64,000 nt of DNA from Dehalococcoidia bacterium (GTDB lineage Bacteria > Chloroflexota > Dehalococcoidia > Lucifugimonadales > QGNO01): NCBI GenBank assembly GCA_965261825.1, contig CBDHED010000002.1:18103-82102 (forward strand), read 5' to 3'. Shown here piece by piece: positions 1 to 64,000 of this stretch. The position numbers were made by a program, and so were the translations under genes. Below the pieces are notes generated by a model. It made no database searches, was not told the DNA's origin, and saw only the letters and a program-made list of their open reading frames with translations. Each line of letters starts with the position of its first letter. Position 1 is the first letter of the stretch.

Positions 1-645
1 GGCGCTGACCTCCAACCCGATCTGCCTCAGGGACGTTGGCGCGGGAGCAATCCGGTCGTTCTTGACTCCGCCGCTATCTGCAACGTTGGAGTTACAAGCT
101 TCTATGAACCCGGATAGACATCGCTGTAGGCGGGCAAGACCGAGCAGCTTCTCTAGGAACACACCGTGCAGCACAGAACCTGGGTCGTACTTGAATACGG
201 TCTCTGCGAGAGCACCGCGATTGAATTCACCGACTTCCTCCTTCTCCTTCCGGCCTGGCACCCCGGCCTCGGCCCGGAGTTTGTCCTTGAAACCTTCATC
301 TCGCATGATGTAGGGCGAGTTGAGCCTGTGAGCCTCCAGAATGGAATTCGTAGTGTCGCCGCTATCCCACAGAGCCACCGTCACGTACGGCATCCCCTCA
401 AGTGCGGAATGCGGCGACCCGCTTGCCTCATCCCAGCATACGGCTTCTAGTCTGTTCGCCATAGACTGTGCTGATTCGACGAGTACAGTCTCGACAGGAT
501 TGCCGTCTTCGCCTGGGGCCCGGTACACGGCTGCTCCCAGATCCGGGAACCCCGTGGGCTGAAACCGTGTCCCCTGAACGGGCTTAAGTTGAGCCTCCAT
601 AAGAAGCCGGGGCTCGTTGTCAAATTGCTGCCAATCAATCGTCAT
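1..645 (-). CDS. csb1: Cas7u / Csb1 (type I-G, formerly I-U), partial; 3' end lies beyond the window edge
   Basis: Absent from the ORF track because no stop falls in the window. ATG at 645 is in frame to position 1. My translation is MTIDWQQFDNEPRLLMEAQLKPVQGTRFQPTGFPDLGAAVYRAPGEDG..., which carries the RFQPTGFPDLG signature I associate with the Csb1/GSU0053 Cas7 family. It starts 27 nt downstream of csx17 on the same strand. Confidence 0.75.
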   Translation of the reverse strand, partial: MTIDWQQFDNEPRLLMEAQLKPVQGTRFQPTGFPDLGAAVYRAPGEDGNPVETVLVESAQSMANRLEAVCWDEASGSPHSALEGMPYVTVALWDSGDTTNSILEAHRLNSPYIMRDEGFKDKLRAEAGVPGRKEKEEVGEFNRGALAETVFKYDPGSVLHGVFLEKLLGLARLQRCLSGFIEACNSNVADSGGVKNDRIAPAPTSLRQIGLEVSA

Positions 646-672
646 GTCGAATCCTTCCTTGATTTGGAATTT

Positions 673-2895
673 CTACTCCGTTGGCTTGATACGGTCCGGC
701 TTGCGCAGCGCACATTCCGCCAGCGCAAAATAGGACCCCTCGTTCAGCGGAAAGAGCAATGCTGCCGCCAGCCGGCTGCCCTGTTCGGACCCGTCGCGTA
801 TGCCAGGGTCGTTGGACAGAGGCCGCAGTCCCGATGCCTTCAGACGCCGGCAGGCTACCTGATAAGCGTCCCTCACCCTCCCTGTCCGCAGCATTGCCAG
901 CATTGACGGCTCCATTGAGATGTCCACGTCCGCGTTATACTCTTGGCATACGAACTTGCTGGGCAACAACATGAGTTTCATCGCCGCATACGCAGCGGGT
1001 AAATCGAGCGGTGCCGGTTGTGGATAGTCGCTCGGCTCAGAATGATGCCGGTAGCGCACGGCCGACAGCGGCAGGACCAGATCGGCAACCCGTCGGTCTT
1101 CGAGTTCACTGTTCAAGAACGACACGATGTCACTCAGTTGGGCTGAGTACGTCGCCTTAAGGGGCGGGTGGTGATTCTCCAAACCTCGCATCCGCCCTTC
1201 GAGGCAGCGGCGCTCTAGGACGGCAAGCATGTTTGAGAGGGGGTCTCCCGCAGTCCAAACAAACGATGTGCTGTCCTTGTCCCACTCTGTCCGCTTATGC
1301 GAGTGTGTCTTAGCAGGCTCCAGATTTTCCCGAATTGGCCCGACCTTGTACTCTCTCTGCCCCGTTTCGGGAAGGATAGACGCCGTAGCGCGAGCCAGCC
1401 TAAACTCGGCGGACTCGTCATCGGCATGGTGTAGCCATTCCCACGAGAGGTTGTTGAGTGGCTGCACACCCCTGCCATTGTCGCCGTCCTTACTGAGACT
1501 AGACCTCGACAGCCACCGCTCAGCGCGCCCTACTGCAATCAGCACGTCCTGAAGGTCGCGTGGGCCCCCACGCTGGCAGAACTCGATAATTGCGCCCTCG
1601 ACTTGCCTCAAGACTGTGCCGATACCGGTCGGCACCCTGCTGCCGGACGCAGTGCGTCGGAGGCTCTGCATCCACGCGTCTAGGTCAAAAAGAACGTTCG
1701 CGCGTTCCGTAGTACCTTGGTCGCTTTGAACGTAAAACCGCCCCAGCGGAGTGGCTAGATCCGATTGCCCGTTCCGTTCTATAAACCCAAACCGCTGGAA
1801 CTGAGATATCCCTCGCTCAATTCCCAACCCGACCACCGCTCTTGCGAAATCTGTACCACTTGTACCTTGCCCACGACCCATCTGGACACGCCCCTCGGAC
1901 ATAAAATGAACTAACTCTGCCAAGTTGATGGGGCTGTCCCAAAGTGGTGCCCAGAACTCAGCTTTGAACTTAGTTCCGTATTCGGAATCCGCAGAGGTCC
2001 CATACCCGGCGGCGGAGCCGTCAACCGTAAATGGAAACACCGCTTTGGACGATGCCTGTGAAGACAATCTCCGTGCAGCTGCGCCAGCGAACAACAAGGC
2101 CCCTTCCATCATCAAGACGAAATCCCAAGGGTTGATTAAAGAGTCTGCTTTAAAGCCTACTGTAGCATTGGCACCGCCTACACCCCCAGGATGGAACTGG
2201 CCAACCGCGCTCCCAGCAAGCGGCGCATCGCCTTGACTGAAAACCGAGATGTTGACCCACCCCTCGCGGCGTTCATCAGGATCAAATCGTCTTGTAGGCT
2301 TCTTCCCAATTTCGACGCCGGTTAGAGCCAGATTCAGGTTCTTCATGAAGTTGACGCTAAACTCCATGTTGCCGTCGTTAGCGCCAGTTCCAAGCAAAGG
2401 CATGAATCTTCGATCTCCGGTTGTCAGCACATACACTGCGTCAAGCCATGCCAGAGACAAGTCAGGCAGAAGATTACGGCACCCCGCCAGAATCGTTAGC
2501 TTCTCGCTTTCAGACGGCTTGTTGACAATGCCCGCGCCGGTGAGTATCCGTTGGCACAATTCTATAGTCTGCCGGTACTCCTTCAGCCGCATGGAACCTT
2601 CGCCCTGGATCGCGTCAACCGCTTCTTTCGCCGCCGTGCTGCCCTTCGCATAGAACCCGCTTCCACCGTTCCACGGCGACACTATGGGCGTTGGCTTGTA
2701 CTCTTCCATGAAGAACTTCACCAGCGCGTCCTGGTCCAACACCGACCACAACATGAACGTATCGTTCTTCCACCAAGCGCGGGCGTCCTTGTCCTTCTGT
2801 TCTGCCACCAGGCGGAAGATGCCCAAGGCCTTCAGGTAGGCCATCAGCGGCTCTGGCGCGCAACCCGGCAGTTCCCGATGGTGGTCCTGGCTCAC
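673..2895 (-). CDS. csx17: Cas8u2 / Csx17 large subunit (type I-G)
   Basis: ORF 673..2985. The N-terminal ELPGCAPEPLMAYLKALGIFRLVAEQKD matches my memory of the Csx17 N-terminus. I prefer GTG at 2895 (GGGAGG about 7 nt upstream, GTGA overlap with the cas3 stop) over the ATG at 2985, which would overlap cas3 by 94 nt. Confidence 0.8.
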   Translation of the reverse strand: MSQDHHRELPGCAPEPLMAYLKALGIFRLVAEQKDKDARAWWKNDTFMLWSVLDQDALVKFFMEEYKPTPIVSPWNGGSGFYAKGSTAAKEAVDAIQGEGSMRLKEYRQTIELCQRILTGAGIVNKPSESEKLTILAGCRNLLPDLSLAWLDAVYVLTTGDRRFMPLLGTGANDGNMEFSVNFMKNLNLALTGVEIGKKPTRRFDPDERREGWVNISVFSQGDAPLAGSAVGQFHPGGVGGANATVGFKADSLINPWDFVLMMEGALLFAGAAARRLSSQASSKAVFPFTVDGSAAGYGTSADSEYGTKFKAEFWAPLWDSPINLAELVHFMSEGRVQMGRGQGTSGTDFARAVVGLGIERGISQFQRFGFIERNGQSDLATPLGRFYVQSDQGTTERANVLFDLDAWMQSLRRTASGSRVPTGIGTVLRQVEGAIIEFCQRGGPRDLQDVLIAVGRAERWLSRSSLSKDGDNGRGVQPLNNLSWEWLHHADDESAEFRLARATASILPETGQREYKVGPIRENLEPAKTHSHKRTEWDKDSTSFVWTAGDPLSNMLAVLERRCLEGRMRGLENHHPPLKATYSAQLSDIVSFLNSELEDRRVADLVLPLSAVRYRHHSEPSDYPQPAPLDLPAAYAAMKLMLLPSKFVCQEYNADVDISMEPSMLAMLRTGRVRDAYQVACRRLKASGLRPLSNDPGIRDGSEQGSRLAAALLFPLNEGSYFALAECALRKPDRIKPTE

Positions 2896-5315
2896 TTTGC
2901 CGCCTCCCGTTCTTTCGCGCTCGCCCGAAAATCCGCGGCCCGCACTATCGCCTCTAAGTACGCCAGCCTGAACGGGCCCAGCCATTCCAACAGCCCCAAG
3001 CTACGCTCAAGCCAGGAGCGTCGCCCGTTCTCACTCATCCCCATCTGAGCGATCGACATATCGAGCGTCGTTTCTGGGACGCGCAACTCCTTGCCCAAGT
3101 CCACCTCAGGCAGCGTCTCGGGCTCCGATATCGGATACCCCAGCAGCTTGGCAGCATCCGGGTTGCTGTCTCTATTGCTACTTCGCGCCCCCGGTAGCGA
3201 CCTTATGCCAAGCCTGACCAGGCCATGATGCGCTGCCGCTAGGTACGCCGTCAGGTCGCGTAACCTACCGTCGGGTACGTTGGCATGTTCGAGTAGCGCC
3301 AGCGCACTCCCGATCTCGTGTCGGAAGTGCCGGCGGTCCCCGCCGAACTTCCCGTAGCCAGGGCTTTTTGCCATCAGGTCATCTTCGCCAGGCGGGGTGG
3401 AGTCCTCCGGCAAGGATTTCCGCAGCATCTCCTGGAACGCAGAGTGGGCTTTGCCCGTATCGTGATAGAGAGCAGCCATCGCCACAGCTTCACGAATGCC
3501 CGGCTCAGTAAGCCATCTCGACAGCGCATCAAGTATCATACGCGCTTCGGCTTCGACATGGCGGGAGTGGTCGCTCAGAGTTACCCACTTCCTCTGGCAG
3601 GTGTTGGTAGTGTCGGATCCCCAGCCGTCCTCGGGCTGCGGGTCTTCGTCCAATAGAACAGGCTCCACCGGCTCTCTGCTGGAAGGTGCCCACCCGGTCT
3701 CCGGCGAGTACCCGCCCTGATTCGCGTCCAGCATCAACGTCATGCCGGGATGAATATCACGGAGTTGAATCCCCTGCCACTGGCTATCCAGGAAGTCCCA
3801 CCTCCACGCCCTGCGCTCGCTAGCCAAGTAGTCCTTAATGCCTTTGGGGCCGCCCTTTGAGCCGCCGATCGGCACATTCACCAACTCGTCATGGCGCGGC
3901 CGCGGCTCGGTTTCATTCGGGCCGCTCTCCGGAACGTCACGCCAGAACACCGAAACGCCCGTCTCCTCGGCCCCCCGGACATACTGTGACACGTCCAAGT
4001 AGCTTCCTGATAGGTCGGGCGTAGTATCGAACAGGCCCACCACGTCGCGCCTGCGGATGACGGCTAGGTGGTCGGCGTCCTTCATCTTATCGCCCAACTC
4101 TTCGAGAGCGGCAGGCCCAACGGACTTGCCTTCCAGGGACTCCATGATTCCGCGGGCGTGGTCAACGTCCTCCGCGTCATACGGGGCGGTATTCTTGCCC
4201 ACGTCGAACCATATGACGTCGCCACGCTCGCACTTGCCGGTGCGGTTGCACCGCCCGAAACGCTGGACCATCGACGCCCATGGCGCAAGCTCTGTTATCA
4301 GCGTCCGTGCCGAGATGTCCACCCCTGCCTCTATCGCCTGCGTCGCCACGACAATCCTGCCTTGACCATCGAGGGGTGCGGAGACGCCTTTCTGCTTGTC
4401 CTTGCGGTCCTTCTCTCGGAAGCGCGAGTGCACCAGCACCTTTTCGGTGTCCAGCGAGACCTTCTTCAAGGCTTCATAAACACCCTGCGCCCGCTCCACG
4501 GTATTCACTATCACCAATGTCAGCGTCCCGTGCTCGTGTTTTTCCGCAACGATACCGGCTATCTCTTTGGGCTTCGTGACGTCCACCGAGGCCTTGGCCG
4601 CGACCTTCTTGGCGTTGTGTCGCTCAGCGAGGCGGGCGTCCGCCAGATCGTCGTCGCCAAGTTTCACGATCTGATTCTCCGAGGGGGCAGGATGGTCGAT
4701 AGTCTCCAGCCAGTTGGGACGGACGGTCGCCGACATCCACATGCTTTGAGCGGGGCCGAAGGTCTCGAACTTGCCTCGCAGCCCGTCCATCTGCGTTGAC
4801 GTGGGCAGGCCGTTCGCCATGAGTTGCACCTCGTCCATCACCCAGAGGCAGTCGTTGTTCAGCAGGCCATACTCGACCGGCCACATGTTGTAGCCCATGC
4901 CGTAGCCGCGGTTCAGGGCGCGGGACAGCAGCATGTCCTGCGTACCGACGATGATGAAGGGCTTTTCAGGGTGTAGATACCACTGAGCGCGAGGCTCCCC
5001 TCCCATGAGTGTGACGAGGCCAACGTCGTCCGCTCTGCCCAGCTTTGTGAGCCAATCTCCAACCCGGGTCACAGTCTGCTCCACCAGCGTCCGCATTGGA
5101 AGGCAGTACGCCAGCCTTCGCGGAGTGGTGTCACGCATGGTAGGTTCCGGATGCTCGAAGCGCCTGTACATCCACCCCAGCACGGCCGCCTCCGTCTTCC
5201 CGGCACCTGTCGGAACCCGCACCAGACTGGGCAACTCCGGTCTCTCAGCAAGCTCAGCCTGGTACGGATATGGAGAAAACCCGGTTGCCTTATTGAAGAA
5301 ATCAGCGTAGGTCAT
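2892..5315 (-). CDS. cas3: Cas3 helicase with C-terminal HD nuclease domain
   Basis: Walker A PTGAGKTE and DEAH-like VMDEVQ are followed by a C-terminal HD signature (LYHDTGK, FRHEIGS, AAHHG). Helicase-then-HD order is typical of subtype I-U/I-G. Confidence 0.9.
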   Translation of the reverse strand: MTYADFFNKATGFSPYPYQAELAERPELPSLVRVPTGAGKTEAAVLGWMYRRFEHPEPTMRDTTPRRLAYCLPMRTLVEQTVTRVGDWLTKLGRADDVGLVTLMGGEPRAQWYLHPEKPFIIVGTQDMLLSRALNRGYGMGYNMWPVEYGLLNNDCLWVMDEVQLMANGLPTSTQMDGLRGKFETFGPAQSMWMSATVRPNWLETIDHPAPSENQIVKLGDDDLADARLAERHNAKKVAAKASVDVTKPKEIAGIVAEKHEHGTLTLVIVNTVERAQGVYEALKKVSLDTEKVLVHSRFREKDRKDKQKGVSAPLDGQGRIVVATQAIEAGVDISARTLITELAPWASMVQRFGRCNRTGKCERGDVIWFDVGKNTAPYDAEDVDHARGIMESLEGKSVGPAALEELGDKMKDADHLAVIRRRDVVGLFDTTPDLSGSYLDVSQYVRGAEETGVSVFWRDVPESGPNETEPRPRHDELVNVPIGGSKGGPKGIKDYLASERRAWRWDFLDSQWQGIQLRDIHPGMTLMLDANQGGYSPETGWAPSSREPVEPVLLDEDPQPEDGWGSDTTNTCQRKWVTLSDHSRHVEAEARMILDALSRWLTEPGIREAVAMAALYHDTGKAHSAFQEMLRKSLPEDSTPPGEDDLMAKSPGYGKFGGDRRHFRHEIGSALALLEHANVPDGRLRDLTAYLAAAHHGLVRLGIRSLPGARSSNRDSNPDAAKLLGYPISEPETLPEVDLGKELRVPETTLDMSIAQMGMSENGRRSWLERSLGLLEWLGPFRLAYLEAIVRAADFRASAKEREAAK

Positions 5316-5486
5316 CTACATCCTTTCATCATCTGCCTGGCTGCCAACCGCTGGGCTAACAGTGCTCACTGGACACGCCCTTGTATACCAGTCGCTTTTG
5401 TATTCGCACGCCAAGTTCAGCGTATCCATAATCTTCTGATCCTGGATGCCGGTTTCTCCCTGTATTATATTTAAGCTATAAGGTTC

Positions 5487-8400
5487 GTTTCAATGGGGCC
5501 ATGACCTTTCGGTCATGGATACACACTGCCATTATAGCACATTCGCTCGTGGTACCTTGCTTCAATGGGGCCATGACCTTTCGGTCATGGATACACTGAA
5601 GGCCGGGGAGCAGCGCATGACGATTACGGTGCTTCAATGGGGCCATGACCTTTCGGTCATGGATACAAGGAGATATGAAAATCACGGTTGTAAACCGTTG
5701 GCGTAGCTTCAACGGCCGTGTTCCTTCTCGGCTTCAACTGGGGCGGCATGTTCCTTCTCGCTTCAATGGGGCCATGACCTTTCGGTCATGGATATGAAAA
5801 TCACGGTTGTAAACAGTTGGCGTAGCTTCAATGGGGCCATGACCTTTCGGTCATGGATACTTCAGGACGCCAAGATGACGTGCTTCAATGGGGCCATGAC
5901 CTTTCGGTCATGGATACGCCCGGGATCTCTGTGGGCTTCAATGGGGCCATGACCTTTCGGTCATGGATACTATGCAGTGCCGAGCCGGGACCCTGGCGCT
6001 TCAATGGGGCCATGACCTTTCGGTCATGGATACATGGCGAGTGTCCGACTCACGACACGGGCCTCGTCCGGCTTCAATGGGGCCATGACCTTTCGGTCAT
6101 GGATACTCGTCTATGCCAGTGCTTCAATGGGGCCATGACCTTTCGGTCATGGATACCCGAACAAAAGCTGCTTCAATGGGGCCATGACCTTTCGGTCATG
6201 GATACCGTGCCCGCTTCAATGGGGCCAGTGTCCGACCGGACGCACACGGTGCGTCGCCCGGCTTCAATGGGGCCATGACCTTTCGGTCATGGATACAAGG
6301 ATTTACTGTCGGCCCGGAAGTCTGCTTCAATGGGGCCATGACCTTTCGGTCATGGATACCTACGAGGCGCGACTCAACACGGGGGGCTCGTCCTGCTTCA
6401 ATGGGGCCATGACCTTTCGGTCATGGATACTGCCCATTCTGCTTCAATGGGGCCATGACCTTTCGGTCATGGATACCATCAGTTAGGACGCCACGCCGCT
6501 TCAATGGGGCCATGACCTTTCGGTCATGGATACTCTGTAACTGAGCCACCCAACACGAAGAGCGTTACGGGCTTCAATGGGGCCATGACCTTTCGGTCAT
6601 CAACGCGGTCAAAGGAGGACGCGGCTGCGAGAACGGCTTCAATGGGGCCATGACCTTTCGGTCATGGATACAGAGGGCTTCTCCGCCCGCCGACCGAGCT
6701 TCAATGGGGCCATGACCTTTCGGTCATGGATACGGCAACTCAGAGCTTGCCCTGCCCCTGCTTCAATGGGGCCATGACCTTTCGGTCATGGATACACCGG
6801 AAGGGCTACGCGTGTTTGCTGGATGGGGCCATGACCCCATGGATACTAGGAAGCGTACGATCCTACCCCGCTTCAATGGGGCCATGACCTTTCGGTCATG
6901 GATACGACGGTCCCAGCAGGTCTCCGCCTCTACTCCGCTTCAATGGGGCCATGACCTTTCGGTCATGGATACTTCACAAGGCGGATCGGAAGCGCAGACG
7001 CCGGCTTCAATGGGGCCATGACCTTTCGGTCATGGATACCGGGGGAGCCCATACGCGCCGGTGGGCAAGGGACTCCCGGCTTCAATGGGGCCATGACCTT
7101 TCGGTCATGGATACGAAGCGTGGGCCAACCCATCATGGGGCCGCTTTCGGTCATGGCCAGAAAGGAGCAGAGCGTATGCTGAACTAGGCTTCAATGGGGC
7201 CATGACCTTTCGGTCATGGATACGCTCGAACGTTCGCGGCGCGTCAAGCTTCAATCCATGACCTTTCGGTCGATACGCCGACCTCCGGGCCGACGCCGCC
7301 AGGGGGATGCTTCAATGGGGCCATGACCTTTCGGTCATGGATACGGCTGGCGTCCACTAGGGCCTTCCGCACAGTTCCGGCTTCAATGGGGCCATGACCT
7401 TTCGGTCATGGATACGGGCAAGATGGCCACACGCGGAAGGGTGACGTGAAGGTGCTTCAATGGGGCCATGACCTTTCGGTCATGGATACCAGTATGGGGT
7501 GGTCGACCATGGCCAGGCGCTCGTGCTTCAATGGGGCCATGACCTTTCGGTCATGGATACCGGAACAGGGTCAAGGCCCTGGCGACGTCGCCGGCGCTTC
7601 AATGGGGCCATGACCTTTCGGTCATGGATACTGGAGGTGCCGCCCGCCGCCTTGCGGGTCGCTTCAATGGGGCCATGACCTTTCGGTCATGGATACGCTG
7701 GGAATGATGAGTCCGGTATGGGCGCGTTTTCCCATGGACGGGAGAATTACATACAATCCGCCGGCTGGCCGCTGCTTCAATGGGGCCATGACCTTTCGGT
7801 CATGGATACCTGGGAGAGCTGCTAGCGGTGCTTCGCCGACAACGGGGACCTAGAGGGACGTGCTTCAATGGGGCCATGACCTTTCGGTCATGGATACCTG
7901 GGGAATACTACGATCTTCAAGGGGTTGGTACGAGCGTGGGTGCTTCAATGGGGCCATGACCTTTCGGTCATGGATACCAGGCTGGGGGCCGACGATCCCT
8001 CCGGCCAGCGATGTGTGCTTCAATGGGGCCATGACCTTTCGGTCATGGATACCGGAACAGGGTCAAGGCCCTGGCGACGGACCTGGCAGCTTCCCACGCT
8101 TCAATGGGGCCATGACCTTTCGGTCATGGATACTGGACAACCCCACCACGCCTTGCAGGGTGCCGAGGACGCCCCAGGGCTTCAATGGGGCCATGACCTT
8201 TCGGTCATGGATACCAGCTGAGCGGTGCGCCGACAACCTCTGCAACAATCACGGGCTTCAATGGGGCCATGACCTTTCGGTCATGGATACTGGGGAGTTA
8301 TCTTGCGGCGCCCAACGACCTTTCGCAAGGGGTTGGTTCCTAGGGGAGCGCTTCAATGGGGCCATGACCTTTCGGTCATGGATACCAGGAACTCGACATG

Positions 8401-9618
8401 CCGACGATCCCTCCGGCATACCGACGATATTGCAAACCATCGTTTGGCGCTTCAATGGGGCCATGACCTTTCGGTCATGGATACAGCGGACCGCCAGGGT
8501 GCCGAGAGCCTGCTTCAATGGGGCCATGACCTTTCGGTCATGGATACAGGGTGGCCGACTACACCTCTGCAACAATGAGACCTGGGCTTCAATGGGGCCA
8601 TGACCTTTCGGTCATGGATACATCCCCAACAATGGTTTGACATGACGAACGAGCCTACCTTTTGGAGCTTCAATGGGGCCATGACCTTTCGGTCATGGAT
8701 ACTCCTACATGGTGGACCACCAAGGCAACTGGTGCGGGCTTCAATGGGGCCATGACCTTTCGGTCATGGATACTTGTCAAAGTTCGGCTCGATCCGGTAA
8801 CGACGCGCCCGCTTCAATGGGGCCATGACCTTTCGGTCATGGATACGGAACAATACTGGCCGGAGATCGGCGGGAGCCCGCGCTTCAATGGGGCCATGAC
8901 CTTTCGGTCATGGATACGATACTCGTTACCATCTAGGGTTCTCGTACGTCCTGAATTTGAGCTTCAATGGGGCCATGACCTTTCGGTCATGGATACAGGA
9001 GTTCCCCTCCCGATGTTGTCCTTGTAACCTTTGCTTCAATGGGGCCATGACCTTTCGGTCATGGATACACCTTTTCTGCAACCCGCTGCTGCTTCAATGG
9101 GGCCATGACCTTTCGGTCATGGATACGCCTTTCCGCCCACTGCCGTGAGCATACAGAACGACATGCCGCTTCAATGGGGCCATGACCTTTCGGTCATGGA
9201 TACTTCGTACTGCGCATCGCCTCCTCGAACTTGGCCCCTGCGCTTCAATGGGGCCATGACCTTTCGGTCATGGATACGCGTTCGGCGTTCCCTTGTTCTC
9301 TGTGCGCTTCAATGGGGCCATGACCTTTCGGTCATGGATACATGCTGTATGACGAGGAACCCTACGCTTCAATGGGGCCATGACCTTTCGGTCATGGATA
9401 CCGCCCACCTAGTAGCGAGAAGGGTGAAGCTTATACCCGCTTCAATGGGGCCATGACCTTTCGGTCATGGATACTAGCCCCCATAATGATTGCTGCCGTC
9501 TGATTCAGTGGCTTCAATGGGGCCATGACCTTTCGGTCATGGATACCACCTACCAATAGGTGTCCGGCGGCTCTACTTCGTAGCTTCAATGGGGCCATGA
9601 CCTTTCGGTCATGGATAC
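5487..9618 (-). CRISPR. CRISPR array, about 62 repeat units (about 55 intact), 36-nt repeat
   Basis: Repeat as written on the + strand: GCTTCAATGGGGCCATGACCTTTCGGTCATGGATAC. Its reverse complement GTATCCATGACCGAAAGGTCATGGCCCCATTGAAGC has an 8-bp stem (CCATGACC/GGTCATGG) with a GAAA loop and ends in ATTGAAGC. Mutated or truncated units cluster at the low-coordinate end (first unit 5487 has C2->T; half repeats at 5706 and 5731). Together these place the array on the - strand with the leader at the high-coordinate end next to cas2. Confidence 0.97.
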
Positions 9619-9842
9619 CGTATCTAGAGAACAGTTTTCGACATAGAGAGCCGCCCATATGATGGAATTGCACGAGTTTTGCCGGATTGCGCCACTTATT
9701 AGTTGGCCGGAACCTCCCATCTCCATGTTTTACGCTCAAATCATGCGAGCGCTCACTAGTACGACGAATACCACCGGAGCGCTCGCAATGGAGAGCCAAG
9801 CGCGTACTCTGCCCTTGCGTACATCATACTAGGCCATGCCCC
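9619..9842 (-). promoter_or_regulatory. Putative CRISPR leader
   Basis: A 224-nt non-coding, comparatively AT-rich segment between the last perfect repeat (ends 9618) and the cas2 stop (9843). It lies on the side opposite the degenerate repeats. Confidence 0.6.
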
Positions 9843-10133
9843 TCAAACCACCAAGACCTCCACAGGGCTCGGCTTGAACTGACGGCCCAAGGTCTTCACT
9901 ACCTCCGCGCCACGGCCATCGGCAGGGCCTATGTCTATGACCAGCACTCTGTCCTCTTTGAGGTTGATGATTTCGGTCAGGGCTTCCTCCATGATGACTC
10001 GTTCTTTCGTTGAGAGGTCACAAACGAAGACCGAGTATTGCAGCGGGTCGCCAAACCCATTCATTTTCTTGAAGGTCCTGCGCAGCCGCTTGGCATCGCT
10101 CACGTCGTAGGCCACAATATATCGGTTGCGCAT
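9843..10133 (-). CDS. cas2: Cas2
   Basis: 96 aa. MRNRYIVAYDVSD...YSVFVCDL is the classic Cas2 N-terminal beta-strand/Asp motif. The gene starts 4 nt after the cas4/cas1 stop. Confidence 0.9.
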   Translation of the reverse strand: MRNRYIVAYDVSDAKRLRRTFKKMNGFGDPLQYSVFVCDLSTKERVIMEEALTEIINLKEDRVLVIDIGPADGRGAEVVKTLGRQFKPSPVEVLVV

Positions 10134-10136
10134 GGC

Positions 10137-11834
10137 TCACCTCGTAGTAAAGGCGGGGTATTTCTTCAACTCGCCCAGCAGAAAGCGCCCCAACAGACGC
10201 GCCTGAACCTCCATGACCCGGCGGTAGCTTATGGAGTAGTTGAACAGAGGGTGCGTTATCAGGGTGTCCAGTCTGCGCTCGAATGCTCTGATAACGGCCT
10301 TGCGTCCGCCCTCAGTCAGGGCCACGGCCCCAGACCTGTGAATGAAGTCCCCCTCCTTCAACTCCGCGTTGTTGAAGAGGGTCAGCGTAGCGGAATCTGC
10401 AACTATTGAGCGGAACTCCTCGGCGAGATCAAGGGCCAGTGCGGGCCGTCCATACTTGGGCTGATGGTAAAAGCCCATGTACGGATCGAATCCCACCGCC
10501 ACCGCCGATATCAGGGCTTGTTTGATCAACATCGAGTAGAGGAAGGACAACACCGCGTTCACCGGGTCCCTGGGCGGGCGGCGGTTGCGCGTGCGGAAGT
10601 CGAATGTGGATCGATCAGATTTAATCAGAGAAGCAAAGTTGGCAAAGTAGACGCGGGCAGCGGCCCCTTCTATGCCGAGCAGTGTTTGGAGCGAATCCGC
10701 AGACATGGCGCTTTTGCAAAGCCGTTCAATCTCCTGTAGAGCAGCCTGGGGCGAGTCGGGATGGTTCCTGCGAAGCATGACTCTGCTGTTTCGTAGTTTG
10801 GCGACGACGATGTCCCTTGCTATGGAGAGGGACGTGAGGCTGTCGCCGGCCGCGCGGAACTGGGCTATCCGCAGTTCGACGTTCTTGTGGCCCATACTCC
10901 AAGTTATGCCCTTCAGCCAACCTCCGTAGGTGAAGTGGCAGACGGGTATTGCCCGGTCCAAGAGCTCGCGCGTGGCCTGTGAGGTGACCTGAGTATTGCC
11001 AAAGATGGAGAGGCTGGACACGTCAAGGAGCCTGGCGCGGGCGACGACCTCGCGTTTAACGCTGACGGTGAGATTGTCGCCGGATTTTCCCACGACCCCG
11101 CCCTGGGTGGTCACGTACATGGGCAGAGCATCATCCCGCGCTGGGGCCATGCGACGAACGTCATCCGGCTTTACCACATGCCGGCTGCCTTTGAGGAAGG
11201 TAACCTCGTCAGGGAGGCAAATGCCAACGAGGGAGCACCGGGGACACTTTGGGCTGTCCTCAAGCGGAGGCGGGATTTTGCCGCCAACGGCCATCGCACG
11301 GGCGGCGTCCAGCATCTCCAGCGTCAGCGCCACCAGCGCATCGTCGAAGGGAACCCGGACGCGGCGCTTTGAAGCAACGAAGTAGAGGATGCCCTCGTCG
11401 CATTGGTACCCGCTGGCGCGCAGGAGAAGACCCTGAACGCACAGTTGCACCCGCTCGGGATCGTAGGCGTTGCCAGGGACGTCGGGTACGGTTCCGCGCT
11501 TGTAGTCTATGGGCGTGGCAGCCGGTCCCTGGGCCTCGACCAAGTCGATGCGCGCAATGGCGCCCAGAGTCTCATCCGACAGGAGGACGGAGCGAGCATG
11601 GATCTTCTCATGTTCGTCATCCTCGTCGGATTCCGGTTCCCTGAGATCGCCGGATGGCTGATCGACGCGCCGGTGCTGAAATCGGCCGTCCAGCGTATCC
11701 TCGCTGTGGGCAAACTCGCCCTGCACCCACTCCATGTAGCTCAGTCTGGGACAGTAAACGAACTCGTTGAGCATCCTGGCAGGTATAAGCTCAGGAACTC
11801 CAACCCCCCGGCTCCCATCGTCTCGGTCATTCAA
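10137..11834 (-). CDS. cas4-cas1: Cas4-Cas1 fusion protein
   Basis: 565 aa. The N-terminal Cas4-like part has FVYCPRLSYMEW and the cysteine cluster CPRCSLVGIC. The C-terminal ~330 aa is Cas1-like. The fusion is characteristic of I-U/I-G. The TTG at 11834 is uncertain; the next ATG is 19 codons downstream. Confidence 0.9.
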   Translation of the reverse strand: MNDRDDGSRGVGVPELIPARMLNEFVYCPRLSYMEWVQGEFAHSEDTLDGRFQHRRVDQPSGDLREPESDEDDEHEKIHARSVLLSDETLGAIARIDLVEAQGPAATPIDYKRGTVPDVPGNAYDPERVQLCVQGLLLRASGYQCDEGILYFVASKRRVRVPFDDALVALTLEMLDAARAMAVGGKIPPPLEDSPKCPRCSLVGICLPDEVTFLKGSRHVVKPDDVRRMAPARDDALPMYVTTQGGVVGKSGDNLTVSVKREVVARARLLDVSSLSIFGNTQVTSQATRELLDRAIPVCHFTYGGWLKGITWSMGHKNVELRIAQFRAAGDSLTSLSIARDIVVAKLRNSRVMLRRNHPDSPQAALQEIERLCKSAMSADSLQTLLGIEGAAARVYFANFASLIKSDRSTFDFRTRNRRPPRDPVNAVLSFLYSMLIKQALISAVAVGFDPYMGFYHQPKYGRPALALDLAEEFRSIVADSATLTLFNNAELKEGDFIHRSGAVALTEGGRKAVIRAFERRLDTLITHPLFNYSISYRRVMEVQARLLGRFLLGELKKYPAFTTR

Positions 11835-14710
11835 GTCGGCAACTCCGGCTTCTTGGAACCGTGGATGGACGGGTCACTCGCCAGCAGTGTTCTCAGCCTA
11901 GCTACGGCGGCCACGGCGGCTTCGCCGAGACCGAGCAGGTCTCGAACGACGCGCTCATCCAGCTCAATTCGCACGGGATCTACGGCGCACTGATGGAAGG
12001 ACTGAAACTTACGGTCCCTGAAGTCTTGCCAGATTGCTAGGGCCTCGTCGAGTTGCCAGGCTTTCAGCTTTCGGACATCAAGCGTTGTGAGGTTCTCCAA
12101 CATTCCCTTGTTGCCTTGTCCTCTACCTTCCTGGGCACTGTTGGAATGATCAGCGTGGAGCAGCATTCCGAGCGTGGAGTTACACCAGAGGGCCAAAGCT
12201 ATCTCTAGCCGGGACCTGATGACAGGATCATCCTCGTGTATGGACAATGTGTGCCACGCTCTCACCCCCAATGTCTTTATACTGGTATATGTTGTCATTA
12301 TCCGTTGTGCGTTGTATCTGACGTCAACGGTGATGTGAAGCGTGCCAGCTTGCGACCATATGGGCATGTGGTCAATGCCAGGCTTAGGGACAAGCCTGGC
12401 ATTCGGCTCTGAGGACATGCTCTGATGAACTGATGAGTCCAGGCTCCATATGGCGGGGAACTGAGCGTCTCCGTTCCAGCCGTGGTATCCATGAAACACC
12501 CCAAGCGAGCCTCGAATTCTCCGGTGCTGCGGTCCCACGTTACAGACTTCATCCATAACGGCAACCGGAACGTGGCCTGCAACCTGAGCGCCGTCCTCCA
12601 TCCAAAGTTCACCGCGCTCAAGGGCGGATGCGACCTGGCCCGTCACGACTCGCCTCCACCGGGCGGCCGTCCAAGGTCCCTCCCCTACAGGGCCGTCCAC
12701 GACCTCACCCCATTGTTCGCCGCCAACCATCAGAGGACTGCCTCCAATCGGCGGCCCGTCCGACCGCAACACGGGTGATGAAGCCGCCGCGTTCACGGCC
12801 CGGACGAGAGCCAGCGCATCCGTTTCCTGGTAGGGCGCACGCCATAGGTTGACGAATCTCCCACGTCTGGGCGCATGTTCACCCTCCTGGAGTCGGCGGG
12901 CCACGAGCAGCGCCTCTGCGATGGCGGTGTCGTATGACATGGAGAGGAGCGCAGGGTCGTGGGACGACACCACGAACTCAATCTCGTACCTGGAGGCGAG
13001 CATTTGGCGGACCTCTCGCCAAGACTCGCCGAACACTGCCGTCACCGGCAGCACCAGTGCGATGCGCCCTCCGGGGCTGACCATTCGGTCCGCTAGGACC
13101 GTGAAGGACGAAGCATGTCCGGCCATCTGATTGGCCGACGTGCCCTTCAGCAGAGCAGATGTCCGCTTCGCTATGGCCTGCTGGGATTCCATGTCGCCCT
13201 CCGGTAGGGAGAACACACGGGACAGAGCTTCCTCTTTCCCGCCATCGCTGCCCCGCCGGGTGAACGGGGGATTGCTGATGACCAAGTTGGCCCTGGGAAG
13301 CTGTACGATGCTTCCAGCACCGGTGGTCGCTCCTATCTGCTCTTCGGTGGCGGAGAAGAAGGACTGGACTTCAGATGATTCCAACCAGTCCAGCGAGCCA
13401 AGATAGACAGCCCGGGATTCCTTCCCTTGAAGGTTCTCCTGCGTCTCCGTACCCAATCTGAGGGTGTGAAGCTGCATCTGCTCGAACCTCACCGATGGGG
13501 ACATTGCCGCAAGGGTTGCAGCTGTCAGGTGAATGGCAGCCTGCACCACGTCAGCCCCGACAATGACCTTCTCGACCAGGGCCTGGTGGAGAGACGAGTC
13601 ATCGGAATCGTCGGAAGCCACAGCTGCGTGGTTCTGGACTATCTGCCGGTAGGCGGCCATGAGGAGAGTCCCTGTCCCACACGCCGGGTCAACCACACGC
13701 AAGCTGGAAATTCCCTCTGAGTCGCTCCAAGCAACGTGGGACCATCTGGCTGGGTGCAGAGCTAGCCCCGCAAGGAGAGTGGATGCCGGGATGCTCGTAT
13801 AGAAGGCCGCCAGCAGCTTCCGCTCCGAGATCAGCCGGTTGAATATCCGCCCGGCCAGGTCGTGGCGTCCCACTGCTCCCATGCCCAGCAACGCAGCGGC
13901 AGTCCTGGCGCACTCGCCGAGCACCGACGCAGCTTCAACTTCGGAAAGCTCCTGAACCACGTCCCGCGCCATGCTGAATATGGGATAGTAGTCTATGCTC
14001 AGGATGTGCTCCCATACCTGCAACAGCGTCATGCGCGAGAAGCGCCCGTCTCGCATCGCCGCGCTCACCGGCTGGAACGCCACCTCGTTGCTGGCCAGCC
14101 GGTCCTGGAAGACCATGGCGTTGATGACGACCAGCGCGGCCATGTTGGCCGCCTCCTCGCTGGGATCGGCGTCAAAAATCTTCGAGACCCTCCCCAACGT
14201 CCCGGGGGAGGAGTAGAGCCGGGAACCGGCTCGCCTCGCTCCCTCATCGAGGACGTCAACTGCTTCGTCGAGGTCGCCAGCTGGCGGGGTTGTCCGGTGC
14301 ACCGTATCCCCAAGCTCTATTGCAGTCCCACTGAGCTTGGGGCCGGAAGTGCCGTCTATGCGCCATTCCTGCCACACCAGCGTCGCGCCTGCCATGCGCT
14401 CGTACAGGTGTTGCTGGCTCGTCGAGCGCAGCCTTCCCGGAACCGTGACGGCGAAGACGTTCTGAACCTTCTGACCGTCTATCTCCATACCAAGGCGGGA
14501 GAGGGCATCTGCTTCCACGGTCAAGGCAGGTTCAAGCTCGGTCTCGAGGATCACAGGACCTTCGGACAGACGAACGATGATGTCCGGACGCCTGCCGCCG
14601 TGCAGCGTCTCAGCAACTGCCGACAGGCCGCACCGCTCCCGGAGGAACCGGGCCAGCGCATCGTTGATGATGCTTTCGTGGCTGCGGTCTTTGCCATTGA
14701 CGGTTGTCAT
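11831..14710 (-). CDS. Restriction-modification-like N6-adenine DNA methyltransferase (type IIG/IIL-like single polypeptide)
   Basis: 959 aa. SAM motif I is VVDPACGTGTLL, catalytic motif IV is LVISNPPFTRRG, and an FYTS motif lies upstream. The N-terminal RRPDIIV...GPVILETELEP resembles a PD-(D/E)xK core but lacks the canonical Lys. A long C-terminal region is consistent with a target-recognition domain. Its stop overlaps the cas4/cas1 start region. Confidence 0.7.
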   Translation of the reverse strand: MTTVNGKDRSHESIINDALARFLRERCGLSAVAETLHGGRRPDIIVRLSEGPVILETELEPALTVEADALSRLGMEIDGQKVQNVFAVTVPGRLRSTSQQHLYERMAGATLVWQEWRIDGTSGPKLSGTAIELGDTVHRTTPPAGDLDEAVDVLDEGARRAGSRLYSSPGTLGRVSKIFDADPSEEAANMAALVVINAMVFQDRLASNEVAFQPVSAAMRDGRFSRMTLLQVWEHILSIDYYPIFSMARDVVQELSEVEAASVLGECARTAAALLGMGAVGRHDLAGRIFNRLISERKLLAAFYTSIPASTLLAGLALHPARWSHVAWSDSEGISSLRVVDPACGTGTLLMAAYRQIVQNHAAVASDDSDDSSLHQALVEKVIVGADVVQAAIHLTAATLAAMSPSVRFEQMQLHTLRLGTETQENLQGKESRAVYLGSLDWLESSEVQSFFSATEEQIGATTGAGSIVQLPRANLVISNPPFTRRGSDGGKEEALSRVFSLPEGDMESQQAIAKRTSALLKGTSANQMAGHASSFTVLADRMVSPGGRIALVLPVTAVFGESWREVRQMLASRYEIEFVVSSHDPALLSMSYDTAIAEALLVARRLQEGEHAPRRGRFVNLWRAPYQETDALALVRAVNAAASSPVLRSDGPPIGGSPLMVGGEQWGEVVDGPVGEGPWTAARWRRVVTGQVASALERGELWMEDGAQVAGHVPVAVMDEVCNVGPQHRRIRGSLGVFHGYHGWNGDAQFPAIWSLDSSVHQSMSSEPNARLVPKPGIDHMPIWSQAGTLHITVDVRYNAQRIMTTYTSIKTLGVRAWHTLSIHEDDPVIRSRLEIALALWCNSTLGMLLHADHSNSAQEGRGQGNKGMLENLTTLDVRKLKAWQLDEALAIWQDFRDRKFQSFHQCAVDPVRIELDERVVRDLLGLGEAAVAAVARLRTLLASDPSIHGSKKPELPT

Positions 14711-14886
14711 GCCAGGAGTGAATCCCCCTCCGCTTAATCTATGACTTCAATAGGGTCTACGTTCTCCATTGCTGCCTTTGCTAATTCGTCCTGCTCAACA
14801 GCTCATCGCATCGTCTGCGTACCCAGAGAACCGATATCGTCCCGTCCCCCGACCAATGGCACTCCGGGACGGATGACTTCGACTTC

Positions 14887-15183
14887 CTACGCCGTGGGCT
14901 GCGGCTGGTAGCGTTCGACCCGTATTCGGTCTTCACCCTTACGCGCTTGTGCTAGGTCGTAGGAAGTCTGCCGGCGCAGCCAGAAATCGGCACTGGACCA
15001 TCCAGCCTTCTCAAGGCGAATGGCCATGTCGGGCGAGATCGCGGCGTGGCAGTTCAATACCCGAGAAAGGGTGTGGCGGGCAACGCCCAGAACCTCCGCC
15101 GCCTCGGTTACACTTAGCCCAAGGGGTTCCAGGCAGTTTTCCCTGATGCCCCGGCCAGGATGGGGTGGATTCTTCATAGCCAT
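14887..15183 (-). CDS. higA: HigA-family antitoxin (XRE HTH)
   Basis: [37 protein letters not shown]...[26 protein letters not shown] matches the HigA antidote pattern. It lies directly downstream of higB. Confidence 0.8.
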
Positions 15184-15198
15184 CTCTCTTCCCTCTCG

Positions 15199-15477
15199 CT
15201 AGTGATAGTCGGCTAGATCGACGTCATACACGTCACCACCTTCAAATCGGAAGGTGATCCGCCAGTTACCCGAAATCGAAATGCTCCACGATCCTCTCCG
15301 GTCACCCCTGAGGGGATGCAGTCTGTACCCCGGCAAATCAAGTTCACTCGGCTTGCTGGCAACATCCAGGTCCGCCAGGGCGAGAGTAATCCGATCCAGT
15401 TGGTCGGCGCCTATCCTGCTGGGGTCGCCTCGCTCATAGAGCCGCCTCAGTCTTCGATGGCGAAACGACCTAATCAT
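15199..15477 (-). CDS. higB: HigB-family toxin (plasmid maintenance system killer, RelE/ParE fold)
   Basis: MIRSFRHRRLRRLYERGD...GYRLHPLRGDRRGSWSISISGNWRITFRFEGGDVYDVDLADYH is the typical HigB pattern. I use the internal ATG at 15477 (92 aa) rather than the 141-aa ORF-track start. Confidence 0.8.
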   Translation of the reverse strand: MIRSFRHRRLRRLYERGDPSRIGADQLDRITLALADLDVASKPSELDLPGYRLHPLRGDRRGSWSISISGNWRITFRFEGGDVYDVDLADYH

Positions 15478-15977
15478 AGAAGGATTATACCGTGTTCCGG
15501 TACACCTATCAATAACTTCACTGTCATTCCCAACTCTTCCACACCACTTTGTGTATCCTTCAGTGCCCCAGGCACCGCTCCAGTGCCTCGTTGCGACGCG
15601 GCTGACGTGCCGCCACCGAGCCAACCCTGAACCCTAACCCCTGCTTCAACGCCTCCCGCACACGCCAGGAACAGCCTCCCGTCTTCATGCACGAGGCTAC
15701 GGCCTTGAGATATATGCCGAGACCGTCGCCGCATCCCTGTTTCCCTTTCTCCCACACTAGTTCGTGCAGCATCGTCATGAGCCTCAGGTGGTGAACGTCC
15801 TCAACGCCTCCGCTCTCTCCGATGACCGGCTTCATCGTCTGCCACACCTTCCCGCCCATGAAAGGAACGAAACGAAAAGGGATATACAGGTTTTCTGCCC
15901 ACCACCTTCCCTATGCGCGTGGAAGGAACCCAGACCCCGAATTGCTTGCTCCGATGGTAGCAGTGCCGGGCCGGAGC

Positions 15978-16787
15978 CTACTTCCACCACAGGCCGAGGG
16001 TGAGTATGCGTCGCAGGAGGCGCACCCGCCTCGCCCCGGCCAGTTCCCCGCGGGCCTCCGTCAGAGCGTTTTGTCGCCACCGCAGGTGGTCCGTCCTTCC
16101 CGCTTCATCCAGCTGCTCCGTCTCCGGGGGCAATGTCAGGCGGAAATCATGGATCATCGCTATCTCCAACTCCCAACGGCGCACCCCGGCTCTAGCCTGG
16201 TCAACCCGGCTGCCCTTCGCGTCTCCGCCGGTTCGCACCTGCCGCCACCCGGCCACCAGAGCAGCGGCCGGGCCAAAGGCGTGGGCTTCGTCGGGCTGCT
16301 CTTCCAGGGTGACCACCCCGGCGGGCAGCCCGTGACCCCGCCGGGGTGGACGCCACACGGAGGGCTGGTCATCGCCCGCCACCGGTCCAGACTCGCCACG
16401 CTGCTGCGCCTCCCTCATCAGTTGGGAGACCCTTCGCCCCGACTCTTCCAGTTGCCCGGCCTGGGTCTCCACCACTTCCCGCAGTCCCCGGGCTTCCTCC
16501 TCCAACTCGGCTATCCTTTGCCGCAGAGTCTCTACCTCGTCCGCCACGCCGTCATTGCCAACTTCAACCCCGCCGTCATCGCCGGTACCCACTGAGTCCC
16601 GGAACTCCTCCAGCGCCCTTCGCATCCGCCGGGACACACACCGGGAATCGTAGCAGGCCATCATGGTGCGGTAGTTCACCCCCAGTGCCTCGGCTGCGGC
16701 AACCCGACCCCGCTGCTCGACCAGGGCGTCCAGCAGGTCCAATAGGGGGGCATCCGATAGAGGGATATCCCGCTCGCCGACACTCAT
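15978..16787 (-). CDS. Hypothetical coiled-coil protein
   Basis: ORF 15978..16835. ATG at 16787 is preceded by AAGGAGG at 8 nt. It contains a central heptad-like acidic stretch (LRQRIAELEEEARGLREVVETQAGQLEE). I recognise no family. Confidence 0.5.
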   Translation of the reverse strand: MSVGERDIPLSDAPLLDLLDALVEQRGRVAAAEALGVNYRTMMACYDSRCVSRRMRRALEEFRDSVGTGDDGGVEVGNDGVADEVETLRQRIAELEEEARGLREVVETQAGQLEESGRRVSQLMREAQQRGESGPVAGDDQPSVWRPPRRGHGLPAGVVTLEEQPDEAHAFGPAAALVAGWRQVRTGGDAKGSRVDQARAGVRRWELEIAMIHDFRLTLPPETEQLDEAGRTDHLRWRQNALTEARGELAGARRVRLLRRILTLGLWWK

Positions 16788-16931
16788 TTCCACGGCCTCC
16801 TTCGCTAAGAGAGTACAATTCCTACAGTACAACACCTACAATAAATCCGACACAGGCCGTCAACAAAATCCCGGCCCAACCCACCTTCCCCAACCCTCTA
16901 CCCTGCCTGATTCCCGTTGGAAACCAGCCCG

Positions 16932-16946
16932 ATTGCATTATGCAAT
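16932..16946. promoter_or_regulatory. Perfect 15-bp palindrome ATTGCATTATGCAAT in a divergent intergenic region
   Basis: Seen directly: 7-bp arms around a central T, between the divergently transcribed genes ending at 16787 (-) and starting at 17171 (+). It may be an operator or an oriT-type site. Confidence 0.3.
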
Positions 16947-17170
16947 GCAATCTAAATCTCCTTACAGGGCTGCCACTGCGAAAGTCGGCTCGGACCGATT
17001 GTAGTCTCAGCCATTCCCGGGTGGCCGGAAACTGACGTCCGAACCTTGCGCCACCCGCCTCCATCCGGTAGTATGAGAACTAATGTTCTTCCGACATCCC
17101 GAGCTGGGCAAATCACGAGGCCGCGGCCGCCCTGAATCCGGCGGCGGTCCGGCCCAAAGGAGGGAGCGAC

Positions 17171-19789
17171 GTGAAACAGAGTCTTATCAAGCGAATCTTC
17201 GGAGGCGAACCCCAACCGGCCACGCGGCTGCTGGCGGTCACGCCGCCCCGTACCGGGGAGCGCACCCTGCTGGGGGTGGAGAACCTGCTGGGGTCCATCG
17301 CCGTCCCCGAACCCTTCTCCCTGGAGATCGCCGGGGACGCCGCCGGCGTCACTCTGCTGGCCCGCTGCCGGGAGGGCTCCTTCGTGAAGCAGCAGCTGGG
17401 CGTCCACTATCCCCAGGCAAGGGTGGGCGACGTTTCCTCCGAGGACGATCCGTTGCGGCTGGCCGAGGGGGAGCAGGCCTGGTCCATGAACCTGCGGCTC
17501 CAGGGGCCGGAGTACCTGCCCCTGCGCACCTTCCGTGACGACGACCTGCTGGACCAGGGGTCCGACCCCCTCATCTCGGTCATCGGCTCCCTGTCCGACC
17601 TGGAGGAGGGGGAGCGGTTGGTGGCCCGGATGAAGCTGCTGTCCCTGGGGCCGGACTGGTCCCGCCAGCACCTGGAGAAGGCCGACCGGAGGCCCCAACC
17701 CAACCCGTCCAGTTCCCCTCACAACGCCGATGTCCAGATTCACCGCAACGACGGGGTGACCATGGCCATCCTGGGGTTGATCGCCCTGCCGAGCTTGATG
17801 GGCTACGTCTGGATTCAGCGCGGGGAGACCTGGAAGGCGGTCCTGTTGGGCCTGGGGATGGCGTCGCTGGCCTCCCTGGTGGGCTGGGCCTGGTGGCGCA
17901 TCAAGAAGGCCCGCTCCGGTGGCAAGCACCAGGACCCGCTGCTCATCAAGGAGAAGGTCTCCCGCATCGCCTACGAGGCCGAGCTAGAGGTCACCGCCGT
18001 CCTGTCGCAGCACGGGACCGAGAGCCGGGCCAGGGAGCTGCTGCGCAACGTGGCCTCGGCCTACCGGGGCTACGACAACCCCGCCGGGGCCAGCTTCAAG
18101 GCGGGGAAGGTGCGGCCCGCCGTTCCGGCAACCGAGCCGTGGCCACCCCGCCGGGGGATGTTCCAGAGCCGGAACGTCCTGGGGGGCAGGGAGGCGGCGG
18201 CCCTGTGGCACCCCCTGGGGGCCGGAGACGACCTGCCCATGGTGGCCCGCTCCGGGGCCAGGGTGCTGTTCCCCTCGGCCAAGGGCGTCGCCGGCGGCGC
18301 TCACGTGGGGGACACGGTGGCCAGCAGGCCGCGGAAGATTCACTTCCAGGACGACCTGCTGCGCCGACACCACCTCTACGTGGCCCGCACCCGCATGGGC
18401 AAGTCCACGCTGATGCACCACGTTGTCACCCACAAGCTGCGGGAGAAGGCTGCGGGCAGGGACGGCGACGCCATCGTGGTCATAGACCCCCACCGTGACC
18501 TGGTGGACGCCCTGTTGCGGCACGTGCCCGCAGAGATCGCCGATAAGGTGCGGCTGATAGACCTTGGCGACGAGGATCGGGTTCCGGGCATCAACCTTCT
18601 GGACACCAAGGTCTTCGCCGACCGGGACCGCACCGCCGACTCGGTGGTGAGGATTGCCAAGGGCGTATGGGAGCAGTGGGGACCCCGGATGCAGTCCGTC
18701 CTGGAGCACACCGTCAAGAGCCTCCACGAGTACAACGCCCACCCCGACACCAGGGAGGACGAGCAGCTCACCATCCTGGACGGGCAACGGCTGCTGGCGG
18801 AGCCGGAGTTCCGCAAGCAGGTGCAGCGGCGGGTGGGCGACCCCTACGTGCTGGGGTGGTGGGCGCGGGACTTCGCAAGCTGGACCCGCCAGTTCCGGTC
18901 CGAGGTCACCGCGCCGGTGCAGACCCGCCTGGCCTACTACGCATCGTCCAAGAAGGCCCGGGCTATCCTGGGGCAGCGCCGCTCCACCATTGACCTGCGG
19001 GAGGTCATCGCCGGCGGCGGCGTGCTGCTGGTGTCCACCTCTCAGGCCACGGCGGGACCGGAGGTCTCGGCCCTGGTGGGCGCGTCGTTGCTCAACTTGG
19101 TGGACTCGGTGATCAGGGAGCAGGGCAGGCTGCCGCTCGACCAAAGGCGCGGCGCGTTGGTGGTGGTGGACGAGATGCAGGCCATGCCCGGCGTCGATTA
19201 CGAGTCCATGCTCAGCGAGCTGGGCAAGTTCGGGGCCAGCTTCATCCTGGCCACCCAGAGCCTGGCCAAGCTGGCTGACCTCTCCCCCACCATGCAGGAC
19301 ACGCTCCTGGCCAACGTGGGGTGCCTGGCGGTGTTCCAGGTGGCGGCCTCCGACGCCCGGCAGCTCATCGGGGAGCTGGACCGGGAGCGGTTGACCGAGG
19401 AGGACCTGGTGTCCCTGCCCGTGCACCACTGCTACGTGCGGGCCACCGTGGACGGGGAGCGGCTGGCGACCTACTCCATGAGGGTGAGGAAGCCGGAGGA
19501 CGGAGACCCATTGGCGGCGGAGCGCGTCCGGGCCGGAACGGCGGCCTACGCCACCCCGGCGGAGACCATCGCCTCCCAGGACGCCGAGGCCCAGCGGCTG
19601 GTGCAGGAGTTCCGGGACAAGCTGGAGGAAATTGAAGGCGACGGGGCCTCCGAGCATCCGGCCCCCGGCTCTGCAAAGTCGTCCCCCAACGGCGTCGCCG
19701 GGGAAGCCGCTCCGGGGAAGAGGAAGCGGCCGAGGCGGCGGCGCGAGGGAACCCCGGAACCCGCCGAAGCCGGTGACGGGAGTGAATGA
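17171..19789 (+). CDS. Membrane-anchored FtsK/HerA/TraD-superfamily P-loop ATPase (putative coupling/DNA-translocation protein)
   Basis: 872 aa. GTG start follows AAAGGAGGGA. Two hydrophobic segments are present (AILGLIALPSLMGYVWI, AVLLGLGMASLASLVGWAWW). Walker A is ARTRMGKSTLM, Walker B is ALVVVDEMQ, and VVIDPHRDL is also present. The C-terminal tail is acidic/basic. Confidence 0.6.
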   Translation: MKQSLIKRIFGGEPQPATRLLAVTPPRTGERTLLGVENLLGSIAVPEPFSLEIAGDAAGVTLLARCREGSFVKQQLGVHYPQARVGDVSSEDDPLRLAEGEQAWSMNLRLQGPEYLPLRTFRDDDLLDQGSDPLISVIGSLSDLEEGERLVARMKLLSLGPDWSRQHLEKADRRPQPNPSSSPHNADVQIHRNDGVTMAILGLIALPSLMGYVWIQRGETWKAVLLGLGMASLASLVGWAWWRIKKARSGGKHQDPLLIKEKVSRIAYEAELEVTAVLSQHGTESRARELLRNVASAYRGYDNPAGASFKAGKVRPAVPATEPWPPRRGMFQSRNVLGGREAAALWHPLGAGDDLPMVARSGARVLFPSAKGVAGGAHVGDTVASRPRKIHFQDDLLRRHHLYVARTRMGKSTLMHHVVTHKLREKAAGRDGDAIVVIDPHRDLVDALLRHVPAEIADKVRLIDLGDEDRVPGINLLDTKVFADRDRTADSVVRIAKGVWEQWGPRMQSVLEHTVKSLHEYNAHPDTREDEQLTILDGQRLLAEPEFRKQVQRRVGDPYVLGWWARDFASWTRQFRSEVTAPVQTRLAYYASSKKARAILGQRRSTIDLREVIAGGGVLLVSTSQATAGPEVSALVGASLLNLVDSVIREQGRLPLDQRRGALVVVDEMQAMPGVDYESMLSELGKFGASFILATQSLAKLADLSPTMQDTLLANVGCLAVFQVAASDARQLIGELDRERLTEEDLVSLPVHHCYVRATVDGERLATYSMRVRKPEDGDPLAAERVRAGTAAYATPAETIASQDAEAQRLVQEFRDKLEEIEGDGASEHPAPGSAKSSPNGVAGEAAPGKRKRPRRRREGTPEPAEAGDGSE

Positions 19790-21447
19790 TCGCCGGGGAG
19801 TGGGACCGGCTGGCGCTGCGCGGCCTGGCGGCCATGCCCTTCCTGGACCGCCTGGAGTTGGCCGCCCTTATGGGTATGTACGAGGAAGCTGCCCATAACG
19901 CCCTGGGCAGGTTGCGGCGGGAGGGGCTGGCGGACTCCATCAGGCACGCCGCTCCCCTCACCCCATCCACTCGCCGCTGGTATCTGACTGCCGAGGGAGT
20001 GCGCCGTCTGGCCCTGGAGGACGACGGGGCCAGCGTGGAACGGCTTCTCCGCACCCTTCCGGTCTCCGCCAGATGGCAGCGCCTCCTGCTGGCACGGCTG
20101 GACGCCGTGGCCGTCGTCTACCGGCTGGCCTCGGCGGTGGCGGGCGCAGGCGGCTCACCGGCCTTCCGGTGGTACCGGGGGCTGGTCCTAGACGCTGCGA
20201 TGGCGCTGCCCGGCGGCAGGACCCTGGGCATAATCCGGCAGGGCGCCACCACTGACCGGACCGCCTTCTCCGACCGGGTGCGGTGGCTGCCGGACCCCAA
20301 CCAACCAATGCCCCGCGCTCTCCTGGGGTTGATGCCCGACGAGGCGCGGCTACGTCAGTCCCGCAGGTTGCTGGCCCGCTACCCCGGCCCGGTGTTCCTA
20401 GCCCTGGAAGAGCACGTCGCAAACGCCAGCGCCGACGACAGGGTATGGCGTCTCACGGCCACACAAGCCGTCCTGTCCCTGAGCGAGGCCCTGGCCCACA
20501 TGAAACCGGGCGGGCGGCTGCCCACTGAGCCGGCGCTGACCAGGCTGTCCCTGCCCGGGGGCCTCTTCGTCCCCGAAGAACCGGAGAAGATTCCGGGCCA
20601 CCTGCTTCCCGCCGCGCTCAAGCCCGCCGACAAGCGGCTGCTCGACCGGCTGTCCGAGTGGCCCTGGATCACGGCGGACGACCTGGGTGGCCTGCTGGAA
20701 CTCTCGCCTTCCGGCGTGTCCAAGCTGACCTCACGCCTGGGCCGGCTAGGTCTGGTCTCCCGCCTACACTTGGGCGGTCGCCGACGGCTGGCCCTGAGCC
20801 GCCGAGGGTTGGCGCTCCTGGCCCGTAGGGACCGGGCCTCCGTGTCCAGGGCCATCGCCCGATGGAGCGTCGAACCCGCTGAAGGACAGGCCTCCTCGGG
20901 TTGGCGGAGCGTGCCGGGGGCGCGCAGCCGTCCCTTGGCCCGGACCATCGAGCACACCGAGGGGGTACACCACTTCATGGCGGCGCTGACCCGACAGGCC
21001 AAGCGGCACTCCGGCTTCCGGGTCCTGCAAGTCAGCCCGCCCCACCACGCCGCCCGCTACTTCCGGCACCGGGGCAGGCTTCGCTCCATTCACCCCGACG
21101 GGTTCGGTGTGGCGCAGGCCGGGGAACGGACCTACCCCTTCTTCCTGGAGTGGGAGCGGCGGGCCGTGAATCCCTCCACCATGTCGGCTCGTCTCGCGCC
21201 CTACCTGCGCTACTACTCGTCCAAGCAGCCCCTGGACGACCACGGCGTTGTGCCCCTCGTTCTCGTCGTCTTCGACGATTCCCTGGCTCCGGCGCACTTC
21301 CTGAGGGTGGCCCGCAACGAGATGGAGCGCACCGGGGTCAACGTGCCTCTTTGGGTCTCCGATAGGGAGACGCTGGAACGGGTCGGCCCCCTGGGACAGG
21401 CATGGCGCAATACCGACACATGGGACCCAACGTTTGCCTTCGCGTGA
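19786..21447 (+). CDS. Replication-relaxation (Replic_Relax)-like protein with repeated winged-helix segments
   Basis: 553 aa with a 4-nt overlap with the ATPase gene. The C-terminal IEHTEGVHHFMAAL...IHPDGFGV...YPFFLEWERRAVNPSTM resembles the replication-relaxation family pattern (H..., PDG..., ffLEvDrgT). Confidence 0.55.
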   Translation: MIAGEWDRLALRGLAAMPFLDRLELAALMGMYEEAAHNALGRLRREGLADSIRHAAPLTPSTRRWYLTAEGVRRLALEDDGASVERLLRTLPVSARWQRLLLARLDAVAVVYRLASAVAGAGGSPAFRWYRGLVLDAAMALPGGRTLGIIRQGATTDRTAFSDRVRWLPDPNQPMPRALLGLMPDEARLRQSRRLLARYPGPVFLALEEHVANASADDRVWRLTATQAVLSLSEALAHMKPGGRLPTEPALTRLSLPGGLFVPEEPEKIPGHLLPAALKPADKRLLDRLSEWPWITADDLGGLLELSPSGVSKLTSRLGRLGLVSRLHLGGRRRLALSRRGLALLARRDRASVSRAIARWSVEPAEGQASSGWRSVPGARSRPLARTIEHTEGVHHFMAALTRQAKRHSGFRVLQVSPPHHAARYFRHRGRLRSIHPDGFGVAQAGERTYPFFLEWERRAVNPSTMSARLAPYLRYYSSKQPLDDHGVVPLVLVVFDDSLAPAHFLRVARNEMERTGVNVPLWVSDRETLERVGPLGQAWRNTDTWDPTFAFA

Positions 21448-21510
21448 CGCGCTCAAACACTCCTGTCACAACATGAGGCCGTTTGGCGATTAGCAGAAGA
21501 CGGAAGACGG

Positions 21511-21560
21511 TTGACAGGACCGCAGCCGATGCCGCAATATCTTGGTAAGACTCGATAACA
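21511..21560 (+). promoter_or_regulatory. Putative promoter/5'-UTR module, copy 1 (TTGACA ... GTAAGACTCGATAACA)
   Basis: TTGACA at 21511-21516, CAATAT 18 nt downstream, then GTAAGACTCGATAACA at 21545-21560. A paralogous module lies at 22262-22312. Confidence 0.35.
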
Positions 21561-21564
21561 AGAG

Positions 21565-21828
21565 GTGAATATGTCAAGAACGACCAAGACCATCACCTTC
21601 TCTTTGCCGCCGGAGATGGCAGATCGGGTGGACGAGGCGATGAAACAGCAGGGGCGGTCCAGGAGCGAGTTCCTTCGCGAGGCGGTGCTCCGCTACATCG
21701 AGGAGTGCGAATGGAGACAGCTGCTCCAGTACGGAGAGGAGAGGGCCAGGGAGAAGGGCATCGGCCCTGAGGACGTGGCCGGTCTGGTGGAAGAGTACCG
21801 GGCCGAGGTCAACTCCTCCCGTACATGA
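21565..21828 (+). CDS. Ribbon-helix-helix (CopG-like) antitoxin
   Basis: KTITFSLPPEMADRVDEAMKQQGRSRSEFLREAVLRYI is a typical RHH motif. It overlaps the downstream PIN gene by 4 nt. The start may be the ATG at 21571. Confidence 0.75.
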   Translation: MNMSRTTKTITFSLPPEMADRVDEAMKQQGRSRSEFLREAVLRYIEECEWRQLLQYGEERAREKGIGPEDVAGLVEEYRAEVNSSRT

Positions 21829-22229
21829 GAGTTGTCCTCGACACCAACGTCATCGTCTCCGGTCTGAACTTCCCCGGCAACGAGCGCCTCGTCCTCGAAC
21901 TGGCTCTCAGGGGACGGTTCGGGCTGTGCCTGTCACCCTTCATCCTGGAAGAGGTTGCCGGGGTGCTGGGGCGCAAGTTCGATTGGACTGAAGAACGCTC
22001 GTCCCAGGCTCTCAGGGCACTGAGAGGCGCCGCCACTGTCATCGACCCACGGCGGCTCCCGGAGATCATCGAGGGCGGCCACGCTGACAACCGCATCTTG
22101 GAGTGCGCTGTGGAGGCTTCCGCCGACTACGTGGTCACAGGCGACAGGCGGCATCTGCTTCCCCTTGGGGAGCATCGGGGCGCGAGAATCCTCAACGCCC
22201 CCCGGTTCCTGTTAGTGCTGGTGGGGTGA
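21825..22229 (+). CDS. PIN-domain toxin
   Basis: The N-terminus MRVVLDTNVIVSGL, then ...ADNRILECAVEASADYVVTGDRRHLL, shows acidic PIN residues in the expected spacing. Confidence 0.8.
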   Translation: MRVVLDTNVIVSGLNFPGNERLVLELALRGRFGLCLSPFILEEVAGVLGRKFDWTEERSSQALRALRGAATVIDPRRLPEIIEGGHADNRILECAVEASADYVVTGDRRHLLPLGEHRGARILNAPRFLLVLVG

Positions 22230-22261
22230 TGTTTGCTGCTGCGAGCACGCGCTCCGTTCCC

Positions 22262-22312
22262 TTGACAACGGCCTGCCGGATGCCTCAGAATACAGAGTAA
22301 GACTCGGTAACA
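22262..22312 (+). promoter_or_regulatory. Putative promoter/5'-UTR module, copy 2 (TTGACA ... GTAAGACTCGGTAACA)
   Basis: TTGACA at 22262-22267 and GTAAGACTCGGTAACA at 22297-22312, 14 nt before the recombinase ATG. It has the same layout as 21511-21560. Confidence 0.35.
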
Positions 22313-22325
22313 GAAAAAGGGCAGC

Positions 22326-22995
22326 ATGAAGAAGAACCTACAGCCACTCACACCGGCGGCTCTCTACGCCAGGGTGTCCAGCGAGCGGCAGGACGTGGAC
22401 CTGTCCGTGTCCGCCCAGTTGAGGGCGCTCAAGGACTACGCCAAGGCCAACGGCTACTCCGTAGCCCGCGAGTTCGTGGACGAGGCCGAGAGCGGCCGCG
22501 TCGCCGACCGGCCCCAGTTCAGGGAGATGATTGAGGAGGGCAGCCAGCCGAAGGCTCCCTTTCAGGTCATTCTCGTCTGGAAGTTCAGCCGCTTCACACG
22601 CAAGCGGGAGCACGCCGTCGCCTTCAAGTCCATGCTCCGGCGCAAGGGCGTCAGGGTAGTGTCCATCACCGAGCACGCCGACGACTCCCCCACCGGCAAG
22701 CTCATGGAGGCCATCATCGAGAGCGTGGACGAGTTCTACAGCGAAAATCTTGCCCAGGATGTCGTCCGGGGTATGAGGGAGGCCGCATCACGCGGCTTCT
22801 TCCTCGGCTCCAAGGCCCCCTTCGGCTACACCCGCGTCAAGGTCAGCGACGGGGTGAAGGAGCGTCCCACGCTGGAGGTTGACCCGGCCGCCGCTCCGGT
22901 GGTGAAGGAGTTGTTCCAGAGCTCGCTTCGGGGGAACGGCCTCATGGAGATATGCAAGGCCCTGAACGACCGGGGCGTCACCAACAGGGGCAACC
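22326..22995 (+). pseudogene. Large serine recombinase, 3'-truncated by the IS21 insertion
   Basis: The resolvase catalytic N-terminus is AALYARVSSERQ, followed by the recombinase domain (...FGYTRV..., ...ICKALNDRGVTNRG). The family-like sequence stops at about 22995, where the IS21 inverted repeat begins. The remaining ORF tail reads into the IS. Confidence 0.8.
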
Positions 22996-23124
22996 TGTCA
23001 AGGGCGGCGAGAAGGTGTACCGCTGCGGCGGAGCAAGTGTGTCCCACTGGCATGATGAGAAGGACCCAAATGGGGAGCCGGGCGGGGTTAGGTCAGGAGC
23101 AGGGGTCCCCAGGTCTGGAGTGAG

Positions 23125-23907
23125 TCAGGAGTCGTCCTGCTCGTCCGAGATCGGGGAGGCGGCGTTTCCCCGGCTGTGCCGGAGACGGTAGCTGTCGCCG
23201 TTCATCTCCAGGATGTGGACGTGATGGGTGAGCCGGTCCAGCAGGGCTCCGGTCAGGCGTTCCGAGCCGAAGACCTCGGTCCACTCGTCGAAGGGCAGGT
23301 TGGTGGTGACCATGACGGAGCCCCGCTCGTAGCGCTGGCTGAAGACCTCGAAGAGGAGTTCTGCGCCGGTGGGGGACAGGGGCACGAAGCCCTGTTCGTC
23401 GATGATCAGCAGGCTGAGGCGGGACAGCTGCCGCTGCAGGTTGAGCAGCCGTTTCTCGTCCCGGGCCTCCATCAGCTCGTGGACCAGGGCGGCGGCCGTG
23501 GTGAAGCCCACGGACATTCCCCGCTGGCAGGCGGCGAGGCCAAGGCCCAGGGCGACGTGGGTCTTGCCGGTGCCGCTGTTGCCGACGGCGATGACGTTCT
23601 CCCGGCGCTGGATGTATTCGCAGCGGGCCAACTCCATCACCAGTTGTTTGTTCACCGAGGGGATGGCCGTAAAGTCGAAGGTGTCCAGGCTCTTGACGGC
23701 GGGGAAGCGGGCGGCGCGGATCCGGCGCTGCACCATGCGCTGGTGACGGTCGATGAGTTCCAGCTCGGCCAGGCGCAGCAGGTACTGGGGGTGGTCCACG
23801 CCCTCGGCGGCGCACTGGGCAGCCATCTTCCCGTACTCCCTCAGGAAGCTGGGCAGCTTCAGTTCCTTCAGGTGGTGTTCCAGGAGCAGGGTGGACCGCT
23901 GGTTCAC
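23125..23907 (-). CDS. istB: IS21 helper ATPase IstB
   Basis: Walker A GNSGTGKTH, Walker B LLIIDE, and ...LLDRLTHHVHILEMNGDSYR. GTG at 23907 follows GGGAGGG and overlaps the istA stop (GTGA). In the ORF track this is the tail of an artificial 759-aa fusion. Confidence 0.85.
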   Translation of the reverse strand: MNQRSTLLLEHHLKELKLPSFLREYGKMAAQCAAEGVDHPQYLLRLAELELIDRHQRMVQRRIRAARFPAVKSLDTFDFTAIPSVNKQLVMELARCEYIQRRENVIAVGNSGTGKTHVALGLGLAACQRGMSVGFTTAAALVHELMEARDEKRLLNLQRQLSRLSLLIIDEQGFVPLSPTGAELLFEVFSQRYERGSVMVTTNLPFDEWTEVFGSERLTGALLDRLTHHVHILEMNGDSYRLRHSRGNAASPISDEQDDS

Positions 23908-25404
23908 GCCGCCCTCCCTGGCAGCAGGGCCATGTAGTCCCCGGCGGAGGTGGTGTTCACGCTCACCCTGGGCAGGTAGGGGTACAGATCCAGGTCGAGA
24001 CGGGGCGGCCGTCCCTCCAGCCGGCAGAGCACCAGGTGCTTCACGGCGTCGAAGCTCAGCGCCCCCAGACGGAGGGAGTCCTGCACTGCGGCGTGCACCT
24101 CTTCCTGCCTGAAGCTCTCTAGGAGCCGCAGCACCTGGACGAACTCCCGCTTGCCCCTTGGTCCCATCCTGGACTCCAGGAGGCGGCGCAGCGTGGCAAA
24201 CTCCCCGGGCAGGTCCCACCCCCGCAGGGGTGCCGCCTGGTCCAGGGCGCCCGTCTTCCGCTCCAAGAGCGGCAGGTAGTGGATGGGGTCGAAGACGAAG
24301 TCGTCCCGCTGGTAGGAGCGGGGGTGTCGGGCGATGACCTCCGACCCGCAACTGATGACCACCCGGTCCACGTAGCCTTTTATCAGAACGTCGCGGTGAC
24401 CGTAGGCCACCGGGGCCGAGTAGTCGGTGGTCCGGTACCGCACCAGGGATAGGGAACTGACCCGGCCCGCCCGCTGGTCGCAGGCGTCGTAAGGCGCGGC
24501 CGGCAGGGGCAGCAGGGCCTCCAGGTCCCGCTCCATCCGCTGGCCGATACTCTCCGTGTGGCCCCCGGAGCAGGGCGTCCATGCGCGCCAGGCAGCGCCG
24601 CTCCAGGTGGGCGTTCAGCGCCTCGAAGCTCTCGAAGGACGGGATGGGCACCAGAAAGTTGCGGCGCACGTAGCCCACCATGCCCTCCACCTTCCCCTTG
24701 TCGTTGCCCTTCCCGGGCCTGCCGAACCGGCCCTCGAACAGGTAGTGGGACTGGAGCTCGGTGAAGGCCCGGGTGCGCTTTCGCCGGCCGTCCCCCAGGA
24801 TCCTGGCCACCGCCAGCCTGGTGTTGTCGTAGAGGATGCTCTGGGGCACCCCGCCCAGGAATGAAAACGCCGAGACATGGCCGTCCAGGAAGGCCTCGGT
24901 GGTCTCCGCGGGGTAGGCCTTGATGAAGCAGCCGTCGCTGTGGGGCAGGTCCAGGACGAAGTAGTGGGCCTTCTGCTCCACCCCGCCGATGATCACCCGG
25001 GCCTCACCGAAGTCGCACTGGGCATGGCCCGGGGCATGGGACAGCGGCACGAACATCTCCTTGGCCCGGCGGCGGCGCTCCCTGACGTAGTCCTTGACGA
25101 TGGTGTACTGGCCCGCAAACCCGTGCTCGTCGCGCAGCCGCTCGAAGATGCGCTTGGCGGTGTGGCGCTGCTTCCGGGGAACACCGAGGTCGCCCTCGAG
25201 GATGCGGTCGATGACGCCGGTGTAGGGCTCAAGCTTGGGCCTTCGGGGAGGAGTCTGCCGCCGGTAGCCCGGCGGCATCGAATAGGCCAGCATCTTGCGC
25301 ACCGTATCCCGGTGCAGACCGAACACTCGGGCAGCCTCCCGCGTGCTCATCCCGTCCACCATGCAGGCCCGGCGCACTCGAACGTACAGTTCCACCTTGT
25401 ACAT
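23904..25404 (-). pseudogene. istA: IS21 transposase IstA with a +1 frameshift in a G5 run
   Basis: The N-terminal frame (HTH, then the DDE region to ...ARMDALLRG) and the C-terminal frame (MERDLEALLPLPAAPYD...) join cleanly as LRGHTESIGQRMERD if one G is removed from the run at 24562-24566 (C5 on the + strand). The cause could be a real mutation or an indel sequencing error. Confidence 0.8.
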
Positions 25405-25613
25405 CCTTCACACCTTCCATCGAGTTTCCTCCAACTCTATGGAAGGCGGCGGGTGGTACGGTTTTGCAGCGCCACTCTCGAACGCTCACCCCCGCCTCGC
25501 CGGTACAGTATTACTCCGCCCTTTACAACTCTCCCGAATCTGATAGCCTTCGTGTGACGACGCCAGCTCTCGAGTATTGGTGGGGACATCAGGCAGACCA
25601 CACAGCGAAGTAT

Positions 25614-26216
25614 ATGAAGGGTACTATCAGCGCCAGTATCATCGAGGATGCAATAGAGGATGCCGCCGAGGACTGGAATAATGAGATGGGAGTACTGAAC
25701 AAGGGACTGAAGATCTGCGATGATGTCGACATCAGTTGCGGCAGCTCCAACACTGACGGAGGAATCGTTACGATCCAGACTGCAGCCACGACAAAAACCA
25801 ACGACAGCGGCGGTTGCGGAAACAGCATGGCGTGCGTGAAACCGGGCACAGAGCGCAATTCTTCTGGCCCCGGCAAACACATGGTGGATATGACGATGGT
25901 CTTTGAGGAACCCGCCTACATTTGCTCCGGTTCCATGTGTTTAAACCCAACTCGGCTCGTTTGGACCGACGACGACACCAAAGATGGTGACGCGACACCA
26001 AGCAGCACGACGGCCGACCCGGAGCAGTACGCCTTCATTGACTGGGTTATGTTGCACGAATTTGGCCACGCTCTGGGGCTGCCGGACTTCTATGCCAATA
26101 CGTCAACACTTCAGGGCGAGCTCGCCATAATGAACGACCATTGGGTTGCCCAGGAAATAAAGGATGAAGACATAGAGCAGTTGAAAGCAATCTACATCCT
26201 TCATACGAAACACTAG
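25614..26216 (+). CDS. Zinc metalloprotease-like protein (HEFGHALGLPD motif), probably 5'-truncated by IS21
   Basis: HEFGHALGLPDFY is an HExxHxxGxxD zincin motif of the snapalysin/M7-like type. The ORF-track start at 25464 lies inside the IS. The first ATG outside the IS is 25614. No signal peptide or prodomain remains. Confidence 0.5.
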   Translation: MKGTISASIIEDAIEDAAEDWNNEMGVLNKGLKICDDVDISCGSSNTDGGIVTIQTAATTKTNDSGGCGNSMACVKPGTERNSSGPGKHMVDMTMVFEEPAYICSGSMCLNPTRLVWTDDDTKDGDATPSSTTADPEQYAFIDWVMLHEFGHALGLPDFYANTSTLQGELAIMNDHWVAQEIKDEDIEQLKAIYILHTKH

Positions 26217-26227
26217 GGAGAACCACG

Positions 26228-28393
26228 ATGCGAATAATCCTTGTCACACTACTGGCGGGAACGTTGCTAGCGTGCTCCCAGGGCATTGGAGGCAACGCGC
26301 CCGACGATTCACTCCCTGCTCAATCTCTGGCAAGAGACACGAGCGTTAGCTTTGCGGCAGTTCCTGTACGTGGTGAGACTTCCCTAGAAGAGAGGATCGC
26401 CAACTATCCCACCGTCGTCAGAGCGCGGATGACCTCCGAGTCCATTGAGGTTGTGGCCGGGGCGGGCAGGCTTCAGGGGAAATACTTCGCTGCCGTGAAA
26501 TTCGACCTCACGGTGAGTGAGTACCTGAACGGGACAGGCGCCAACAAAATCAGGGCGATATGGGTGGGCGATGACTTCGACAACCACCAGAAAGCTGAAG
26601 GCGCGTTGCCTGACATCCGCGCTAGTAGGGATACCCAGTGGGATAACAGGGAGGCGGTCTTCTTCCTGAAAGATGTACCGCTCGATCTCATACCAACATT
26701 GCAAGGTGACAACCATTACTTCCTGGCGAGTGGATTCTCCTACGAGGACAATTACAGCCTGTCCAGCGAGTACTCCAAACTGTGGCTGCCGGCGGCCGCG
26801 GAAGATACCGGTGCTACCGGCCAGAGCGGGACGGTGGGGGACAGCCAGGATTTCCTCCTAGCCATGCCGACCGCCCCAGTTGGCGCTACAGGCGCAAGCG
26901 GTGCCAGCGCACCTGCAGGTACAACTATAACGCTGGGTGACCTGAAGCAGCTGCTCTCAGCCGTCAATGCCGAGATGGACGCCGGCGACGGCTCGGCAGA
27001 GTACAAAGATTGCGTCAGGCTTAAGCATCAATATGAACGCGAGGATAGATACCTAATAGCCGAGGGTAAGGGTCGGAGAGTCTTCCGCATGTATCCCGCA
27101 CATGAGTTCGATTCTGGCCAGCCCGCCGGCACCACGATCTATGAAGACCAAGTCGCAGGCGCGGAATCAGATGAAGAGAGATCAAAGCTCTGGTTCGATG
27201 GACGAGACGCTGACCTGTTCAATGTCGTGACTGGCGACCTTGTGCCAGTACGCTCTGCATTCACATTCACCCAGACCGTGGTCTCTGCGCGTCCGATTCC
27301 CGCAGGAGAATACCGGGCCAATAACAACTTCCTTCGGTTCCCCTTCATCCCCTGCAATCACGTCTTCACCTACGAGATGGCGGTGACAGTGACAGCGCCC
27401 GAAGGCGCTGTTCACGAGGCGTTCTTCGACCCTGCGGTGATTGGCGCGGCGGTGGGTGCCGACAGTTCAAATGGCATTTTGAAACCAGCGTCTTTTGCGG
27501 TCGAGGGGGTGGGCACAACAAACATTAAGCGGCTCCAGTGGGAGTCAGGAAGGGTCGAGATGCAGATGGACCCGCCTGGCAGGCTTGCCGGCCATCACAT
27601 CGACTTCATCGCCTTGGACGGTTCGGTTGTGCTGCGGCTGGACTTCGACGACGCTAGGGAAGTTGCTGAGGAAGGCGGGACGCGCGCACTGACATGGGGC
27701 GTGTGCGAGCAGCCCTGGAGTGATGGCGACCTTCTGATGCTGCGCATCAGTGAAAGTCCTCCCGACCTGACCGGCGCGACCAACGATGATCTATGTCCGC
27801 CGCCAGCACCGCAGAACCTAACAGCCTCCTCCACGCAGGACTCGGTGACCCTGACGTGGGATGCGCCAGACGCCCCGACGGTAACGGGCTACCTGATGCT
27901 GAGGAGGATCGCAAGGCGGGACACGTTCGTCAAATTCGAGGTCGCCGAAGGCGCTGCTACGACGTACGTTGACACGACCGACATAGAACCCGGCACCAAG
28001 TACATCTACCGTGTCCACGCGGTCAACGCCGCCGGGACCAGTGAGGTTTCGCGCGTGACCGTCATAGCGGCGGCTAGCGCTCCTGTACCAGACGATGCTG
28101 GGATCCGTCCGCAGTCCCCGCAGAACCTGACGGCCGCGTCGACGCACGACTCGGTGACGCTGACTTGGGATACGACTGACGACCCGGCGGTATCAGGCTA
28201 CCTGATACTGAGGAGAGCGGTGGGGCAGGACACTTTCGTCAAATTCGAGGTCGCCGAAGGCGCTGCTACGACGTACGTCGACACGACCGACATTGAACCC
28301 GGCACCAAGTACATCTACCGTGTCCACGCGGTCGGCACTGAGGGGGTGAGTGATGTCTCACGGGTGCAGGTCAAGACAGGCGCGGCGCCGTAA
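26228..28393 (+). CDS. Lipoprotein with two C-terminal fibronectin type III domains
   Basis: The signal and lipobox are MRIILVTLLAGTLLAC. Two 103-aa FN3-like repeats are present (PQNLTA.ST.DSVTLTWD...GYL.LRR...YVDTTDIEPGTKYIYRVHAV). Confidence 0.7.
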   Translation: MRIILVTLLAGTLLACSQGIGGNAPDDSLPAQSLARDTSVSFAAVPVRGETSLEERIANYPTVVRARMTSESIEVVAGAGRLQGKYFAAVKFDLTVSEYLNGTGANKIRAIWVGDDFDNHQKAEGALPDIRASRDTQWDNREAVFFLKDVPLDLIPTLQGDNHYFLASGFSYEDNYSLSSEYSKLWLPAAAEDTGATGQSGTVGDSQDFLLAMPTAPVGATGASGASAPAGTTITLGDLKQLLSAVNAEMDAGDGSAEYKDCVRLKHQYEREDRYLIAEGKGRRVFRMYPAHEFDSGQPAGTTIYEDQVAGAESDEERSKLWFDGRDADLFNVVTGDLVPVRSAFTFTQTVVSARPIPAGEYRANNNFLRFPFIPCNHVFTYEMAVTVTAPEGAVHEAFFDPAVIGAAVGADSSNGILKPASFAVEGVGTTNIKRLQWESGRVEMQMDPPGRLAGHHIDFIALDGSVVLRLDFDDAREVAEEGGTRALTWGVCEQPWSDGDLLMLRISESPPDLTGATNDDLCPPPAPQNLTASSTQDSVTLTWDAPDAPTVTGYLMLRRIARRDTFVKFEVAEGAATTYVDTTDIEPGTKYIYRVHAVNAAGTSEVSRVTVIAAASAPVPDDAGIRPQSPQNLTAASTHDSVTLTWDTTDDPAVSGYLILRRAVGQDTFVKFEVAEGAATTYVDTTDIEPGTKYIYRVHAVGTEGVSDVSRVQVKTGAAP
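27809..28393 (+). repeat. Tandem 309-bp duplication encoding the two FN3 domains
   Basis: Units start at 27809 and 28118. A core of about 99 bp (27926-28024 vs 28235-28333) is almost identical (2-3 mismatches), while the rest is clearly diverged. Confidence 0.85.
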
Positions 28394-28733
28394 CGGGACG
28401 GTGATCCACGATGTATTCTGAGCACGGTCTCCCCGCCAGGAGCACCGACGAATCGCGCCTTTGCGCAGGCGCAGCGTCCGCGTACTAATTGGGCAAGTGC
28501 TCTGAGCCATTCTCGCTGCGTGGCTGAGGCGCGGCTCAAGTGGCGTAGCTGGAATAGTATCCCTGGATGGGTTTCCAGCGAAGAGACCTCATCGGCGGAA
28601 CCTATTAGCTGGGAGCGTTAGCCAGGCTTGTGCATTTCGTCGTGTGTTGATGGGCATTGTCTCGCCCCCAATCGTAACTATAGCGAGACCTCCCACCGAA
28701 AAGTTCGCAAATCGGTACGCCTTGGCCCACCAG

Positions 28734-28755
28734 ACTGGACAAAATCAAGAACCTT
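28734..28755 (+). repeat. Direct repeat copy 1: ACTGGACAAAATCAAGAACCTT
   Basis: A 22-nt exact match to 37568-37589. Similarity extends about 8 nt upstream (CCCACC-rich). Confidence 0.9.
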
Positions 28756-28868
28756 CGTGTTGAGGTTCACTCTAGCGGTGTAATAGGCCATACCCCCCGC
28801 CCCACCCGAAGCCCCGTTGGCGAAGTGGCTCGGTTTTGGATCTTAACAGAGGACCCTGCCATCAGCCA

Positions 28869-29165
28869 TCAGTCGTTCTCTTTGGAGCACGAAGGGCAGA
28901 GCGGCTTGGCAAATGATGTTTTACTCTTTTTGCCGCAGCGGTGGCAGTGTTTCTCCGGGAAGTAAGGGTGCTTGAATTTGTTCCAGTCTCGGAAGCACTT
29001 GGGGCACAGCGGATGATCCAGGTCGTAGGGGATACCCTCTTCTCTGCGGCGGATACAGAAGCCTTTTGCGGAGGCTTGTTTGGATTCTGCTTTGGGAGGG
29101 CGAGCAGCAGAAGTCTTGGGTTTGGCTACCTCACGTGGAGGTGCTAGCTGTTTGCTATAGGCCAT
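28869..29165 (-). CDS. Small zinc-ribbon protein, paralogous to the C-terminus of the adjacent PLD protein
   Basis: GFCIRRREEGIPYDLDHPLCPKCFRDWNKFKHPYFPEKHCHRCGKKSKTSFAKPLCPSC aligns with GFCIRCRDVVPAYPAQPYCRRHYATWKRYKDNSYEEKHCHTCGSEHTATLKKPLCRAC in the next gene. Confidence 0.5.
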   Translation of the reverse strand: MAYSKQLAPPREVAKPKTSAARPPKAESKQASAKGFCIRRREEGIPYDLDHPLCPKCFRDWNKFKHPYFPEKHCHRCGKKSKTSFAKPLCPSCSKEND

Positions 29166-29187
29166 TAGGTCACGGCTTTCGTCTTCG

Positions 29188-29943
29188 TCACTTCAGCCAT
29201 CGCCTTATCTCCGGCTCTGTCAGCCTAGCCGCGAACGTGAAGAGGTCTTTGTATTTCGTGTGGCAGGCACGACACAGAGGCTTCTTTAGAGTCGCCGTAT
29301 GCTCGCTTCCGCAGGTGTGGCAGTGTTTCTCTTCGTAAGAATTGTCCTTGTACCGTTTCCATGTCGCGTAGTGTCGCCTGCAATACGGCTGCGCAGGATA
29401 GGCAGGTACAACATCTCTGCACCGGATGCAGAAGCCGTCTCTAGGCTTCTGCAGTCGAGTCCTACTTGGATTCGTGCGGGCCTTTGTCGCCGCTGAGTTC
29501 ACCTTCCCTTTGCTGGCTGGCTCGATCTCACTGCTGGCGGTCTTCCAACTCATCGCCTGTCTGCGTATCGCTTTGTAGAGCTCCTCATCGTCCTGTCTGG
29601 AAACCAGTATGCCCATTTCATCGTTGTGCTCCTGGGAGAACTTGTACCAGTTCATGGACGTTATTAACGCTTCCTTTTCGTTCAGGTAGCACTTTGCGTG
29701 AAGATTCTTGAGAAAAGAGGTCTTGATGCCGAGTTCGTCGAAGTAGGATTTTTCGCTTGCCTTCAACTTCTTCTTTCCGTAGATCACGTGGATGGTCGTG
29801 CCGCGTTTCTGGTTCTTGAGGAGGTTCTTGGTCTCGTCGTCGGCCTCGATGTAGGGGCTGATGAGGACGAGTTCCCTGTCGGCTTCCTCGATGATCTTGC
29901 CGAGGTGATATACGATGCTTTTCCTGTTGAGGAATGTCGCCAT
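29188..29943 (-). CDS. Phospholipase D-family (Nuc-like) nuclease with C-terminal zinc ribbon
   Basis: The HKD-type motif is NLHAKCYLNEKEALITSMN (HxK-x4-E-x6-S-x-N). I prefer ATG at 29943 because the longer ORF-track start at 30045 runs into an IS3-like terminal repeat. Confidence 0.6.
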   Translation of the reverse strand: MATFLNRKSIVYHLGKIIEEADRELVLISPYIEADDETKNLLKNQKRGTTIHVIYGKKKLKASEKSYFDELGIKTSFLKNLHAKCYLNEKEALITSMNWYKFSQEHNDEMGILVSRQDDEELYKAIRRQAMSWKTASSEIEPASKGKVNSAATKARTNPSRTRLQKPRDGFCIRCRDVVPAYPAQPYCRRHYATWKRYKDNSYEEKHCHTCGSEHTATLKKPLCRACHTKYKDLFTFAARLTEPEIRRWLK

Positions 29944-29991
29944 AGCGAGAACTATGCCTCCTGATGCTCTCTGGTCGGTCATGCACGCTTG

Positions 29992-30316
29992 TGGATGATA
30001 CCACTTTTCGATGTCCTTCTTATATCGGCAAGATGGTGTTGGCAACCGGCAAGAGTGGGACAGTTCTTGACCCGAGAGAATCAGGGATTGGATTGAGGTC
30101 TTGTAAGCTCCCTGAGGGCCTTGTTGTGGCGTCTTCGCCGTTCGATTGTTTGAGCCAGCACCTCCTTCCGTCGTTGTAGAATCTCTTGTCGCCTACCCTT
30201 GAGTACGTCGGAGGCGTCACGTTTCCCAGGGCCTTGTGATAGCGCCGGTAGTTGTAGTAGCTGACGAATGAGTTGACTTGCCTAACTAGGTGGGTGATAA
30301 ATTGATTTGGGCACAC
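29992..30316 (-). pseudogene. IS3-family remnant: 3' end of orfB (integrase core C-terminus) plus a terminal repeat
   Basis: VSYYNYRRYHKALGNVTP is the conserved IS3/retroviral-integrase-like C-terminal motif, and the frame decays after it. TGGATGATACCACTTTTCGAT at 29992 resembles the TGGATGAGGTAAAGTACTTCAGAT end at 32234. Confidence 0.55.
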
Positions 30317-30342
30317 CGAACTTATGTTAGGAGCTTTGGTCT

Positions 30343-32133
30343 ATGGACGGAAGCCTTGTCAGTCTCAATGGGTTACTTACCGGGAACCAAATATTCGATA
30401 TCCCCGTTTATCAGAGGGGCTACGCCTGGGAAAGGAAGAATCTGGAGGACCTGTGGGAGGACCTCTATTACTTGGACTCCTCCAAGAAGCACTATTTCGG
30501 CACAGTGCTTCTCAAAGATTCGGAGAAGACCGCTCGAACCGCGCTAGCTACTTTGAAACGGTTCGACGTGATAGACGGCCAGCAGCGGCTTACTACTGTC
30601 CTGATACTGTTGCGAGAGATCATCTCGCAGTTGAAGGAGGTAAGTGCCAATGAGTTGCAGGGGGAGGTAGACGCTCTGGAGAGGAGCTATTTGAAAGATG
30701 GTGGTCATTACAAGCTGAACCCGCTAGGTGACGATGGTGAATTCTTCCACCATGTTGTCATTGACGGCAATGATTTTCTGGCCAGCGCCACTCGTACTCA
30801 CTCCCAGCGCCGTCTCACAGAGGCCAGAGCCTTCTTCAGAGAACGGCTCATCAGCGAGAAAGAACAACAGGCATCGGAATACCAGAACTTCCTAGTGCAA
30901 TTCAAGCGGAAGATCGACGAGCTTCAGCTCATACAGTACCAAGTCAACTCGGATGCGGATGCCATTCGCATTTTCGAAACCGTCAACGACAGAGGCCGTC
31001 CACTGAGCAATCTCGAGAAGACGAAGAGTTTCCTAATGCACACCTCATACCTTGGGATAGAAGACGATGACGTGGTGGCGGGCAGGCTCAAAGAGTTGAA
31101 CGGCCACTTTTCCAGAATATATCGGCACTTCGAAGACGTGAGCGGAACCAAACATATGGAACGCTTGCGCTTGGACGAGAATGATGTTCACCGTTACCAC
31201 TTCATAAATTACATATCACCCGGAGACGCTTCGTCGCGTCCTACCGACAGTCTCAAGGACCGCATCAGGGATAGGTTGCGACAAGACCCTGAAGAGTGTG
31301 TTGAGTATGCACTCACTTACGCCAAAGACCTAGAGAAGGCTTTCCTCGCAGTGAAGCACATTACCGAAGCCTACAGGGAGGATGAAGAGGGCAGGACACT
31401 GAGCAAGATTTTCATGATGGAGAGGATAGGGAACATCTTCCCGCTTTTGATAGCCTCCTGGCTGAGGTTCGGAGATGATGGCACACGCTTGGAGGAGGTC
31501 CTGAGACTTCTAGAAGCATTCGTCGTTCGCGTATACCTGGTGGGCGGATACCGGGGCCATACCGGGGCGTCCACATTAAGTGGAATAGCTCACAGAGTGC
31601 ATCAGAAGAGGCTGGACTACGACGGCCTGATTGGTGAATTGCAAGGGATGAATCGTTATTACCAGGACGACGGTCTGTTCAAGCGTTCCCTTGGTTGGGG
31701 CGACTTTTACGATCGCCTAGGCTCAAGAACCATTAGGTACTTGCTGAGCGAATATGAGATTCATCTCAGAACGAAGGTTGATGTGCCGTTGGCTGTCTCG
31801 ACACAGGAGAAAATCCTGTCGTCCGGCTACGAGGTGGAGCATATCTGGGCTCAGAATCCGTCTTATGAAATGGGCGTGGAGGAAGAATCGGAACACCGGC
31901 AGAATGTCCATCGGCTTGGTAACCTGACCATAGCTTCGCAGTCGTGGAACAAGAGCATGGGGAACAAGACATTCCAGGAAAAACGGTGGCAACCTGGAGA
32001 CATGCCTAGTTACTCGAATTCCAATTTGTTGGTACAGAAAGAGCTAGCTAAGCTTACCGCTTGGGATGTCGGAGCCATCAAGGATCGAGAGGCCGACATA
32101 GTGGAGTTCGCATTGCAAAGGTGGGCTGTATAG
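30343..32133 (+). CDS. GmrSD-like type IV restriction enzyme (DUF262 + DUF1524)
   Basis: The N-terminal DUF262 signatures are IPVYQRGYAWE and IDGQQRLTT. The C-terminal His-Me/HNH-like DUF1524 signatures are EVEHIWAQN and HRLGNLT...WNKSMGNK. Confidence 0.8.
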   Translation: MDGSLVSLNGLLTGNQIFDIPVYQRGYAWERKNLEDLWEDLYYLDSSKKHYFGTVLLKDSEKTARTALATLKRFDVIDGQQRLTTVLILLREIISQLKEVSANELQGEVDALERSYLKDGGHYKLNPLGDDGEFFHHVVIDGNDFLASATRTHSQRRLTEARAFFRERLISEKEQQASEYQNFLVQFKRKIDELQLIQYQVNSDADAIRIFETVNDRGRPLSNLEKTKSFLMHTSYLGIEDDDVVAGRLKELNGHFSRIYRHFEDVSGTKHMERLRLDENDVHRYHFINYISPGDASSRPTDSLKDRIRDRLRQDPEECVEYALTYAKDLEKAFLAVKHITEAYREDEEGRTLSKIFMMERIGNIFPLLIASWLRFGDDGTRLEEVLRLLEAFVVRVYLVGGYRGHTGASTLSGIAHRVHQKRLDYDGLIGELQGMNRYYQDDGLFKRSLGWGDFYDRLGSRTIRYLLSEYEIHLRTKVDVPLAVSTQEKILSSGYEVEHIWAQNPSYEMGVEEESEHRQNVHRLGNLTIASQSWNKSMGNKTFQEKRWQPGDMPSYSNSNLLVQKELAKLTAWDVGAIKDREADIVEFALQRWAV

Positions 32134-32233
32134 TTTCACCGCTCCTCGCCCTCGCCAATTGTAGGAAGTCAGCGAAAATGGGACACGCGAGGGGGTAGAG
32201 AGACCCGAGAGATTTGAGGCGGGGTCAGCTCTC

Positions 32234-32612
32234 TGGATGAGGTAAAGTACTTCAGATAGAGGAGTTCACATGTCCCAGACAGAAACAAGTAAAGCAGTGG
32301 CCGCTGACGAGCGCACAGAGGCGGCGAGGTCCTTCGTCCGCACGGTTAAGGCTGCTGCTCGGCGCAAGTACACCCCGGAAGAGAAGATTCGTATAGTGCT
32401 GGAGGGGTTCCGCCGCGAGGTTACCGTGAGTGACCTGTGCAGGCGGGAGGGAAATCAAGTCTCACTCATACTATGCATGGACCAAAGAGTTCATGGAGGC
32501 GGGCAAGGAAAGGCTTGCCCGCGACAGCATGCGAGATGCCACTAGGGAGGATGTCCACATCTCAAGCGGGAGAACGGGCACAATGTCTCGTCCGCAGTCA
32601 GCTATGTCCTAG
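32234..32612 (+). pseudogene. IS3-family remnant: terminal repeat plus frameshifted orfA
   Basis: RRKYTPEEKIRIVLEGFRREVTVSDLCRREG continues in another frame as IKSHSYYAWTKEFMEAGKERLARD. No orfB follows. Confidence 0.65.
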
Positions 32613-32827
32613 ACGGCAAGTGCATGATGACCGCAAAGATAGCGCATTGCAAAGACATTGAGCCCGCTAGTATGGGTATCGTGCTACGAGACGGAAGAGA
32701 GGCTCACCAGGAGCCTTGGAGCTGTGTTCCTGTAACACGGTTCTTGACTCTGTCCAGTCTGATGGAGAATTAGTTTGGTCGTTGTACCCACTTCCAGGAG
32801 TGGCGGAGGGTTGAAACAAGACGTGTT

Positions 32828-34165
32828 TCATGGAGTGCCCGATTCCGGACTAGACAGTGCACCACGTTCCTGTAGCTCCACTATCTGGCGTTCGGCGGCT
32901 GCCTTCGCTTCGGCCGCGACCGCGACTACCCTCTTGGCCGCGAATTGACTTATCTCAACTATGCTTACCCTCTTCGTCACCGCGTTGACGAGAATGCTGG
33001 CGGTGAGGCCGACCAACAGCGCTGCGCCCGCCGGGCCGCCAGCGACTCCAACAATTCCGACTGCTGTCAGCGTCGTCCCTGCGCCGATGCCCCCCTTGAG
33101 TAGACCATCGGCGAACTCGGCATACTCACCCGTCTGGCGGGCCTTCTGGAAGGCTCTGGCAAAGGCGACGACTGTGACTATCAGCAAAAGGGGGTTCGCG
33201 CTGATTGCGGCAGAGAGTCCCATGCCGCCGACGAGCTTGGCAAAGGTCTCGGTGTCTGCCCGGTTCCAGCTGAAAACCACGGCAATCGCGCCCACCGCGC
33301 TGCCGAGCAGTTCAGCGGCGTCGTAGGTGTTCAGATCGTAGAACCACACCTTGGGTATGTGGAAAGTCGATTCCAGCGCGCCCGCTACGCTGTCGAAGGT
33401 ACTCTTGTCCCAGTTCGCAAGTGGCAGCCCTCTGATGGTGGTTCCGTCTCTGAGAAGCCCCTGAAGGGTACCCAAGGCTTCCTGGATGATGTTGTCGTCG
33501 GGTTCCGCGTCCCGGGCGGCGCTGAAGGCCCCGCTGATCGTGTGCCCTCCGTCGAACAACCGGTGGTAGCTGCCTCCTAGATCAGGTCTCAGCAACGGGT
33601 TGAGATAGTTGGCGTCCATGGCCTTGTCATAGATCGTCGCACTTCCCTTGACCACGCCTTCGAGTAGGTTGTTCAGGTCCTGGGATAGGTTGCTTGCCAG
33701 GAGGGGCTGCGAGGCTGTCATGAGTTGGCTTGCAACCCAGGCCGTCGCCTCCAACGCACTCCTGGAGCCAGCCCGCGCTCGTTGCGCAGTCGCAGTCGTC
33801 ACTTTCGCTGCCTTGCCCGAAGCATCCCGTCCAACGGAAGCCGCGGCGTCCGCAGCCTTCTTTGATTCTTTCTTCATCCGGTCCTCTGTCGCAGCCGTGA
33901 CATCGACCGCCTTGCTGTAGGCATCGCGGATGACTGAAGCTGCGGTGCTAGCGACCTTCCTCGACCCGGCTTTCAATCGTTCTGCGGTCGCAACTCCTTC
34001 ATCGTGGGCCCCTGCCAATGGGGTACTTCCACCCTCTGTGGCGTCGCTTGTCCCGTCCTCGACCGCCTCCTCGGGGGATCCCGGTTGATGGGTGTTCGAG
34101 TCCATCCGGTCTCTGAGTTTCCTAGGGGTAGTGTGCTTCCTCATGTGCTGTCCTCGGGTCTTCAT
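32828..34165 (-). CDS. Hypothetical membrane protein
   Basis: 445-aa ORF with an N-terminal Ala/Lys-rich repeated segment and C-terminal Gly/Ala-rich hydrophobic helices. I recognise no family. Confidence 0.45.
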   Translation of the reverse strand: MKTRGQHMRKHTTPRKLRDRMDSNTHQPGSPEEAVEDGTSDATEGGSTPLAGAHDEGVATAERLKAGSRKVASTAASVIRDAYSKAVDVTAATEDRMKKESKKAADAAASVGRDASGKAAKVTTATAQRARAGSRSALEATAWVASQLMTASQPLLASNLSQDLNNLLEGVVKGSATIYDKAMDANYLNPLLRPDLGGSYHRLFDGGHTISGAFSAARDAEPDDNIIQEALGTLQGLLRDGTTIRGLPLANWDKSTFDSVAGALESTFHIPKVWFYDLNTYDAAELLGSAVGAIAVVFSWNRADTETFAKLVGGMGLSAAISANPLLLIVTVVAFARAFQKARQTGEYAEFADGLLKGGIGAGTTLTAVGIVGVAGGPAGAALLVGLTASILVNAVTKRVSIVEISQFAAKRVVAVAAEAKAAAERQIVELQERGALSSPESGTP

Positions 34166-36862
34166 CCGCCTGCCTTCCTATTCTTGCCAGATTTGCCAGG
34201 CTGCGCGGTGGCTGGGATCATACCGACGATGTAGCCAGCATATCGTCTCTTTAGCCGCTTGCAACTGTGTTGTCCCATCGGATGTGGACTTGGATCGAAT
34301 GATGCATGAACCACGGTTCGCTGACAATGGCTCCCCCTGCTGGCTCTATGGCTGGACTCGTCAAGGCTAGTCAATCCGGCTTGCCACCTTCTCACAGACA
34401 ACACACTCAGCAGGGTTCCGCCTTATCTTGGATATTCTGCTCGGCGACTCCTGGATCGCCGATAGGAGAATGTCCCTACACTGAGCTTTCTCCCGTTCGG
34501 CGCGCTGGGCAGGCCGTTCCTTGCTCCGTTCGGCGTACCGGGCAGCCACGGCCTTGGCCTCCTCGATATGCGTCGTACAGGATTGCCGGCAAGGAACCAT
34601 CAAGTCACGCCTCTGCCAACCATTGAGCTAGACCCGGGTCCCAAGCTGGTTGAGCCTGTAGCCGAGCCTGAACCCTGGTTGCCTTCATAGCTGAGACGAC
34701 GCCCGGTGGTGGTGTAGTCGCCCAGGGACTGATCGTGATTGTCGTCTACTTCATGCACATGCTGACGCCTATGCCTGACGGCCCATGGCGTCTCTTCGGA
34801 GGACTGTTGGTGATGCTGCTGGCCAACTGGGGCCCGGTGGTGCTGGGCTTCGGTGAGCCAATCGCCGCGGCCGTCATGCTGGGGAACGTGGCGCTAGGTG
34901 GGTTCGCCTATAAGACCTGGATGGAAAGGCAAGCCGAGAGCTAAGACCATGGACATGACCGGGGCATGACCCAATTGGCACCCCGTAGCACGTAGAGAGC
35001 CGTTTAAGTTGGTGCTAACCTTCAGTTTCCTTATATAGATTTAGCGCGCGAGGGGTTTTTGCCCCTCACACAACACGTTTGCAGCCAGTGTTCATGCCTG
35101 TGGGTGTGCACGATTGGTGCATCTTCCGTGCAGGTGAAGAACACGTCCGCACGCAGGATGTGCACTTGAGGGACAGGCGGGTTGTGCAGTAGGTGCGGTT
35201 AAGGTGTGCCCTAGCACAGCCCCCATGATAAGGGTGCTGACCACTCTCTTTCCCATTAGACGGGCCAGGCCGTGCACTCGACCACCCTGTACCAGCCGTC
35301 AGCCGTCCGTGCTTCACGAGTCACGATCGCCCATGCCTCACGGTACTTCTGCGCCGTCCCCAGGTACTCGGCCGACGTGCCGGCAGGCCCCCTGGCGCTG
35401 GCGCTGAGCGTGATAGTGCTTCTTGTTCGGCCCCTTCGACATGGCTACCAGGATACCAGATCCACTTAGCCGTCAGAAATCTGCTCCGTCCGCGGCGCCG
35501 GAATGCGCCCGGCTTGACGGCCCCGCTTTTCGCTGGTCCGTTTTAGCGCCCAGGAGGGTCCCCAGCAGGGCAACAGGGCTTTCAGGGGGGCTACGGCGAT
35601 CCTAGCGCGCCGCTTTTCGCAATTTCCACTCGCTCAGGCACGGATGGCGGTTTTCCCCGTCCAGGACTGGGGCGTCAGCTGACACTATCCGTTAAGAGTT
35701 TAGTGTCATTTCCCCGGATCTCGACGGTCTACTCCACGCCTACAATCGCGGGCTGGGGCGCTGCTCCTGACACAGTTCTACTCAAAGAGTGCCACTGTTC
35801 TATCAGAACAACCGCTAACCAAAGAGCGGCTGCTCAAAGTCCCTGAACTCCGCCGCAACTTTAGACATTTCGGAAAGATTTCCAAATTGCTTAAAATCCT
35901 CTATCCACCTACCGGCCGTTCTCTGTTCCACATTGATGCTGCCCATCACCTTGTAGACGACGGGAGCGGCGTGGCGGTGATAGTGCATCCGCTGTTCCCG
36001 TGACTGCCAGGGCGCCCAGCGGCGCATCAGGGGACCAAGGTCTACCAATGCCGGGGCATCGATATCCCTGGCCAGAATGGGAAAGAAAGCACACGCATCG
36101 CGCCACCCCTTTATCTCATGGGGCCCCGACCCTCAGGTCCCGTTCCGCCCAGGGAAGCCGATTATGCCCGGACTACTGGACCTGCGGGCGCACTTCGTCG
36201 TCCACCGTCACGCCCATCGCGCCGTGCAGCTCCCAGGGCCGAAAGCCCTCCACGAACCCCTTGGCCTCCTCCATGGACGCCATGCCCTTTTGGGCCCGCC
36301 CGGGGTTGTAGCCGAAGGTCTGGGCGAAGGCGTCGAAGCCCCTCTTGGTCGCCCTCACCCCGCCTACCTCCTGCTCCTCGCCGTCATCCATCGTCAGGAT
36401 GAGCCTCTGTCCCTTCCTCACTTCACGCCAATACACCTGCATGAGCAATAGTCCTCCAGCACTGCGTGTCCGCCTGGCATATCCCTACACAACCTCTATC
36501 TGCGGGCTCTTGTCCGTTCCTTTGCACAACCGTCACTGCTAACAAAATGAACCGCACGCCCCCAACTCCGTCGTTCCCACGCAGAGCCTGCCCCGTACTC
36601 GATACGGGGGGAACCCATCCCCGGTCCCTGCCTCCGATCATGTGGCAACGGAGATTCCCGCACCTATCCAGAAGGCGGGGGGCCAGCCTGTTTGCGTCGT
36701 CTCCGCCCCTGACGAATCCGCTCAGTGCCTGTCTCCAGCCTCCGTCGCGTAATCTACCGACATCCACTCTACCGCGCAAGGCCGACCTCGTTTCTCCTAG
36801 GTACAATATGTAGTGATGGTACAATTATCGGAAGCAGGTGATAAATTTCGAAAGGTTGTGAG

Positions 36863-37513
36863 ATGGTGCAGAGTAATTTCCCATACGAAGAGGGGGATAC
36901 GTTCTCCATTGCAAGCTGGGGCCACCTCTCGAAGCGGGATATAGCTCAGCATGGCATTGATATTCTAGCGGGGATGATCATGACCTACCATGGGGAATGC
37001 CCGTCGCCCAATCACTTTTGGTGCGCCCCACCGGAGATGCAGGTATTTCTCATGGCCGAACTGTATCAAGCCAACGGTGATCAAGGTGAGCATTATATAG
37101 GTTGCTACTTGCGTGGCGCCGAATTTGACGACAATGGCATCCTTAGTATTCATGAAAGACCATCGCTGAAGGCGCTTATCCAGTGCTTAGAAGATGGCCG
37201 CGTCCTCGTCAACCTTGGCAGGCTGGCAAATGACGAACCGGGCAAATCGTTTGGCGGTCTCGGATTGCTTGACCAGAGGACGGCAGAGTTCATCGTGGTG
37301 ACGCCTGAGTCAGTGGCGAACGTCCCCAAGGATGCAGACAATCAGGCTTCGTTTGTACTCAGAAGGCTGGACAACGTTTGGAGCCTAGCGCACTTCTCGC
37401 TGGATCAAGAGCCTTCAACCACTACCCAAGCGCGGGTGTTTGCTGCGCTCCCAGTAGCCCCAAGTCCGAGCCCCTTAACTGTGTTGCAGATTGAGGACTT
37501 CCCACTCGGATAG
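36863..37513 (+). CDS. Hypothetical protein
   Basis: 216-aa ORF with normal amino-acid composition in a region otherwise lacking clean ORFs. I recognise no motif. Confidence 0.4.
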   Translation: MVQSNFPYEEGDTFSIASWGHLSKRDIAQHGIDILAGMIMTYHGECPSPNHFWCAPPEMQVFLMAELYQANGDQGEHYIGCYLRGAEFDDNGILSIHERPSLKALIQCLEDGRVLVNLGRLANDEPGKSFGGLGLLDQRTAEFIVVTPESVANVPKDADNQASFVLRRLDNVWSLAHFSLDQEPSTTTQARVFAALPVAPSPSPLTVLQIEDFPLG

Positions 37514-37567
37514 AATAGAATGAGGCCTTGCCACGAATGCCTATCTTGATTTGACCTGCCCCACCCA

Positions 37568-37589
37568 ACTGGACAAAATCAAGAACCTT
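37568..37589 (+). repeat. Direct repeat copy 2: ACTGGACAAAATCAAGAACCTT
   Basis: A 22-nt exact match to 28734-28755. It lies 186 nt upstream of the IS110-type transposase start. Confidence 0.9.
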
Positions 37590-37775
37590 GTATCTTTGAC
37601 TATATGAGAGAATTCCCATACAGGGCTGTTCCGAGTGCGGCAGACCGACCGAACTTTGGTCATGGTAGACCGCCGAAAAGCGAGGGTCGCCGCACTCATC
37701 CCTGATAGAGCTCGAACGGTTGCCCGGGCTGATCAAGCCCGCATCTTGCAAGGCTGAGCCAACACAGCAGGGGAG

Positions 37776-38013
37776 GTGAACATGAAACGAGAACCCACAT
37801 ACGTAGGCATCGACGTCGCTAAAGACCGAGTGGATATCGCCGTACGTCCAACAGGTCAGAGCTGGAGCGCGTCCTACGAGGAAGAGGAGGTGGAAATATT
37901 GGTTGCCAGGCTGCAGGTACTGGAGCCGGCCGGGGTGATACTGGAAGCTACCGGTGGTCTGGAGCTTACATTGGTAGCGGCCCTGGCTGCGGCATCACTA
38001 CCAGTGGCAGTGG
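37776..38013 (+). pseudogene. IS110-family transposase, N-terminal fragment only
   Basis: YVGIDVAKDRVDIAV...VILEATGGLELTLVAALAAASLPVAVV is the DEDD N-terminal pattern of IS110 transposases. Homology ends at about 38013. Confidence 0.65.
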
Positions 38014-38241
38014 TGTCTTCCTCTGGCCAACCGATGAGTCATCGCTGAGCAACCCTGTGCTTCTGTTGGCCTTCACAATGCTGTCGCAGTCCAGGAGAAC
38101 CAGATCAACGGCTGAGTGGTCGCCGTAGGGTAGGAGGCCGAGTGCCCACGCGTATGCCTGCCCGAGGTGGCCAAGACCTATGAGCCAGAGCCGCTTAGGC
38201 AGATAGAGACACGGTTCGCCAAAGGCGGGTTCATCCCTCAA
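38014..38241 (-). pseudogene. ThiF/E1-like (Rossmann) protein fragment
   Basis: RLWLIGLGHLGQAYAWALGLL...DLVLLDCDSIVKANRSTGLL resembles the GxGxxG nucleotide-binding loop and D.D.v..sN..R motif of ThiF/MoeB/E1 adenylyltransferases. It is cut off at the IS110 fragment junction. Confidence 0.4.
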
Positions 38242-38866
38242 CCACCAGGTAGTTCATGGGGGTGCAGTCTACAGTATGGCGAGCTGGAGGGTGAGAGGTA
38301 GAAAGTCAGACGAATTCCACCCACTTATCGGTCGATAGCATGACTCTTTCATGGCGTTATGCGTCGTTTCCATAACGCAAACACCCCTATAGTAAGGCGT
38401 TACAGGCACAAAGGCGGGGTTTGGGGAGGGCGACATGCGGGGCACCTATATAATATTTTAGAGAAACGAAGTTGACACCCTCCGTCCTCTTCACCCCCGC
38501 CCCGGGGCCAGCGCCGGAACCGGCCGCCCGCATATCGAGGACGAGATCGCGGTCGAGTGCAGTCATGGCCTCCATTGTGACAGCTGAAATCCGCACCCCA
38601 AGGGACTTATAAATATATATTTTAGAGAGTAGTAACTCAACATCCAAAAACCTCTTACTAGGGCGTGAGGGGTTTTCTATTTAGTCGTTCGTGTGTAGCC
38701 TGGGCATGGCCACCAGCTAACCCGCACCGTCCTATGTTCCGGCGTAGCCCTACGGAAGCATCCACGCCCTATGTGCCGCGTAGCCTTCAACATTCCCCGG
38801 CATCACTACCAGCATATGACGGCATGGCCTTGTTCAACTTGAGGCGGCCTCTGTAGAATAGACAGC

Positions 38867-40063
38867 ATGACGACGAGATCCAGACCGCGCCTCAAACAAG
38901 TGCTTATCCAGTGCGCCGATCCGAAGTGCGGCCTGCCCAAGATTGGCTACTACCCCAGTCGACAGAGCGTCGCCAATAAGCTCTCCCCTTATAGGTACTG
39001 CCAGCCGTCGCACCAGCAAAGGCACTGGCGCCAGCGCAACCGCGCGGTCCGCCTGGCCGCAAAGCCCATCATCCATTGCCATCATTGCGGGACTGCCATT
39101 AGGCCGACCCTCCGGCCAGGGCGTCCACGTCGCTACTGTTCTCCGGAGCATCAGCAGGCCGCAGCCAATAAGAGGCGGCCTCCCACCAGCCCGCAGATCG
39201 CTTTCCTCGAGGACCAGCGCTCCGCTCTAGAGGTTGAGTCTCAGGCGGCTTGGGCGGAGCTGGCCAAACACCCAGGGCCTGAGACGGCCGCCGAATACCA
39301 GGCGCGCGAGCAGCCACTCCAGACAGCACTTCACCAGGCCGAGGCCGCCCAACGGGAGCTTTACGCCTCTGACCCTACCCTCCCTCCGGCGCTGGAGGCG
39401 CTGAGGGAGGCTGAGGTCGAGCAACGGGCGGCCTGGGCGGAGTTCAATGCCATCAACGATGCCGTTGGGGAGTTCAAGACGAAGGCGGCTCAATTGGCTG
39501 CGCGCCCGAAGAACGGCGACAGGCGGCGATCGGCAGAACGCCGATTAGAAGCCCGCCGCACCATACTCCAGGCCGGCGAGCTGGTGGGCGTCCAGGAGGC
39601 CAGGGACGCCCTCAACTCCTTACAGCGCCGGTCCGTAGAGGCTGAGGAAAAGGCGTTGGTGTCCGCCAAGGCGTCCCTGGACAACATCCAGCGGGATGCG
39701 GAGCTGGCCAGGCCCCGGGCGGCGGTGGCGGCGGATGCTCGATACGCAGCCCAGCGCCGAGCTGATGAGCTGGCCGGCAGGGTTGAGGGGGTAACAGAGC
39801 TCATCAACCGCGCCAAGCGTCGGCTAGCACGACGTGCGAGGGATGCCCGCCGTCGCCGTGCGACCGCGCCCGCCGGGATCCGGAGTACGCCGCCTGGCTG
39901 CGCCGTCAAGGCCTGCTCTAAAGGTCAAGTGCTACCCAGCCATACACTTGTCCCTATGCAATGCTCAGCGCTGGACTGCAACGAGACTATCCACGAGAAA
40001 CGTCTGGAGGCTATCCCCCTGGGCCAGGACGTGCTCGCCGACTTGTTCCAGGACGCGCCATAA
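38867..40063 (+). CDS. Hypothetical protein: two N-terminal Cys/His ribbon-like motifs plus a long coiled coil
   Basis: CADPKCG...RYCQPSHQQRHWRQRN and CHHCG...RYCSPEHQQAAANKRR resemble degenerate YCS..C(R/Q)..A.R.R zinc-ribbon tails. The rest is Ala/Glu/Arg-rich helical sequence. Confidence 0.45.
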   Translation: MTTRSRPRLKQVLIQCADPKCGLPKIGYYPSRQSVANKLSPYRYCQPSHQQRHWRQRNRAVRLAAKPIIHCHHCGTAIRPTLRPGRPRRYCSPEHQQAAANKRRPPTSPQIAFLEDQRSALEVESQAAWAELAKHPGPETAAEYQAREQPLQTALHQAEAAQRELYASDPTLPPALEALREAEVEQRAAWAEFNAINDAVGEFKTKAAQLAARPKNGDRRRSAERRLEARRTILQAGELVGVQEARDALNSLQRRSVEAEEKALVSAKASLDNIQRDAELARPRAAVAADARYAAQRRADELAGRVEGVTELINRAKRRLARRARDARRRRATAPAGIRSTPPGCAVKACSKGQVLPSHTLVPMQCSALDCNETIHEKRLEAIPLGQDVLADLFQDAP

Positions 40064-40252
40064 GGAGCAGAACAGGCTTTCAGCAGCTCGGCATAGGGAA
40101 CGGGTCAAAGAGGCCACCGCTGGCCTCAAACCGCCAGTCGGCGCACAGACTACCCGGGGCCCTCTCGGCGGGGGTACTAAGCCACCAGTAAGCTGAAGGC
40201 CCCTCGGATCGGGTTAATAATCCAGCGGCCGCGGCGCAAGAGGAGTTGACTC

Positions 40253-40678
40253 TTGACGAACAGAAAGGTGTTTGTCTCATACGACCACGAAGGAGACATG
40301 CTTGAGGTTCTCTGGGCGTTCCGGGAAGGGTACTTCACTCCCACCAACGATGAGCGCATCCTCAAACGGCTGAACGACGACGGAGAGGTTATCGGGTTCC
40401 TGATCCACGAGATGAGCTCGCTCAAGCAGCCGAGCCCCGTCGAGTTCGAGCTGGCTTCCGAGGGCCCCGACGAAGATGTCTCCAACGTCACGGTGCGGGA
40501 GGCGGCTGTCAGGTTGGGCGTGTCAGAGCGCAGGGTGCGCAAGCTGGCACGGGACGGCCGGATGCGGGGAGCAGTGAAGGCCGGTGCCGAGTGGCTGATT
40601 CTAACGCCGGTCGAGGTGATACCGGGCAGGCGCGGTCCAGTGGGTGTTGCCGGGCGCGTGAGCGCTACAGGAAACTAG
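40253..40678 (+). CDS. DUF2283-like N-terminus fused to an excisionase/MerR-type HTH
   Basis: VFVSYDHEGDMLEVLW is a DUF2283-like start. VTVREAAVRLGVSERRVRKLARDGRMRGAVKAGAEWLI is an HTH_17/excisionase-like segment. Confidence 0.5.
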   Translation: MTNRKVFVSYDHEGDMLEVLWAFREGYFTPTNDERILKRLNDDGEVIGFLIHEMSSLKQPSPVEFELASEGPDEDVSNVTVREAAVRLGVSERRVRKLARDGRMRGAVKAGAEWLILTPVEVIPGRRGPVGVAGRVSATGN

Positions 40679-41233
40679 AATGGTCGCCCAACGTCATACC
40701 CACGACATGCCTGAAGGGTCCTCGCGCGGCAGGAAGGGGTCTTGGCTATTTCGCCACAATGGCAGATAGGCAAGCGCGAACGCCAAAATCAGAGGAAAGA
40801 TAAAGCCCATGGCAAGACAAAATGATATTGATCTCTTTCTCAGTGGCGTCGATTCTTGGAACCGCGTCTTCGACCCATCCGACCAGAATAGAGCCGAAAA
40901 GTCTCGTTCGAGACCGAGCCTACGGTATAAGGCGGACTTGAGCGAGACGCACATACCCCGACGAAGAAGACTATGACTTGCGGTTTCCAGACGGCAGCAT
41001 ATTGACGGTACCTGAGATGTGGCCGGCGACCCTAAGTAGGCCCGAAGAATCGGTTCGATCCTTACCAAGTGGGCCTAAGTGGATGGTAGGTGGTACCGTC
41101 TTCGAGATGTGGCTGGGGGCTTTGTGAACCTCCTTTGGCTCAATTGCGCCCTCCTGCTCCTCCTGGATTGCACTTACGTGTCCCGACTGGCGTTTGGCTC
41201 TCCGAGTCTACGCAAGCCTCAAAGGTGTGCCTC

Positions 41234-42526
41234 CTACCCCGAGGCCGACTCATGGAGTGCGACTAGGGGTCCGAGTTCCCAGTCCCCCCGATCCGCCCCG
41301 TCGAGCACATCCGCCAGTTGATTAATATCCCTGGCATGCATTCCTAGGCGCCCGTGTCGCCACAAGCGACACCCAAGCCCATCGATTTCTATGTCTTCAT
41401 CACGCCATCTTCTTTGATCGTCACCATAGAAGAGGAGTCTACTTCCGCCATGCGACCAACTGATTTGGAGACCCGGAGGGTGACTGCCGGTGAAGTTAGA
41501 GAAGATTTCCGTCTCTTGCCCTGCGGAGTCCAGTGCCACACTTTGGGGAGTAGCGACAACAACCAGTCCCAAAGAAGTGGGGACTAAACCCCAGTCGCCG
41601 TGACTCCCCGTGCCTTCGTCCCGGATGTTGCCTTGGATGTCTGCCCCTCGTCGGCGTAAGCGCTCTACCCCAGAAGTAATCCTGTAGGCCTCCAGCAACG
41701 CCTCAACTATTGCAGGCAGGAATACCGGGTAGGGAGTTAATCCTTTCACCAGGTTGCTACCGTGAAGATTACTCGACTGCGGAAGCATGGTAGTGGGTTC
41801 TGCGAAATACCTGACGTCCACATACACTCCATCTCGTTGACCGTATGTATTGGAGTAGAGCGACAAGATTTGTTCGATTGTGGGTGCCTCGTGCCCATGT
41901 TCCAGAATTGCAGCGACTATTTCTGACTGGCGGAACAAACGCTCTGTTTCAATCTTGTACTCGTTGTTGAGATCGTCGTACAGGTCCTTGAGAGAGTGCA
42001 CATGAGCAGGATTCTCCGAGCGAATCCCAAAGGACTTCAACGCTTGCTCTGCCGACGTTACTAGCAATAGAATCGCCGGCATGGCCTCCTTGAGGCTGTT
42101 CGGAAACCGGCCCCTGGGCAAGAGAGTCCAGAACTGACGAAGGTACTCTCGTGCCATTTCTGCCATGAGGTCAGGATCACCGTACTGGTCAACAACGCTA
42201 CCGTCTTGGATACGGCCTTCTGAGGTCGGTATGAACACGCGATCTTGAAGCCGGGTCACGCCGTGCATACCTAGAAACGGTCTGCCGAACCAATTCAAAT
42301 ATGTAAGTTCTACTGTCTCGCTCTTGCCGCTACTCCGGAGCGAAGCCCTGGGCGAATAATTGTCAAAGTTCTGGATTTCGGTTTTTACCTCGCTACCGCA
42401 ATTTTGGCAAACGTACGGAGTCTCGGCTTGGACAAGGGAGTTAAGCCACGGCAGGCCGAGTCGAAAGACTCTTGTTGGCTGCGGCACCAGCTCCTGCTCA
42501 CGACATCTCGGACAATTTCCCTTCAT
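41234..42526 (-). CDS. Hypothetical protein with an N-terminal zinc ribbon and a HEPN-like helix motif
   Basis: 430 aa. CPRC...CQNC forms the zinc ribbon. TSAEQALKSFGIRSENPAHVHSLKDLYDDL (about residues 157-187) fits the classical HEPN helix pattern (a.e.aLKa....R.....H.L..L). It is the third gene of a tight - strand operon, with a 24-nt gap. Confidence 0.5.
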   Translation of the reverse strand: MKGNCPRCREQELVPQPTRVFRLGLPWLNSLVQAETPYVCQNCGSEVKTEIQNFDNYSPRASLRSSGKSETVELTYLNWFGRPFLGMHGVTRLQDRVFIPTSEGRIQDGSVVDQYGDPDLMAEMAREYLRQFWTLLPRGRFPNSLKEAMPAILLLVTSAEQALKSFGIRSENPAHVHSLKDLYDDLNNEYKIETERLFRQSEIVAAILEHGHEAPTIEQILSLYSNTYGQRDGVYVDVRYFAEPTTMLPQSSNLHGSNLVKGLTPYPVFLPAIVEALLEAYRITSGVERLRRRGADIQGNIRDEGTGSHGDWGLVPTSLGLVVVATPQSVALDSAGQETEIFSNFTGSHPPGLQISWSHGGSRLLFYGDDQRRWRDEDIEIDGLGCRLWRHGRLGMHARDINQLADVLDGADRGDWELGPLVALHESASG

Positions 42527-42550
42527 CTATACTCCCTACTAGTCAGACAA

Positions 42551-43657
42551 TCAGAAGTACTTACGGCTAACCAGTTCGTTTATTGTTCGCTGGAGGTCTG
42601 CCAAGAAGTTCTCATCAATGGTGTCCGTCCACCAATGAGCGATATCATCCCTGTAATCAGTTAGCTCCTGCAGAGTCTTCTTGCCTGCCACAACTACCTT
42701 GTCATGCTTGATACTCTTCCCCTGGTAGTTGAGGTATTTCCTTCCCGCGTCTTGCAACGATTGCCATAACTGCAAATACTGGAGGCGCTGGTAGGCATCG
42801 TCCTTATACTCATCTCTGTACATCGAGTTAACTAGCAGCGCCATGTGGGGGGCACCAATGTCCTGTTCCATAGCAGCAATGGCCCTACGTATATCAGATG
42901 CCCTGCCTCTGTACGCGGTGGTATCCATCGGCGTCACTTTGCTCAACCTCACCGACGCCGTAGGGCGCATCATCACTACGAACCGGCCGTCGTCTGTCAC
43001 CAGACAGTTCTGGTCTACGTATTTGCCTATCGGATCCGGAGTCTTCTGGCCGACACGGACGCCAGCTAGTATCATGTTTACCAACTGTTGGTTGTTGGGC
43101 AGTTCGGGCCACGCTCCGTCAATGGTAGGACTAGCGATTATGAACTCCTCTCCCTCCCTACCGCCGACCAACATGGGTACTTGTTCGCCATCTTCCACGA
43201 CTATCTCGTCCGACATACTGCATTCACCCTTGACCATCTCTACTGGCGTCAACTGGTTAGACTCCTCGATCACCAGGAACACTGGTACTCGACCCTTCTG
43301 TTGCAGTTTGGTCTTCTCATCGGTCTCACCGACCAAATGCCGCAAGCTAGGGCTGATGGCGTAATGCTTACTACACGTCGAGTTCACGAAGTAGTCCACT
43401 AGATTTGAAGCGACACACGCCTGAACCGAGGGAGACGCGTAAATCTCGTAGTGAGGTTCGTCGCCGTCCGCATGGAAAGCGATCCCCGGAAACTCGAAAA
43501 TCTGTGTGCGACAATACTCACTGATTGTGCAACAGAAGTCCTTACCCCCTAGGCCCGCGTGCATTCTCCGTGCTCCGGCTAACGTAAAGTGCGCTTCCGG
43601 AGGAGTCGGTTGCAGAGACTGTTGACGATCCGCTACTGTTCGATCCGTTCTGGTCAT
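42551..43657 (-). CDS. Hypothetical protein with a C-terminal Rx4H (HEPN-like) motif
   Basis: 368 aa. The C-terminal helical region is ...RLQYLQLWQSLQDAGRKYL...LQELTDYRDDIAHWWTDTIDENFLADLQRTINELV, with RDDIAH (Rx4H, acidic residue after R). It lies 78 nt downstream of the methyltransferase gene. Confidence 0.5.
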   Translation of the reverse strand: MTRTDRTVADRQQSLQPTPPEAHFTLAGARRMHAGLGGKDFCCTISEYCRTQIFEFPGIAFHADGDEPHYEIYASPSVQACVASNLVDYFVNSTCSKHYAISPSLRHLVGETDEKTKLQQKGRVPVFLVIEESNQLTPVEMVKGECSMSDEIVVEDGEQVPMLVGGREGEEFIIASPTIDGAWPELPNNQQLVNMILAGVRVGQKTPDPIGKYVDQNCLVTDDGRFVVMMRPTASVRLSKVTPMDTTAYRGRASDIRRAIAAMEQDIGAPHMALLVNSMYRDEYKDDAYQRLQYLQLWQSLQDAGRKYLNYQGKSIKHDKVVVAGKKTLQELTDYRDDIAHWWTDTIDENFLADLQRTINELVSRKYF

Positions 43658-43735
43658 TGTTCATATACTCCTCTTGAAGTTGGCACTCTGACTTCTGGCT
43701 TCTCCTACGGTGCAATGCAGACACTAGACGCCGTT

Positions 43736-46700
43736 TCAACCTGCCTTGTTTGCCAACAATGCCCCGACTGCCTCCTCCACGGCGTTGCCCTCCACCTTCT
43801 CTCGCAGCCATTTCCGGATCTCCCGCCGGGCGATAGTGACGGTCACCTCGCCCCGGTCCTCGCGCAGCCGGGCCAATCGCTCAGCCGCTCCCTCCGCCGC
43901 CACTCTGCCAGCCTCGGATACGACGGCGTGTAACGAATCCTCGGGGTCGAACTCCGGGATGGGCAGCTTCCACAACTGCTTTTGCAAATCACGAGCACCG
44001 AATTGGCCTTTTGACATCAATGGTGTCACCATCTCATACAAGGCATCACTATTGATGATAGCCAGCAGGTAATAGGCTTCCTGTGCATCCCTACAGGTAA
44101 CCCAAAACAGCTTATAGTCAACGATAGCGTCGTCTTCGTGAAGCAGTGCGGCCGTTGGTGCTCCCCATCCACCGTACACTATCCGGATTTGCCTATCACC
44201 GGGTTCATGCCTCCATTCCAACTGCGACGAGAGCTTGCCGTAATAGTCCAACTGCCCCAACAGGTTCATTTTGGTAGCTGCCGCCCTGTTTGCCTCCCAC
44301 AGGTTGCTGACGACCCGCCAGCGGTCGCGCATCCTCTGGCTCAATCCGCCCAAGCGAATGCCGCCCACACCGTTCTTGCCGGTCGGTACTTCGTGTTCAC
44401 CACGTTTTAGAGGCAAGACCGCCCGTAATGGGTCGAGCGTCGCGTAAGGAACAATCGTCTCGCCCAGGTGAACGTCGAACACATGGGCAACTTCAACCGT
44501 CTGCTCGGATACAGTGGCCAAGTCGAGGCTCTTCCAAGGCTCTTTGTCCTGAGAGCCCCGTCGTGGGTTTACGGTGATGGTCTGACCAGCCTGAACGATT
44601 GCCGGATTCCTGGTCTCCTCCACGAAGAATAGAGGACGGGGATAGATGGTCGCACCATTTCTTGAGAAATGACCATAGGGAGAGATGCTAGCTGTTGATG
44701 TGTCAACTATGGCTACGCGTTTACGCCTATCAGAGTCCTCTCCTGGCTCACCCAACCAACGCTCTACCTGACCTGCCAGAGGCGTCGCCTTGCCGTCTTC
44801 ACCGCTGCGTCTGGCGAACACAACCGACGCCGGGACGGGAAAGAAGGTGTTGGGTTCCAGCCCCTCAAGGTCCCAAGCCATCTTGTGATCAAAGTCGACC
44901 GACAGTACACGATCCGCAGTGCGGTTCCTTCCTCTACCAACCGACTTCGTCTGCCATGCGCCCGTGCGCCATTTGGAATGTTGGCCCGTCTGAAGGGCGC
45001 TGTGGGGCATCACCATACCAATAACACCACTGTCTTTCAGGTATAGGTCGACGCACCGGGCAAAGAATAGGCTAGATATGTCTTGGTGGTTGGCGTGTCT
45101 GCCACCGACCCAAATGCCGTACAAATCCTTGCTCTGTCGTTCCAGCTCAGTCCGCAGCGTGCTGGCGGTGTTCCGATAGATCAGCCACGGCGGGTTGCCG
45201 ACGACCACGTCCACCTTGCTGCGGGATAGGGCCACGGGGCGCACCAGATTACGAGTGTAGTAGGCCCAGATGTGGTTGCGCCCCTCTGTGTGCAGCCGCT
45301 GCATGGCGGAGATGGTCTCCTGCAAGGTCTGCCGCTCCCCAGGTTCCGTGATCTGGTGGTCGTCGAGTGCGAGGTTGGGGTCGTCGCCCCTCTCAATGGC
45401 CTCTGCAATGTCGCTCATCAGCGCGTCGAAGGTCTCGGCCCGCTCCACCAGACTCACGGGAAAGACCAACTCCGTGTTCTCCTCATCCTCCACCTGAACG
45501 GTTACGTTGTGCTCGGCGAACATGTCACCGGTGCGAAACCGGAGTTTGAGGGCGTCTCCTAGGTAGACGGGAACGGTGACATTGGCTGCGAAGCCGTCCT
45601 CGACCGCCGCCTGTATCGCAGGCTGCGCCGCCAGCACCCATGCGGCCCTGGCCAAGTGCACGGCAACCGGGTGAACGTCGATGCCGGCGACGGAAAAGCG
45701 CAGCCACTCCAACACCTCTTTCGGGTCTAGGGAGGTCTCGTTGGCGGCCTCGATGAAGTGGTTGACCGCCTCGGCGACGAAGGTTCCAGACCCGCAGGCC
45801 GGATCGAGGACGTACTGGTCGAGGGGATCGGTCACCACTTCCCGCACGATGGCGCGCGCCAGCCAGTCCGGGGTGTAGTACTCTCCCAACTGGCGCCGCT
45901 CGTGGGGCGGTATGACGGTCTCGTAGAGGATGGCGGCAACATCGTTGGGAGCCTTCTGCCAGTCGAACCTAGCTATACGACGAGCCAGAGGTCTCAACAG
46001 GGGCAGCCCGCCTACCTCGGTGGGCCACGCAAAGAAGTCCGACTCCACGACTCCCTGAAGACCGGTCTTGCTTCGGAAGTCGCGGCCAAGCAGCAGGTCC
46101 GCCGGGTCGTTCTCCCCCAGTCGCTTGATGTCGCCGCCGAAGGAGGCTTGGACCACCATGCCGATGACGGCGCTCAGGTAGGTGTGTCGGACGAATAGGT
46201 CGTCCAGTTGAGCGCTTGACCTAGCGATCTCACCCAGGGCCGCCGTGAGCAGGTTCTCCCATAGCTGTCTCTTGACTCTGATGGTGCTGGAGTCGGTATG
46301 CTGGTCGTAGAGGACTTTGAGGGCTGCTATGTCCCGCTCATAGGATGGTGCCGTTGGGCCGAAGTGCTGTGCGATGGTAGAGCGGGACGGCTGCTTGTCT
46401 ACCTCTGCGGAGAGAGCATGGTCACGGAGCCATTCGAAGAGAGTAATCCAGCGGTCTGCGTCCTCCAACGTGAAGGCGTAGGGCATGGCCGTCCTGACCG
46501 GACCCGCGTTGGGCCAGCGCAGCAGCCATCGCTTGCCGTCCGTGAGGATACCCATGCGCATCCGGCCCTGCTCCCCTGACTGCTCCAGGTAGTCGTCGAG
46601 TTGCTGGACATACTCGGGATTGGGGTTGAAGCCTCCGGCGGTCCCGATCCGGCGCTTGAACTCTATGAATGTATCGAGAGCAGCGAGGTCCACGGCGCGG

Positions 46701-46885
46701 CGCGAGCCCTGTGCAGGCGGGTTCTCCTCAACGATGTCATCGGCCTTTACCAGTCCCGTGAGGATGAGGAAATCGCGCACAGCGCTGGTGATGTTCGCCT
46801 CGGGCTCGCCATTTTCATGCCGCCGCAGAATCTCAGCGGCAGCCTGGGCGTACCGGGCATCGTTGTAGTCAATCTGAATGGACAC
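43736..46885 (-). CDS. Type IIG/IIL-like restriction-modification enzyme (N-terminal PD-ExK nuclease-like domain + gamma-class N6-adenine methyltransferase + TRD)
   Basis: 1049 aa. AVDLAALDTFIEFKRR is a D-x8-E-x-K nuclease-like core. GEYYTPDWLA is present, motif I is VLDPACGSGTF, and motif IV is VVGNPPWLIYRN. The long C-terminal part ends in the ...LLAIINSDAL...LWKLPIPEFD pattern common in this enzyme class. Confidence 0.75.
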   Translation of the reverse strand: MSIQIDYNDARYAQAAAEILRRHENGEPEANITSAVRDFLILTGLVKADDIVEENPPAQGSRRAVDLAALDTFIEFKRRIGTAGGFNPNPEYVQQLDDYLEQSGEQGRMRMGILTDGKRWLLRWPNAGPVRTAMPYAFTLEDADRWITLFEWLRDHALSAEVDKQPSRSTIAQHFGPTAPSYERDIAALKVLYDQHTDSSTIRVKRQLWENLLTAALGEIARSSAQLDDLFVRHTYLSAVIGMVVQASFGGDIKRLGENDPADLLLGRDFRSKTGLQGVVESDFFAWPTEVGGLPLLRPLARRIARFDWQKAPNDVAAILYETVIPPHERRQLGEYYTPDWLARAIVREVVTDPLDQYVLDPACGSGTFVAEAVNHFIEAANETSLDPKEVLEWLRFSVAGIDVHPVAVHLARAAWVLAAQPAIQAAVEDGFAANVTVPVYLGDALKLRFRTGDMFAEHNVTVQVEDEENTELVFPVSLVERAETFDALMSDIAEAIERGDDPNLALDDHQITEPGERQTLQETISAMQRLHTEGRNHIWAYYTRNLVRPVALSRSKVDVVVGNPPWLIYRNTASTLRTELERQSKDLYGIWVGGRHANHQDISSLFFARCVDLYLKDSGVIGMVMPHSALQTGQHSKWRTGAWQTKSVGRGRNRTADRVLSVDFDHKMAWDLEGLEPNTFFPVPASVVFARRSGEDGKATPLAGQVERWLGEPGEDSDRRKRVAIVDTSTASISPYGHFSRNGATIYPRPLFFVEETRNPAIVQAGQTITVNPRRGSQDKEPWKSLDLATVSEQTVEVAHVFDVHLGETIVPYATLDPLRAVLPLKRGEHEVPTGKNGVGGIRLGGLSQRMRDRWRVVSNLWEANRAAATKMNLLGQLDYYGKLSSQLEWRHEPGDRQIRIVYGGWGAPTAALLHEDDAIVDYKLFWVTCRDAQEAYYLLAIINSDALYEMVTPLMSKGQFGARDLQKQLWKLPIPEFDPEDSLHAVVSEAGRVAAEGAAERLARLREDRGEVTVTIARREIRKWLREKVEGNAVEEAVGALLANKAG

Positions 46886-46981
46886 TTACGCCCTCGGTTT
46901 AGTTGGGTCTCCCCAGAATAGGGCAGTCCAGAGGACCAGAGAGCATTTCAGCGCGTCAACCATACGGAATCGCCCCTACCG

Positions 46982-47431
46982 CTACTCCGGCGCAACGAAC
47001 TCTCCTATCCAGTGTACGTTGTCAATGCTTGGGCTTGCGGCCCGGTAGAACCTCTCATCGGCAGTCCACAGCTCGCAACCGAAACTCTCCGCCAGCGCCA
47101 GGTAGTGGGCGTCGTAGGCGGCACCCTGCTTGAGTTGACTTGCGAGTTGCAGCGCTCTGACGTGGAGGCCCGGCGGCTGGTGTAGTTCGAGCCGGGACTC
47201 AAGCAGCCGTGAAATCATGCGGGTACTGTCGCCGACGTTCAGTTCCCCGCGCAACACCCGCCGGTGGAGAGCGTTGGCGACCTCAAAGGGCATGAGGTGC
47301 GGGGCGATGCGGGCTATGTCCTGGGCAACCCAGGATTGGAGGACTGCGTGGGCTTTGTCAGAGTCATCCTCTTCAACCAACCACTTGACCGCCAGGCTCG
47401 CATCGACGACGACGGACCCGCTCACGCCCAC
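46982..47431 (-). CDS. vapC: VapC-family PIN toxin
   Basis: VVVDASLAVKWLVEE...YDAHYLALAE...LWTADERF shows the typical PIN acidic residues. Confidence 0.8.
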   Translation of the reverse strand: MGVSGSVVVDASLAVKWLVEEDDSDKAHAVLQSWVAQDIARIAPHLMPFEVANALHRRVLRGELNVGDSTRMISRLLESRLELHQPPGLHVRALQLASQLKQGAAYDAHYLALAESFGCELWTADERFYRAASPSIDNVHWIGEFVAPE

Positions 47432-47724
47432 CCCACGGTTTCGGCATCCCTGATCTCACGGGCCTCCCGGATCAAGTCGGCGGAACTCCCAGGCAGAGGC
47501 TTGCCCCCGAATATCTCCTGCCGGAGCTCTGCAAACAGCTCATGGTCTGGCTTGTCGGACAACAGTCCGGCCATCCCGTTGGCTTCGTCCCTTGTCAACT
47601 CCCGGTCAATTGCAGCTTGGCAGTACCCACGCATGCTCACTCCTTTGAGTGCGGCGATGGCTTTGAGCCGTCGCTGAAAGGTGGGGTCCAAGTCCAGAGT
47701 GAGTCTCTTCTTCTTGGTTTCCAT
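47422..47724 (-). CDS. RHH-type antitoxin (VapB-like)
   Basis: KKRLTLDLDPTFQRRLKAIAALKGVSMRGYCQAAIDREL is an RHH motif. It overlaps vapC by 10 nt. Confidence 0.6.
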   Translation of the reverse strand: METKKKRLTLDLDPTFQRRLKAIAALKGVSMRGYCQAAIDRELTRDEANGMAGLLSDKPDHELFAELRQEIFGGKPLPGSSADLIREAREIRDAETVGWA

Positions 47725-47899
47725 CGCCTACGCCTCGCTAAGTTGATACTCTAGGGTAAGGATATGACAAATACGGAAAGATAATCAATACACTGGGAAA
47801 AGCTGAGCAACAAGAGAGCGCCCGCATACACGGTATTGGCACGATTGGCCGTGACTGCAATGCGTCGGCCTCTCCTGTATCTTGCGCATACTGCCCCGC

Positions 47900-48514
47900 T
47901 CACGCCTCCCCTTGTCCCGGCTCCTCAGCCTTTGGCATCCGGTAGCCGACGCGCGGCTCGGTGAAGATGTAGATGGGGTTGTCCGCGTCATCGCCCAGCT
48001 TGCGGCGGAGCTTGCTTACGATGGTGCGGATGGGCCGCACGTCGCCGCTGCTCTTCTCGCCCCAGACCCGTTCCAGCAGATGCTCGTAGGTCAACAGCCG
48101 CCCGGCATTGGCCGATAGCTCGGCGAGCAGCCGGTACTCCATCGCTATCAACGGGAGCGGACGACCGGCAAGGGTCACCCGGCGTTCGGCATAGTCGATT
48201 GTCAGGTCTCCCAGCACGTAGGGTTCTGACGGCTCGGACGCCGCCCGCTTGCGCAGGGCCGCCCTGATCCTCGCCGCCAGCTCCGTCGGCGAGAAGGGCT
48301 TGACGACGTAATCGACGGCTCCCATGTCAAAGGCCCTGGCGATGAGCTCGTCCCGGCCGTAGGCCGACAGGAAGATGACCGGCACGTCGCCCGCCCCCAG
48401 GATGTCCTTCATCAGCTCGATCCCGTCGGTCCCCGGCAGCATGAGGTCGAGCAGGACCAGATCGGGCTTCTCCTCCTCCACGAGTCGGAGCGCCTCCTCC
48501 GGGTCCCCGGTCAC
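47900..48514 (-). pseudogene. OmpR-family response regulator lacking the first ~30 codons
   Basis: The receiver domain starts mid-way (..GDPEEALRLVEEEKPDLVLLDLMLPGTDG..). The N-terminal acidic pocket (DD) is absent. The winged-helix output domain (..RVGYRM) is intact. There is no plausible ATG and no sensor kinase partner. Confidence 0.7.
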
Positions 48515-48519
48515 AACTG

Positions 48520-50273
48520 GCCCTAGCGCCTTACCAGCTCGAGACCTATAAGAAGGCCGACGTGGAACGGGACGAGTTCGAGCAGGGCCGAGAGGAAGCG
48601 CTGGCGGGCATCTTCAGAAGCCGCTACTTGAAGCGCTTCGAGTCCAGCGTGGACGCCTTCCGCATCAGCGTGCGGCGCGCCCTGGAGTTCACCAAGACCT
48701 TCGAGAGCTACCTGCTGGACGGCAAGCTCCTCGACAGCACGTCCTTTCAGAAGGCCATGCGGTACCTCGCCCGCGAAGACGAGGACGACGGCGGCGCCCC
48801 AGCGAGCCGGGCCGACGAGATGGACGCTAGCGATGAGGCGAGAGAGGTGCTAGAGAGCCTTGAGTCGTTGGATACCAGCCAGTATGAGCTCAGAAGGCTG
48901 CACGAGGCCCTCCAGCACGATGTGGACTCCCTGACCGAGCTATGGCGGCTGGTCGGCGGCATCACCCCCGGCCAGGACTCCAAGCTTCAGACCCTCAAAC
49001 AGATGCTGTCGAAAGACCTGAAGGGGCAGAAGGTCATCGTGTTCACCTACTACCGGGACACGGCTCGTTATCTGTACAGAGAGCTGGGCGGCGACAGTGG
49101 CGCAAACTTCCGCAAGGATGCGGGGGAGCCGACGATTCGTCGCATGGACGGCGGCGCTTCGCCTACGGAGCGGTCCCGGCTCATACAGGCTTTTGCCCCG
49201 CAGTCCAACAACAGGCCAGACTTGGTCGGCTCCGATACGGAATTGGACATCCTTGTCTCAACGGACGTGCTGTCCGAGGGCCAGAATCTCCAAGACTGCG
49301 GAGTCCTAGTCAACTACGATCTGCACTGGAACCCCACTCGCATGGTTCAGAGGGCGGGACGTATCGACCGTATCGGGTCGAGGCACCCCCTGCTGTGGGT
49401 GCACAACATGTTCCCGGAAGAGGGGCTGGAGCGGCTCCTTGGCCTCGTGGAGAGCCTGAATCGCAAGATCACCGACATCGACCGCACCGGATTCCTCGAC
49501 GCGTCGGTGCTAGGTGAAACGGTTCACCCCAGGAATTTCAACACCCTGCGCCGCATCATGGACGAGGACGGCACGGTGATAGAGGAGCAGGAGCAGTTCA
49601 CCGAGTTGGCCAGCAACGAGTTCTTGCTTCACCAGTTGCAAAACCTACTGGACACGGGGGCGCGTGAGATGCTCGAAGAACTGCCGGACGGAATCCACTC
49701 CGGGTTGGCGCGAGTTGGCGAGACGGGAATGTTCTTCTACTTCACCGCGCCCGGACCGAGGGGTGGGGGGCTGCGGCACTTTTGGCGCTACTACGACATC
49801 AAGGGGGACCGAGTGCTCGACAACAGGTTCCTCATCGCCAATCTGATCGCCTGACACGCCGCGAGTGGTGGGCGACTGCGATGTCTTCGCCATCCAAGAC
49901 AGGGTGATCGACGACATACTCAGTTCCGTGCGTGAACAGCAGGCGGTGGAAGCAGCGCCCAAGAATCCTAGACCCGCTGCAACAGACGGTGATAACGCTG
50001 CTGCGGGGGTACCTTGATAGCCCGACAGTCAAGCGAACTGAGGTCAGGGAGGCAATGCAGCGCCTGCAGTTCCCGATGACCCACGCGGCCATCCGAGATC
50101 TGCGACGGGCTTGCGAGCGATTCCAACGGAATCAGGATATCGGCCCAATCATTAGCCACGTGGTTTCCATGGATGCTGTTGAACCCGACGGTGCGTCATC
50201 CGGCTCTGGCGCCCAACCTCCGCTAGCGCAAGAGGACCTGCACTTAGTCTGCTTCGACTATATCTGGAGCTAG
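48520..50273 (+). pseudogene. SNF2-family helicase, C-terminal half only, with further frameshifts near the 3' end
   Basis: Helicase-C motifs are present (KVIVFTYYRDTARYL, STDVLSEGQNLQDCGVLVNYDLHWNPTRMVQRAGRIDRIG), but there is no SNF2_N/DEAH half. After 49854 the sequence continues sensibly only by switching frame twice (DTPRVVGDCDVFAIQDRVIDDILSSVREQQAVEAAPK, then ILDPLQQTVITLLRGYLDS...). Confidence 0.65.
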
Positions 50274-50543
50274 TGCAGGAACTCAATCGGCCCGCTGCGG
50301 GAATCTTGTCGTGAACAAGCTCTGCCAAAGACGCTTCCCCCCGGTTACCTGACAACTCGCCCTACCTTTTCCCACATGAGGGAGTACCTGACACTGCCAC
50401 CGTCGCTTGATCGCCGAGTACCTCCAGCGACATTGGGGTGATGTGGAGATCGTTCATTTAGGCTAAGATGTTGAAACGATTCAGGAGACAGACAAGAGAT
50501 TTGGATAGGCTGGCATTTAGCCACCGAATCATGAATTACTATC

Positions 50544-50759
50544 ATGAGCTATAAATCTGGCATCGAGTGGACTGATACAACCTGGAATCCCGTAACCGGT
50601 TGCACTAAGATTACACGTGGGTGTGACAACTGCTACGCCGAGCGTCTAGCTGAGAGATTTCGGGGCACTCCAGGACATGTTTTCGAAAGAGGGTTCGATC
50701 TTACGCTTCGCCCAGAGCGGCTACCCCAGCCTCTGTCATGGAAACGCCCACGAATGATT
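50544..50759 (+). pseudogene. Phage Gp37/Gp68-family (DUF5131) protein, N-terminal fragment
   Basis: SGIEWTDTTWNPVTGCTKITRGCDNCYAERLAERF is the conserved DUF5131 N-terminus. Family-like sequence stops after about 72 codons. Confidence 0.6.
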
Positions 50760-50799
50760 GACTGCTTTGGGTGGCGCCTCCGTGGCAGTGGGCGAATCT

Positions 50800-51221
50800 C
50801 CCTCCCCTCGGCTGCCGGCACTCGCTGGTGGGTCCGTCCGTGACAGATGTTTGCCACCACGTTCGGATGGAGATCGAAGGCCTCGGCCAACTCCGAGATG
50901 CGCCGCCCCTTCTGATAGTGTGCCCGGATCTGCGCAACCTGCTTCACGGCAAGGCGGGCGACGGCGGCCTTCTTTCTCCGGAGACCTCTCCGTGACTCCC
51001 ATGCGCCTTGCCACATCCTCCAGGCTGATACCATCAGAGGGGTCGGCGGCTACGACGCGACGGTGAGTGCGGCCGTGACAGATGTTCGCGGCAACGGACG
51101 GATGCACTCTGTAGACCCTGGCCAGCTCCTTGATCGAGTGGCCCTGCTGGTAGTGCAGACGCATGAGAGCTATCAGACTGCTGGCCAGCCAGTTCTTTCT
51201 ACGTGCCATAGGGGCCTCCAT
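50800..51221 (-). CDS. Tandemly duplicated HTH-like units (two ~55-aa copies in different frames)
   Basis: Unit 1 is RRKNWLASSLIALMRLHYQQGHSIKELARVYRVHPSVAANICHGRTHRRV. Unit 2 is RRKKAAVARLAVKQVAQIRAHYQKGRRISELAEAFDLHPNVVANICHGRTHQRV. The DNA period is about 243 bp (CCGTGACAGATGTT at about 50838 and 51073). Confidence 0.35.
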
Positions 51222-51284
51222 ACAACAAAACTTGTACTCATCTCAACAAATGTTGAATACACTACTCACTCCTTTCCTACCACC

Positions 51285-51554
51285 TTATGAACAAGCGCCC
51301 CAGCGCTGTGCATCTTCCCACACTGGCAGCCTCCCTTCAGATAGTGAGATAAAGGTGTCGGATTTCCCATTCCGTTCAGGGTGACCTGCGTACTCATCCC
51401 GTGTGCAGTGGGCATAGTACCCATCGGCTGATAGGAAACCGTAGCAGCGGCGACCCTCTCCCTGGGCTAGGTCCGCGTGCCGCCACACACGGGGTACGGG
51501 TGGTTGGCTCTGAACTGTTGCCAGGACTCTCGACCATCTTTCTTTATCTGCCAT
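51285..51554 (-). pseudogene. Possible N-terminal fragment of a phage/plasmid primase-type protein
   Basis: CYGFLSADGYYAHCTRDEYAG...TFISLSEG loosely resembles the Cys/His N-terminus of P4-type primase genes that follow alpA. The ORF ends prematurely. Confidence 0.25.
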
Positions 51555-51759
51555 CCGATGGGTCCCACTTCCTATCCGGAGACTGGAGCCAGGCAACTAT
51601 GTCTGGCTTACGCCAGCCTACAGCGCGGGCACCCAAGCGGATCGGCGGAGGGAAACTGCCGTCAGCCACCTTCTTGTAGATCGTTGCCCTCGCCAAGCCG
51701 GTCACTTGGGAGACTTTATCTCTGCGTATTATTTGATTTTCCTCTAGTGCGTCATCCAT
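51544..51759 (-). CDS. alpA: AlpA-family phage regulatory / excisionase-like HTH protein
   Basis: IIRRDKVSQVTGLARATIYKKVADGSFPPPIRLGARAVGWRKPDIVAWL is the canonical AlpA pattern. I use the ATG at 51759. Confidence 0.7.
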   Translation of the reverse strand: MDDALEENQIIRRDKVSQVTGLARATIYKKVADGSFPPPIRLGARAVGWRKPDIVAWLQSPDRKWDPSDGR

Positions 51760-52333
51760 TGGACTCTCTCCGTTTATTGAATTGGCAATAACTCTAGAGA
51801 GCTCCACATCTGATGTGTGCCAATTAAGTGGGTGCAAAATCGGGGACTTAATTGTCCATTGGGTGTGTCGTACCATGTCTGCGTCCACCCGCGCCTCTGT
51901 TGCTTCCACCATTGCGACTCGGTTTTTGCCTGAAGTGGAGGCGGTGGAGGAAGTGAAAGGAAACCTTACTGCACGTGAGAGTTGGTGGCTTTGTGGCACC
52001 GATCACCACCGTTGCAATAGCCCAATTGCGCCCTCTCCGCTCTTCCGTTATAGTGAATTAAGAGTTCCCTAGTTCAAACGTCTTCTCTCTCGTAGGGAAA
52101 CCCAAGCAGATCAAGATTGTGGGACGGAGTGTGGGATTAGAGACTGTGCCGCTTCGTATCCGTGGCTAAACAGACCTCAGTACGTAGGACGCTCCCTCCG
52201 CCATCTACGCTTGTCCTACGCCGTCCACACTGTAGGCTCTTTATTGCCTTGTTGCCGGGTTGCGTTGCTCCCACAAGGACTGGTGGAACACCATAATTCG
52301 TAGTTCTATGACTGCGTCTGTGACGCATCGTCG

Positions 52334-52936
52334 CTATGATTCCGTTTGCTGCCTCCTGACCATCAGGGCGGCAAAGTTCGCAACCAGGGCGCCGAACAGC
52401 CCTACGCCACCCACCATCAGCACAACGCCGGCAACTCTGCCTGCCGGTGTGCTGGGGACCATGTCCCCGTATCCTACGGTGGTGACGGTTGCGACTGCCC
52501 ACTATATTGAATTCGGAAAGAAGCCGAGGGGGGAGCCACTGCCTTCTTCCACTGTCGTCACGATAGTGGCAACTATCAGGACAAGTCCAACCGCATAGAC
52601 CAGCAGGAAGTCCACGTTGAATATGCGGACGACACCTCTGAATGCTCTGGTTCCGTAGACTGCTATGCGAAGAAGGCGGAAGGGTCGTGCAAATGGAACC
52701 ACGACAATCAGTACATCTAGCCAGTGCTGCATTAGGAAGCCACGACGATCAGGTGATATGGCTGTCTTCACTCCCAGATCGGTGGCAAACAGTGCCCAAA
52801 CAACGACATCAGCAATGAATACCAACCTCTCGCCGCTGGCGATTTCGGCCACCCTGTCCAACGAGATCGCCTGAGGCTGTTGAATATCGCCTTCGATGGC
52901 CTGCACGTTCTCAGAGTTCCTGTGATCGATATCCAT
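52334..52936 (-). pseudogene. Ion-transport (K+ channel) protein interrupted by one in-frame TAG
   Basis: An S4-like RPFRLLRIAVYGTRAFRG lies upstream. The reading frame runs ...FFPNSI-TAG-WAVATVTTVGYGDMVP..., with the stop at 52502-52504. The TVGYGD selectivity filter and the last TM helix therefore lie in the same frame after the stop. A Tyr codon (TAY) would be expected there. Confidence 0.75.
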
Positions 52937-53141
52937 TTGCCAGCTCCGTATGGCCGGATTCTCGTCCCGATCTTGAAAGACCAGCCCGGTCCGACTTTGT
53001 CGGATGCGCCATTATCGTTTTCTGGCCCTTACAGCCATTTGATTCAGCTGTTCCGCTATCCAGGCTAATACCTTAGCCACATCCGACTTAGGCCAGCAAT
53101 TTAACTCTTTAGGCGCCCCTCCATTGTGTATATCTTGGAGA

Positions 53142-54062
53142 CTACCTAAGACCTTGGGAAAGCGTTGTTGGCCGAAGCTCTCCAGCCATCCTGGCTAGGG
53201 CTGCTCCATACAGGAATATCAGACTCGCAATGTAGCTCCACATCATCAGAACGACTACGGAGGCAACCGGACCATAAATAGCGTGCCGCTGACTGGAGAG
53301 ATTCGTAAACCAAAAGAAGAGGTGTTTTCCCATCTCGAACAGGACAACAGCGACCGTTGCCCCGAATGTGGCGTCCCTCCACTTGACGTCAACATTTGGC
53401 AGCCGATGGTATACGATGGCGAACGCGGTCGCTGTAAGGACGACGGGTAGCAGTGCAGAAACGACTCCCAGCACGACGACGGCCAAGGTGGAGACGCCTC
53501 CTGTGACCTCTGAAATCCCTCTACCAAAGCTGACAGCAATCTGCAAGAGCGCCGTGAGCCCAAGGGACAACAGGAAGAGAAGCAGGATCAGTGTAGCGAC
53601 TGATACCTGTGTAACCGTTATCTGTACGATCCTTCTCGCTGCAATTCCGAAGATTCTGTTCACCGACCTATTCGCGGCCATGAAGAGGCCGTTTGCGCCC
53701 AGCACCATGCCTACCAAGGCCACTACACCGAAGGCCAGCGATCCGTTGAGCAGGTTTTGCACCGCCTCGTCTATCAAGTGGTCGGAAGCCGGGAGATAGT
53801 AGGCGAGTATCTCAGTGAGTCTGCTACCAATTACTTCGGCATCGCCAAATGTAGCTACCGCCATGATTACTAATGCGACGAGAGGAAAGAAGGACAGCAT
53901 CGTGAAATAAGCGAGGGATGCTGCGAGGTCAATTCCCCCCGCGTCGATGAGAACCCGCACCGCCCTGATCAAAGCCCTTCCACACCACGCTGTCCGGCCC
54001 AAGGGCAATTCACTCGACATTTTCTCAGAGATTCCCGAAAGTCGCCGTTTCAAGTCGGCCAA
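53142..54062 (-). CDS. YihY/BrkB-family membrane protein
   Basis: DLAASLAYFTMLSFFPLVALVI plus six hydrophobic helices is the typical YihY pattern. Confidence 0.75.
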   Translation of the reverse strand: MADLKRRLSGISEKMSSELPLGRTAWCGRALIRAVRVLIDAGGIDLAASLAYFTMLSFFPLVALVIMAVATFGDAEVIGSRLTEILAYYLPASDHLIDEAVQNLLNGSLAFGVVALVGMVLGANGLFMAANRSVNRIFGIAARRIVQITVTQVSVATLILLLFLLSLGLTALLQIAVSFGRGISEVTGGVSTLAVVVLGVVSALLPVVLTATAFAIVYHRLPNVDVKWRDATFGATVAVVLFEMGKHLFFWFTNLSSQRHAIYGPVASVVVLMMWSYIASLIFLYGAALARMAGELRPTTLSQGLR

Positions 54063-54369
54063 CTATGGCTCCCTCCACCGCCTCACGGCCAACGTCTGCT
54101 GCGTCGACCCCAACCTTATTGGTACCCCTAACTGCACTCACTACAACCTCCCTGACTACCGACACGGAGAGAGTTACCACCTGTCCTGTACCTTCCATTA
54201 CGCCGATGACGGTGTTGCTGACAAATGAGCCTGTCTCGCCAACTATCTCGCCCACGGCCCGGATCGCGCCTCCTACGGTCTCCCGTGCCAGATGTCTCGC
54301 TCCCTGGCCGACAACGTGCGTGCTCATTGTCGCTCTCAGGACGGCAGAACGTACGGTGGTTCCTGTCAC
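54025..54369 (-). CDS. Hypothetical protein, paralog of 54513..54785
   Basis: It shares ...G..G.....VIGVMEGTGQVV.. with the neighbouring ORF (..AIGVIEGTGQVA..). Confidence 0.4.
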   Translation of the reverse strand: MTGTTVRSAVLRATMSTHVVGQGARHLARETVGGAIRAVGEIVGETGSFVSNTVIGVMEGTGQVVTLSVSVVREVVVSAVRGTNKVGVDAADVGREAVEGAIVGRLETATFGNL

Positions 54370-54512
54370 TGTGCGCCGATTCCTCTTCTCATGCCCAAGA
54401 ATCTCTTTGATCTCAAGAGCTACATCTTATGAGGAAAGATTTGACCGTTTCATGTGTGACCTCTGTTGTAGGTAGGAGTTCCTGAGGCACTGGCAAATTG
54501 AAGGCAGACCAG

Positions 54513-54785
54513 CTAGTCCTGCGGATTCCTACAGTCACCCAGCATGTCGCGGAACTTGCCTGAGTGGGTGAGCATTGTCGTGGTGGCTGTGGCAACCTGG
54601 CCTGTGCCTTCTATCACTCCAATGGCAGAATCTCTGATTACCGCACCTGCCTGGGCTCCGATCTTCCCCGTAGCCTGTAGGGCGCCTAAGACTGCATCCT
54701 GGGCCAGATGGCCGGCCTCTCCGGTTATGGTGCGGGCACCCTTCAGCGCGTTGACAGTTGTGTCTCGAACCACATCGATGGCCAC
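54513..54785 (-). CDS. Hypothetical protein, paralog of 54025..54369
   Basis: See the paralog. It has the same Gly/Ala/Val-rich repeat architecture. Confidence 0.4.
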   Translation of the reverse strand: MAIDVVRDTTVNALKGARTITGEAGHLAQDAVLGALQATGKIGAQAGAVIRDSAIGVIEGTGQVATATTTMLTHSGKFRDMLGDCRNPQD

Positions 54786-55108
54786 CTCCAGTTATCTGGC
54801 CTGTGCCCCGCAACGTACCCGATACGAATCCCTAACAGCTGTTCCTACCTTCCCGAGTATCAACATCGTATCCTCCATTCTTAGTTCGGTATCGGTCTGA
54901 TTTGCAGACCCAGATTGTACCATCGATTTGTACCATCGATTGGACGGCATTGCATTTGAGTCTCTAGGATGGCCAACCATTAGTCTCCATGCCTCTCTGT
55001 AGTGCTGATGACGCTCTAGTGTCGTTGTCAATGCTGCTATAGATCGGCCATTGTACGGCCTAAGGGTTCAACCCCTGCAACGCCACTAGCCTTCAAGGAT
55101 AAGGTATC

Positions 55109-56371
55109 ATGACCATTGTGAGAGCACGGATTGTCCAACGGACTCCTTTTTTCTACGGCTGGATTATCGTGGCGGGCGCCTTCTTCGGCGCGTTCGCAAG
55201 CGGGGGTATCCAGGGGTTCACCTTCAGCGTTTTTCTCAAGCCAATGTCAGAGGACTTGGGTTGGGATAGGGCGGCTCTGACCGCGGGAGTCGCGGTCAAT
55301 ACGCTCGTTGCATCCTTCATTGCTCCACTATTTGGATACATTGTGGATAGGCACGGGCCAAGGCCTTTAATGGCCGCCGCCGCCGTAGTGGGAGGAGTCG
55401 CTGCGTTCCTCCTTAGCCAGGTGACGCAGCTCTGGCAGTTCTACCTCATATTTGCCGTTGCCGGCATATTCGGTGGAGCGGCTCTGGGCGAAGTAGTTAC
55501 GCAATCCACCGTAGTCAAGTGGTTCGTGAGACGTCGTGGGCGGGCGGTTGCCTTTGGCAGCATGGGAGGAGCCGCCTCCGGAGCTTTATTAGCGCCAATC
55601 ATCAGCTTCATCGTGGTCAACTCCGGTTGGAGAGGTGGTTGGGTGCTGATGGCGGCTTTGTTCTTCCTCATACTGTTGCCTGTTTCGTTCTTGATGATAC
55701 GCCGTCCTGAGGACGTTGGTCTCAAACCTGACGGGGACGGGTCGCTGGACCCCAGTCAGTCCGGGGGCGGCGCTGACACTGAAAGGTCGTGGACTCTGCC
55801 ACAGGCGCTCCGCGACAAGTCTTTGTGGATTCTAACCGGCTCACTAACGGTAGCCGGTCTATGCGTTTCCTCAGTGGTCATCCACGAGTTCAGCTACATA
55901 ACTGATCGCGGCTTTTCCACCGCCATAGCGGCAGCCGTGCTCAGTACACATGCCGCTATGGCCTCGGTGGGCCGGCTTCTCTGGGGCTTCATAGTAGAAA
56001 GGGTAGCTGTCAGATATGCAATGGCTGCAGTTTTTCTGCTGTGCGGGATGGCGCTTGTGCTCTTGGTAACAGCGGAGTTTGCCGTCTTGCTTCTTGTGTT
56101 TGCCGTTGTCTATGGGCTGAGCATTGGCGGCTACTCCGTGACCACTGCCATAGCCTTTGCCAACTACTACGGTAGAGACCACGTGGGGTCTATTAGAGGA
56201 GCGATCAGCCCTCTGGTTACCGGGTCTGTGGCGCTGGGGCCGGTGCTGATTGCCATGGGATACGACTTCCAGGGAACATACACCAGCGGTTTCCTGGCGA
56301 TGGTGTATGTTCGGTGCGGCAGGCGCACTGGCCTTACTGGCCAAGCCGCCAAGAGAGGCAGAGGACGTTAG
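55109..56371 (+). CDS. MFS transporter
   Basis: 420 aa with about 12 hydrophobic helices. The loop 2-3 motif is GYIVDRHGPRP (MFS D-R-x-G-R-like). Confidence 0.8.
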   Translation: MTIVRARIVQRTPFFYGWIIVAGAFFGAFASGGIQGFTFSVFLKPMSEDLGWDRAALTAGVAVNTLVASFIAPLFGYIVDRHGPRPLMAAAAVVGGVAAFLLSQVTQLWQFYLIFAVAGIFGGAALGEVVTQSTVVKWFVRRRGRAVAFGSMGGAASGALLAPIISFIVVNSGWRGGWVLMAALFFLILLPVSFLMIRRPEDVGLKPDGDGSLDPSQSGGGADTERSWTLPQALRDKSLWILTGSLTVAGLCVSSVVIHEFSYITDRGFSTAIAAAVLSTHAAMASVGRLLWGFIVERVAVRYAMAAVFLLCGMALVLLVTAEFAVLLLVFAVVYGLSIGGYSVTTAIAFANYYGRDHVGSIRGAISPLVTGSVALGPVLIAMGYDFQGTYTSGFLAMVYVRCGRRTGLTGQAAKRGRGR

Positions 56372-56380
56372 GTAGGGTTG

Positions 56381-57340
56381 CTACTGTATGTTCAACGCCT
56401 TGGCCGGATTTGTGACCGTCATCTTCTGGATGTCCAAGTCGCTTATACCCAGGTCCCTCAGCCTGGGTAAGAAATCCTCAAAGATGTAGCAATAACCGGA
56501 GTGGCCACCGCTCCTGAGCCATCTCTTGCGGCTCGTGTCTTGAGAAAGGAGCAGGTTATCCGCGTAGCCCCTTTGGACTAAGGCATGCACTAGCTCAGCC
56601 CGCGTCTGATCTAGCAAGAAGTGCTCCTTCCCAATAACGTCAAACTGGACAAAGCACCCTTCACCGGCCAGCCTGGATAGAACGTCTATGTCCGGCCGTT
56701 CGTCCACATGGCCCACTATAAGCCGAGAAGGACTGACTCCTTCTGATTTGAGGATCTCCAGCTGTTGTACGCCTGCCACTCCGCCAGGCACCTCCATGCG
56801 TCGATTTCCTGTGGTATGTGTCGTGATCACCGCGCCTGTGCGCTTCTGGGCAATGGCGACGGCCTTCAGCACCTTCAACTCCACGCCCTCTACTCTGGCA
56901 CGGTGTATCGCCGACTTGAAAAGACCGCAGCGGCGTTTGCTGGCGCCTACCCCCTCTTCAATCTCTGCTGTTATGTGATCGGCAAGGCGCTCTATTGGCC
57001 ACTCGTAGACGAATTTTGGAATATGGGGCTCGATATAAAATCCGGATGTGGACACTATGTGCACCTCGCTAGCCTCCGACAGCCTTGCCAGCATATCCAG
57101 GTCTCTGCCCCATCCGTTGCAGGTTACTTCCACGATTGCCTTGCCCCCGGCTTCACGATAGGCCCTAAGTTCGGCCACCATTACATCAAAGTCATCCAGC
57201 CGCATGTAGGTGCTCTCAGAACGGGTAGTGCCCAGCAGGTCTACCCTTGGCCCAAAGCGCTGGTCGCACCAGATGTGCTCGTGGGGCAGGCAAAATCCCA
57301 GTTGATCGGGGTCTATTTGGCCTAATACGGTTTGGATCAT
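56381..57340 (-). CDS. Phosphotriesterase-related (PTE/amidohydrolase) protein
   Basis: The N-terminus TVLGQIDPDQLGFCLPHEHIW has the HxH metal site typical of the PTE family, and the length is right (319 aa). Confidence 0.7.
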   Translation of the reverse strand: MIQTVLGQIDPDQLGFCLPHEHIWCDQRFGPRVDLLGTTRSESTYMRLDDFDVMVAELRAYREAGGKAIVEVTCNGWGRDLDMLARLSEASEVHIVSTSGFYIEPHIPKFVYEWPIERLADHITAEIEEGVGASKRRCGLFKSAIHRARVEGVELKVLKAVAIAQKRTGAVITTHTTGNRRMEVPGGVAGVQQLEILKSEGVSPSRLIVGHVDERPDIDVLSRLAGEGCFVQFDVIGKEHFLLDQTRAELVHALVQRGYADNLLLSQDTSRKRWLRSGGHSGYCYIFEDFLPRLRDLGISDLDIQKMTVTNPAKALNIQ

Positions 57341-57358
57341 CTGTGCATCCTACGTTAC

Positions 57359-58048
57359 CTAGATGAGAACGGAGCCTTCCTTCTCCACCACTTGCAGCAG
57401 GTCGATCACTTCACTCGTTGTGCGCAGCTTTATCAAACCGTGGGCAATGTTGCCGCTTGCGTAGTCTTGACTGGCTCTGGTCAGTGCGGCCACCGCGTCC
57501 GAAACGATCAAACTGCTGACGCCGCGGTCGCTGAGGTCAAGGCATGTCTGGCTTATGCCAAAGTCCAGCATAGTGCCCATAACCGCTACGTTGGCGACAT
57601 TGTTCTCTTGTAAATATCCTGCGAAGTCGGGATTGGATAGCGCGCTCCATCCCGGTTTGGCAAGGACAAACTCCCGCTTACCAGGCTCCCAGGCTCTTGG
57701 ATAACTGCCGTTTTCGCCGTTCAAGTCCCATAGCCAGCCGGTAGCCTGTTGGAAATCTGAAACGTTGTTATCATCGTGGCCCAGGCTGCTAAAGGCCACG
57801 GGCATGCCCAGGTCACGCGCTGCTCTGAGCACTTTAGGAATGTTCTGAGAAATGATGGCGAGCAGCTCGAAGTACTCGTCGAACTCCCTGCTTAGCACCT
57901 TCTCTTTGACGCGACGCGCCAGCCATCCATGCTCCGGGTCAGCAAACGGCGCGTGGAGGTCCTGCAACAGCAAGCATGTGTTGCTCGCAGTCAGAGTGAT
58001 AGGTCTCGACTCCTTGGTGACTAGAGTCAATGGATGACGCAGCACCAT
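57359..58048 (-). CDS. Isochorismatase-like cysteine hydrolase (tentative)
   Basis: It resembles the family in size and in ..LLLQDLHAPF.. / ..VAVMGTMLDFGISQTCLDLSDRG.. patterns. ATG at 58048 overlaps the SDR stop (TGATG). Confidence 0.45.
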   Translation of the reverse strand: MVLRHPLTLVTKESRPITLTASNTCLLLQDLHAPFADPEHGWLARRVKEKVLSREFDEYFELLAIISQNIPKVLRAARDLGMPVAFSSLGHDDNNVSDFQQATGWLWDLNGENGSYPRAWEPGKREFVLAKPGWSALSNPDFAGYLQENNVANVAVMGTMLDFGISQTCLDLSDRGVSSLIVSDAVAALTRASQDYASGNIAHGLIKLRTTSEVIDLLQVVEKEGSVLI

Positions 58049-58890
58049 CAGGGTTCTCCTACTTGCAGCGCTTGCCATTCCAATCGCGACTTCATCTCTT
58101 CCGGATTGGGCGTGACTTTCTCAGGGGCAAATTCGAAATCCCATCCCTCAGCTGCGATTGTATCTACCACCCTCCCCGCATCAAAGCTTAGCCCAGTAAA
58201 ACTGCTTGGTGGCTGGCTAGCCAGCCAGACAAACGCATTGCCCAGTTCGGCTGGGTCTGTCCAGCTTGACGTCACCTCTTCAGGCATCAGTTCTGCCGCT
58301 GCTATCGTCACCCCGGTTGGCTTAATTCGCTTTCCGGGGCTCATGGTGTTGATGGCTATCTTATGAGACGTCGCTTCTAAGGCTAGGGCCTTGGCAAACC
58401 CCTCCAGGCCGTGTTTTCCGGCACAGTATGCAACTTCCCTGGCAAAACCACGAAAGCTGGCACCGCTTGCCACAGCCATGATGTGTCCACCGCCTTGCGC
58501 CTTCATTATGTTCCATGCCGCCTTGGTGCCGTTAAACAGACCGCCTATATGGATGTTTAACTCACGCCACCAAGCATGGTGACTTGTTTCCTCAAAGCTG
58601 AGCAGGGGCATTACGGCAGCGGTATGTATCAGCGCGTCCAACCTGCCCCATTCGTCGACTACCTTTTGGATAACACTGTTGAACATCTCGGGGTCGGCTA
58701 CATCCAAAGGCAGATTGAGGAGTTGGGTGCCATCTACCTCAATCCCCTTGAAAGAGGCTTCCATCTCCGCTTGATCGACATCGGTCGCGCAGACCCTGGC
58801 ACCGGCCAGTGCAGAGGCCTTTGCAATTCCCCGGCCGAGGCCTCTACCTGCGCCTGTTACCAGTACTACCTTCCCCTCCAACATGGTCAC
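58048..58890 (-). CDS. Short-chain dehydrogenase/reductase
   Basis: GKVVLVTGAGRGLGRGIA is the TGxxxGxG motif, and YCAGK is the catalytic YxxxK. Confidence 0.85.
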   Translation of the reverse strand: MTMLEGKVVLVTGAGRGLGRGIAKASALAGARVCATDVDQAEMEASFKGIEVDGTQLLNLPLDVADPEMFNSVIQKVVDEWGRLDALIHTAAVMPLLSFEETSHHAWWRELNIHIGGLFNGTKAAWNIMKAQGGGHIMAVASGASFRGFAREVAYCAGKHGLEGFAKALALEATSHKIAINTMSPGKRIKPTGVTIAAAELMPEEVTSSWTDPAELGNAFVWLASQPPSSFTGLSFDAGRVVDTIAAEGWDFEFAPEKVTPNPEEMKSRLEWQALQVGEP

Positions 58891-58911
58891 TATGCAAGCT
58901 CCTTCAATGGC

Positions 58912-59514
58912 CTAGCCGGCTGCAAGGCCCAGTGTACCCGCCACCGGTTTCAGCGCATCTATGACGAACGTGATATGTTCGTCAAGGCCCACGCCCAACT
59001 CTTCTGCGCCTTGGATTATGTCTTCCCGACTCACCGACTTCGCGAAAGCTTTGTCCTTCATCTTTTTCCTAACGGAGCGGACGTCTGTATCGCCGAGACT
59101 TTTTGTGGGGCGGACCAGCGCCACTGCTGTGACAAAGCCCGATAGTTCATCCAGTGAGAACAGCGCCTTCTCCATCATCGTTTCTCGGGGTACACCTGTG
59201 TGATTACCGTGTGACAGCACCGCTTTCACAATTGAGTCCGGGTAGCCACGGGCCTTGAGGATCTCGGCGCCAAACTGGGGGTGTTCTTCCGGTGTCGGGC
59301 AGGCGTCCCAGTCGAAGTCATGCAACATTCCAGTAACACCCCAAAGTTCCTCGTCTTCCCCAAGTTGGCGGGCATAGGCGCGCATGCAAGCCTCTACGGC
59401 AGTGGCATGCCTGAAAAGGGCGTCACTCTTGCCGAATTCCTGAAGCAGCGTCCAAGCTTCGTCGCGAGTAACCATTTGACCCCCTTGGATTCGCCTGAAA
59501 GCGGTCTCGACCAC
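58912..59514 (-). CDS. HD-domain (HDIG-type) phosphohydrolase
   Basis: H...HD pattern (RHATAVE..., GMLHDFDW, SHGNHTG). Confidence 0.7.
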   Translation of the reverse strand: MVETAFRRIQGGQMVTRDEAWTLLQEFGKSDALFRHATAVEACMRAYARQLGEDEELWGVTGMLHDFDWDACPTPEEHPQFGAEILKARGYPDSIVKAVLSHGNHTGVPRETMMEKALFSLDELSGFVTAVALVRPTKSLGDTDVRSVRKKMKDKAFAKSVSREDIIQGAEELGVGLDEHITFVIDALKPVAGTLGLAAG

Positions 59515-59773
59515 TGTTATAATCGCATTCTAGCCGGTTACTAAGCGACCTTAGCACAACAGAGGTCTGTACAGCCACAATGACAAGGTAGCGTAGAGCA
59601 CATGGATGGTACTTGGCAGCCCATATCTGGAGTTACGGCCTAACGTAGGATATCCCTGCTCCAAGCGGCGAACCTTGACACGCCACATGACAGGTCTATA
59701 ATCCCGTCGTCTGCAATAGGGTGTTGTCGAGTAACTCGTCAGAGCCTATATGAATGCTCTAAGGATCTGAGGT

Positions 59774-61219
59774 GTGGTTCGGACATCTTTCAAACCTGCT
59801 AGAAGGGGAGGCGACAGAGTGGTTACAGCAGAGCCGATCTCACTAACACTTGCGGAAGCAGCCTGCAAGATCAAGTCTCGCGAAATCTCACCCGTCGAGT
59901 TAACACAAGAGAGCTTAGACCGTATCGATGAGTTGCAGCCCAAGCTTAACGCGTTCATAACGATCTGCCCCGATCAGGCCCTTTCCGCTGCGCGAAAGGC
60001 CGAGAGGGATATCGCCGGAGGTAAATACCGTGGCCCTCTGCATGGTATTCCTTACGCGGTCAAGGACATCTATGCCAGCAAGGGAATCCGCTCCACAAGC
60101 GGGTCGAGAGTCTTTGCTGATCACTTCCCTGATCACGATAGCACGGCAGTTAGGAAGCTGAACTCCGCGGGAGCTGTGATGGTGGGAAAGAACAACACCA
60201 ACGAATTTGCCAGCGGCGGTGACGACAGCAGCTTTTACGGCCCCGTGCAGAATCCCTGGAAGCTGGGCTATACGCCGGGAGGTTCCTCTAGCGGTTCGGC
60301 AGCCTCGGTTGCTGCTGGGATGATTTTCGCATCCATGGGATCTTGTACCGGTGGCTCCGTTCGTGTACCTGGCTCTAACTGCAGCTTAGTGGGGCTGAAG
60401 CCCAGCTATGGACTGGTCAGCAGATATGGCATATTCCCATTGAGTTGGTCGTTGGATCATCCTGGTCTCCTCACCAGAACCGTTGAAGACTGTGCACTTC
60501 TACTCCAGACGGTAGCGGGTTACGACTCAAAGGACTCATCCTCCACCAGGGTGTCAATCCCGGATTATGCTTCCGCTCTCACCAACGATATCCGCGGGAT
60601 CAGAGTGGGGGTTCCAAGGGAACTCCGTGAAGGCACATCAGCAGAGGTGGACCTCTTAGTAGAGAAGGCATTATCAGTGCTGAGGGAACTGGGCGCTTCA
60701 GTTGAAGAGGTTTCGGTGCCTATAACCGACAACTACGCCACGACTGCAGGCAACGTGATCACGTGGAGTGAGGCCGGCCAGATTCATACACCGTATCTCC
60801 AACACCTGCATGAATACTCCATTGGTGTTAGAGAAAAGGTTCAGGTGGGCCTTGTCATCCCCTCTAACGACTACCACAAGGCCCAAAAGATGCGGCGTAA
60901 GGTTCAAGAGGAGCTGACTCAGATGCTGAATCGAGTAGATGTACTGGTCGGCCCAATCCAGAGGACTCCACCTGGAACCCTCCAGCTCAGCGTGGCGACC
61001 GGTGCTGCTACAGGGATGGCTACTCAACGGAGCTTCACCCGGCCGTTTAACTTGACAGGCATGCCCGCGGTCAGCGTGCCTTGCGGCTTTTCTCCAGAGG
61101 GCCTGCCGGTAGGATTGCAGATAGCTGGCAGACTTTTTGACGATTCCACTGTGCTCCGCGTGGCCCACGCTTATGAGCAGGCGACCCCGTGGCACGATAT
61201 GCATCCATCGATATCCTGA
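59774..61219 (+). CDS. Amidase (amidase-signature family, GatA-like)
   Basis: GGSSSGSAASVAAG is the amidase signature, with upstream LHGIPYAVKD. The exact start is uncertain. Confidence 0.85.
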   Translation: MVRTSFKPARRGGDRVVTAEPISLTLAEAACKIKSREISPVELTQESLDRIDELQPKLNAFITICPDQALSAARKAERDIAGGKYRGPLHGIPYAVKDIYASKGIRSTSGSRVFADHFPDHDSTAVRKLNSAGAVMVGKNNTNEFASGGDDSSFYGPVQNPWKLGYTPGGSSSGSAASVAAGMIFASMGSCTGGSVRVPGSNCSLVGLKPSYGLVSRYGIFPLSWSLDHPGLLTRTVEDCALLLQTVAGYDSKDSSSTRVSIPDYASALTNDIRGIRVGVPRELREGTSAEVDLLVEKALSVLRELGASVEEVSVPITDNYATTAGNVITWSEAGQIHTPYLQHLHEYSIGVREKVQVGLVIPSNDYHKAQKMRRKVQEELTQMLNRVDVLVGPIQRTPPGTLQLSVATGAATGMATQRSFTRPFNLTGMPAVSVPCGFSPEGLPVGLQIAGRLFDDSTVLRVAHAYEQATPWHDMHPSIS

Positions 61220-61229
61220 GGAGGCGCAC

Positions 61230-61427
61230 ATGCCCAAAATGTCGAAAGAAACCGTTAGTGCCCTGATAACGCTTGGCGGCGCCGATGCCACACCTCAAGA
61301 GATTGAGGCAACTACAAAGCTTTATAACACTCTCGCCGAGCAACTAGAGGAAGTCCCGTCCGACTCACTGGAAGAGGTCGAACCTCACTTCATCCAGCCC
61401 ACAAGGAGAGGACGCAGCAGCTCGTAG
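61230..61427 (+). CDS. Small hypothetical protein downstream of the amidase
   Basis: ATG at 61230 follows GAGGAGG. The 65-aa acidic product is unrecognised. Confidence 0.35.
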   Translation: MPKMSKETVSALITLGGADATPQEIEATTKLYNTLAEQLEEVPSDSLEEVEPHFIQPTRRGRSSS

Positions 61428-61584
61428 CGTAATAATCCCAGGTGGCGGCATCTAGGCTCAGAGAGCTTTACAAGAAGCATGGTCAGGATACATAAGATAA
61501 GGTGATTATCCCTTAACGTCACGTAATGAGTGACTGCTATGGCTATCGCCATACTCTCAGTGTATCAGCTAGGAGGCATGGAAA

Positions 61585-62019
61585 TTAAAATGGTAGGTCT
61601 CCGGTGCCAAGTGGCAAGGCATCGTTTTCAGGTACTCTCTTCGCCAAGTCCCACATGCCACGACCAACATTCACAAAGCGATCATCTATGCTTAGGTATG
61701 ACCCCACACTATTCACCGGATTCTTGCCACCAACATGGATGCCCTGCTGCTGGATGCGACCATGAATTTCCGAGCGGTGAAGTGGTCCCCCCTCGCCATG
61801 TAGGATGTCATATATAGCAGTGCCAATCCTTTCAGCGAAGGAATCTTTGTTGAGAGTATCTTGGGATTGACCATTACGCTCAATGACCCTTATCACAACG
61901 TGTAGGCTTTCAACCTCTTTGTCGATCTCGCGTTTCTTTGTTTCTAAGTCTTTGACCAAGGCGCGTAGGCCACGCAATATGGATTCATTGCCCATTGTCG
62001 TTCTCCATTGTGTTGCCAA
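61585..62019 (-). CDS. HARE-HTH (winged-helix) domain protein with an N-terminal coiled coil
   Basis: AIYDILHGEGGPLHRSEIHGRI...GKNPVNSVGSYLSIDDRFVNVGRGMWDL matches the HARE-HTH pattern (..P...eI...i......tP..t....l....rF.rvgrG.w.L). Confidence 0.45.
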   Translation of the reverse strand: MATQWRTTMGNESILRGLRALVKDLETKKREIDKEVESLHVVIRVIERNGQSQDTLNKDSFAERIGTAIYDILHGEGGPLHRSEIHGRIQQQGIHVGGKNPVNSVGSYLSIDDRFVNVGRGMWDLAKRVPENDALPLGTGDLPF

Positions 62020-62089
62020 AAGCCACTGTACTGTTTCCTCACCGTATTTGTAGACGCTAGTGTCCCAGTGTTCATACTGTGAAATCAGA

Positions 62090-62172
62090 TGGGGATGGTG
62101 GGATTCGAACCCACATGCCGCTGGCGGCGCTAGTTTTCAAGACTAGTGTGTCTACCGTTCCACCACATCCCC
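62090..62172 (-). tRNA. Class II tRNA, anticodon UGA (Ser by anticodon) with tRNA-Leu-like body
   Basis: The reverse complement is GGGGATGTGGTGGAACGGTAGACACACTAGTCTTGAAAACTAGCGCCGCCAGCGGCATGTGGGTTCGAATCCCACCATCCCCA. It folds into a cloverleaf with a 7-bp acceptor stem, a 3-bp D stem, anticodon stem CTAGT/ACTAG, and loop CTTGAAA. The extra arm is 15 nt, the T arm is GTGGG-TTCGAAT-CCCAC, and the discriminator is A. No CCA is encoded. Confidence 0.8.
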
Positions 62173-62175
62173 AAT

Positions 62176-62267
62176 GTTGAGGGGCGCGTCACACGCTAGC
62201 CCAGTCAAACGGTTACAACGTTTGGTTGGATTTAGGCTACTGCCCAGTCAAGGCCGCGCCCCTCAAC
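62176..62267. repeat. 13-bp perfect inverted repeat (GTTGAGGGGCGCG ... CGCGCCCCTCAAC) between the transposase and the tRNA
   Basis: The arms are at 62176-62188 and 62255-62267, and the 66-nt spacer contains GCCCAGTCAA twice. It lies immediately 5' of the tRNA on the - strand. Confidence 0.8.
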
Positions 62268-62344
62268 CGCATTATAAATGCGTGTATTTGGATAAGCAAG
62301 ATGGCAAACGGCAAAGAACAGCGTGGTTTAACTAAAGAGGCGTT

Positions 62345-63232
62345 TCAGAAGTTACTTCGTAAGGCCGCGCAACCTATACGGAAGCCACCCGGCCCAGAAG
62401 TTGAACGAACATCGGAGTCTCTGTCGCTCCGGTGATTGAACCTATAGACGTAGGAGTCCAAGTAGCCCTGTAGATGCTTTGGACTCACGGCATGGTGAAC
62501 GCCGTCGATGCCCCGCTTGACGTTGCTCCACATCCCTTCCACGTTGTTAGTGTGAGCCCTACCCACTACGTATTCCTTCGCGCTGTGCTGGACGGTTTCA
62601 TGGGCATATCCCAGGCTGGTCAATCGGTTGTAGCTAAGCATCTCATCAGTGTAGACCGTCTGGCCTTGTGGGATGTGCGCTTGAATCATGGGTAGAAGGG
62701 TGCGAGCCTTCACATCTGGCACAACCTTGACGACAGCCGACCCTCCGCGTTCCACCATACCGGCAACGATAGTCTTGCCTTCTGCCCCACGCCCGCGCTT
62801 CCCTGGTCGCTTCCCGCCCACGTAGGTTTCATCGACCTCAATCTCCCCGAACAGGACAATATCGTCCTGCGCCATGATGGATCGGATTTGCTTGAACATG
62901 CGCCATGCGGTCTTGTAAGTGACTCCAACCTCACGCTCAAGCTGCTTGGCGGATATGCCCGTTCTGGTGGATGCCATGAGGAACATGGCATGGAACCAAG
63001 ACCGGAGGGAAGTGGAAGACTTGTGGAAGATAGTGTCGGCTGTGGGGGAGACGTGAGAAGCACAGAATTCACAGCTATAGACCTTCCGGCCTGTGATTCG
63101 AAAGTGCTTGGTGATACGCTGACACTGAGAGCAGGTTATCCCTTCAGGCCATCGGGCGTTCTTCAGGAACTCAAGGCAAGAGTCTTCATCGGGGAACTGG
63201 GCATTGAACTGTTTGATTGTGTACTTGTCCAT
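62345..63232 (-). CDS. IS1595-family transposase
   Basis: The N-terminal zinc ribbon is CSQCQ...CEFC. The DDE region has ...VEVDETYVGG...VYTDEMLSYN...HTNNVEGMWSNVKR.., the typical IS1595 pattern. Confidence 0.85.
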   Translation of the reverse strand: MDKYTIKQFNAQFPDEDSCLEFLKNARWPEGITCSQCQRITKHFRITGRKVYSCEFCASHVSPTADTIFHKSSTSLRSWFHAMFLMASTRTGISAKQLEREVGVTYKTAWRMFKQIRSIMAQDDIVLFGEIEVDETYVGGKRPGKRGRGAEGKTIVAGMVERGGSAVVKVVPDVKARTLLPMIQAHIPQGQTVYTDEMLSYNRLTSLGYAHETVQHSAKEYVVGRAHTNNVEGMWSNVKRGIDGVHHAVSPKHLQGYLDSYVYRFNHRSDRDSDVRSTSGPGGFRIGCAALRSNF

Positions 63233-63298
63233 GCCCCAATACTACCAGATAAAGTACGTGCTGTCAAGGGATAATCACCTAAGATAAAAGCTGAGATC

Positions 63299-63808
63299 AT
63301 GACCCCGGCTTCGTTTTCACCGTTCGGGGAGGTCATCGACGCGTCGGACATCCCTGATGAGATTTCTCCGGTTGATTTTCAAGGAGGCGGATTGCGGTTC
63401 AACGCAACTCTTTTGCCCTATCTCGGCCTGGAGTTTAGCCAGATGGAGCAACACTTCCACGTTACTCAGGCTTTCTTGCCGCTCAGCGGGCCGCCAGCGG
63501 TCGTTGCAGTTGCCGCTCCCACAGACCAAAACGACCCTGATGCGATTCCAGGACCCGAACAATGCCACGCTTTTCTTATAGACGGGACCATGGGTTATAT
63601 TCTGAAGAAGGGGACATGGCACTCTGACCGGTTGCCACTCTATCCGCCAAGCACCAAAATGGTAATCCTCACCGATAACGAGACAAACTTAGACCTCAGC
63701 AGGTATGGCTCTATACGGACTCCCGAGAGCGAACGTGGAGGGTGGAAGATCAACCGCATAGTCGATTACCGGACAAAGCTTGGGGTTACCTTCGAGATAG
63801 TTCTTTAG
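63299..63808 (+). CDS. Ureidoglycolate lyase-like cupin protein (tentative)
   Basis: SFSPFGEVID...HFHVTQAFLPLSG...KGTWH resembles the ureidoglycolate lyase/hydrolase family. Confidence 0.4.
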   Translation: MTPASFSPFGEVIDASDIPDEISPVDFQGGGLRFNATLLPYLGLEFSQMEQHFHVTQAFLPLSGPPAVVAVAAPTDQNDPDAIPGPEQCHAFLIDGTMGYILKKGTWHSDRLPLYPPSTKMVILTDNETNLDLSRYGSIRTPESERGGWKINRIVDYRTKLGVTFEIVL

Positions 63809-64000
63809 CGGCTCCCACACTTGTGACGGCGTAGCCTTGTGGCCTAAGCGGGCCAGCAGCTATAAAGTCTGCAATGCTAATCTAGACGTGGATTGTGGCC
63901 TTCGTGCCTATCCTAGGCTCCGACAATTTCCTCCATTACCCGAAGCAGGTTCTCCCCAAGCACCTTTCTTACTGTGTCCTCCGATTGGCCTCGGCGTAGC

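What the first reader, a model, noticed from the sequence alone, without database searches (positions are those of the whole stretch)
61501..63279. IS1595-family element with clean IRs and target duplication carries a complete tRNA gene and a HARE-HTH gene as cargo
**What the sequence shows**
- The 14-bp perfect inverted repeats sit at 61501-61514 and 63266-63279.
- An exact 8-bp direct repeat TAAGATAA lies immediately outside both ends.
- Together they define one transposition unit of 1779 bp.
- All three genes inside are co-oriented on the - strand: transposase (63232->62345), a 13-bp-stem inverted repeat (62267->62176), a full-length tRNA (62172->62090), and a 144-aa HARE-HTH protein (62019->61585).

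**Why it matters**
- A minimal IS1595 needs only about 1 kb, so about 750 bp is passenger DNA.
- I do not know of a described IS1595 family member whose passenger is a tRNA. A tRNA as IS cargo would move decoding capacity horizontally at the smallest possible mobile-element scale.
- The insertion sits 11 nt upstream of the ATG at 63299, so it may also affect that gene.
Basis: partly seen in the sequence, partly recalled or inferred. Interest (0 to 1): 0.75.

Follow-up and report, generated by a model that had tools for sequence, protein, structure and literature searches.

The report
Jumping gene carrying a tRNA cassette
A small bacterial jumping gene of the IS1595 family really does carry a transfer-RNA gene and a small winged-helix protein gene as one conserved, swappable cassette. 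In this cassette family the tRNA anticodons do not match the rest of the molecule, which hints at mobile tools that change how rare codons are read.

Summary
Window 61501-63279 is a 1779-bp unit with 25-bp terminal inverted repeats (14 bp perfect) and an exact 8-bp target duplication, TAAGATAA. It holds an IS1595-family transposase, a 92-nt structured leader, a class II tRNA (anticodon UGA) and a 136-aa coiled-coil + HARE-HTH protein.

- **Not a one-off capture.** A copy 82% identical (L088, 1770 bp) sits at another site with its own perfect duplication, and homology stops at the element ends. Five elements bounded by a duplication (L088, L090, L084, L028, L038) carry tRNA(s) followed by a coiled-coil/HARE-HTH gene.
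- **Cargo is swapped.** These elements fall in three separate transposase clades.
- **The clade always carries cargo.** All 50 bounded relatives are 1.7-4.1 kb long. This is the known "transporter IS" type, and the other cargo is mostly methylases, HNH, PIN and similar genes.
- **The RNAs are conserved.** Leader and tRNA are the best-conserved segments (95% and 91%), and both show compensatory changes.
- **The anticodon is not conserved.** It reads UGA, UGC or UGA with C33 in close copies.
- **Body and anticodon disagree.** The window tRNA has a Leu-like body (A73, D-arm, variable-arm geometry). No cassette tRNA judged has an anticodon that fits its identity elements.

Verdict: a real element, and a new variant of a known kind. 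The function of the cargo is unproven.

The parts
61493..61500 (.). Target-site duplication, left copy (TAAGATAA)
   Evidence: Read directly. Identical to 63280-63287. An 8-bp duplication flanks 50 related elements, 47 of them perfectly and 3 with one mismatch.
61501..61525 (-). Terminal inverted repeat at the cargo end (IRR). The outer 14 nt match IRL perfectly.
   Evidence: pair I1: 26-nt arms, 88% complementary. 96% identical to the IRR of L088 and of L081.
61585..61995 (-). Cargo gene: 136-aa protein with an N-terminal long helix (coiled-coil-like, residues 3-42) and a HARE-HTH winged-helix domain (residues 51-117). GGAG lies 7 nt before the ATG. An alternative TTG start at 62019 would give 144 aa.
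   Evidence: - Pfam HARE-HTH at 28.1-28.2 bits, cut-off 25.9.
- AlphaFold2 model, mean pLDDT 75.4.
- Foldseek returns only generic winged-helix matches, all with E > 0.01.
- dN/dS between copies is 0.19-0.41.
- The family holds 1677 clusters at 50% identity with E <= 1e-3.
62090..62172 (-). Cargo tRNA: class II (long variable arm), anticodon UGA, discriminator A73, no encoded CCA.
   Evidence: - ARAGORN and Rfam tRNA at 63.5 bits.
- All 23 cloverleaf pairs are kept in 4 copies, with one compensatory pair (5:68, A-U to G-C).
- 91% identical to L088, against 56-68% for the untranslated spacers.
- A73 and a Leu-like D-arm.
62176..62267 (-). 92-nt structured leader directly 5' of the tRNA: a 13-14-bp outer stem, an inner 6-bp hairpin with a variable 7-nt loop (UUGNNNC), and two TTGACYGGGC direct repeats.
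   Evidence: - Inverted repeat I4.
- Folding energy -42.4 kcal/mol, z-score -3.7.
- RNAalifold on 6 copies: 7 of 34 pairs show compensatory changes.
- 95% identical to L088.
- Covariance model R1 finds it only in the six cassette copies it was built from, scoring about 102-111 bits on the sense strand and about 19-22 bits on the antisense strand.
62271..62299 (-). Putative cassette promoter: TTGCTT, 17 nt, TATAAT. The -10 box ends 3 nt before the leader stem.
   Evidence: - Read.
- The -10 box is kept as TATAAT, TACAAT or TAAAAT in L081, L083, L088, L092 and L091.
- The scan tool does not list it because the -35 box matches only 3 of 6 positions. Inference, not shown.
62301..62435 (+). Small ORF of 44 aa (MANGKEQRGLTKEAFQKLLRKAAQPIRK...), convergent with the transposase gene and overlapping its 3' end. 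Part of the IS backbone, not of the cargo.
   Evidence: tblastn finds the motif LTKxxFxxLLxKAAQP at the same place and on the same strand in most relatives, whatever their cargo. No Pfam or NCBIfam match.
62345..63232 (-). IS1595-family DDE transposase (295 aa). A 1-nt insertion near 62420 replaces the family's conserved C-terminal ETPMFVQLLGRVASV with an unrelated 24-aa tail.
   Evidence: - Pfam and NCBIfam.
- Alignment with L081 and L083.
- The alternative frame restores ETPMFVQLLGRVASV followed by a stop.
63239..63267 (-). Transposase promoter inside IRL: TTGACA, 17 nt, TAGTAT, with TG before the -10 box.
   Evidence: 10 of 12 positions match the consensus.
63255..63279 (-). Terminal inverted repeat at the transposase end (IRL).
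   Evidence: The same GGTRAYTATCCCTTGACA end is found about 47-80 nt upstream of the transposase in most related loci.
63280..63287 (.). Target-site duplication, right copy (TAAGATAA). It ends 11 nt before the ATG of a ureidoglycolate-lyase-like gene (63299-63808, +).
   Evidence: Pfam Ureidogly_lyase for the flanking gene.

Best explanation
**Shown.** Window 61501-63279 is one genuine transposition unit: a transporter IS (tIS) of the IS1595 family.
- Its backbone is about 920-980 bp: IRL with the transposase promoter, the Zn-ribbon/DDE transposase, and a small convergent ORF.
- Between the backbone and IRR lies a self-contained cargo cassette of about 0.75 kb. It consists of a 92-nt structured leader, a class II tRNA and a coiled-coil + HARE-HTH winged-helix protein gene, all on the transposase strand.
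- The cassette is a conserved, exchangeable module.
  - It recurs with the same order of parts in at least five other IS1595-family elements bounded by target duplications.
  - These elements lie in three separate transposase clades.
  - It also occurs without a transposase.
- Both the RNAs and the protein are under purifying selection.

**Inferred.**
- The cassette is transcribed from its own promoter (TTGCTT-17-TATAAT) as a leader-tRNA-mRNA precursor, and RNase P and RNase Z release the tRNA.
- The tRNA is not an ordinary spare tRNA-Ser.
  - Its body has tRNA-Leu features (A73, GGAAYGGUAGAC D-arm, 1-4-4-4-2 variable arm).
  - Its anticodon is free to change between copies.
- My preferred mechanism, at about 0.35 probability: it is charged according to its body and acts as a low-level missense decoder of the host's rarest serine codon, UCA. 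The winged-helix dimer would act as the cassette's regulator.
- The overall confidence figure refers to the shown, structural part.
For: **Unit boundaries**
- Perfect 14-bp (about 25-bp) inverted repeats and an exact 8-bp duplication.
- IS1595 transposase.

**Independent copies**
- L088: 1770 bp, duplication TATTGGAA, homology confined to the element.
- L081/L082 and L083: 84-87% nt identity with the same layout.
- L090 (2262 bp, duplication TAACACAA) and L084 (3366 bp, duplication AAAAAATA) carry hairpin + tRNA(s) + a HARE-like gene.
- L028 (duplication ATAAATAA) and L038 (duplication ATTATATA) carry two tRNAs plus a coiled-coil protein whose HARE-HTH match is weak or absent.

**Clade-wide cargo**
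- 50 bounded relatives are 1.70-4.14 kb long, and all have at least 0.74 kb of cargo.
- Their cargo is methylases, HNH, PIN, Mrr and similar genes.

**Cargo swapping**
- The L088 transposase is 92% identical to that of L001, which carries DUF1828 cargo.
- Nucleotide homology runs over positions 1-919 and then resumes only in the last 26 nt.

**Selection**
- Identity of window to L088: leader 95%, tRNA 91%, promoter 91%, untranslated regions 56-68%.
- Compensatory pairs in the leader and in the tRNA.
- HARE dN/dS is 0.19-0.41.

**Atypical tRNA**
- Anticodon UGA in the window and L088, UGC in L083, and UGA with C33 in L092.
- A73 with a D-arm and variable arm like E. coli tRNA-Leu (sequence verified) and like a Dehalococcoidia host tRNA-Leu, unlike E. 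coli tRNA-Ser (verified).
- UCA is the rarest Ser codon in the window's genes, at 8% of Ser codons.
Against: - No expression, processing or charging data exist. The cassette promoter is my reading and fails the scan tool's threshold.
- The window transposase has a frameshifted C-terminal tail, and the L081/L083 transposases share a frameshift. This particular copy may no longer move by itself.
- No second copy lies in the window and no empty site was found. The exact proteins are not on record in the contig index.
- L081 has no matching duplication.
- The identity rules applied (A73/G73, G3:U70, variable-arm geometry) are E. coli-type rules recalled from the literature. No genuine Dehalococcoidia tRNA-Ser was available for comparison.
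- The cassette also occurs without a transposase (L091, L092), so the link to the IS is frequent but not obligatory.
- Mukai et al. found that some comparable irregular tRNAs are charged but not used in translation in E. coli (PMC5389517).
Confidence: 0.82

Rival explanations
1. The tRNA is selected as a tRNA-shaped RNA, not as a decoder. It could be an RNase P/Z processing site that separates and stabilises the leader and the downstream mRNA. It could also be a decoy or ligand for a tRNA-binding factor, possibly the winged-helix protein itself.
For: - The stems are kept by compensatory change, while the anticodon loop mutates in 2 of 4 close copies (U33C and A36C).
- In L081 and L091 the same slot holds a tRNA-like sequence that ARAGORN does not call. 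It keeps a perfect 7-bp acceptor stem and a T-arm, the minimal RNase P/Z substrate.
- Irregular anticodon arms occur in L084 and L090a.
Against: - The window tRNA keeps every universal tertiary nucleotide (U8, A14, G18G19, U33, T54-psi55-C56, A58) and a regular 7-nt anticodon loop with A37. A processing signal alone would not need these.
- The cassette anticodons favour A-ending codons. UCA, UUA, GCA and the stop UAA are the rarest of their sets in the window's genes, and AGA is among the rarer Arg codons. That looks like a decoding-related pattern.
Confidence: 0.3
2. The cassette is a conflict module of the toxin-antitoxin or abortive-infection type. A body/anticodon-mismatched (mistranslating or suppressor) tRNA is the toxic part, and the winged-helix protein represses it until phage infection or stress.
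For: - The rest of this IS clade carries conflict-type cargo: DNA methylases, HNH, PIN, Mrr, HSDR_N, DUF3800.
- L085 has a BstA-like KilA-N gene and a Phd antitoxin gene next to the cassette.
- tRNAs with the ochre-reading anticodon UUA occur in L038 and L085.
- L028a has G3:U70 + A73 (the alanine identity set) with the Arg anticodon UCU.
- Mukai et al. report allo-tRNAs near toxin-antitoxin systems, and two engineered variants killed E. coli.
Against: - No PADLOC model matches the proteins convincingly.
- No relative was found in viral contigs.
- No toxicity or defence data exist.
- Repression by the protein is pure inference.
Confidence: 0.15
3. The tRNA is an ordinary tRNA-Ser(UGA) that supplements decoding of the rare UCA codon, as tRNA genes on phages and conjugative elements are thought to do.
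For: - Well-formed class II tRNA with anticodon UGA.
- UCA makes up only 8% of Ser codons in the window's genes, which have GC3 of 0.72.
- The same anticodon occurs in L088 and L092.
Against: - The discriminator is A73, not G73. The D-arm and variable-arm geometry match tRNA-Leu.
- No CCA is encoded, whereas the three host tRNAs seen in related loci encode it.
- The anticodon changes to UGC in L083, and U33 is lost in L092.
- The IS genes themselves use UCA once each.
Confidence: 0.15
4. One-off accident or artefact. Either a minimal IS landed beside a resident tRNA-HARE locus and a stray inverted repeat lies downstream, or the contig is a chimera.
For: Only one copy lies in the 64-kb window, and no empty site was recovered.
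Against: - An exact 8-bp duplication flanks the whole 1779 bp.
- L088 has the same 1.77-kb structure with a different duplication, and homology ends at the inverted repeats.
- Five elements bounded by duplications carry tRNA cargo.
- No internal IR-like site lies between the transposase and the tRNA.
Confidence: 0.02

Closest known systems
Transporter IS (tIS) of the IS1595 family. The subgroups with passenger genes (ISNwi1-, ISPna2- and ISNha5-type, Siguier, Gagnevin and Chandler 2009) are cited from memory. The tIS definition comes from the TnCentral preprint 10.1101/2021.05.26.445724.
   Same: - One Zn-ribbon + DDE_Tnp_IS1595 transposase.
- Terminal inverted repeats starting with GG.
- An 8-bp target duplication.
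- Passenger DNA between the transposase gene and the distal inverted repeat, moving as a single unit.
   Different: - The passenger here is an RNA gene (a tRNA) with a structured leader and a winged-helix gene.
- My literature searches found no description of a tRNA passenger in any IS1595 member.
- The best plasmid-borne relatives of the transposase are only 46% identical or less.
- The subgroup could not be assigned because ISfinder was not available.
Allo-tRNAs and 'polycistrons of irregular tRNAs' (Mukai et al. 2017, Nucleic Acids Res 45:2776, PMC5389517)
   Same: - tRNAs whose anticodons are highly diverse and do not fit their identity elements (Ser, Ala or His identity with other anticodons).
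- Nonsense-reading anticodons.
- Suspected links to transposable elements and toxin-antitoxin loci in soil bacteria.
- L085a is a GGU tRNA with a 9-bp acceptor helix and a possible G-1, like their 'tRNA1'.
   Different: - The window tRNA has the standard 7/5 acceptor/T arrangement, not 8/4 or 9/3.
- The host is Dehalococcoidia, not Acidobacteria.
- That paper did not identify the carrier as an IS1595 transporter IS, nor the linked coiled-coil/HARE-HTH gene and structured leader (no such text found).
tRNA genes and tRNA arrays on phages, plasmids and integrative conjugative elements (for example PMC7478629 and PMC5468388)
   Same: Horizontally mobile tRNA genes, often for codons that are rare in the host.
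   Different: - Those carriers are tens of kilobases long and hold many regular tRNAs.
- Here the carrier is a 1.8-kb insertion sequence with one to two tRNAs whose anticodon and body disagree, always paired with one particular small protein.
HARE-HTH domain proteins: the N-terminal domain of RNA polymerase delta subunit RpoE, and restriction-enzyme-linked HARE-HTH
   Same: - Pfam HARE-HTH above its cut-off.
- The best solved-structure sequence match is the RNAP delta subunit 8x6g_E (E = 0.012).
- The same chain appears among the Foldseek matches at 26% identity.
   Different: - Not RpoE: NCBIfam RNAP_delt_lowGC scores 18.7 bits against a cut-off of 42.
- It has an N-terminal 40-residue helix instead of an acidic C-terminal tail.
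- It is not fused to a nuclease.

Membership tests
IS1595 family insertion sequence | Single DDE transposase with an N-terminal zinc ribbon and an ISXO2/IS1595-type catalytic domain | tested here: met
   - Pfam PF12762 at 152.5 bits and PF12760 at 46.6 bits.
- NCBIfam NF033547 at 224.7 bits against a cut-off of 75.
- Caveat: the last ~15 conserved residues are lost to a 1-nt insertion.
IS1595 family insertion sequence | Terminal inverted repeats | tested here: met
   Perfect over 14 nt and about 25 nt in all. The same end sequence occurs in most of the 80 relatives.
IS1595 family insertion sequence | 8-bp direct target duplication | tested here: met
   TAAGATAA on both sides. Among relatives, 47 have a perfect 8-bp duplication and 3 have one mismatch.
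IS1595 family insertion sequence | Assignment to a named ISfinder subgroup or element | not testable with these tools
   ISfinder is not available. PLSDB relatives are at most 46% identical and are named only 'IS1595 family transposase'.
Transporter IS (tIS) | Passenger genes inside the unit bounded by the inverted repeats and the target duplication | tested here: met
   About 0.8 kb lies between the backbone and IRR. The backbone/cargo boundary is at about position 920, from the L088/L001 comparison.
Transporter IS (tIS) | The same cargo moves with the element to different sites | tested here: met
   - L088 lies at a different site with its own duplication.
- L090 and L084 have the same backbone and cassette at two sites with different duplications.
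Canonical bacterial tRNA-Ser | Cloverleaf with a long variable arm and the universal tertiary nucleotides | tested here: met
   Rfam tRNA at 63.5 bits. The cloverleaf is recovered by RNAalifold.
Canonical bacterial tRNA-Ser | G73 discriminator with a Ser-type D-arm and variable-arm geometry (E. coli-type identity rules, recalled from the literature) | tested here: not met
   - The window tRNA has A73.
- Its D-arm GGAACGGUAGAC resembles E. coli and Dehalococcoidia tRNA-Leu.
- Its variable arm is 1-4-4-4-2, as in E. coli tRNA-Leu.
Canonical bacterial tRNA-Ser | Anticodon conserved among orthologous copies | tested here: not met
   UGA in the window and L088, UGC in L083, and UGA with C33 in L092.
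Canonical bacterial tRNA-Ser | Charged by seryl-tRNA synthetase | not testable with these tools
   Needs biochemistry.
Allo-tRNA (Mukai et al. 2017) | 12-bp acceptor branch in an 8/4 or 9/3 arrangement | tested here: not met
   The window tRNA has a 7-bp acceptor stem and a 5-bp T stem. Only L085a shows a 9-bp acceptor helix.
Allo-tRNA (Mukai et al. 2017) | Anticodon unrelated to the identity elements of the body | tested here: inconclusive
   - All 12 cassette tRNAs that could be judged disagree by E. coli-type rules. L038a could not be judged.
- Leu-like bodies carry UGA, UGC and UUA.
- Ser-like bodies carry UAA, UAA, CAA and CCA.
- A tRNA with G3:U70 carries UCU.
- Two tRNAs with anticodon UGC lack G3:U70.
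- The rules were not verified for these hosts.
HARE-HTH domain (PF05066) | Profile match above the curated cut-off, and a winged-helix fold | tested here: met
   28.1 bits against 25.9. The AlphaFold2 model shows three helices and a beta-hairpin at residues 51-117. Foldseek returns winged-helix matches.
RNA polymerase delta subunit (RpoE) | NCBIfam equivalog score above its cut-off | tested here: not met
   TIGR04567 scores 18.7 bits against a cut-off of 42.
Known anti-phage defence systems (PADLOC) | Match to a defence-protein model | tested here: not met
   No model matches the window protein. Only weak coiled-coil hits appear for relatives.

The most novel reading that the evidence does not exclude
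IS1595 transporter elements spread a cassette that encodes 'mis-wired' tRNAs.
- The bodies carry leucine-, serine-, alanine- or histidine-type identity elements.
- The anticodons read other codons, mostly rare A-ending ones, and in two cases the stop codon UAA.
- Each tRNA is paired with a dedicated winged-helix regulator.

If these tRNAs are charged and used, this is a natural, horizontally mobile device for missense or nonsense recoding at the scale of a single 1.8-kb insertion sequence. It would give either regulated mistranslation or a tRNA-based toxin.
Probability: 0.3. Interest if true: 0.9.

Novelty: new variant of a known kind. Interest (0 to 1): 0.72.

Why it matters
- **A much smaller carrier.** tRNA genes are known on phages, plasmids and conjugative elements. 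They were not known as cargo of an insertion sequence, the smallest autonomous mobile unit.
- **A recurrent, selected module.** The tRNA is not a hitch-hiker. It belongs to a cassette (leader RNA + tRNA + winged-helix protein) that is swapped between IS backbones. The protein family holds about 1,700 clusters at 50% identity.
- **A genomic home for 'irregular' tRNAs.** The cassette tRNAs have bodies and anticodons that disagree. This links them to the missense- and nonsense-suppressor-like tRNAs seen in soil metagenomes, whose carrier and partner genes were unclear.
- **Directly testable questions.** Do bacteria move deliberate mistranslation, or tRNA-based toxicity, horizontally? What controls it?
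- **A practical point for annotation.** A tRNA labelled from its anticodon alone ('tRNA-Ser') can be misleading inside mobile elements.

Tried and rejected
- **Exact-sequence look-ups.** The window transposase, both HARE ORF versions and the flanking ureidoglycolate-lyase-like protein returned nothing. No second copy from the same genome and no empty site could be found.
- **Metagenome scan.** The scan with the HARE profile was swamped by unspecific patterns and gave one weak locus, L089, with no tRNA. The viral-contig scan found no relative.
- **Rfam.** It finds nothing but the tRNA in 61000-64000. The leader is not a described RNA family.
- **Covariance model R1 of the leader.** It finds no further copies in the window or in 84 loci. 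The upstream hairpins of L084, L090, L085, L028 and L038 resemble it in architecture only.
- **PADLOC and NCBIfam.** They give no functional name for the protein. Foldseek gives only generic winged-helix matches.
- **BLASTP of the window HARE protein against cargo ORFs.** It found no homologue among the cargo ORFs of the 50 bounded relatives. The L028 and L038 proteins were recognised only by architecture, a weak Pfam hit for L028 alone (E = 0.049) and alignment.
- **Rejected: the tRNA as an insertion target.** L017 and L019 do have tRNAs just outside the IS. In the window the tRNA lies inside the duplication.
- **Rejected: programmed frameshifting for the L081/L083 transposase deletion.** It is a single-base loss inside the catalytic domain.
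- **Literature.** Searches for a tRNA passenger in IS1595 or any transporter IS found nothing.


Full report
**1.
- GGTGATTATCCCTT lies at 61501-61514, and its exact reverse complement at 63266-63279.
- The repeat extends imperfectly to about 25 nt.
- TAAGATAA abuts both ends, at 61493-61500 and 63280-63287.
- With up to 2 mismatches allowed, shuffled sequence gives 0.27 matches to the 14-mer on average. None of 100 shuffles reaches the 3 observed.
- The - strand carries four features:
  - a 295-aa transposase with Pfam DDE_Tnp_IS1595 and Zn_ribbon_IS1595 domains, which matches the NCBIfam IS1595 model at 224.7 bits against a cut-off of 75;
  - a 13-bp-stem inverted repeat at 62176-62267;
  - a tRNA with anticodon UGA at 62090-62172 (ARAGORN; Rfam 63.5 bits);
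  - a HARE-HTH ORF (28 bits against a cut-off of 25.9).
- The ORF most likely starts at the ATG at 61995 (136 aa), preceded by GGAG. That is the form present in public data (P0001).
- A consensus promoter, TTGACA-17-TAGTAT, for the transposase sits inside IRL.

**2. The whole clade carries cargo.**
- A scan of one genome per species returned 80 loci that encode relatives of the transposase. Most come from Dehalococcoidia and other Chloroflexota MAGs, and some from Acidobacteriota.
- Fifty of them have IRL, IRR and an 8-bp duplication: 47 perfect and 3 with one mismatch. The duplicated octamers are mostly AT-rich.
- These elements are 1,701-4,141 bp long, so none is a minimal 1-kb IS.
- Their passenger ORFs match DNA methylases, HNH nucleases, PIN, trypsin-like peptidases, DUF1828, Mrr, HSDR_N, DUF3800 and others.
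- This is the known transporter IS category, said to be restricted to the IS1595 and IS66 families (bioRxiv 10.1101/2021.05.26.445724).
- A small ORF convergent with the transposase, with the motif LTKxxFxxLLxKAAQP (window 62301-62435, +), is conserved across the clade whatever the cargo. It therefore belongs to the backbone.

**3. The tRNA cargo is recurrent.**
- Homologues of the window HARE-HTH protein were traced to their contigs.
- **L088** holds a 1,770-bp element that is 81.7% identical to the window element. It has IRL, IRR and a perfect duplication TATTGGAA, and homology stops at the element ends. It carries the same leader, a tRNA(UGA) and the protein.
- **L081/L082 and L083** hold further copies, 84-87% identical.
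- **L090** (2,262 bp, duplication TAACACAA) and **L084** (3,366 bp, duplication AAAAAATA) have a 55%-identical transposase. They carry a long hairpin, one or two tRNAs and a HARE-like protein. L084 also carries a methylase-HNH gene.
- Among the 50 genome-derived elements, **L028** (duplication ATAAATAA) and **L038** (duplication ATTATATA) each carry two tRNAs (Rfam 40.6-59.8 bits). A coiled-coil protein follows the tRNAs. It aligns with the window protein, but its HARE-HTH match is weak in L028 (E = 0.049) and absent in L038.
- The cassette also occurs without a transposase:
  - L092: homology to the window covers only element positions ~980-1720.
  - L091: leader, two tRNA-like genes and the protein.
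  - L085-L087: two tRNAs and the protein, next to an oppositely oriented IS1595 transposase remnant, a BstA-like gene and a Phd antitoxin gene.
- On a transposase tree the tRNA-bearing elements fall in three separate places.
- The L088 transposase is 92% identical to that of L001, whose cargo is a DUF1828 gene. L088 and L001 are 89% identical over nucleotides 1-919 and then only in the last 26 nt. Cargo is therefore exchanged between the end of the backbone and IRR.

**4. Anatomy and selection.**
- On the - strand, TTGCTT-17-TATAAT (62299-62271) ends 3 nt before the 92-nt leader. The -10 box is kept in the other copies. The scan tool does not list this promoter, because the -35 box matches only 3 of 6 positions. 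The promoter is therefore an inference.
- The leader folds at -42.4 kcal/mol with a z-score of -3.7.
- Across six copies, 7 of 34 predicted leader pairs show compensatory changes. They lie in the 13-14-bp outer stem and in an inner 6-bp hairpin whose 7-nt loop, UUGNNNC, varies.
- G-U pairs, and a covariance-model score about 90 bits higher on the sense strand, favour the tRNA strand.
- Identity between the window and L088, by segment:
  - leader 95%, tRNA 91%, promoter 91%;
  - transposase 81%, HARE gene 83%;
  - untranslated spacers 56-68%.
- All 23 tRNA pairs are intact in four copies, with one compensatory pair (5:68). Substitutions fall in the loops.
- dN/dS of the protein gene is 0.19-0.41.
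- The AlphaFold2 model (mean pLDDT 75) shows a 40-residue N-terminal helix and a winged helix.
- Foldseek and a PDB sequence search give only weak, generic winged-helix matches. They include the RNA polymerase delta N-terminal domain, Rok, the Rpa2 winged-helix domain and Z-alpha.
- The protein is not RpoE and not a known defence protein.
- The family is large: 1,677 clusters at 50% identity with E <= 1e-3.

**5. The tRNA is not an ordinary tRNA-Ser.**
- 'Ser' is only the anticodon-based label.
- Among close copies the anticodon loop changes: UGA in the window and L088, UGC in L083, and UGA with C33 in L092.
- In L081 and L091 the slot holds a different tRNA-like sequence that ARAGORN does not call. 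It has a perfect acceptor stem and T-arm.
- The window tRNA has three Leu-like features:
  - discriminator A73;
  - a D-arm GGAACGGUAGAC;
  - a 1-4-4-4-2 variable arm.
- These match E. coli tRNA-Leu (sequence verified) and a Dehalococcoidia host tRNA-Leu (L019). They do not match E. coli tRNA-Ser (verified), which has G73.
- The class II tRNAs of L028, L038, L090 and L091 show the opposite pattern. They have G73, a Ser-type D-arm and a 7-bp variable stem, but anticodons UAA, UAA, CAA and CCA.
- L085b is Leu-like with UUA, which reads the stop codon UAA.
- L028a has G3:U70 + A73, the alanine identity set, with anticodon UCU.
- L084 and L090a have anticodon UGC but C3:G70.
- L085a is a GGU tRNA with a 9-bp acceptor helix (Rfam tRNA-Sec 41.5 bits, below the gathering score).
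- Host tRNAs seen in the loci encode CCA. Cassette tRNAs mostly do not.
- LeuRS, SerRS and AlaRS do not use the anticodon as an identity element. I take this from established knowledge (the Giegé et al. 1998 review, from memory). If these tRNAs are charged, they would therefore insert the 'wrong' amino acid.
- In the window's genes (11,229 codons, GC3 0.72), UCA, UUA and GCA are the rarest codons of their families. UAA is the rarest stop, and AGA is among the rarer Arg codons.

**6. Relation to what is known.**
- Mukai et al. (PMC5389517) described allo-tRNAs and 'polycistrons of irregular tRNAs' from soil bacteria, including G-1 tRNA(GGU).
  - Their anticodons do not match their identity.
  - They may be missense or nonsense suppressors, or regulatory RNAs.
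- The cassettes found here look like the same phenomenon in Chloroflexota, with the carrier and partner now defined.
  - The carrier is an IS1595 transporter IS.
  - The partner is a coiled-coil/HARE-HTH gene, together with a structured leader.
- I found no paper that describes a tRNA as IS1595 or transporter-IS cargo.
- tRNA arrays on large mobile elements are known.

**7. Mechanism and limits.**
- **Shown:** the element boundaries, the recurrence and exchange of the cassette, and purifying selection on leader, tRNA stems and protein.
- **Inferred:** co-transcription from the cassette promoter, RNase P/Z processing, and the tRNA's role.
- I favour a body-directed, anticodon-mismatched decoder under control of the winged-helix protein, at about 0.35.
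- A non-decoding tRNA-shaped RNA is nearly as likely, at about 0.3.
- A conflict or toxin reading and a plain rare-codon supply are each about 0.15.
- The window copy may be non-autonomous. A 1-nt insertion near 62420 replaces the conserved C-terminal ETPMFVQLLGRVASV of the transposase. Its intact ends and duplication still indicate a fairly recent insertion.
- The insertion lies 11 nt (measured from the duplication) upstream of a ureidoglycolate-lyase-like gene. It separates that gene from upstream sequence.

Noticed in passing
window 62301-62435 (+), and the same position in L001-L080: A ~45-aa ORF convergent with the transposase gene and overlapping its 3' end (motif LTKxxFxxLLxKAAQPI...TSES) is conserved at protein level across the whole IS clade, whatever the cargo. 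Where the cargo lies on that strand, the ORF follows it. No family match. It may be an unrecognised backbone gene or a regulator of transposition.
   Followed up: partly
window ~62420 (transposase codon ~271), and L081/L083 (alignment A3, column 529): The window transposase has a 1-nt insertion that replaces the conserved C-terminal ETPMFVQLLGRVASV. L081 and L083 share a 1-nt deletion in the catalytic domain yet have different flanks. That suggests defective copies are mobilised in trans.
   Followed up: partly
L001 6307-6359: The cargo-end inverted repeat is duplicated in tandem (TACGTGACATGAGGGGACAATCACC, twice). This may be a trace of how cargo is exchanged or ends are regenerated.
   Followed up: no
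L038 5021-5092 and L085 3809-3893: Two unrelated cassette tRNAs have anticodon UUA, which would read the stop codon UAA (ochre-suppressor-like). One is class I and the other is class II with a Leu-like body.
   Followed up: partly
L028 3343-3434, L038 5109-5201, L090 3818-3911, L091 3817-3911: These class II tRNAs share an unusually long variable arm: a 7-bp stem with a 7-nt loop and the conserved sequence GGUGCU(C/A/G)(G/A)UACCACC. It looks like an extra anticodon-like arm and could be a recognition element.
   Followed up: no
window 62214-62232 (inner hairpin of the leader), and the same hairpin in L081, L083, L088, L091, L092: The 7-nt loop reads UUGNNNC, and its central triplet differs between copies (GUA, GGA, GAC, GCA, GAA), while the stem co-varies. 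This is an anticodon-loop-like signature inside a non-tRNA leader. Unexplained.
   Followed up: no
L085 1690-3605: Next to the tRNA/HARE cassette lie an oppositely oriented IS1595 transposase remnant, a KilA-N/BstA_C gene (a known abortive-infection family) and a Phd/YefM antitoxin gene. This is a defence-island-like neighbourhood.
   Followed up: no
L017 3767-3863 and L019 3831-3915: In two relatives the IS is inserted 15-90 nt downstream of a host tRNA gene (tRNA-Sec and tRNA-Leu), outside the element. Insertion next to tRNA genes could be the route by which tRNAs were first captured.
   Followed up: no
window 2539-2552: The only other IR-like match in the window (GGTGAGTATCCGTT, 2 mismatches) lies inside a long ORF region and has no partner. 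It is most likely chance.
   Followed up: no

Follow-up and report, generated by a model that had tools for sequence, protein, structure and literature searches.

A tRNA gene whose body and anticodon point to different amino acids raises the question of what the molecule is charged with and what it is for. The original prediction for the 64-kb stretch of DNA analysed here (the window) described such a gene, with a leucine-type body and the serine anticodon UGA, and suggested that it is either a mobile tRNA able to place leucine at UCA codons or a decaying copy of a tRNA-Leu gene. Below we describe the gene, the element that carries it and its relatives in other genomes, and weigh what it may do.

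Results

A class II tRNA with a leucine-type body and a serine-type anticodon arm

The gene is the only tRNA in the window. ARAGORN detected it at 62088-62173 on the minus strand with anticodon tga, and the Rfam tRNA family (RF00005) matched it over its full length (1-71/71) with 63.5 bits and an E-value of 2e-11, exceeding the gathering threshold of 29 bits. The sequence, GGGGATG TG GTG G AACGGTAG A CAC A CTAGT CTTGAAA ACTAG CGCCGCCAGCGGCAT GTGGG TTCGAAT CCCAC CATCCCC A, forms a canonical 7/5 cloverleaf with a 7-bp acceptor stem and a 5-bp T stem, and CCA is not encoded. The structural features that had been read from it are all present, namely the loop CTTGAAA within the CTAGT/ACTAG stem (anticodon UGA), a Leu-like D region (TGGTGGAACGGTAGACAC) nearly the same as that of Escherichia coli leuZ, the U11:A24 D-stem pair, the discriminator A73 and a short extra arm, which is a 15-nt variable region with a 4-bp stem. 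Coordinates of this gene and of the other features of the locus are collected in Table 1.

Table 1. Features of the tRNA-carrying element and its flanks, in window coordinates
Feature	Coordinates	Strand	Description
Target-site duplication, copy 1	61493..61500		TAAGATAA; identical 8-mer flanking both inverted repeats
Terminal inverted repeat, cargo end	61501..61525		GGTGATTATCCCTTAACGTCACGTA; inverted-repeat pair of 25-26 nt, 88% complementary
136-aa ORF	61585..61995	minus	N-terminal coiled coil and C-terminal HARE-HTH winged helix; MGNESILRGL...GDLPF
Near-palindrome	62053..62064		GACGCTAGTGTC; between tRNA and 136-aa ORF; putative operator
Class II tRNA	62090..62172	minus	Leu-type body (A73, A15:U48, leuZ-like D arm); Ser(UGA)-type anticodon arm; anticodon UGA
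Structured leader, 98 nt	62173..62270	minus	Ends 3 nt before tRNA position 1; two or three inner helices
Promoter-like site of the leader	62271..62299	minus	TTGCTT-17 nt-TATAAT, read from sequence; would start transcription at the leader
44-aa ORF	62301..62435	plus	MANGKEQRGLTKEAFQKLLRKAAQPIRK...; antisense to the 3' end of the transposase gene
IS1595-family DDE transposase	62345..63232	minus	295 aa; last ~28 residues without homology to relatives
Promoter-like site of the transposase	63239..63267	minus	TTGACA-17-TAGTAT, with TG, inside the inverted repeat; 10/12 matches, consensus match only
Terminal inverted repeat, transposase end	63255..63279		Pairs with the cargo-end repeat
Target-site duplication, copy 2	63280..63287		TAAGATAA; perfect 8-bp match to copy 1

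Nine distinct Leu and Ser tRNA genes of E. coli K-12 (five Leu, four Ser), retrieved directly, served as the reference set. Positions 1-26 of the window tRNA gave 19-23 matches of 27-29 aligned positions with the five Leu tRNAs and only 14-17 of 27 with the four Ser tRNAs. Positions 8-26 are those of leuZ minus one D-loop base (TGGTGGAA-CGGTAGACACA versus TGGTGGAATCGGTAGACACA in leuZ), and the same shorter D-loop form occurs in a bona fide Leu(UAA) gene (locus L043). The tRNA has the A15:U48 Levitt pair, the last base of its variable region being U, together with the G18G19/A20a D-loop layout of tRNA-Leu. The Ser-type D arm (C11:G24 with a GAGYGG..TGAA loop) is absent, U11:A24 and a Leu-type loop being found instead, and A73 differs from the G73 discriminator of all four distinct E. 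coli Ser tRNAs. In the E. coli set, leucine identity is set by A73, A15:U48 and the G18G19/A20a D-loop elements and not by the anticodon or extra arm, and switches from leucine to serine identity require A73 to become G73 (PMC9976931).

The anticodon arm is of a different type. Of its 17 positions, 13 agree with E. coli serT and 7 with leuZ, and the anticodon UGA is not a leucine anticodon (NAG, YAA). Its U31:A39 pair is also that of E. coli serT and serU, while leuZ and the bona fide tRNA-Leu(UAA) genes examined (~27 split and 3 intact) have A31:U39. The proposal that a single A35->G change in a tRNA-Leu(UAA) produced this gene therefore accounts for the loop CTTGAAA only; the anticodon stem is not that of a tRNA-Leu(UAA) and the arm as a whole is of the Ser(UGA) type. 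We conclude that the E. coli leucine determinants are present in the tRNA body and that the anticodon arm is of the tRNA-Ser(UGA) type, so that leucine determinants and a serine anticodon are combined in one molecule, as had been predicted. Additional Ser-type traits are G1:C72, G2:C71 and G30:C40, which leave some charging by SerRS possible. On transcripts in vitro, G73 is dispensable for E. coli SerRS (PMC9976931). The Ser-like T loop TTCGAAT was dropped as a discriminating feature, since other bacteria have it in bona fide Leu(UAA) genes too.

The tRNA is cargo of an IS1595-family transposon

The suggestion that the tRNA gene is mobile was borne out. It lies inside a 1,779-bp IS1595-family transposon (61501-63279), which has inverted repeats at its ends, is flanked by an 8-bp target duplication and is mobile as a unit. 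The terminal repeat has two copies in the window against 0 expected by chance. The transposase matches the Pfam families DDE_Tnp_IS1595 (1.2e-44) and, at its N terminus, Zn_ribbon_IS1595 (3.3e-12), and has 7,725 homologues, the nearest named ones labelled Chloroflexota. In close relatives of this insertion sequence (IS), the cargo encodes unrelated proteins (DUF1828, DUF433, SLATT-like). A megablast search with 60000-64000 gave no match in plasmids and phages, and PADLOC found nothing meaningful among the cargo proteins.

The tRNA shares the cargo region with a structured leader and two small ORFs. The outer stem of the leader is a 13-bp perfect inverted repeat (62176-62188/62255-62267). RNAalifold assigns the leader 28 pairs, 10 of them with compensatory changes, and the covariance model scores 70-108 bits in 12 related loci. 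With a permissive E-value, a search of the whole element against Rfam returned the tRNA only, and the leader matches no family there. The promoter-like site in front of the leader has a conserved position in three sibling elements (L083, L090 and L091) and analogous sites in L084 and L092; it falls below the scanner threshold, with 3/6 matches in the -35 hexamer.

The 136-aa ORF is preceded by a GGAGAA ribosome-binding site and matches Pfam HARE-HTH (PF05066) with an E-value of 2.6e-6 and 28.2 bits against a cut-off of 25.9. Its 28 homologues share the invariant pattern PLHR...GIHVGG..PVNS.GSYLS.D.RF.N.GRGMW. An AlphaFold model (mean pLDDT 77.7) consists of a helix (residues 3-42) and a winged helix (helix-helix-helix-strand-strand), and in the PDB it comes closest to Z-alpha, Rok and the RNA polymerase delta N-domain. 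The near-palindrome between this ORF and the tRNA is a perfect palindrome, GACGCTAGCGTC, in L083 and L090. The antisense 44-aa ORF has no match in Pfam; it is conserved in L083, L090 and L091, and the more distant L084 and L092 contain a related motif, ATREEV..AM.KAAKPV.

TCA is rare in the ORFs of the window (5.1 per 1000 codons). The 136-aa ORF has one TCA, at codon 99, where siblings use TCC for a conserved Ser, and the single TCA of the transposase lies inside its non-homologous tail. We therefore rejected the idea that the genes of the element need the tRNA or recode UCA.

The tRNA is conserved by selection while its anticodon varies

Sibling element L091 has inverted repeats and its own target duplication, TATTGGAA. 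Between the window element and L091, identity is 91.6% for the tRNA, 93.9% for the leader, 84% for the ORF, 79% for the transposase and 68% for the spacer. The anticodon arm is identical at 17 of 17 positions, and A5:U68 of the window tRNA is replaced by G5:C68, a compensatory stem change. The difference between tRNA and transposase identity, together with this stem change, indicates that the tRNA is under selection. Among 29 distinct tRNAs with a Leu body and a non-Leu anticodon, pairing is complete (100%) in the acceptor and T stems, where each position shows 1-5 pair types, and A73 and U48 are invariant (29/29). The parser used for these tRNAs required at least 6/7 acceptor and at least 4/5 T-stem pairs, and it fixed U8, G9, G13 and A22, so that the invariance of these four is not evidence. 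We conclude that the canonical cloverleaf is kept by purifying selection. A decaying tRNA-Leu copy, the second possibility raised originally, is not supported by these results, as few parts of the element are so well conserved as the tRNA and the changes in its stems are compensatory.

A sample of siblings was drawn through homologues of the ORF, regardless of anticodon. In this sample L091 has UGA and L090 has the same body with the alanine anticodon UGC, so that the closest relatives, with the window tRNA, read UGA, UGA and UGC. The corresponding slot of L083 holds a degenerate tRNA-like sequence, called by neither ARAGORN nor Rfam, with a good acceptor and T arm and poor D and anticodon arms. 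Alanine-type tRNAs (G3:U70/A73) with anticodons CCA or UGA are found in L092-94 and L084-89, the tRNA-like sequence of L084-89 having a poor D arm; several companion tRNAs in related elements likewise have weak anticodon or D arms. Given the varying anticodon and the degenerate slot of L083, the element cannot depend on the decoding of UCA. The UGC body and the G3:U70/A73 tRNAs of sister elements indicate that the family appears to pair anticodon-independent identity classes with shifting non-cognate anticodons.

Hybrid tRNAs recur with IS1595 transposases in other lineages

A scan of 185,579 species genomes for the window D arm plus CTTGAAA yielded only 56 loci, none titled Chloroflexota. No genuine tRNA-Ser(UGA) with the window D arm was found among these genomes, and the concern that the genuine tRNA-Ser genes of this lineage look alike thus found no support. 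The 56 loci are not all hybrid tRNAs, a reading that we rejected, because ~27 are intron-split tRNA-Leu(UAA) genes, with a ~215-250-nt insert after U34 and the 3' exon found downstream; Rfam called no group I intron in the four of these loci tested. Plain A35G tRNAs with a Leu-type anticodon stem occur in some metagenome-assembled genomes (MAGs) of Actinomycetes and Thermoleophilia (L015, L041, L056, L063). As both large scans demanded UGA, this anticodon seems more constant than it is beyond the window's own lineage.

Searches with tblastn placed IS1595 transposases directly upstream of hybrid tRNAs and/or a coiled-coil/winged-helix ORF directly downstream of them (L039, L047, L060, L066, L072, L079, L024, L042, L067, L069, L071, L076, L077 and L082); these transposases share only 26-44% identity with that of the window. 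The order transposase, Leu-body tRNA(UGA), small coiled-coil/winged-helix ORF is thus present in three IS1595 lineages: that of the window, a second metagenomic one and one in Alphaproteobacteria. The ORF families of the window and of the alphaproteobacterial elements give a collinear but weak match (hhalign probability 4.9%); we treat them as analogous and possibly distantly related. The covariance model of the leader showed that the alphaproteobacterial version has no leader. Terminal repeats were looked for in the alphaproteobacterial elements and none were found, and their ORF had no tblastn match in plasmids.

Discussion

The reading that we tentatively favor, with a confidence just short of even, is that the tRNA is a mobile missense tRNA, charged by LeuRS and carried as cargo by an IS1595-family transposon. 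Judging from the sequence, it would be transcribed from the cargo module's own promoter, behind the 98-nt structured leader, and matured by RNase P, 3' end-processing and CCA-adding enzymes. LeuRS, which is blind to the anticodon, would charge it with leucine, and in competition with genuine tRNA-Ser(UGA) it would place leucine at UCA, and possibly at further UCN codons, to an extent that is low or regulated. The winged-helix protein would be the likely regulator of the module. A wider proposal, which we hold to be possible but doubtful, extends this to the whole family: IS1595-family elements, widespread but rare, would use anticodon-blind tRNAs (Leu-type or G3:U70/Ala-type) as a misreading module programmable by anticodon mutation or cassette swap, with the winged-helix protein and the leader as controls, and would impose on the host a regulated, codon-specific mistranslation (or a translational toxicity or addiction).

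The variable anticodon can also be taken to mean that these tRNAs do not decode at all. The window tRNA and its variants would then be tRNA-shaped RNA modules whose anticodon is free to drift, acting as RNase P/3'-processing 'punctuation' that frees the leader RNA and/or stabilises the message of the downstream ORF, as a regulatory or decoy RNA (e.g., for a tRNA-targeting toxin), or as an uncharged-tRNA signal. This view is plausible in outline, though we would not expect it to prove right. It fits the retention of the fold while the anticodon varies (UGA/UGC), the good acceptor/T arm beside poor D and anticodon arms in L083, and the poor D arm of L084-89. It also fits the layout, in which the tRNA always lies between the conserved promoter plus leader and the ORF, on the same strand, with the leader, conserved as well as the tRNA, ending 3-9 nt before tRNA position 1. 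Precedents exist in the E. coli sRNA 3'ETS-leuZ, which is cut from a tRNA precursor (E. coli record annotation), and in irregular tRNAs that are charged yet non-decoding in E. coli (Mukai et al. 2017, PMC5389517). However, a pure processing handle requires only an acceptor/T minihelix, and here the entire D arm of Leu type is kept, as are the tertiary nucleotides and an anticodon arm tuned to Ser(UGA). A structural role also leaves unexplained why the bodies found are those whose synthetases ignore the anticodon (Leu-type and G3:U70-type). Moreover, the leader is missing from the alphaproteobacterial version, and the ORF apparently has a weak promoter and palindrome of its own.

The tRNA is unlikely to function as a normal but oddly built tRNA-Ser(UGA), charged by SerRS through its extra arm and G1:C72/G2:C71, that boosts the reading of rare UCA. 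The Ser-type anticodon arm, G30:C40, the paired extra arm, the dispensability of G73 for E. coli SerRS on transcripts in vitro (PMC9976931) and the low frequency of TCA in the window are all in keeping with such a tRNA. Nevertheless, in E. coli Leu tRNAs are told apart from Ser tRNAs by A73, U11:A24, A15:U48 and the Leu-type D loop (PMC9976931), the genome scan found no genuine tRNA-Ser(UGA) with the same D arm, and the L090 body with its Ala anticodon is a mismatch under either leucine or serine charging. Capture of a host tRNA-Leu(UAA) gene by the IS, with A35G as a neutral lesion in a decaying hitch-hiker, is largely refuted and very improbable: plain A35G versions do exist, and cargo 3' of the transposase is highly variable in related IS copies, but the window tRNA is conserved beyond the flanking coding and non-coding DNA with compensatory stem changes, its anticodon stem is not of the Leu(UAA) type, and the arrangement recurs with strongly diverged transposases. 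Least credible, to the point that we all but discount it, is a host lineage that reassigned UCA (or UCN) to leucine with this tRNA as the cognate decoder. Only the tRNA itself speaks for reassignment, while codon 99 of the ORF falls at a conserved Ser, the gene belongs to an IS of recent insertion and not to the core tRNA set, and the anticodon differs between siblings.

The tRNA and its element have partial counterparts among known systems. In IS1595-family elements (ISfinder groups such as ISNwi1 and ISNha5), short inverted repeats at the ends enclose a DDE transposase gene and, downstream of it, passenger DNA that varies; the transposase has a zinc ribbon at its N terminus, and 8 bp of the target are duplicated. 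The window element shares the DDE domain and zinc ribbon, the inverted repeats and the 8-bp duplication and differs in having a tRNA as its passenger. The full-text literature returned no report of a tRNA gene as an IS1595 passenger, and the literature on transposon-encoded tRNAs and on tRNAs with leucine identity and a serine anticodon returned none of the window arrangement. The tRNA-Ser(CAG) of CUG-clade yeasts is also a class II tRNA combining serine with leucine features, and one codon is read ambiguously as Ser or Leu. It works in the opposite direction, a Ser body reading a Leu codon, and is eukaryotic, chromosomal and lineage-fixed rather than transposon-borne.

Further counterparts are tRNAProX and tRNAProA of Streptomyces and Kitasatospora, hybrid-identity ('mistranslating') tRNAs (PMC10404621; reviewed in PMC11415595). 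Like the window tRNA, these are genetically encoded combinations of the identity elements of one amino acid with the anticodon of another, in rare accessory genes with an unclear role. Their identity is that of proline, with an Ala, Thr or Asn anticodon, and they have not been reported on insertion sequences, whereas the window tRNA is Leu-type, with G3:U70-type tRNAs in sister elements, and is part of an IS1595 transposon. Allo-tRNAs and the 'polycistrons of irregular tRNAs' from Acidobacteria and soil metatranscriptomes likewise pair highly diverse non-cognate anticodons with anticodon-independent identity (Ser, Ala or His); their clusters include class-I-like members with a GCU anticodon, and irregular tRNAs lie near transposon-related and toxin-antitoxin genes (PMC5389517). 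In contrast to the canonical 7/5 window tRNA with its Leu-type determinants, allo-tRNAs have 8/4 or 9/3 acceptor/T branches (12 bp) and mostly serine identity, and no defined module of IS1595, winged-helix ORF and leader is described for them (PMC5389517).

Natural tRNAs in which identity and anticodon disagree are rare and mostly unexplained. The window tRNA comes with a defined mobile vehicle and with conserved partner genes and a partner RNA, which makes it a testable system, and relatives are found in at least two named bacterial groups and a further metagenomic lineage. Such genes are currently called 'tRNA-Ser', so that leucine charging would also affect tRNA annotation, and they would offer ready-made anticodon-independent scaffolds for code engineering. 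If the tRNA does not decode, insertion sequences would have put tRNA-shaped RNAs to a new use outside translation. If the tRNA carries leucine, the transposon would spread misreading of serine codons as leucine between genomes (in siblings, of alanine as leucine, or of tryptophan or serine as alanine), which would bear on the origins of codon reassignment and on adaptive or selfish mistranslation. Should the programmable-module reading hold for the family, these elements would carry a new kind of transposon cargo, a natural mobile perturbation of the genetic code.

Anatomy of the tRNA

The only tRNA in the 64-kb window was labelled by ARAGORN as tRNA-Ser, anticodon tga, and the Rfam tRNA model covered it in full (63.5 bits against a threshold of 29, E 2e-11). 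Parsed as a cloverleaf, the gene reads GGGGATG/TG/GTG/G/AACGGTAG/A/CAC/A/CTAGT/CTTGAAA/ACTAG and then CGCCGCCAGCGGCAT/GTGGG/TTCGAAT/CCCAC/CATCCCC/A, with no encoded CCA. All anatomical features named in the original prediction, which described a leucine-type body with the serine anticodon UGA, are present in this parse.

For a region-by-region comparison, the nine different class II tRNA genes for Leu and Ser were taken from the annotated E. coli K-12 genome. Positions 8-26 equal those of leuZ, a tRNA-Leu(UAA), minus one D-loop base; a genuine Leu(UAA) gene, at locus L043, has the shorter D loop too. Over positions 1-26, agreement with the five Leu tRNAs is 19-23 of 27-29 aligned positions, and with the four Ser tRNAs 14-17 of 27. 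The discriminator is A, a base shared by every E. coli Leu tRNA, while the Ser tRNAs all have G; the last variable-region base is U, giving an A15:U48 pair. E. coli LeuRS reads A73, A15:U48 and the G18G19/A20a D-loop layout and leaves the anticodon and extra arm unread (Giegé and Eriani, PMC9976931), in agreement with the earlier statement that LeuRS ignores the anticodon. By the same comparison the anticodon arm is not Leu-like: 13 of its 17 positions equal those of the tRNA-Ser serT and 7 those of leuZ, and its stem carries U31:A39 where every genuine tRNA-Leu(UAA) examined (E. coli leuZ, three intact and about 27 split genes) has A31:U39. Further Ser-like pairs are G1:C72, G2:C71 and G30:C40. 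Thus, judged from sequence, the tRNA is a mosaic that joins a body with leucine determinants to a decoding arm of serine(UGA) type, and not the one-step A35G mutant of tRNA-Leu(UAA) that had been proposed.

Features of the window and of compared loci
Feature	Position or loci	Strand	Remarks
tRNA gene	62090-62172	minus	ARAGORN and Rfam
Structured leader, 98 nt	62270-62173	minus	directly 5' of tRNA
IS1595-family DDE transposase	62345-63232	minus	zinc ribbon; upstream of tRNA
Inverted repeat pair, 26 nt	61500-61525, 63255-63280		0 expected by chance
Direct repeat TAAGATAA, 8 bp	61493-61500, 63280-63287		perfect; flanks inverted repeats
Whole element	61501-63279		1,779 bp
Promoter-like site	inside transposase-end inverted repeat		consensus match
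Promoter-like TTGCTT-17-TATAAT	62299-62271		precedes leader; consensus reading
44-aa ORF	62301-62435	plus	antisense to non-homologous 3' tail of transposase gene
Near-palindrome GACGCTAGTGTC	62053-62064		between tRNA and winged-helix ORF; putative autoregulatory operator
136-aa ORF	61995-61585	minus	long N-terminal helix and HARE-HTH winged helix; then other inverted repeat
tRNA-like sequence in tRNA slot	L083:2834-2907		
G3:U70/A73 tRNAs, sister IS1595 elements	L092:2335-2407, L094:147-219, L084:2842-2912		
Class I GCU companion tRNAs	L060:3522-3594, L024:5795-5868, L068:2871-2944		
Split tRNA-Leu(UAA)	L008-L013, L016-L018, L020, L025, L027, L029, L035-L038, L044, L046, L049, L050, L053, L054, L057, L058, L061, L062		
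Upstream IS1595 transposase	L039, L047, L060, L066, L072/L079		L039 Methylocystis, L047 Sphingobium, L060 Jiella pelagia chromosome
Small coiled-coil/winged-helix ORF directly downstream	L024, L042, L047, L060, L066, L067, L069, L071, L076, L077, L082		
Cas3 helicase-nuclease	2892-5315		
MmeI-like methyltransferase/restriction protein	11831-14710		
GmrSD endonuclease	30343-32133		
Eco57I-like methylase	43736-46885		
High-G+C block	16000-26000		64-70% G+C, ~58% elsewhere in window
ORF with IS21 IstB-type ATPase domain	23125-25404		in high-G+C block

The IS1595 element and its relatives

The inverted repeats and the flanking 8-bp direct repeat delimit an inserted IS1595 element with an amidase gene on one side and a ureidoglycolate-lyase-like ORF on the other, and the tRNA lies inside it, which bears out the suggestion that it is mobile. 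In transposase orientation the order is inverted repeat, transposase, antisense 44-aa ORF, promoter-like site, leader, tRNA, near-palindrome, 136-aa ORF and inverted repeat. The nearest named transposase homologues (66-69% identical) are labelled Chloroflexota, and the assignment of the host to this phylum was drawn from their names. No family match was found for the 44-aa ORF; it is kept in sibling elements, and its motif T[KR]E..(L/M)..KAA(Q/K)P(I/V) persists where the large ORF is only ~50% identical. The near-palindrome becomes a perfect palindrome, GACGCTAGCGTC, in the siblings L083 and L090, and is flanked by weak -35-like and -10-like hexamers. The leader has a multi-helix fold, a 13-bp outer stem with inner helices, and among six relatives compensatory changes affect 10 of the 28 pairs. 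It has no Rfam counterpart, and its covariance model picked out only related IS copies, at 70-108 bits.

Related IS copies with the same inverted repeats, whose transposase DNA is 77-87% identical across its first ~950 bp, carry quite different cargo without a tRNA, so the DNA downstream of the transposase is exchangeable. A search with the 136-aa ORF, which introduces no anticodon bias, gathered 28 homologues, and every retrieved context ran from transposase through leader and tRNA slot to ORF. In the sibling L091, retrieved with an ORF identity of 79% and bounded by its own 8-bp target duplication TATTGGAA, the tRNA is the same with UGA. Identity between the window and L091 is 91.6% for the tRNA and 93.9% for the leader, which is thus as conserved as the tRNA, 84% for the ORF, 79% for the transposase and 68% for the spacer. 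The original prediction had allowed for a decaying tRNA-Leu copy; the higher identity of the tRNA than of the transposase and a compensatory change in the acceptor stem (A5:U68 in the window, G5:C68 in L091) argue against this. On these comparisons the tRNA is under selection and the cargo is a module.

The sibling L090 (ORF 88% identical) has the same tRNA body with the loop CTTGCAA, so that its anticodon is UGC, for the Ala codon GCA. L083, 84% identical to the window element over the whole 1.8 kb, fills the exact tRNA slot with a different tRNA-like sequence, uncalled by ARAGORN and by Rfam, whose acceptor and T arms are good and whose D and anticodon arms are poor; homology to the window restarts immediately past the discriminator base. 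This precise replacement suggests that the tRNA is swapped like a cassette. Elements further removed (ORF 47-50%) hold two tRNAs each, one of them Arg-like class I and the other with G3:U70, A73 and anticodon CCA (Trp; L092-94) or UGA (Ser; L084-89). G3:U70 with A73 is the alanine signature. The Arg-like tRNA, with a TTGCTA-containing loop, precedes each G3:U70/A73 tRNA in L092, L094 and L084.

Wider distribution

One genome from each of 185,579 species was scanned for a Leu-type D arm with CTTGAAA, yielding 56 loci. Intact Leu-body tRNAs with UGA account for about 20 of them, and ~27 are split tRNA-Leu(UAA) genes with a ~215-250-nt insert after U34 and the 3' exon downstream. The group I intron of tRNA-Leu classically sits at this site; the Rfam group I intron model stayed below threshold in the four split loci examined. 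Carriers of split genes are mostly alpha-, beta- and gammaproteobacterial MAGs. None of the 56 loci is titled Chloroflexota. In the genomes scanned, genuine tRNA-Ser(UGA) genes evidently lack the D arm of the window tRNA, contrary to the possibility that the tRNA-Ser genes of this lineage look alike. Seven tRNA-Leu(UAA)-type genes from Thermoleophilia and Actinomycetes MAGs (L014, L015, L021, L041, L045, L056, L063) have the Leu-type anticodon stem GGGGA...TCCTC yet either the anticodon UGA or a loop of 8 nt. They resemble simple A35G changes of the bldA-type tRNA, or assembly errors.

A narrower metagenome scan added 19 loci and a viral-contig scan two. By tblastn, IS1595 transposases only 26-44% identical to that of the window lie directly upstream of Leu-body tRNAs, with a degraded copy at L048. 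The ORF family of the window and that of the wider loci align collinearly and weakly (hhalign probability 4.9%). Three loci (L060, L024 and L068) combine the Leu-body tRNA(UGA) with a 73-77-nt class I companion of anticodon GCU (Ser AGY); in bacteria, tRNA-Ser(GCU) normally belongs to class II. In L060 and L024, both alphaproteobacterial, the winged-helix ORF and then a terminator-like hairpin precede the companion; in L068, a metagenomic contig, it lies 9 nt past the Leu-body tRNA.

In a set of 29 distinct Leu-body tRNAs whose anticodons are not Leu, A73 and U48 never vary, and acceptor and T stems are 100% paired with 1-5 pair types per position. The parser demanded mostly paired stems and fixed U8, G9, G13 and A22, so the invariance of these four bases follows from its design. 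UGA was a requirement of both large scans, and therefore its constancy outside the lineage of the window is no evidence.

The window looks like a defence island. Its high-G+C block is probably another inserted element, since it contains the IstB-type ORF in addition to the raised G+C.

Discussion

Comparative analysis shows the window tRNA to be mobile, selectively maintained and canonical, to pair leucine determinants with a decoding arm of serine type, and to belong to a conserved cargo module. IS1595 elements with passenger genes are known (ISfinder). In the literature covered, which included few subscription journals, we found neither a tRNA described as cargo of IS1595 nor any account of a Leu-body/UGA tRNA family or of the 98-nt leader RNA. 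Known hybrid-identity tRNAs include tRNA-Ser(CAG) in yeasts, tRNAProX in Streptomyces (PMC10404621; PMC11415595) and the allo-tRNAs and irregular tRNA polycistrons of Acidobacteria (PMC5389517).

Ordinary serylation would suit the serT-like anticodon arm and is quite improbable for a tRNA with A73, as a change to G73 is needed for Leu-to-Ser switches (Giegé and Eriani, PMC9976931). Decay, or a change of the host code, deserves little weight. We regard as rather unlikely a tRNA-shaped RNA that does not decode and acts in processing, in regulation or as a decoy, tied to the leader and ORF. Several points nevertheless count against decoding: the closest siblings differ in anticodon, in one of them the slot is filled by a degenerate tRNA-like sequence, the anticodon arms of several companion tRNAs are weak, and the element's own genes use TCA normally, for conserved Ser. 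Furthermore, some similar irregular tRNAs are charged without decoding in E. coli (Mukai et al., PMC5389517). In favor of decoding, the bodies found in the IS family belong to synthetase classes that ignore the anticodon (Leu-type and G3:U70-type), the anticodon arm is tuned to its own anticodon and not inherited from Leu(UAA), and the full tertiary core is retained. Together, we tentatively give a mobile missense tRNA slightly less than an even chance. Under this model the tRNA would be expressed and matured, LeuRS would charge it, and the charged tRNA would read UCA, and perhaps other UCN codons, as leucine.
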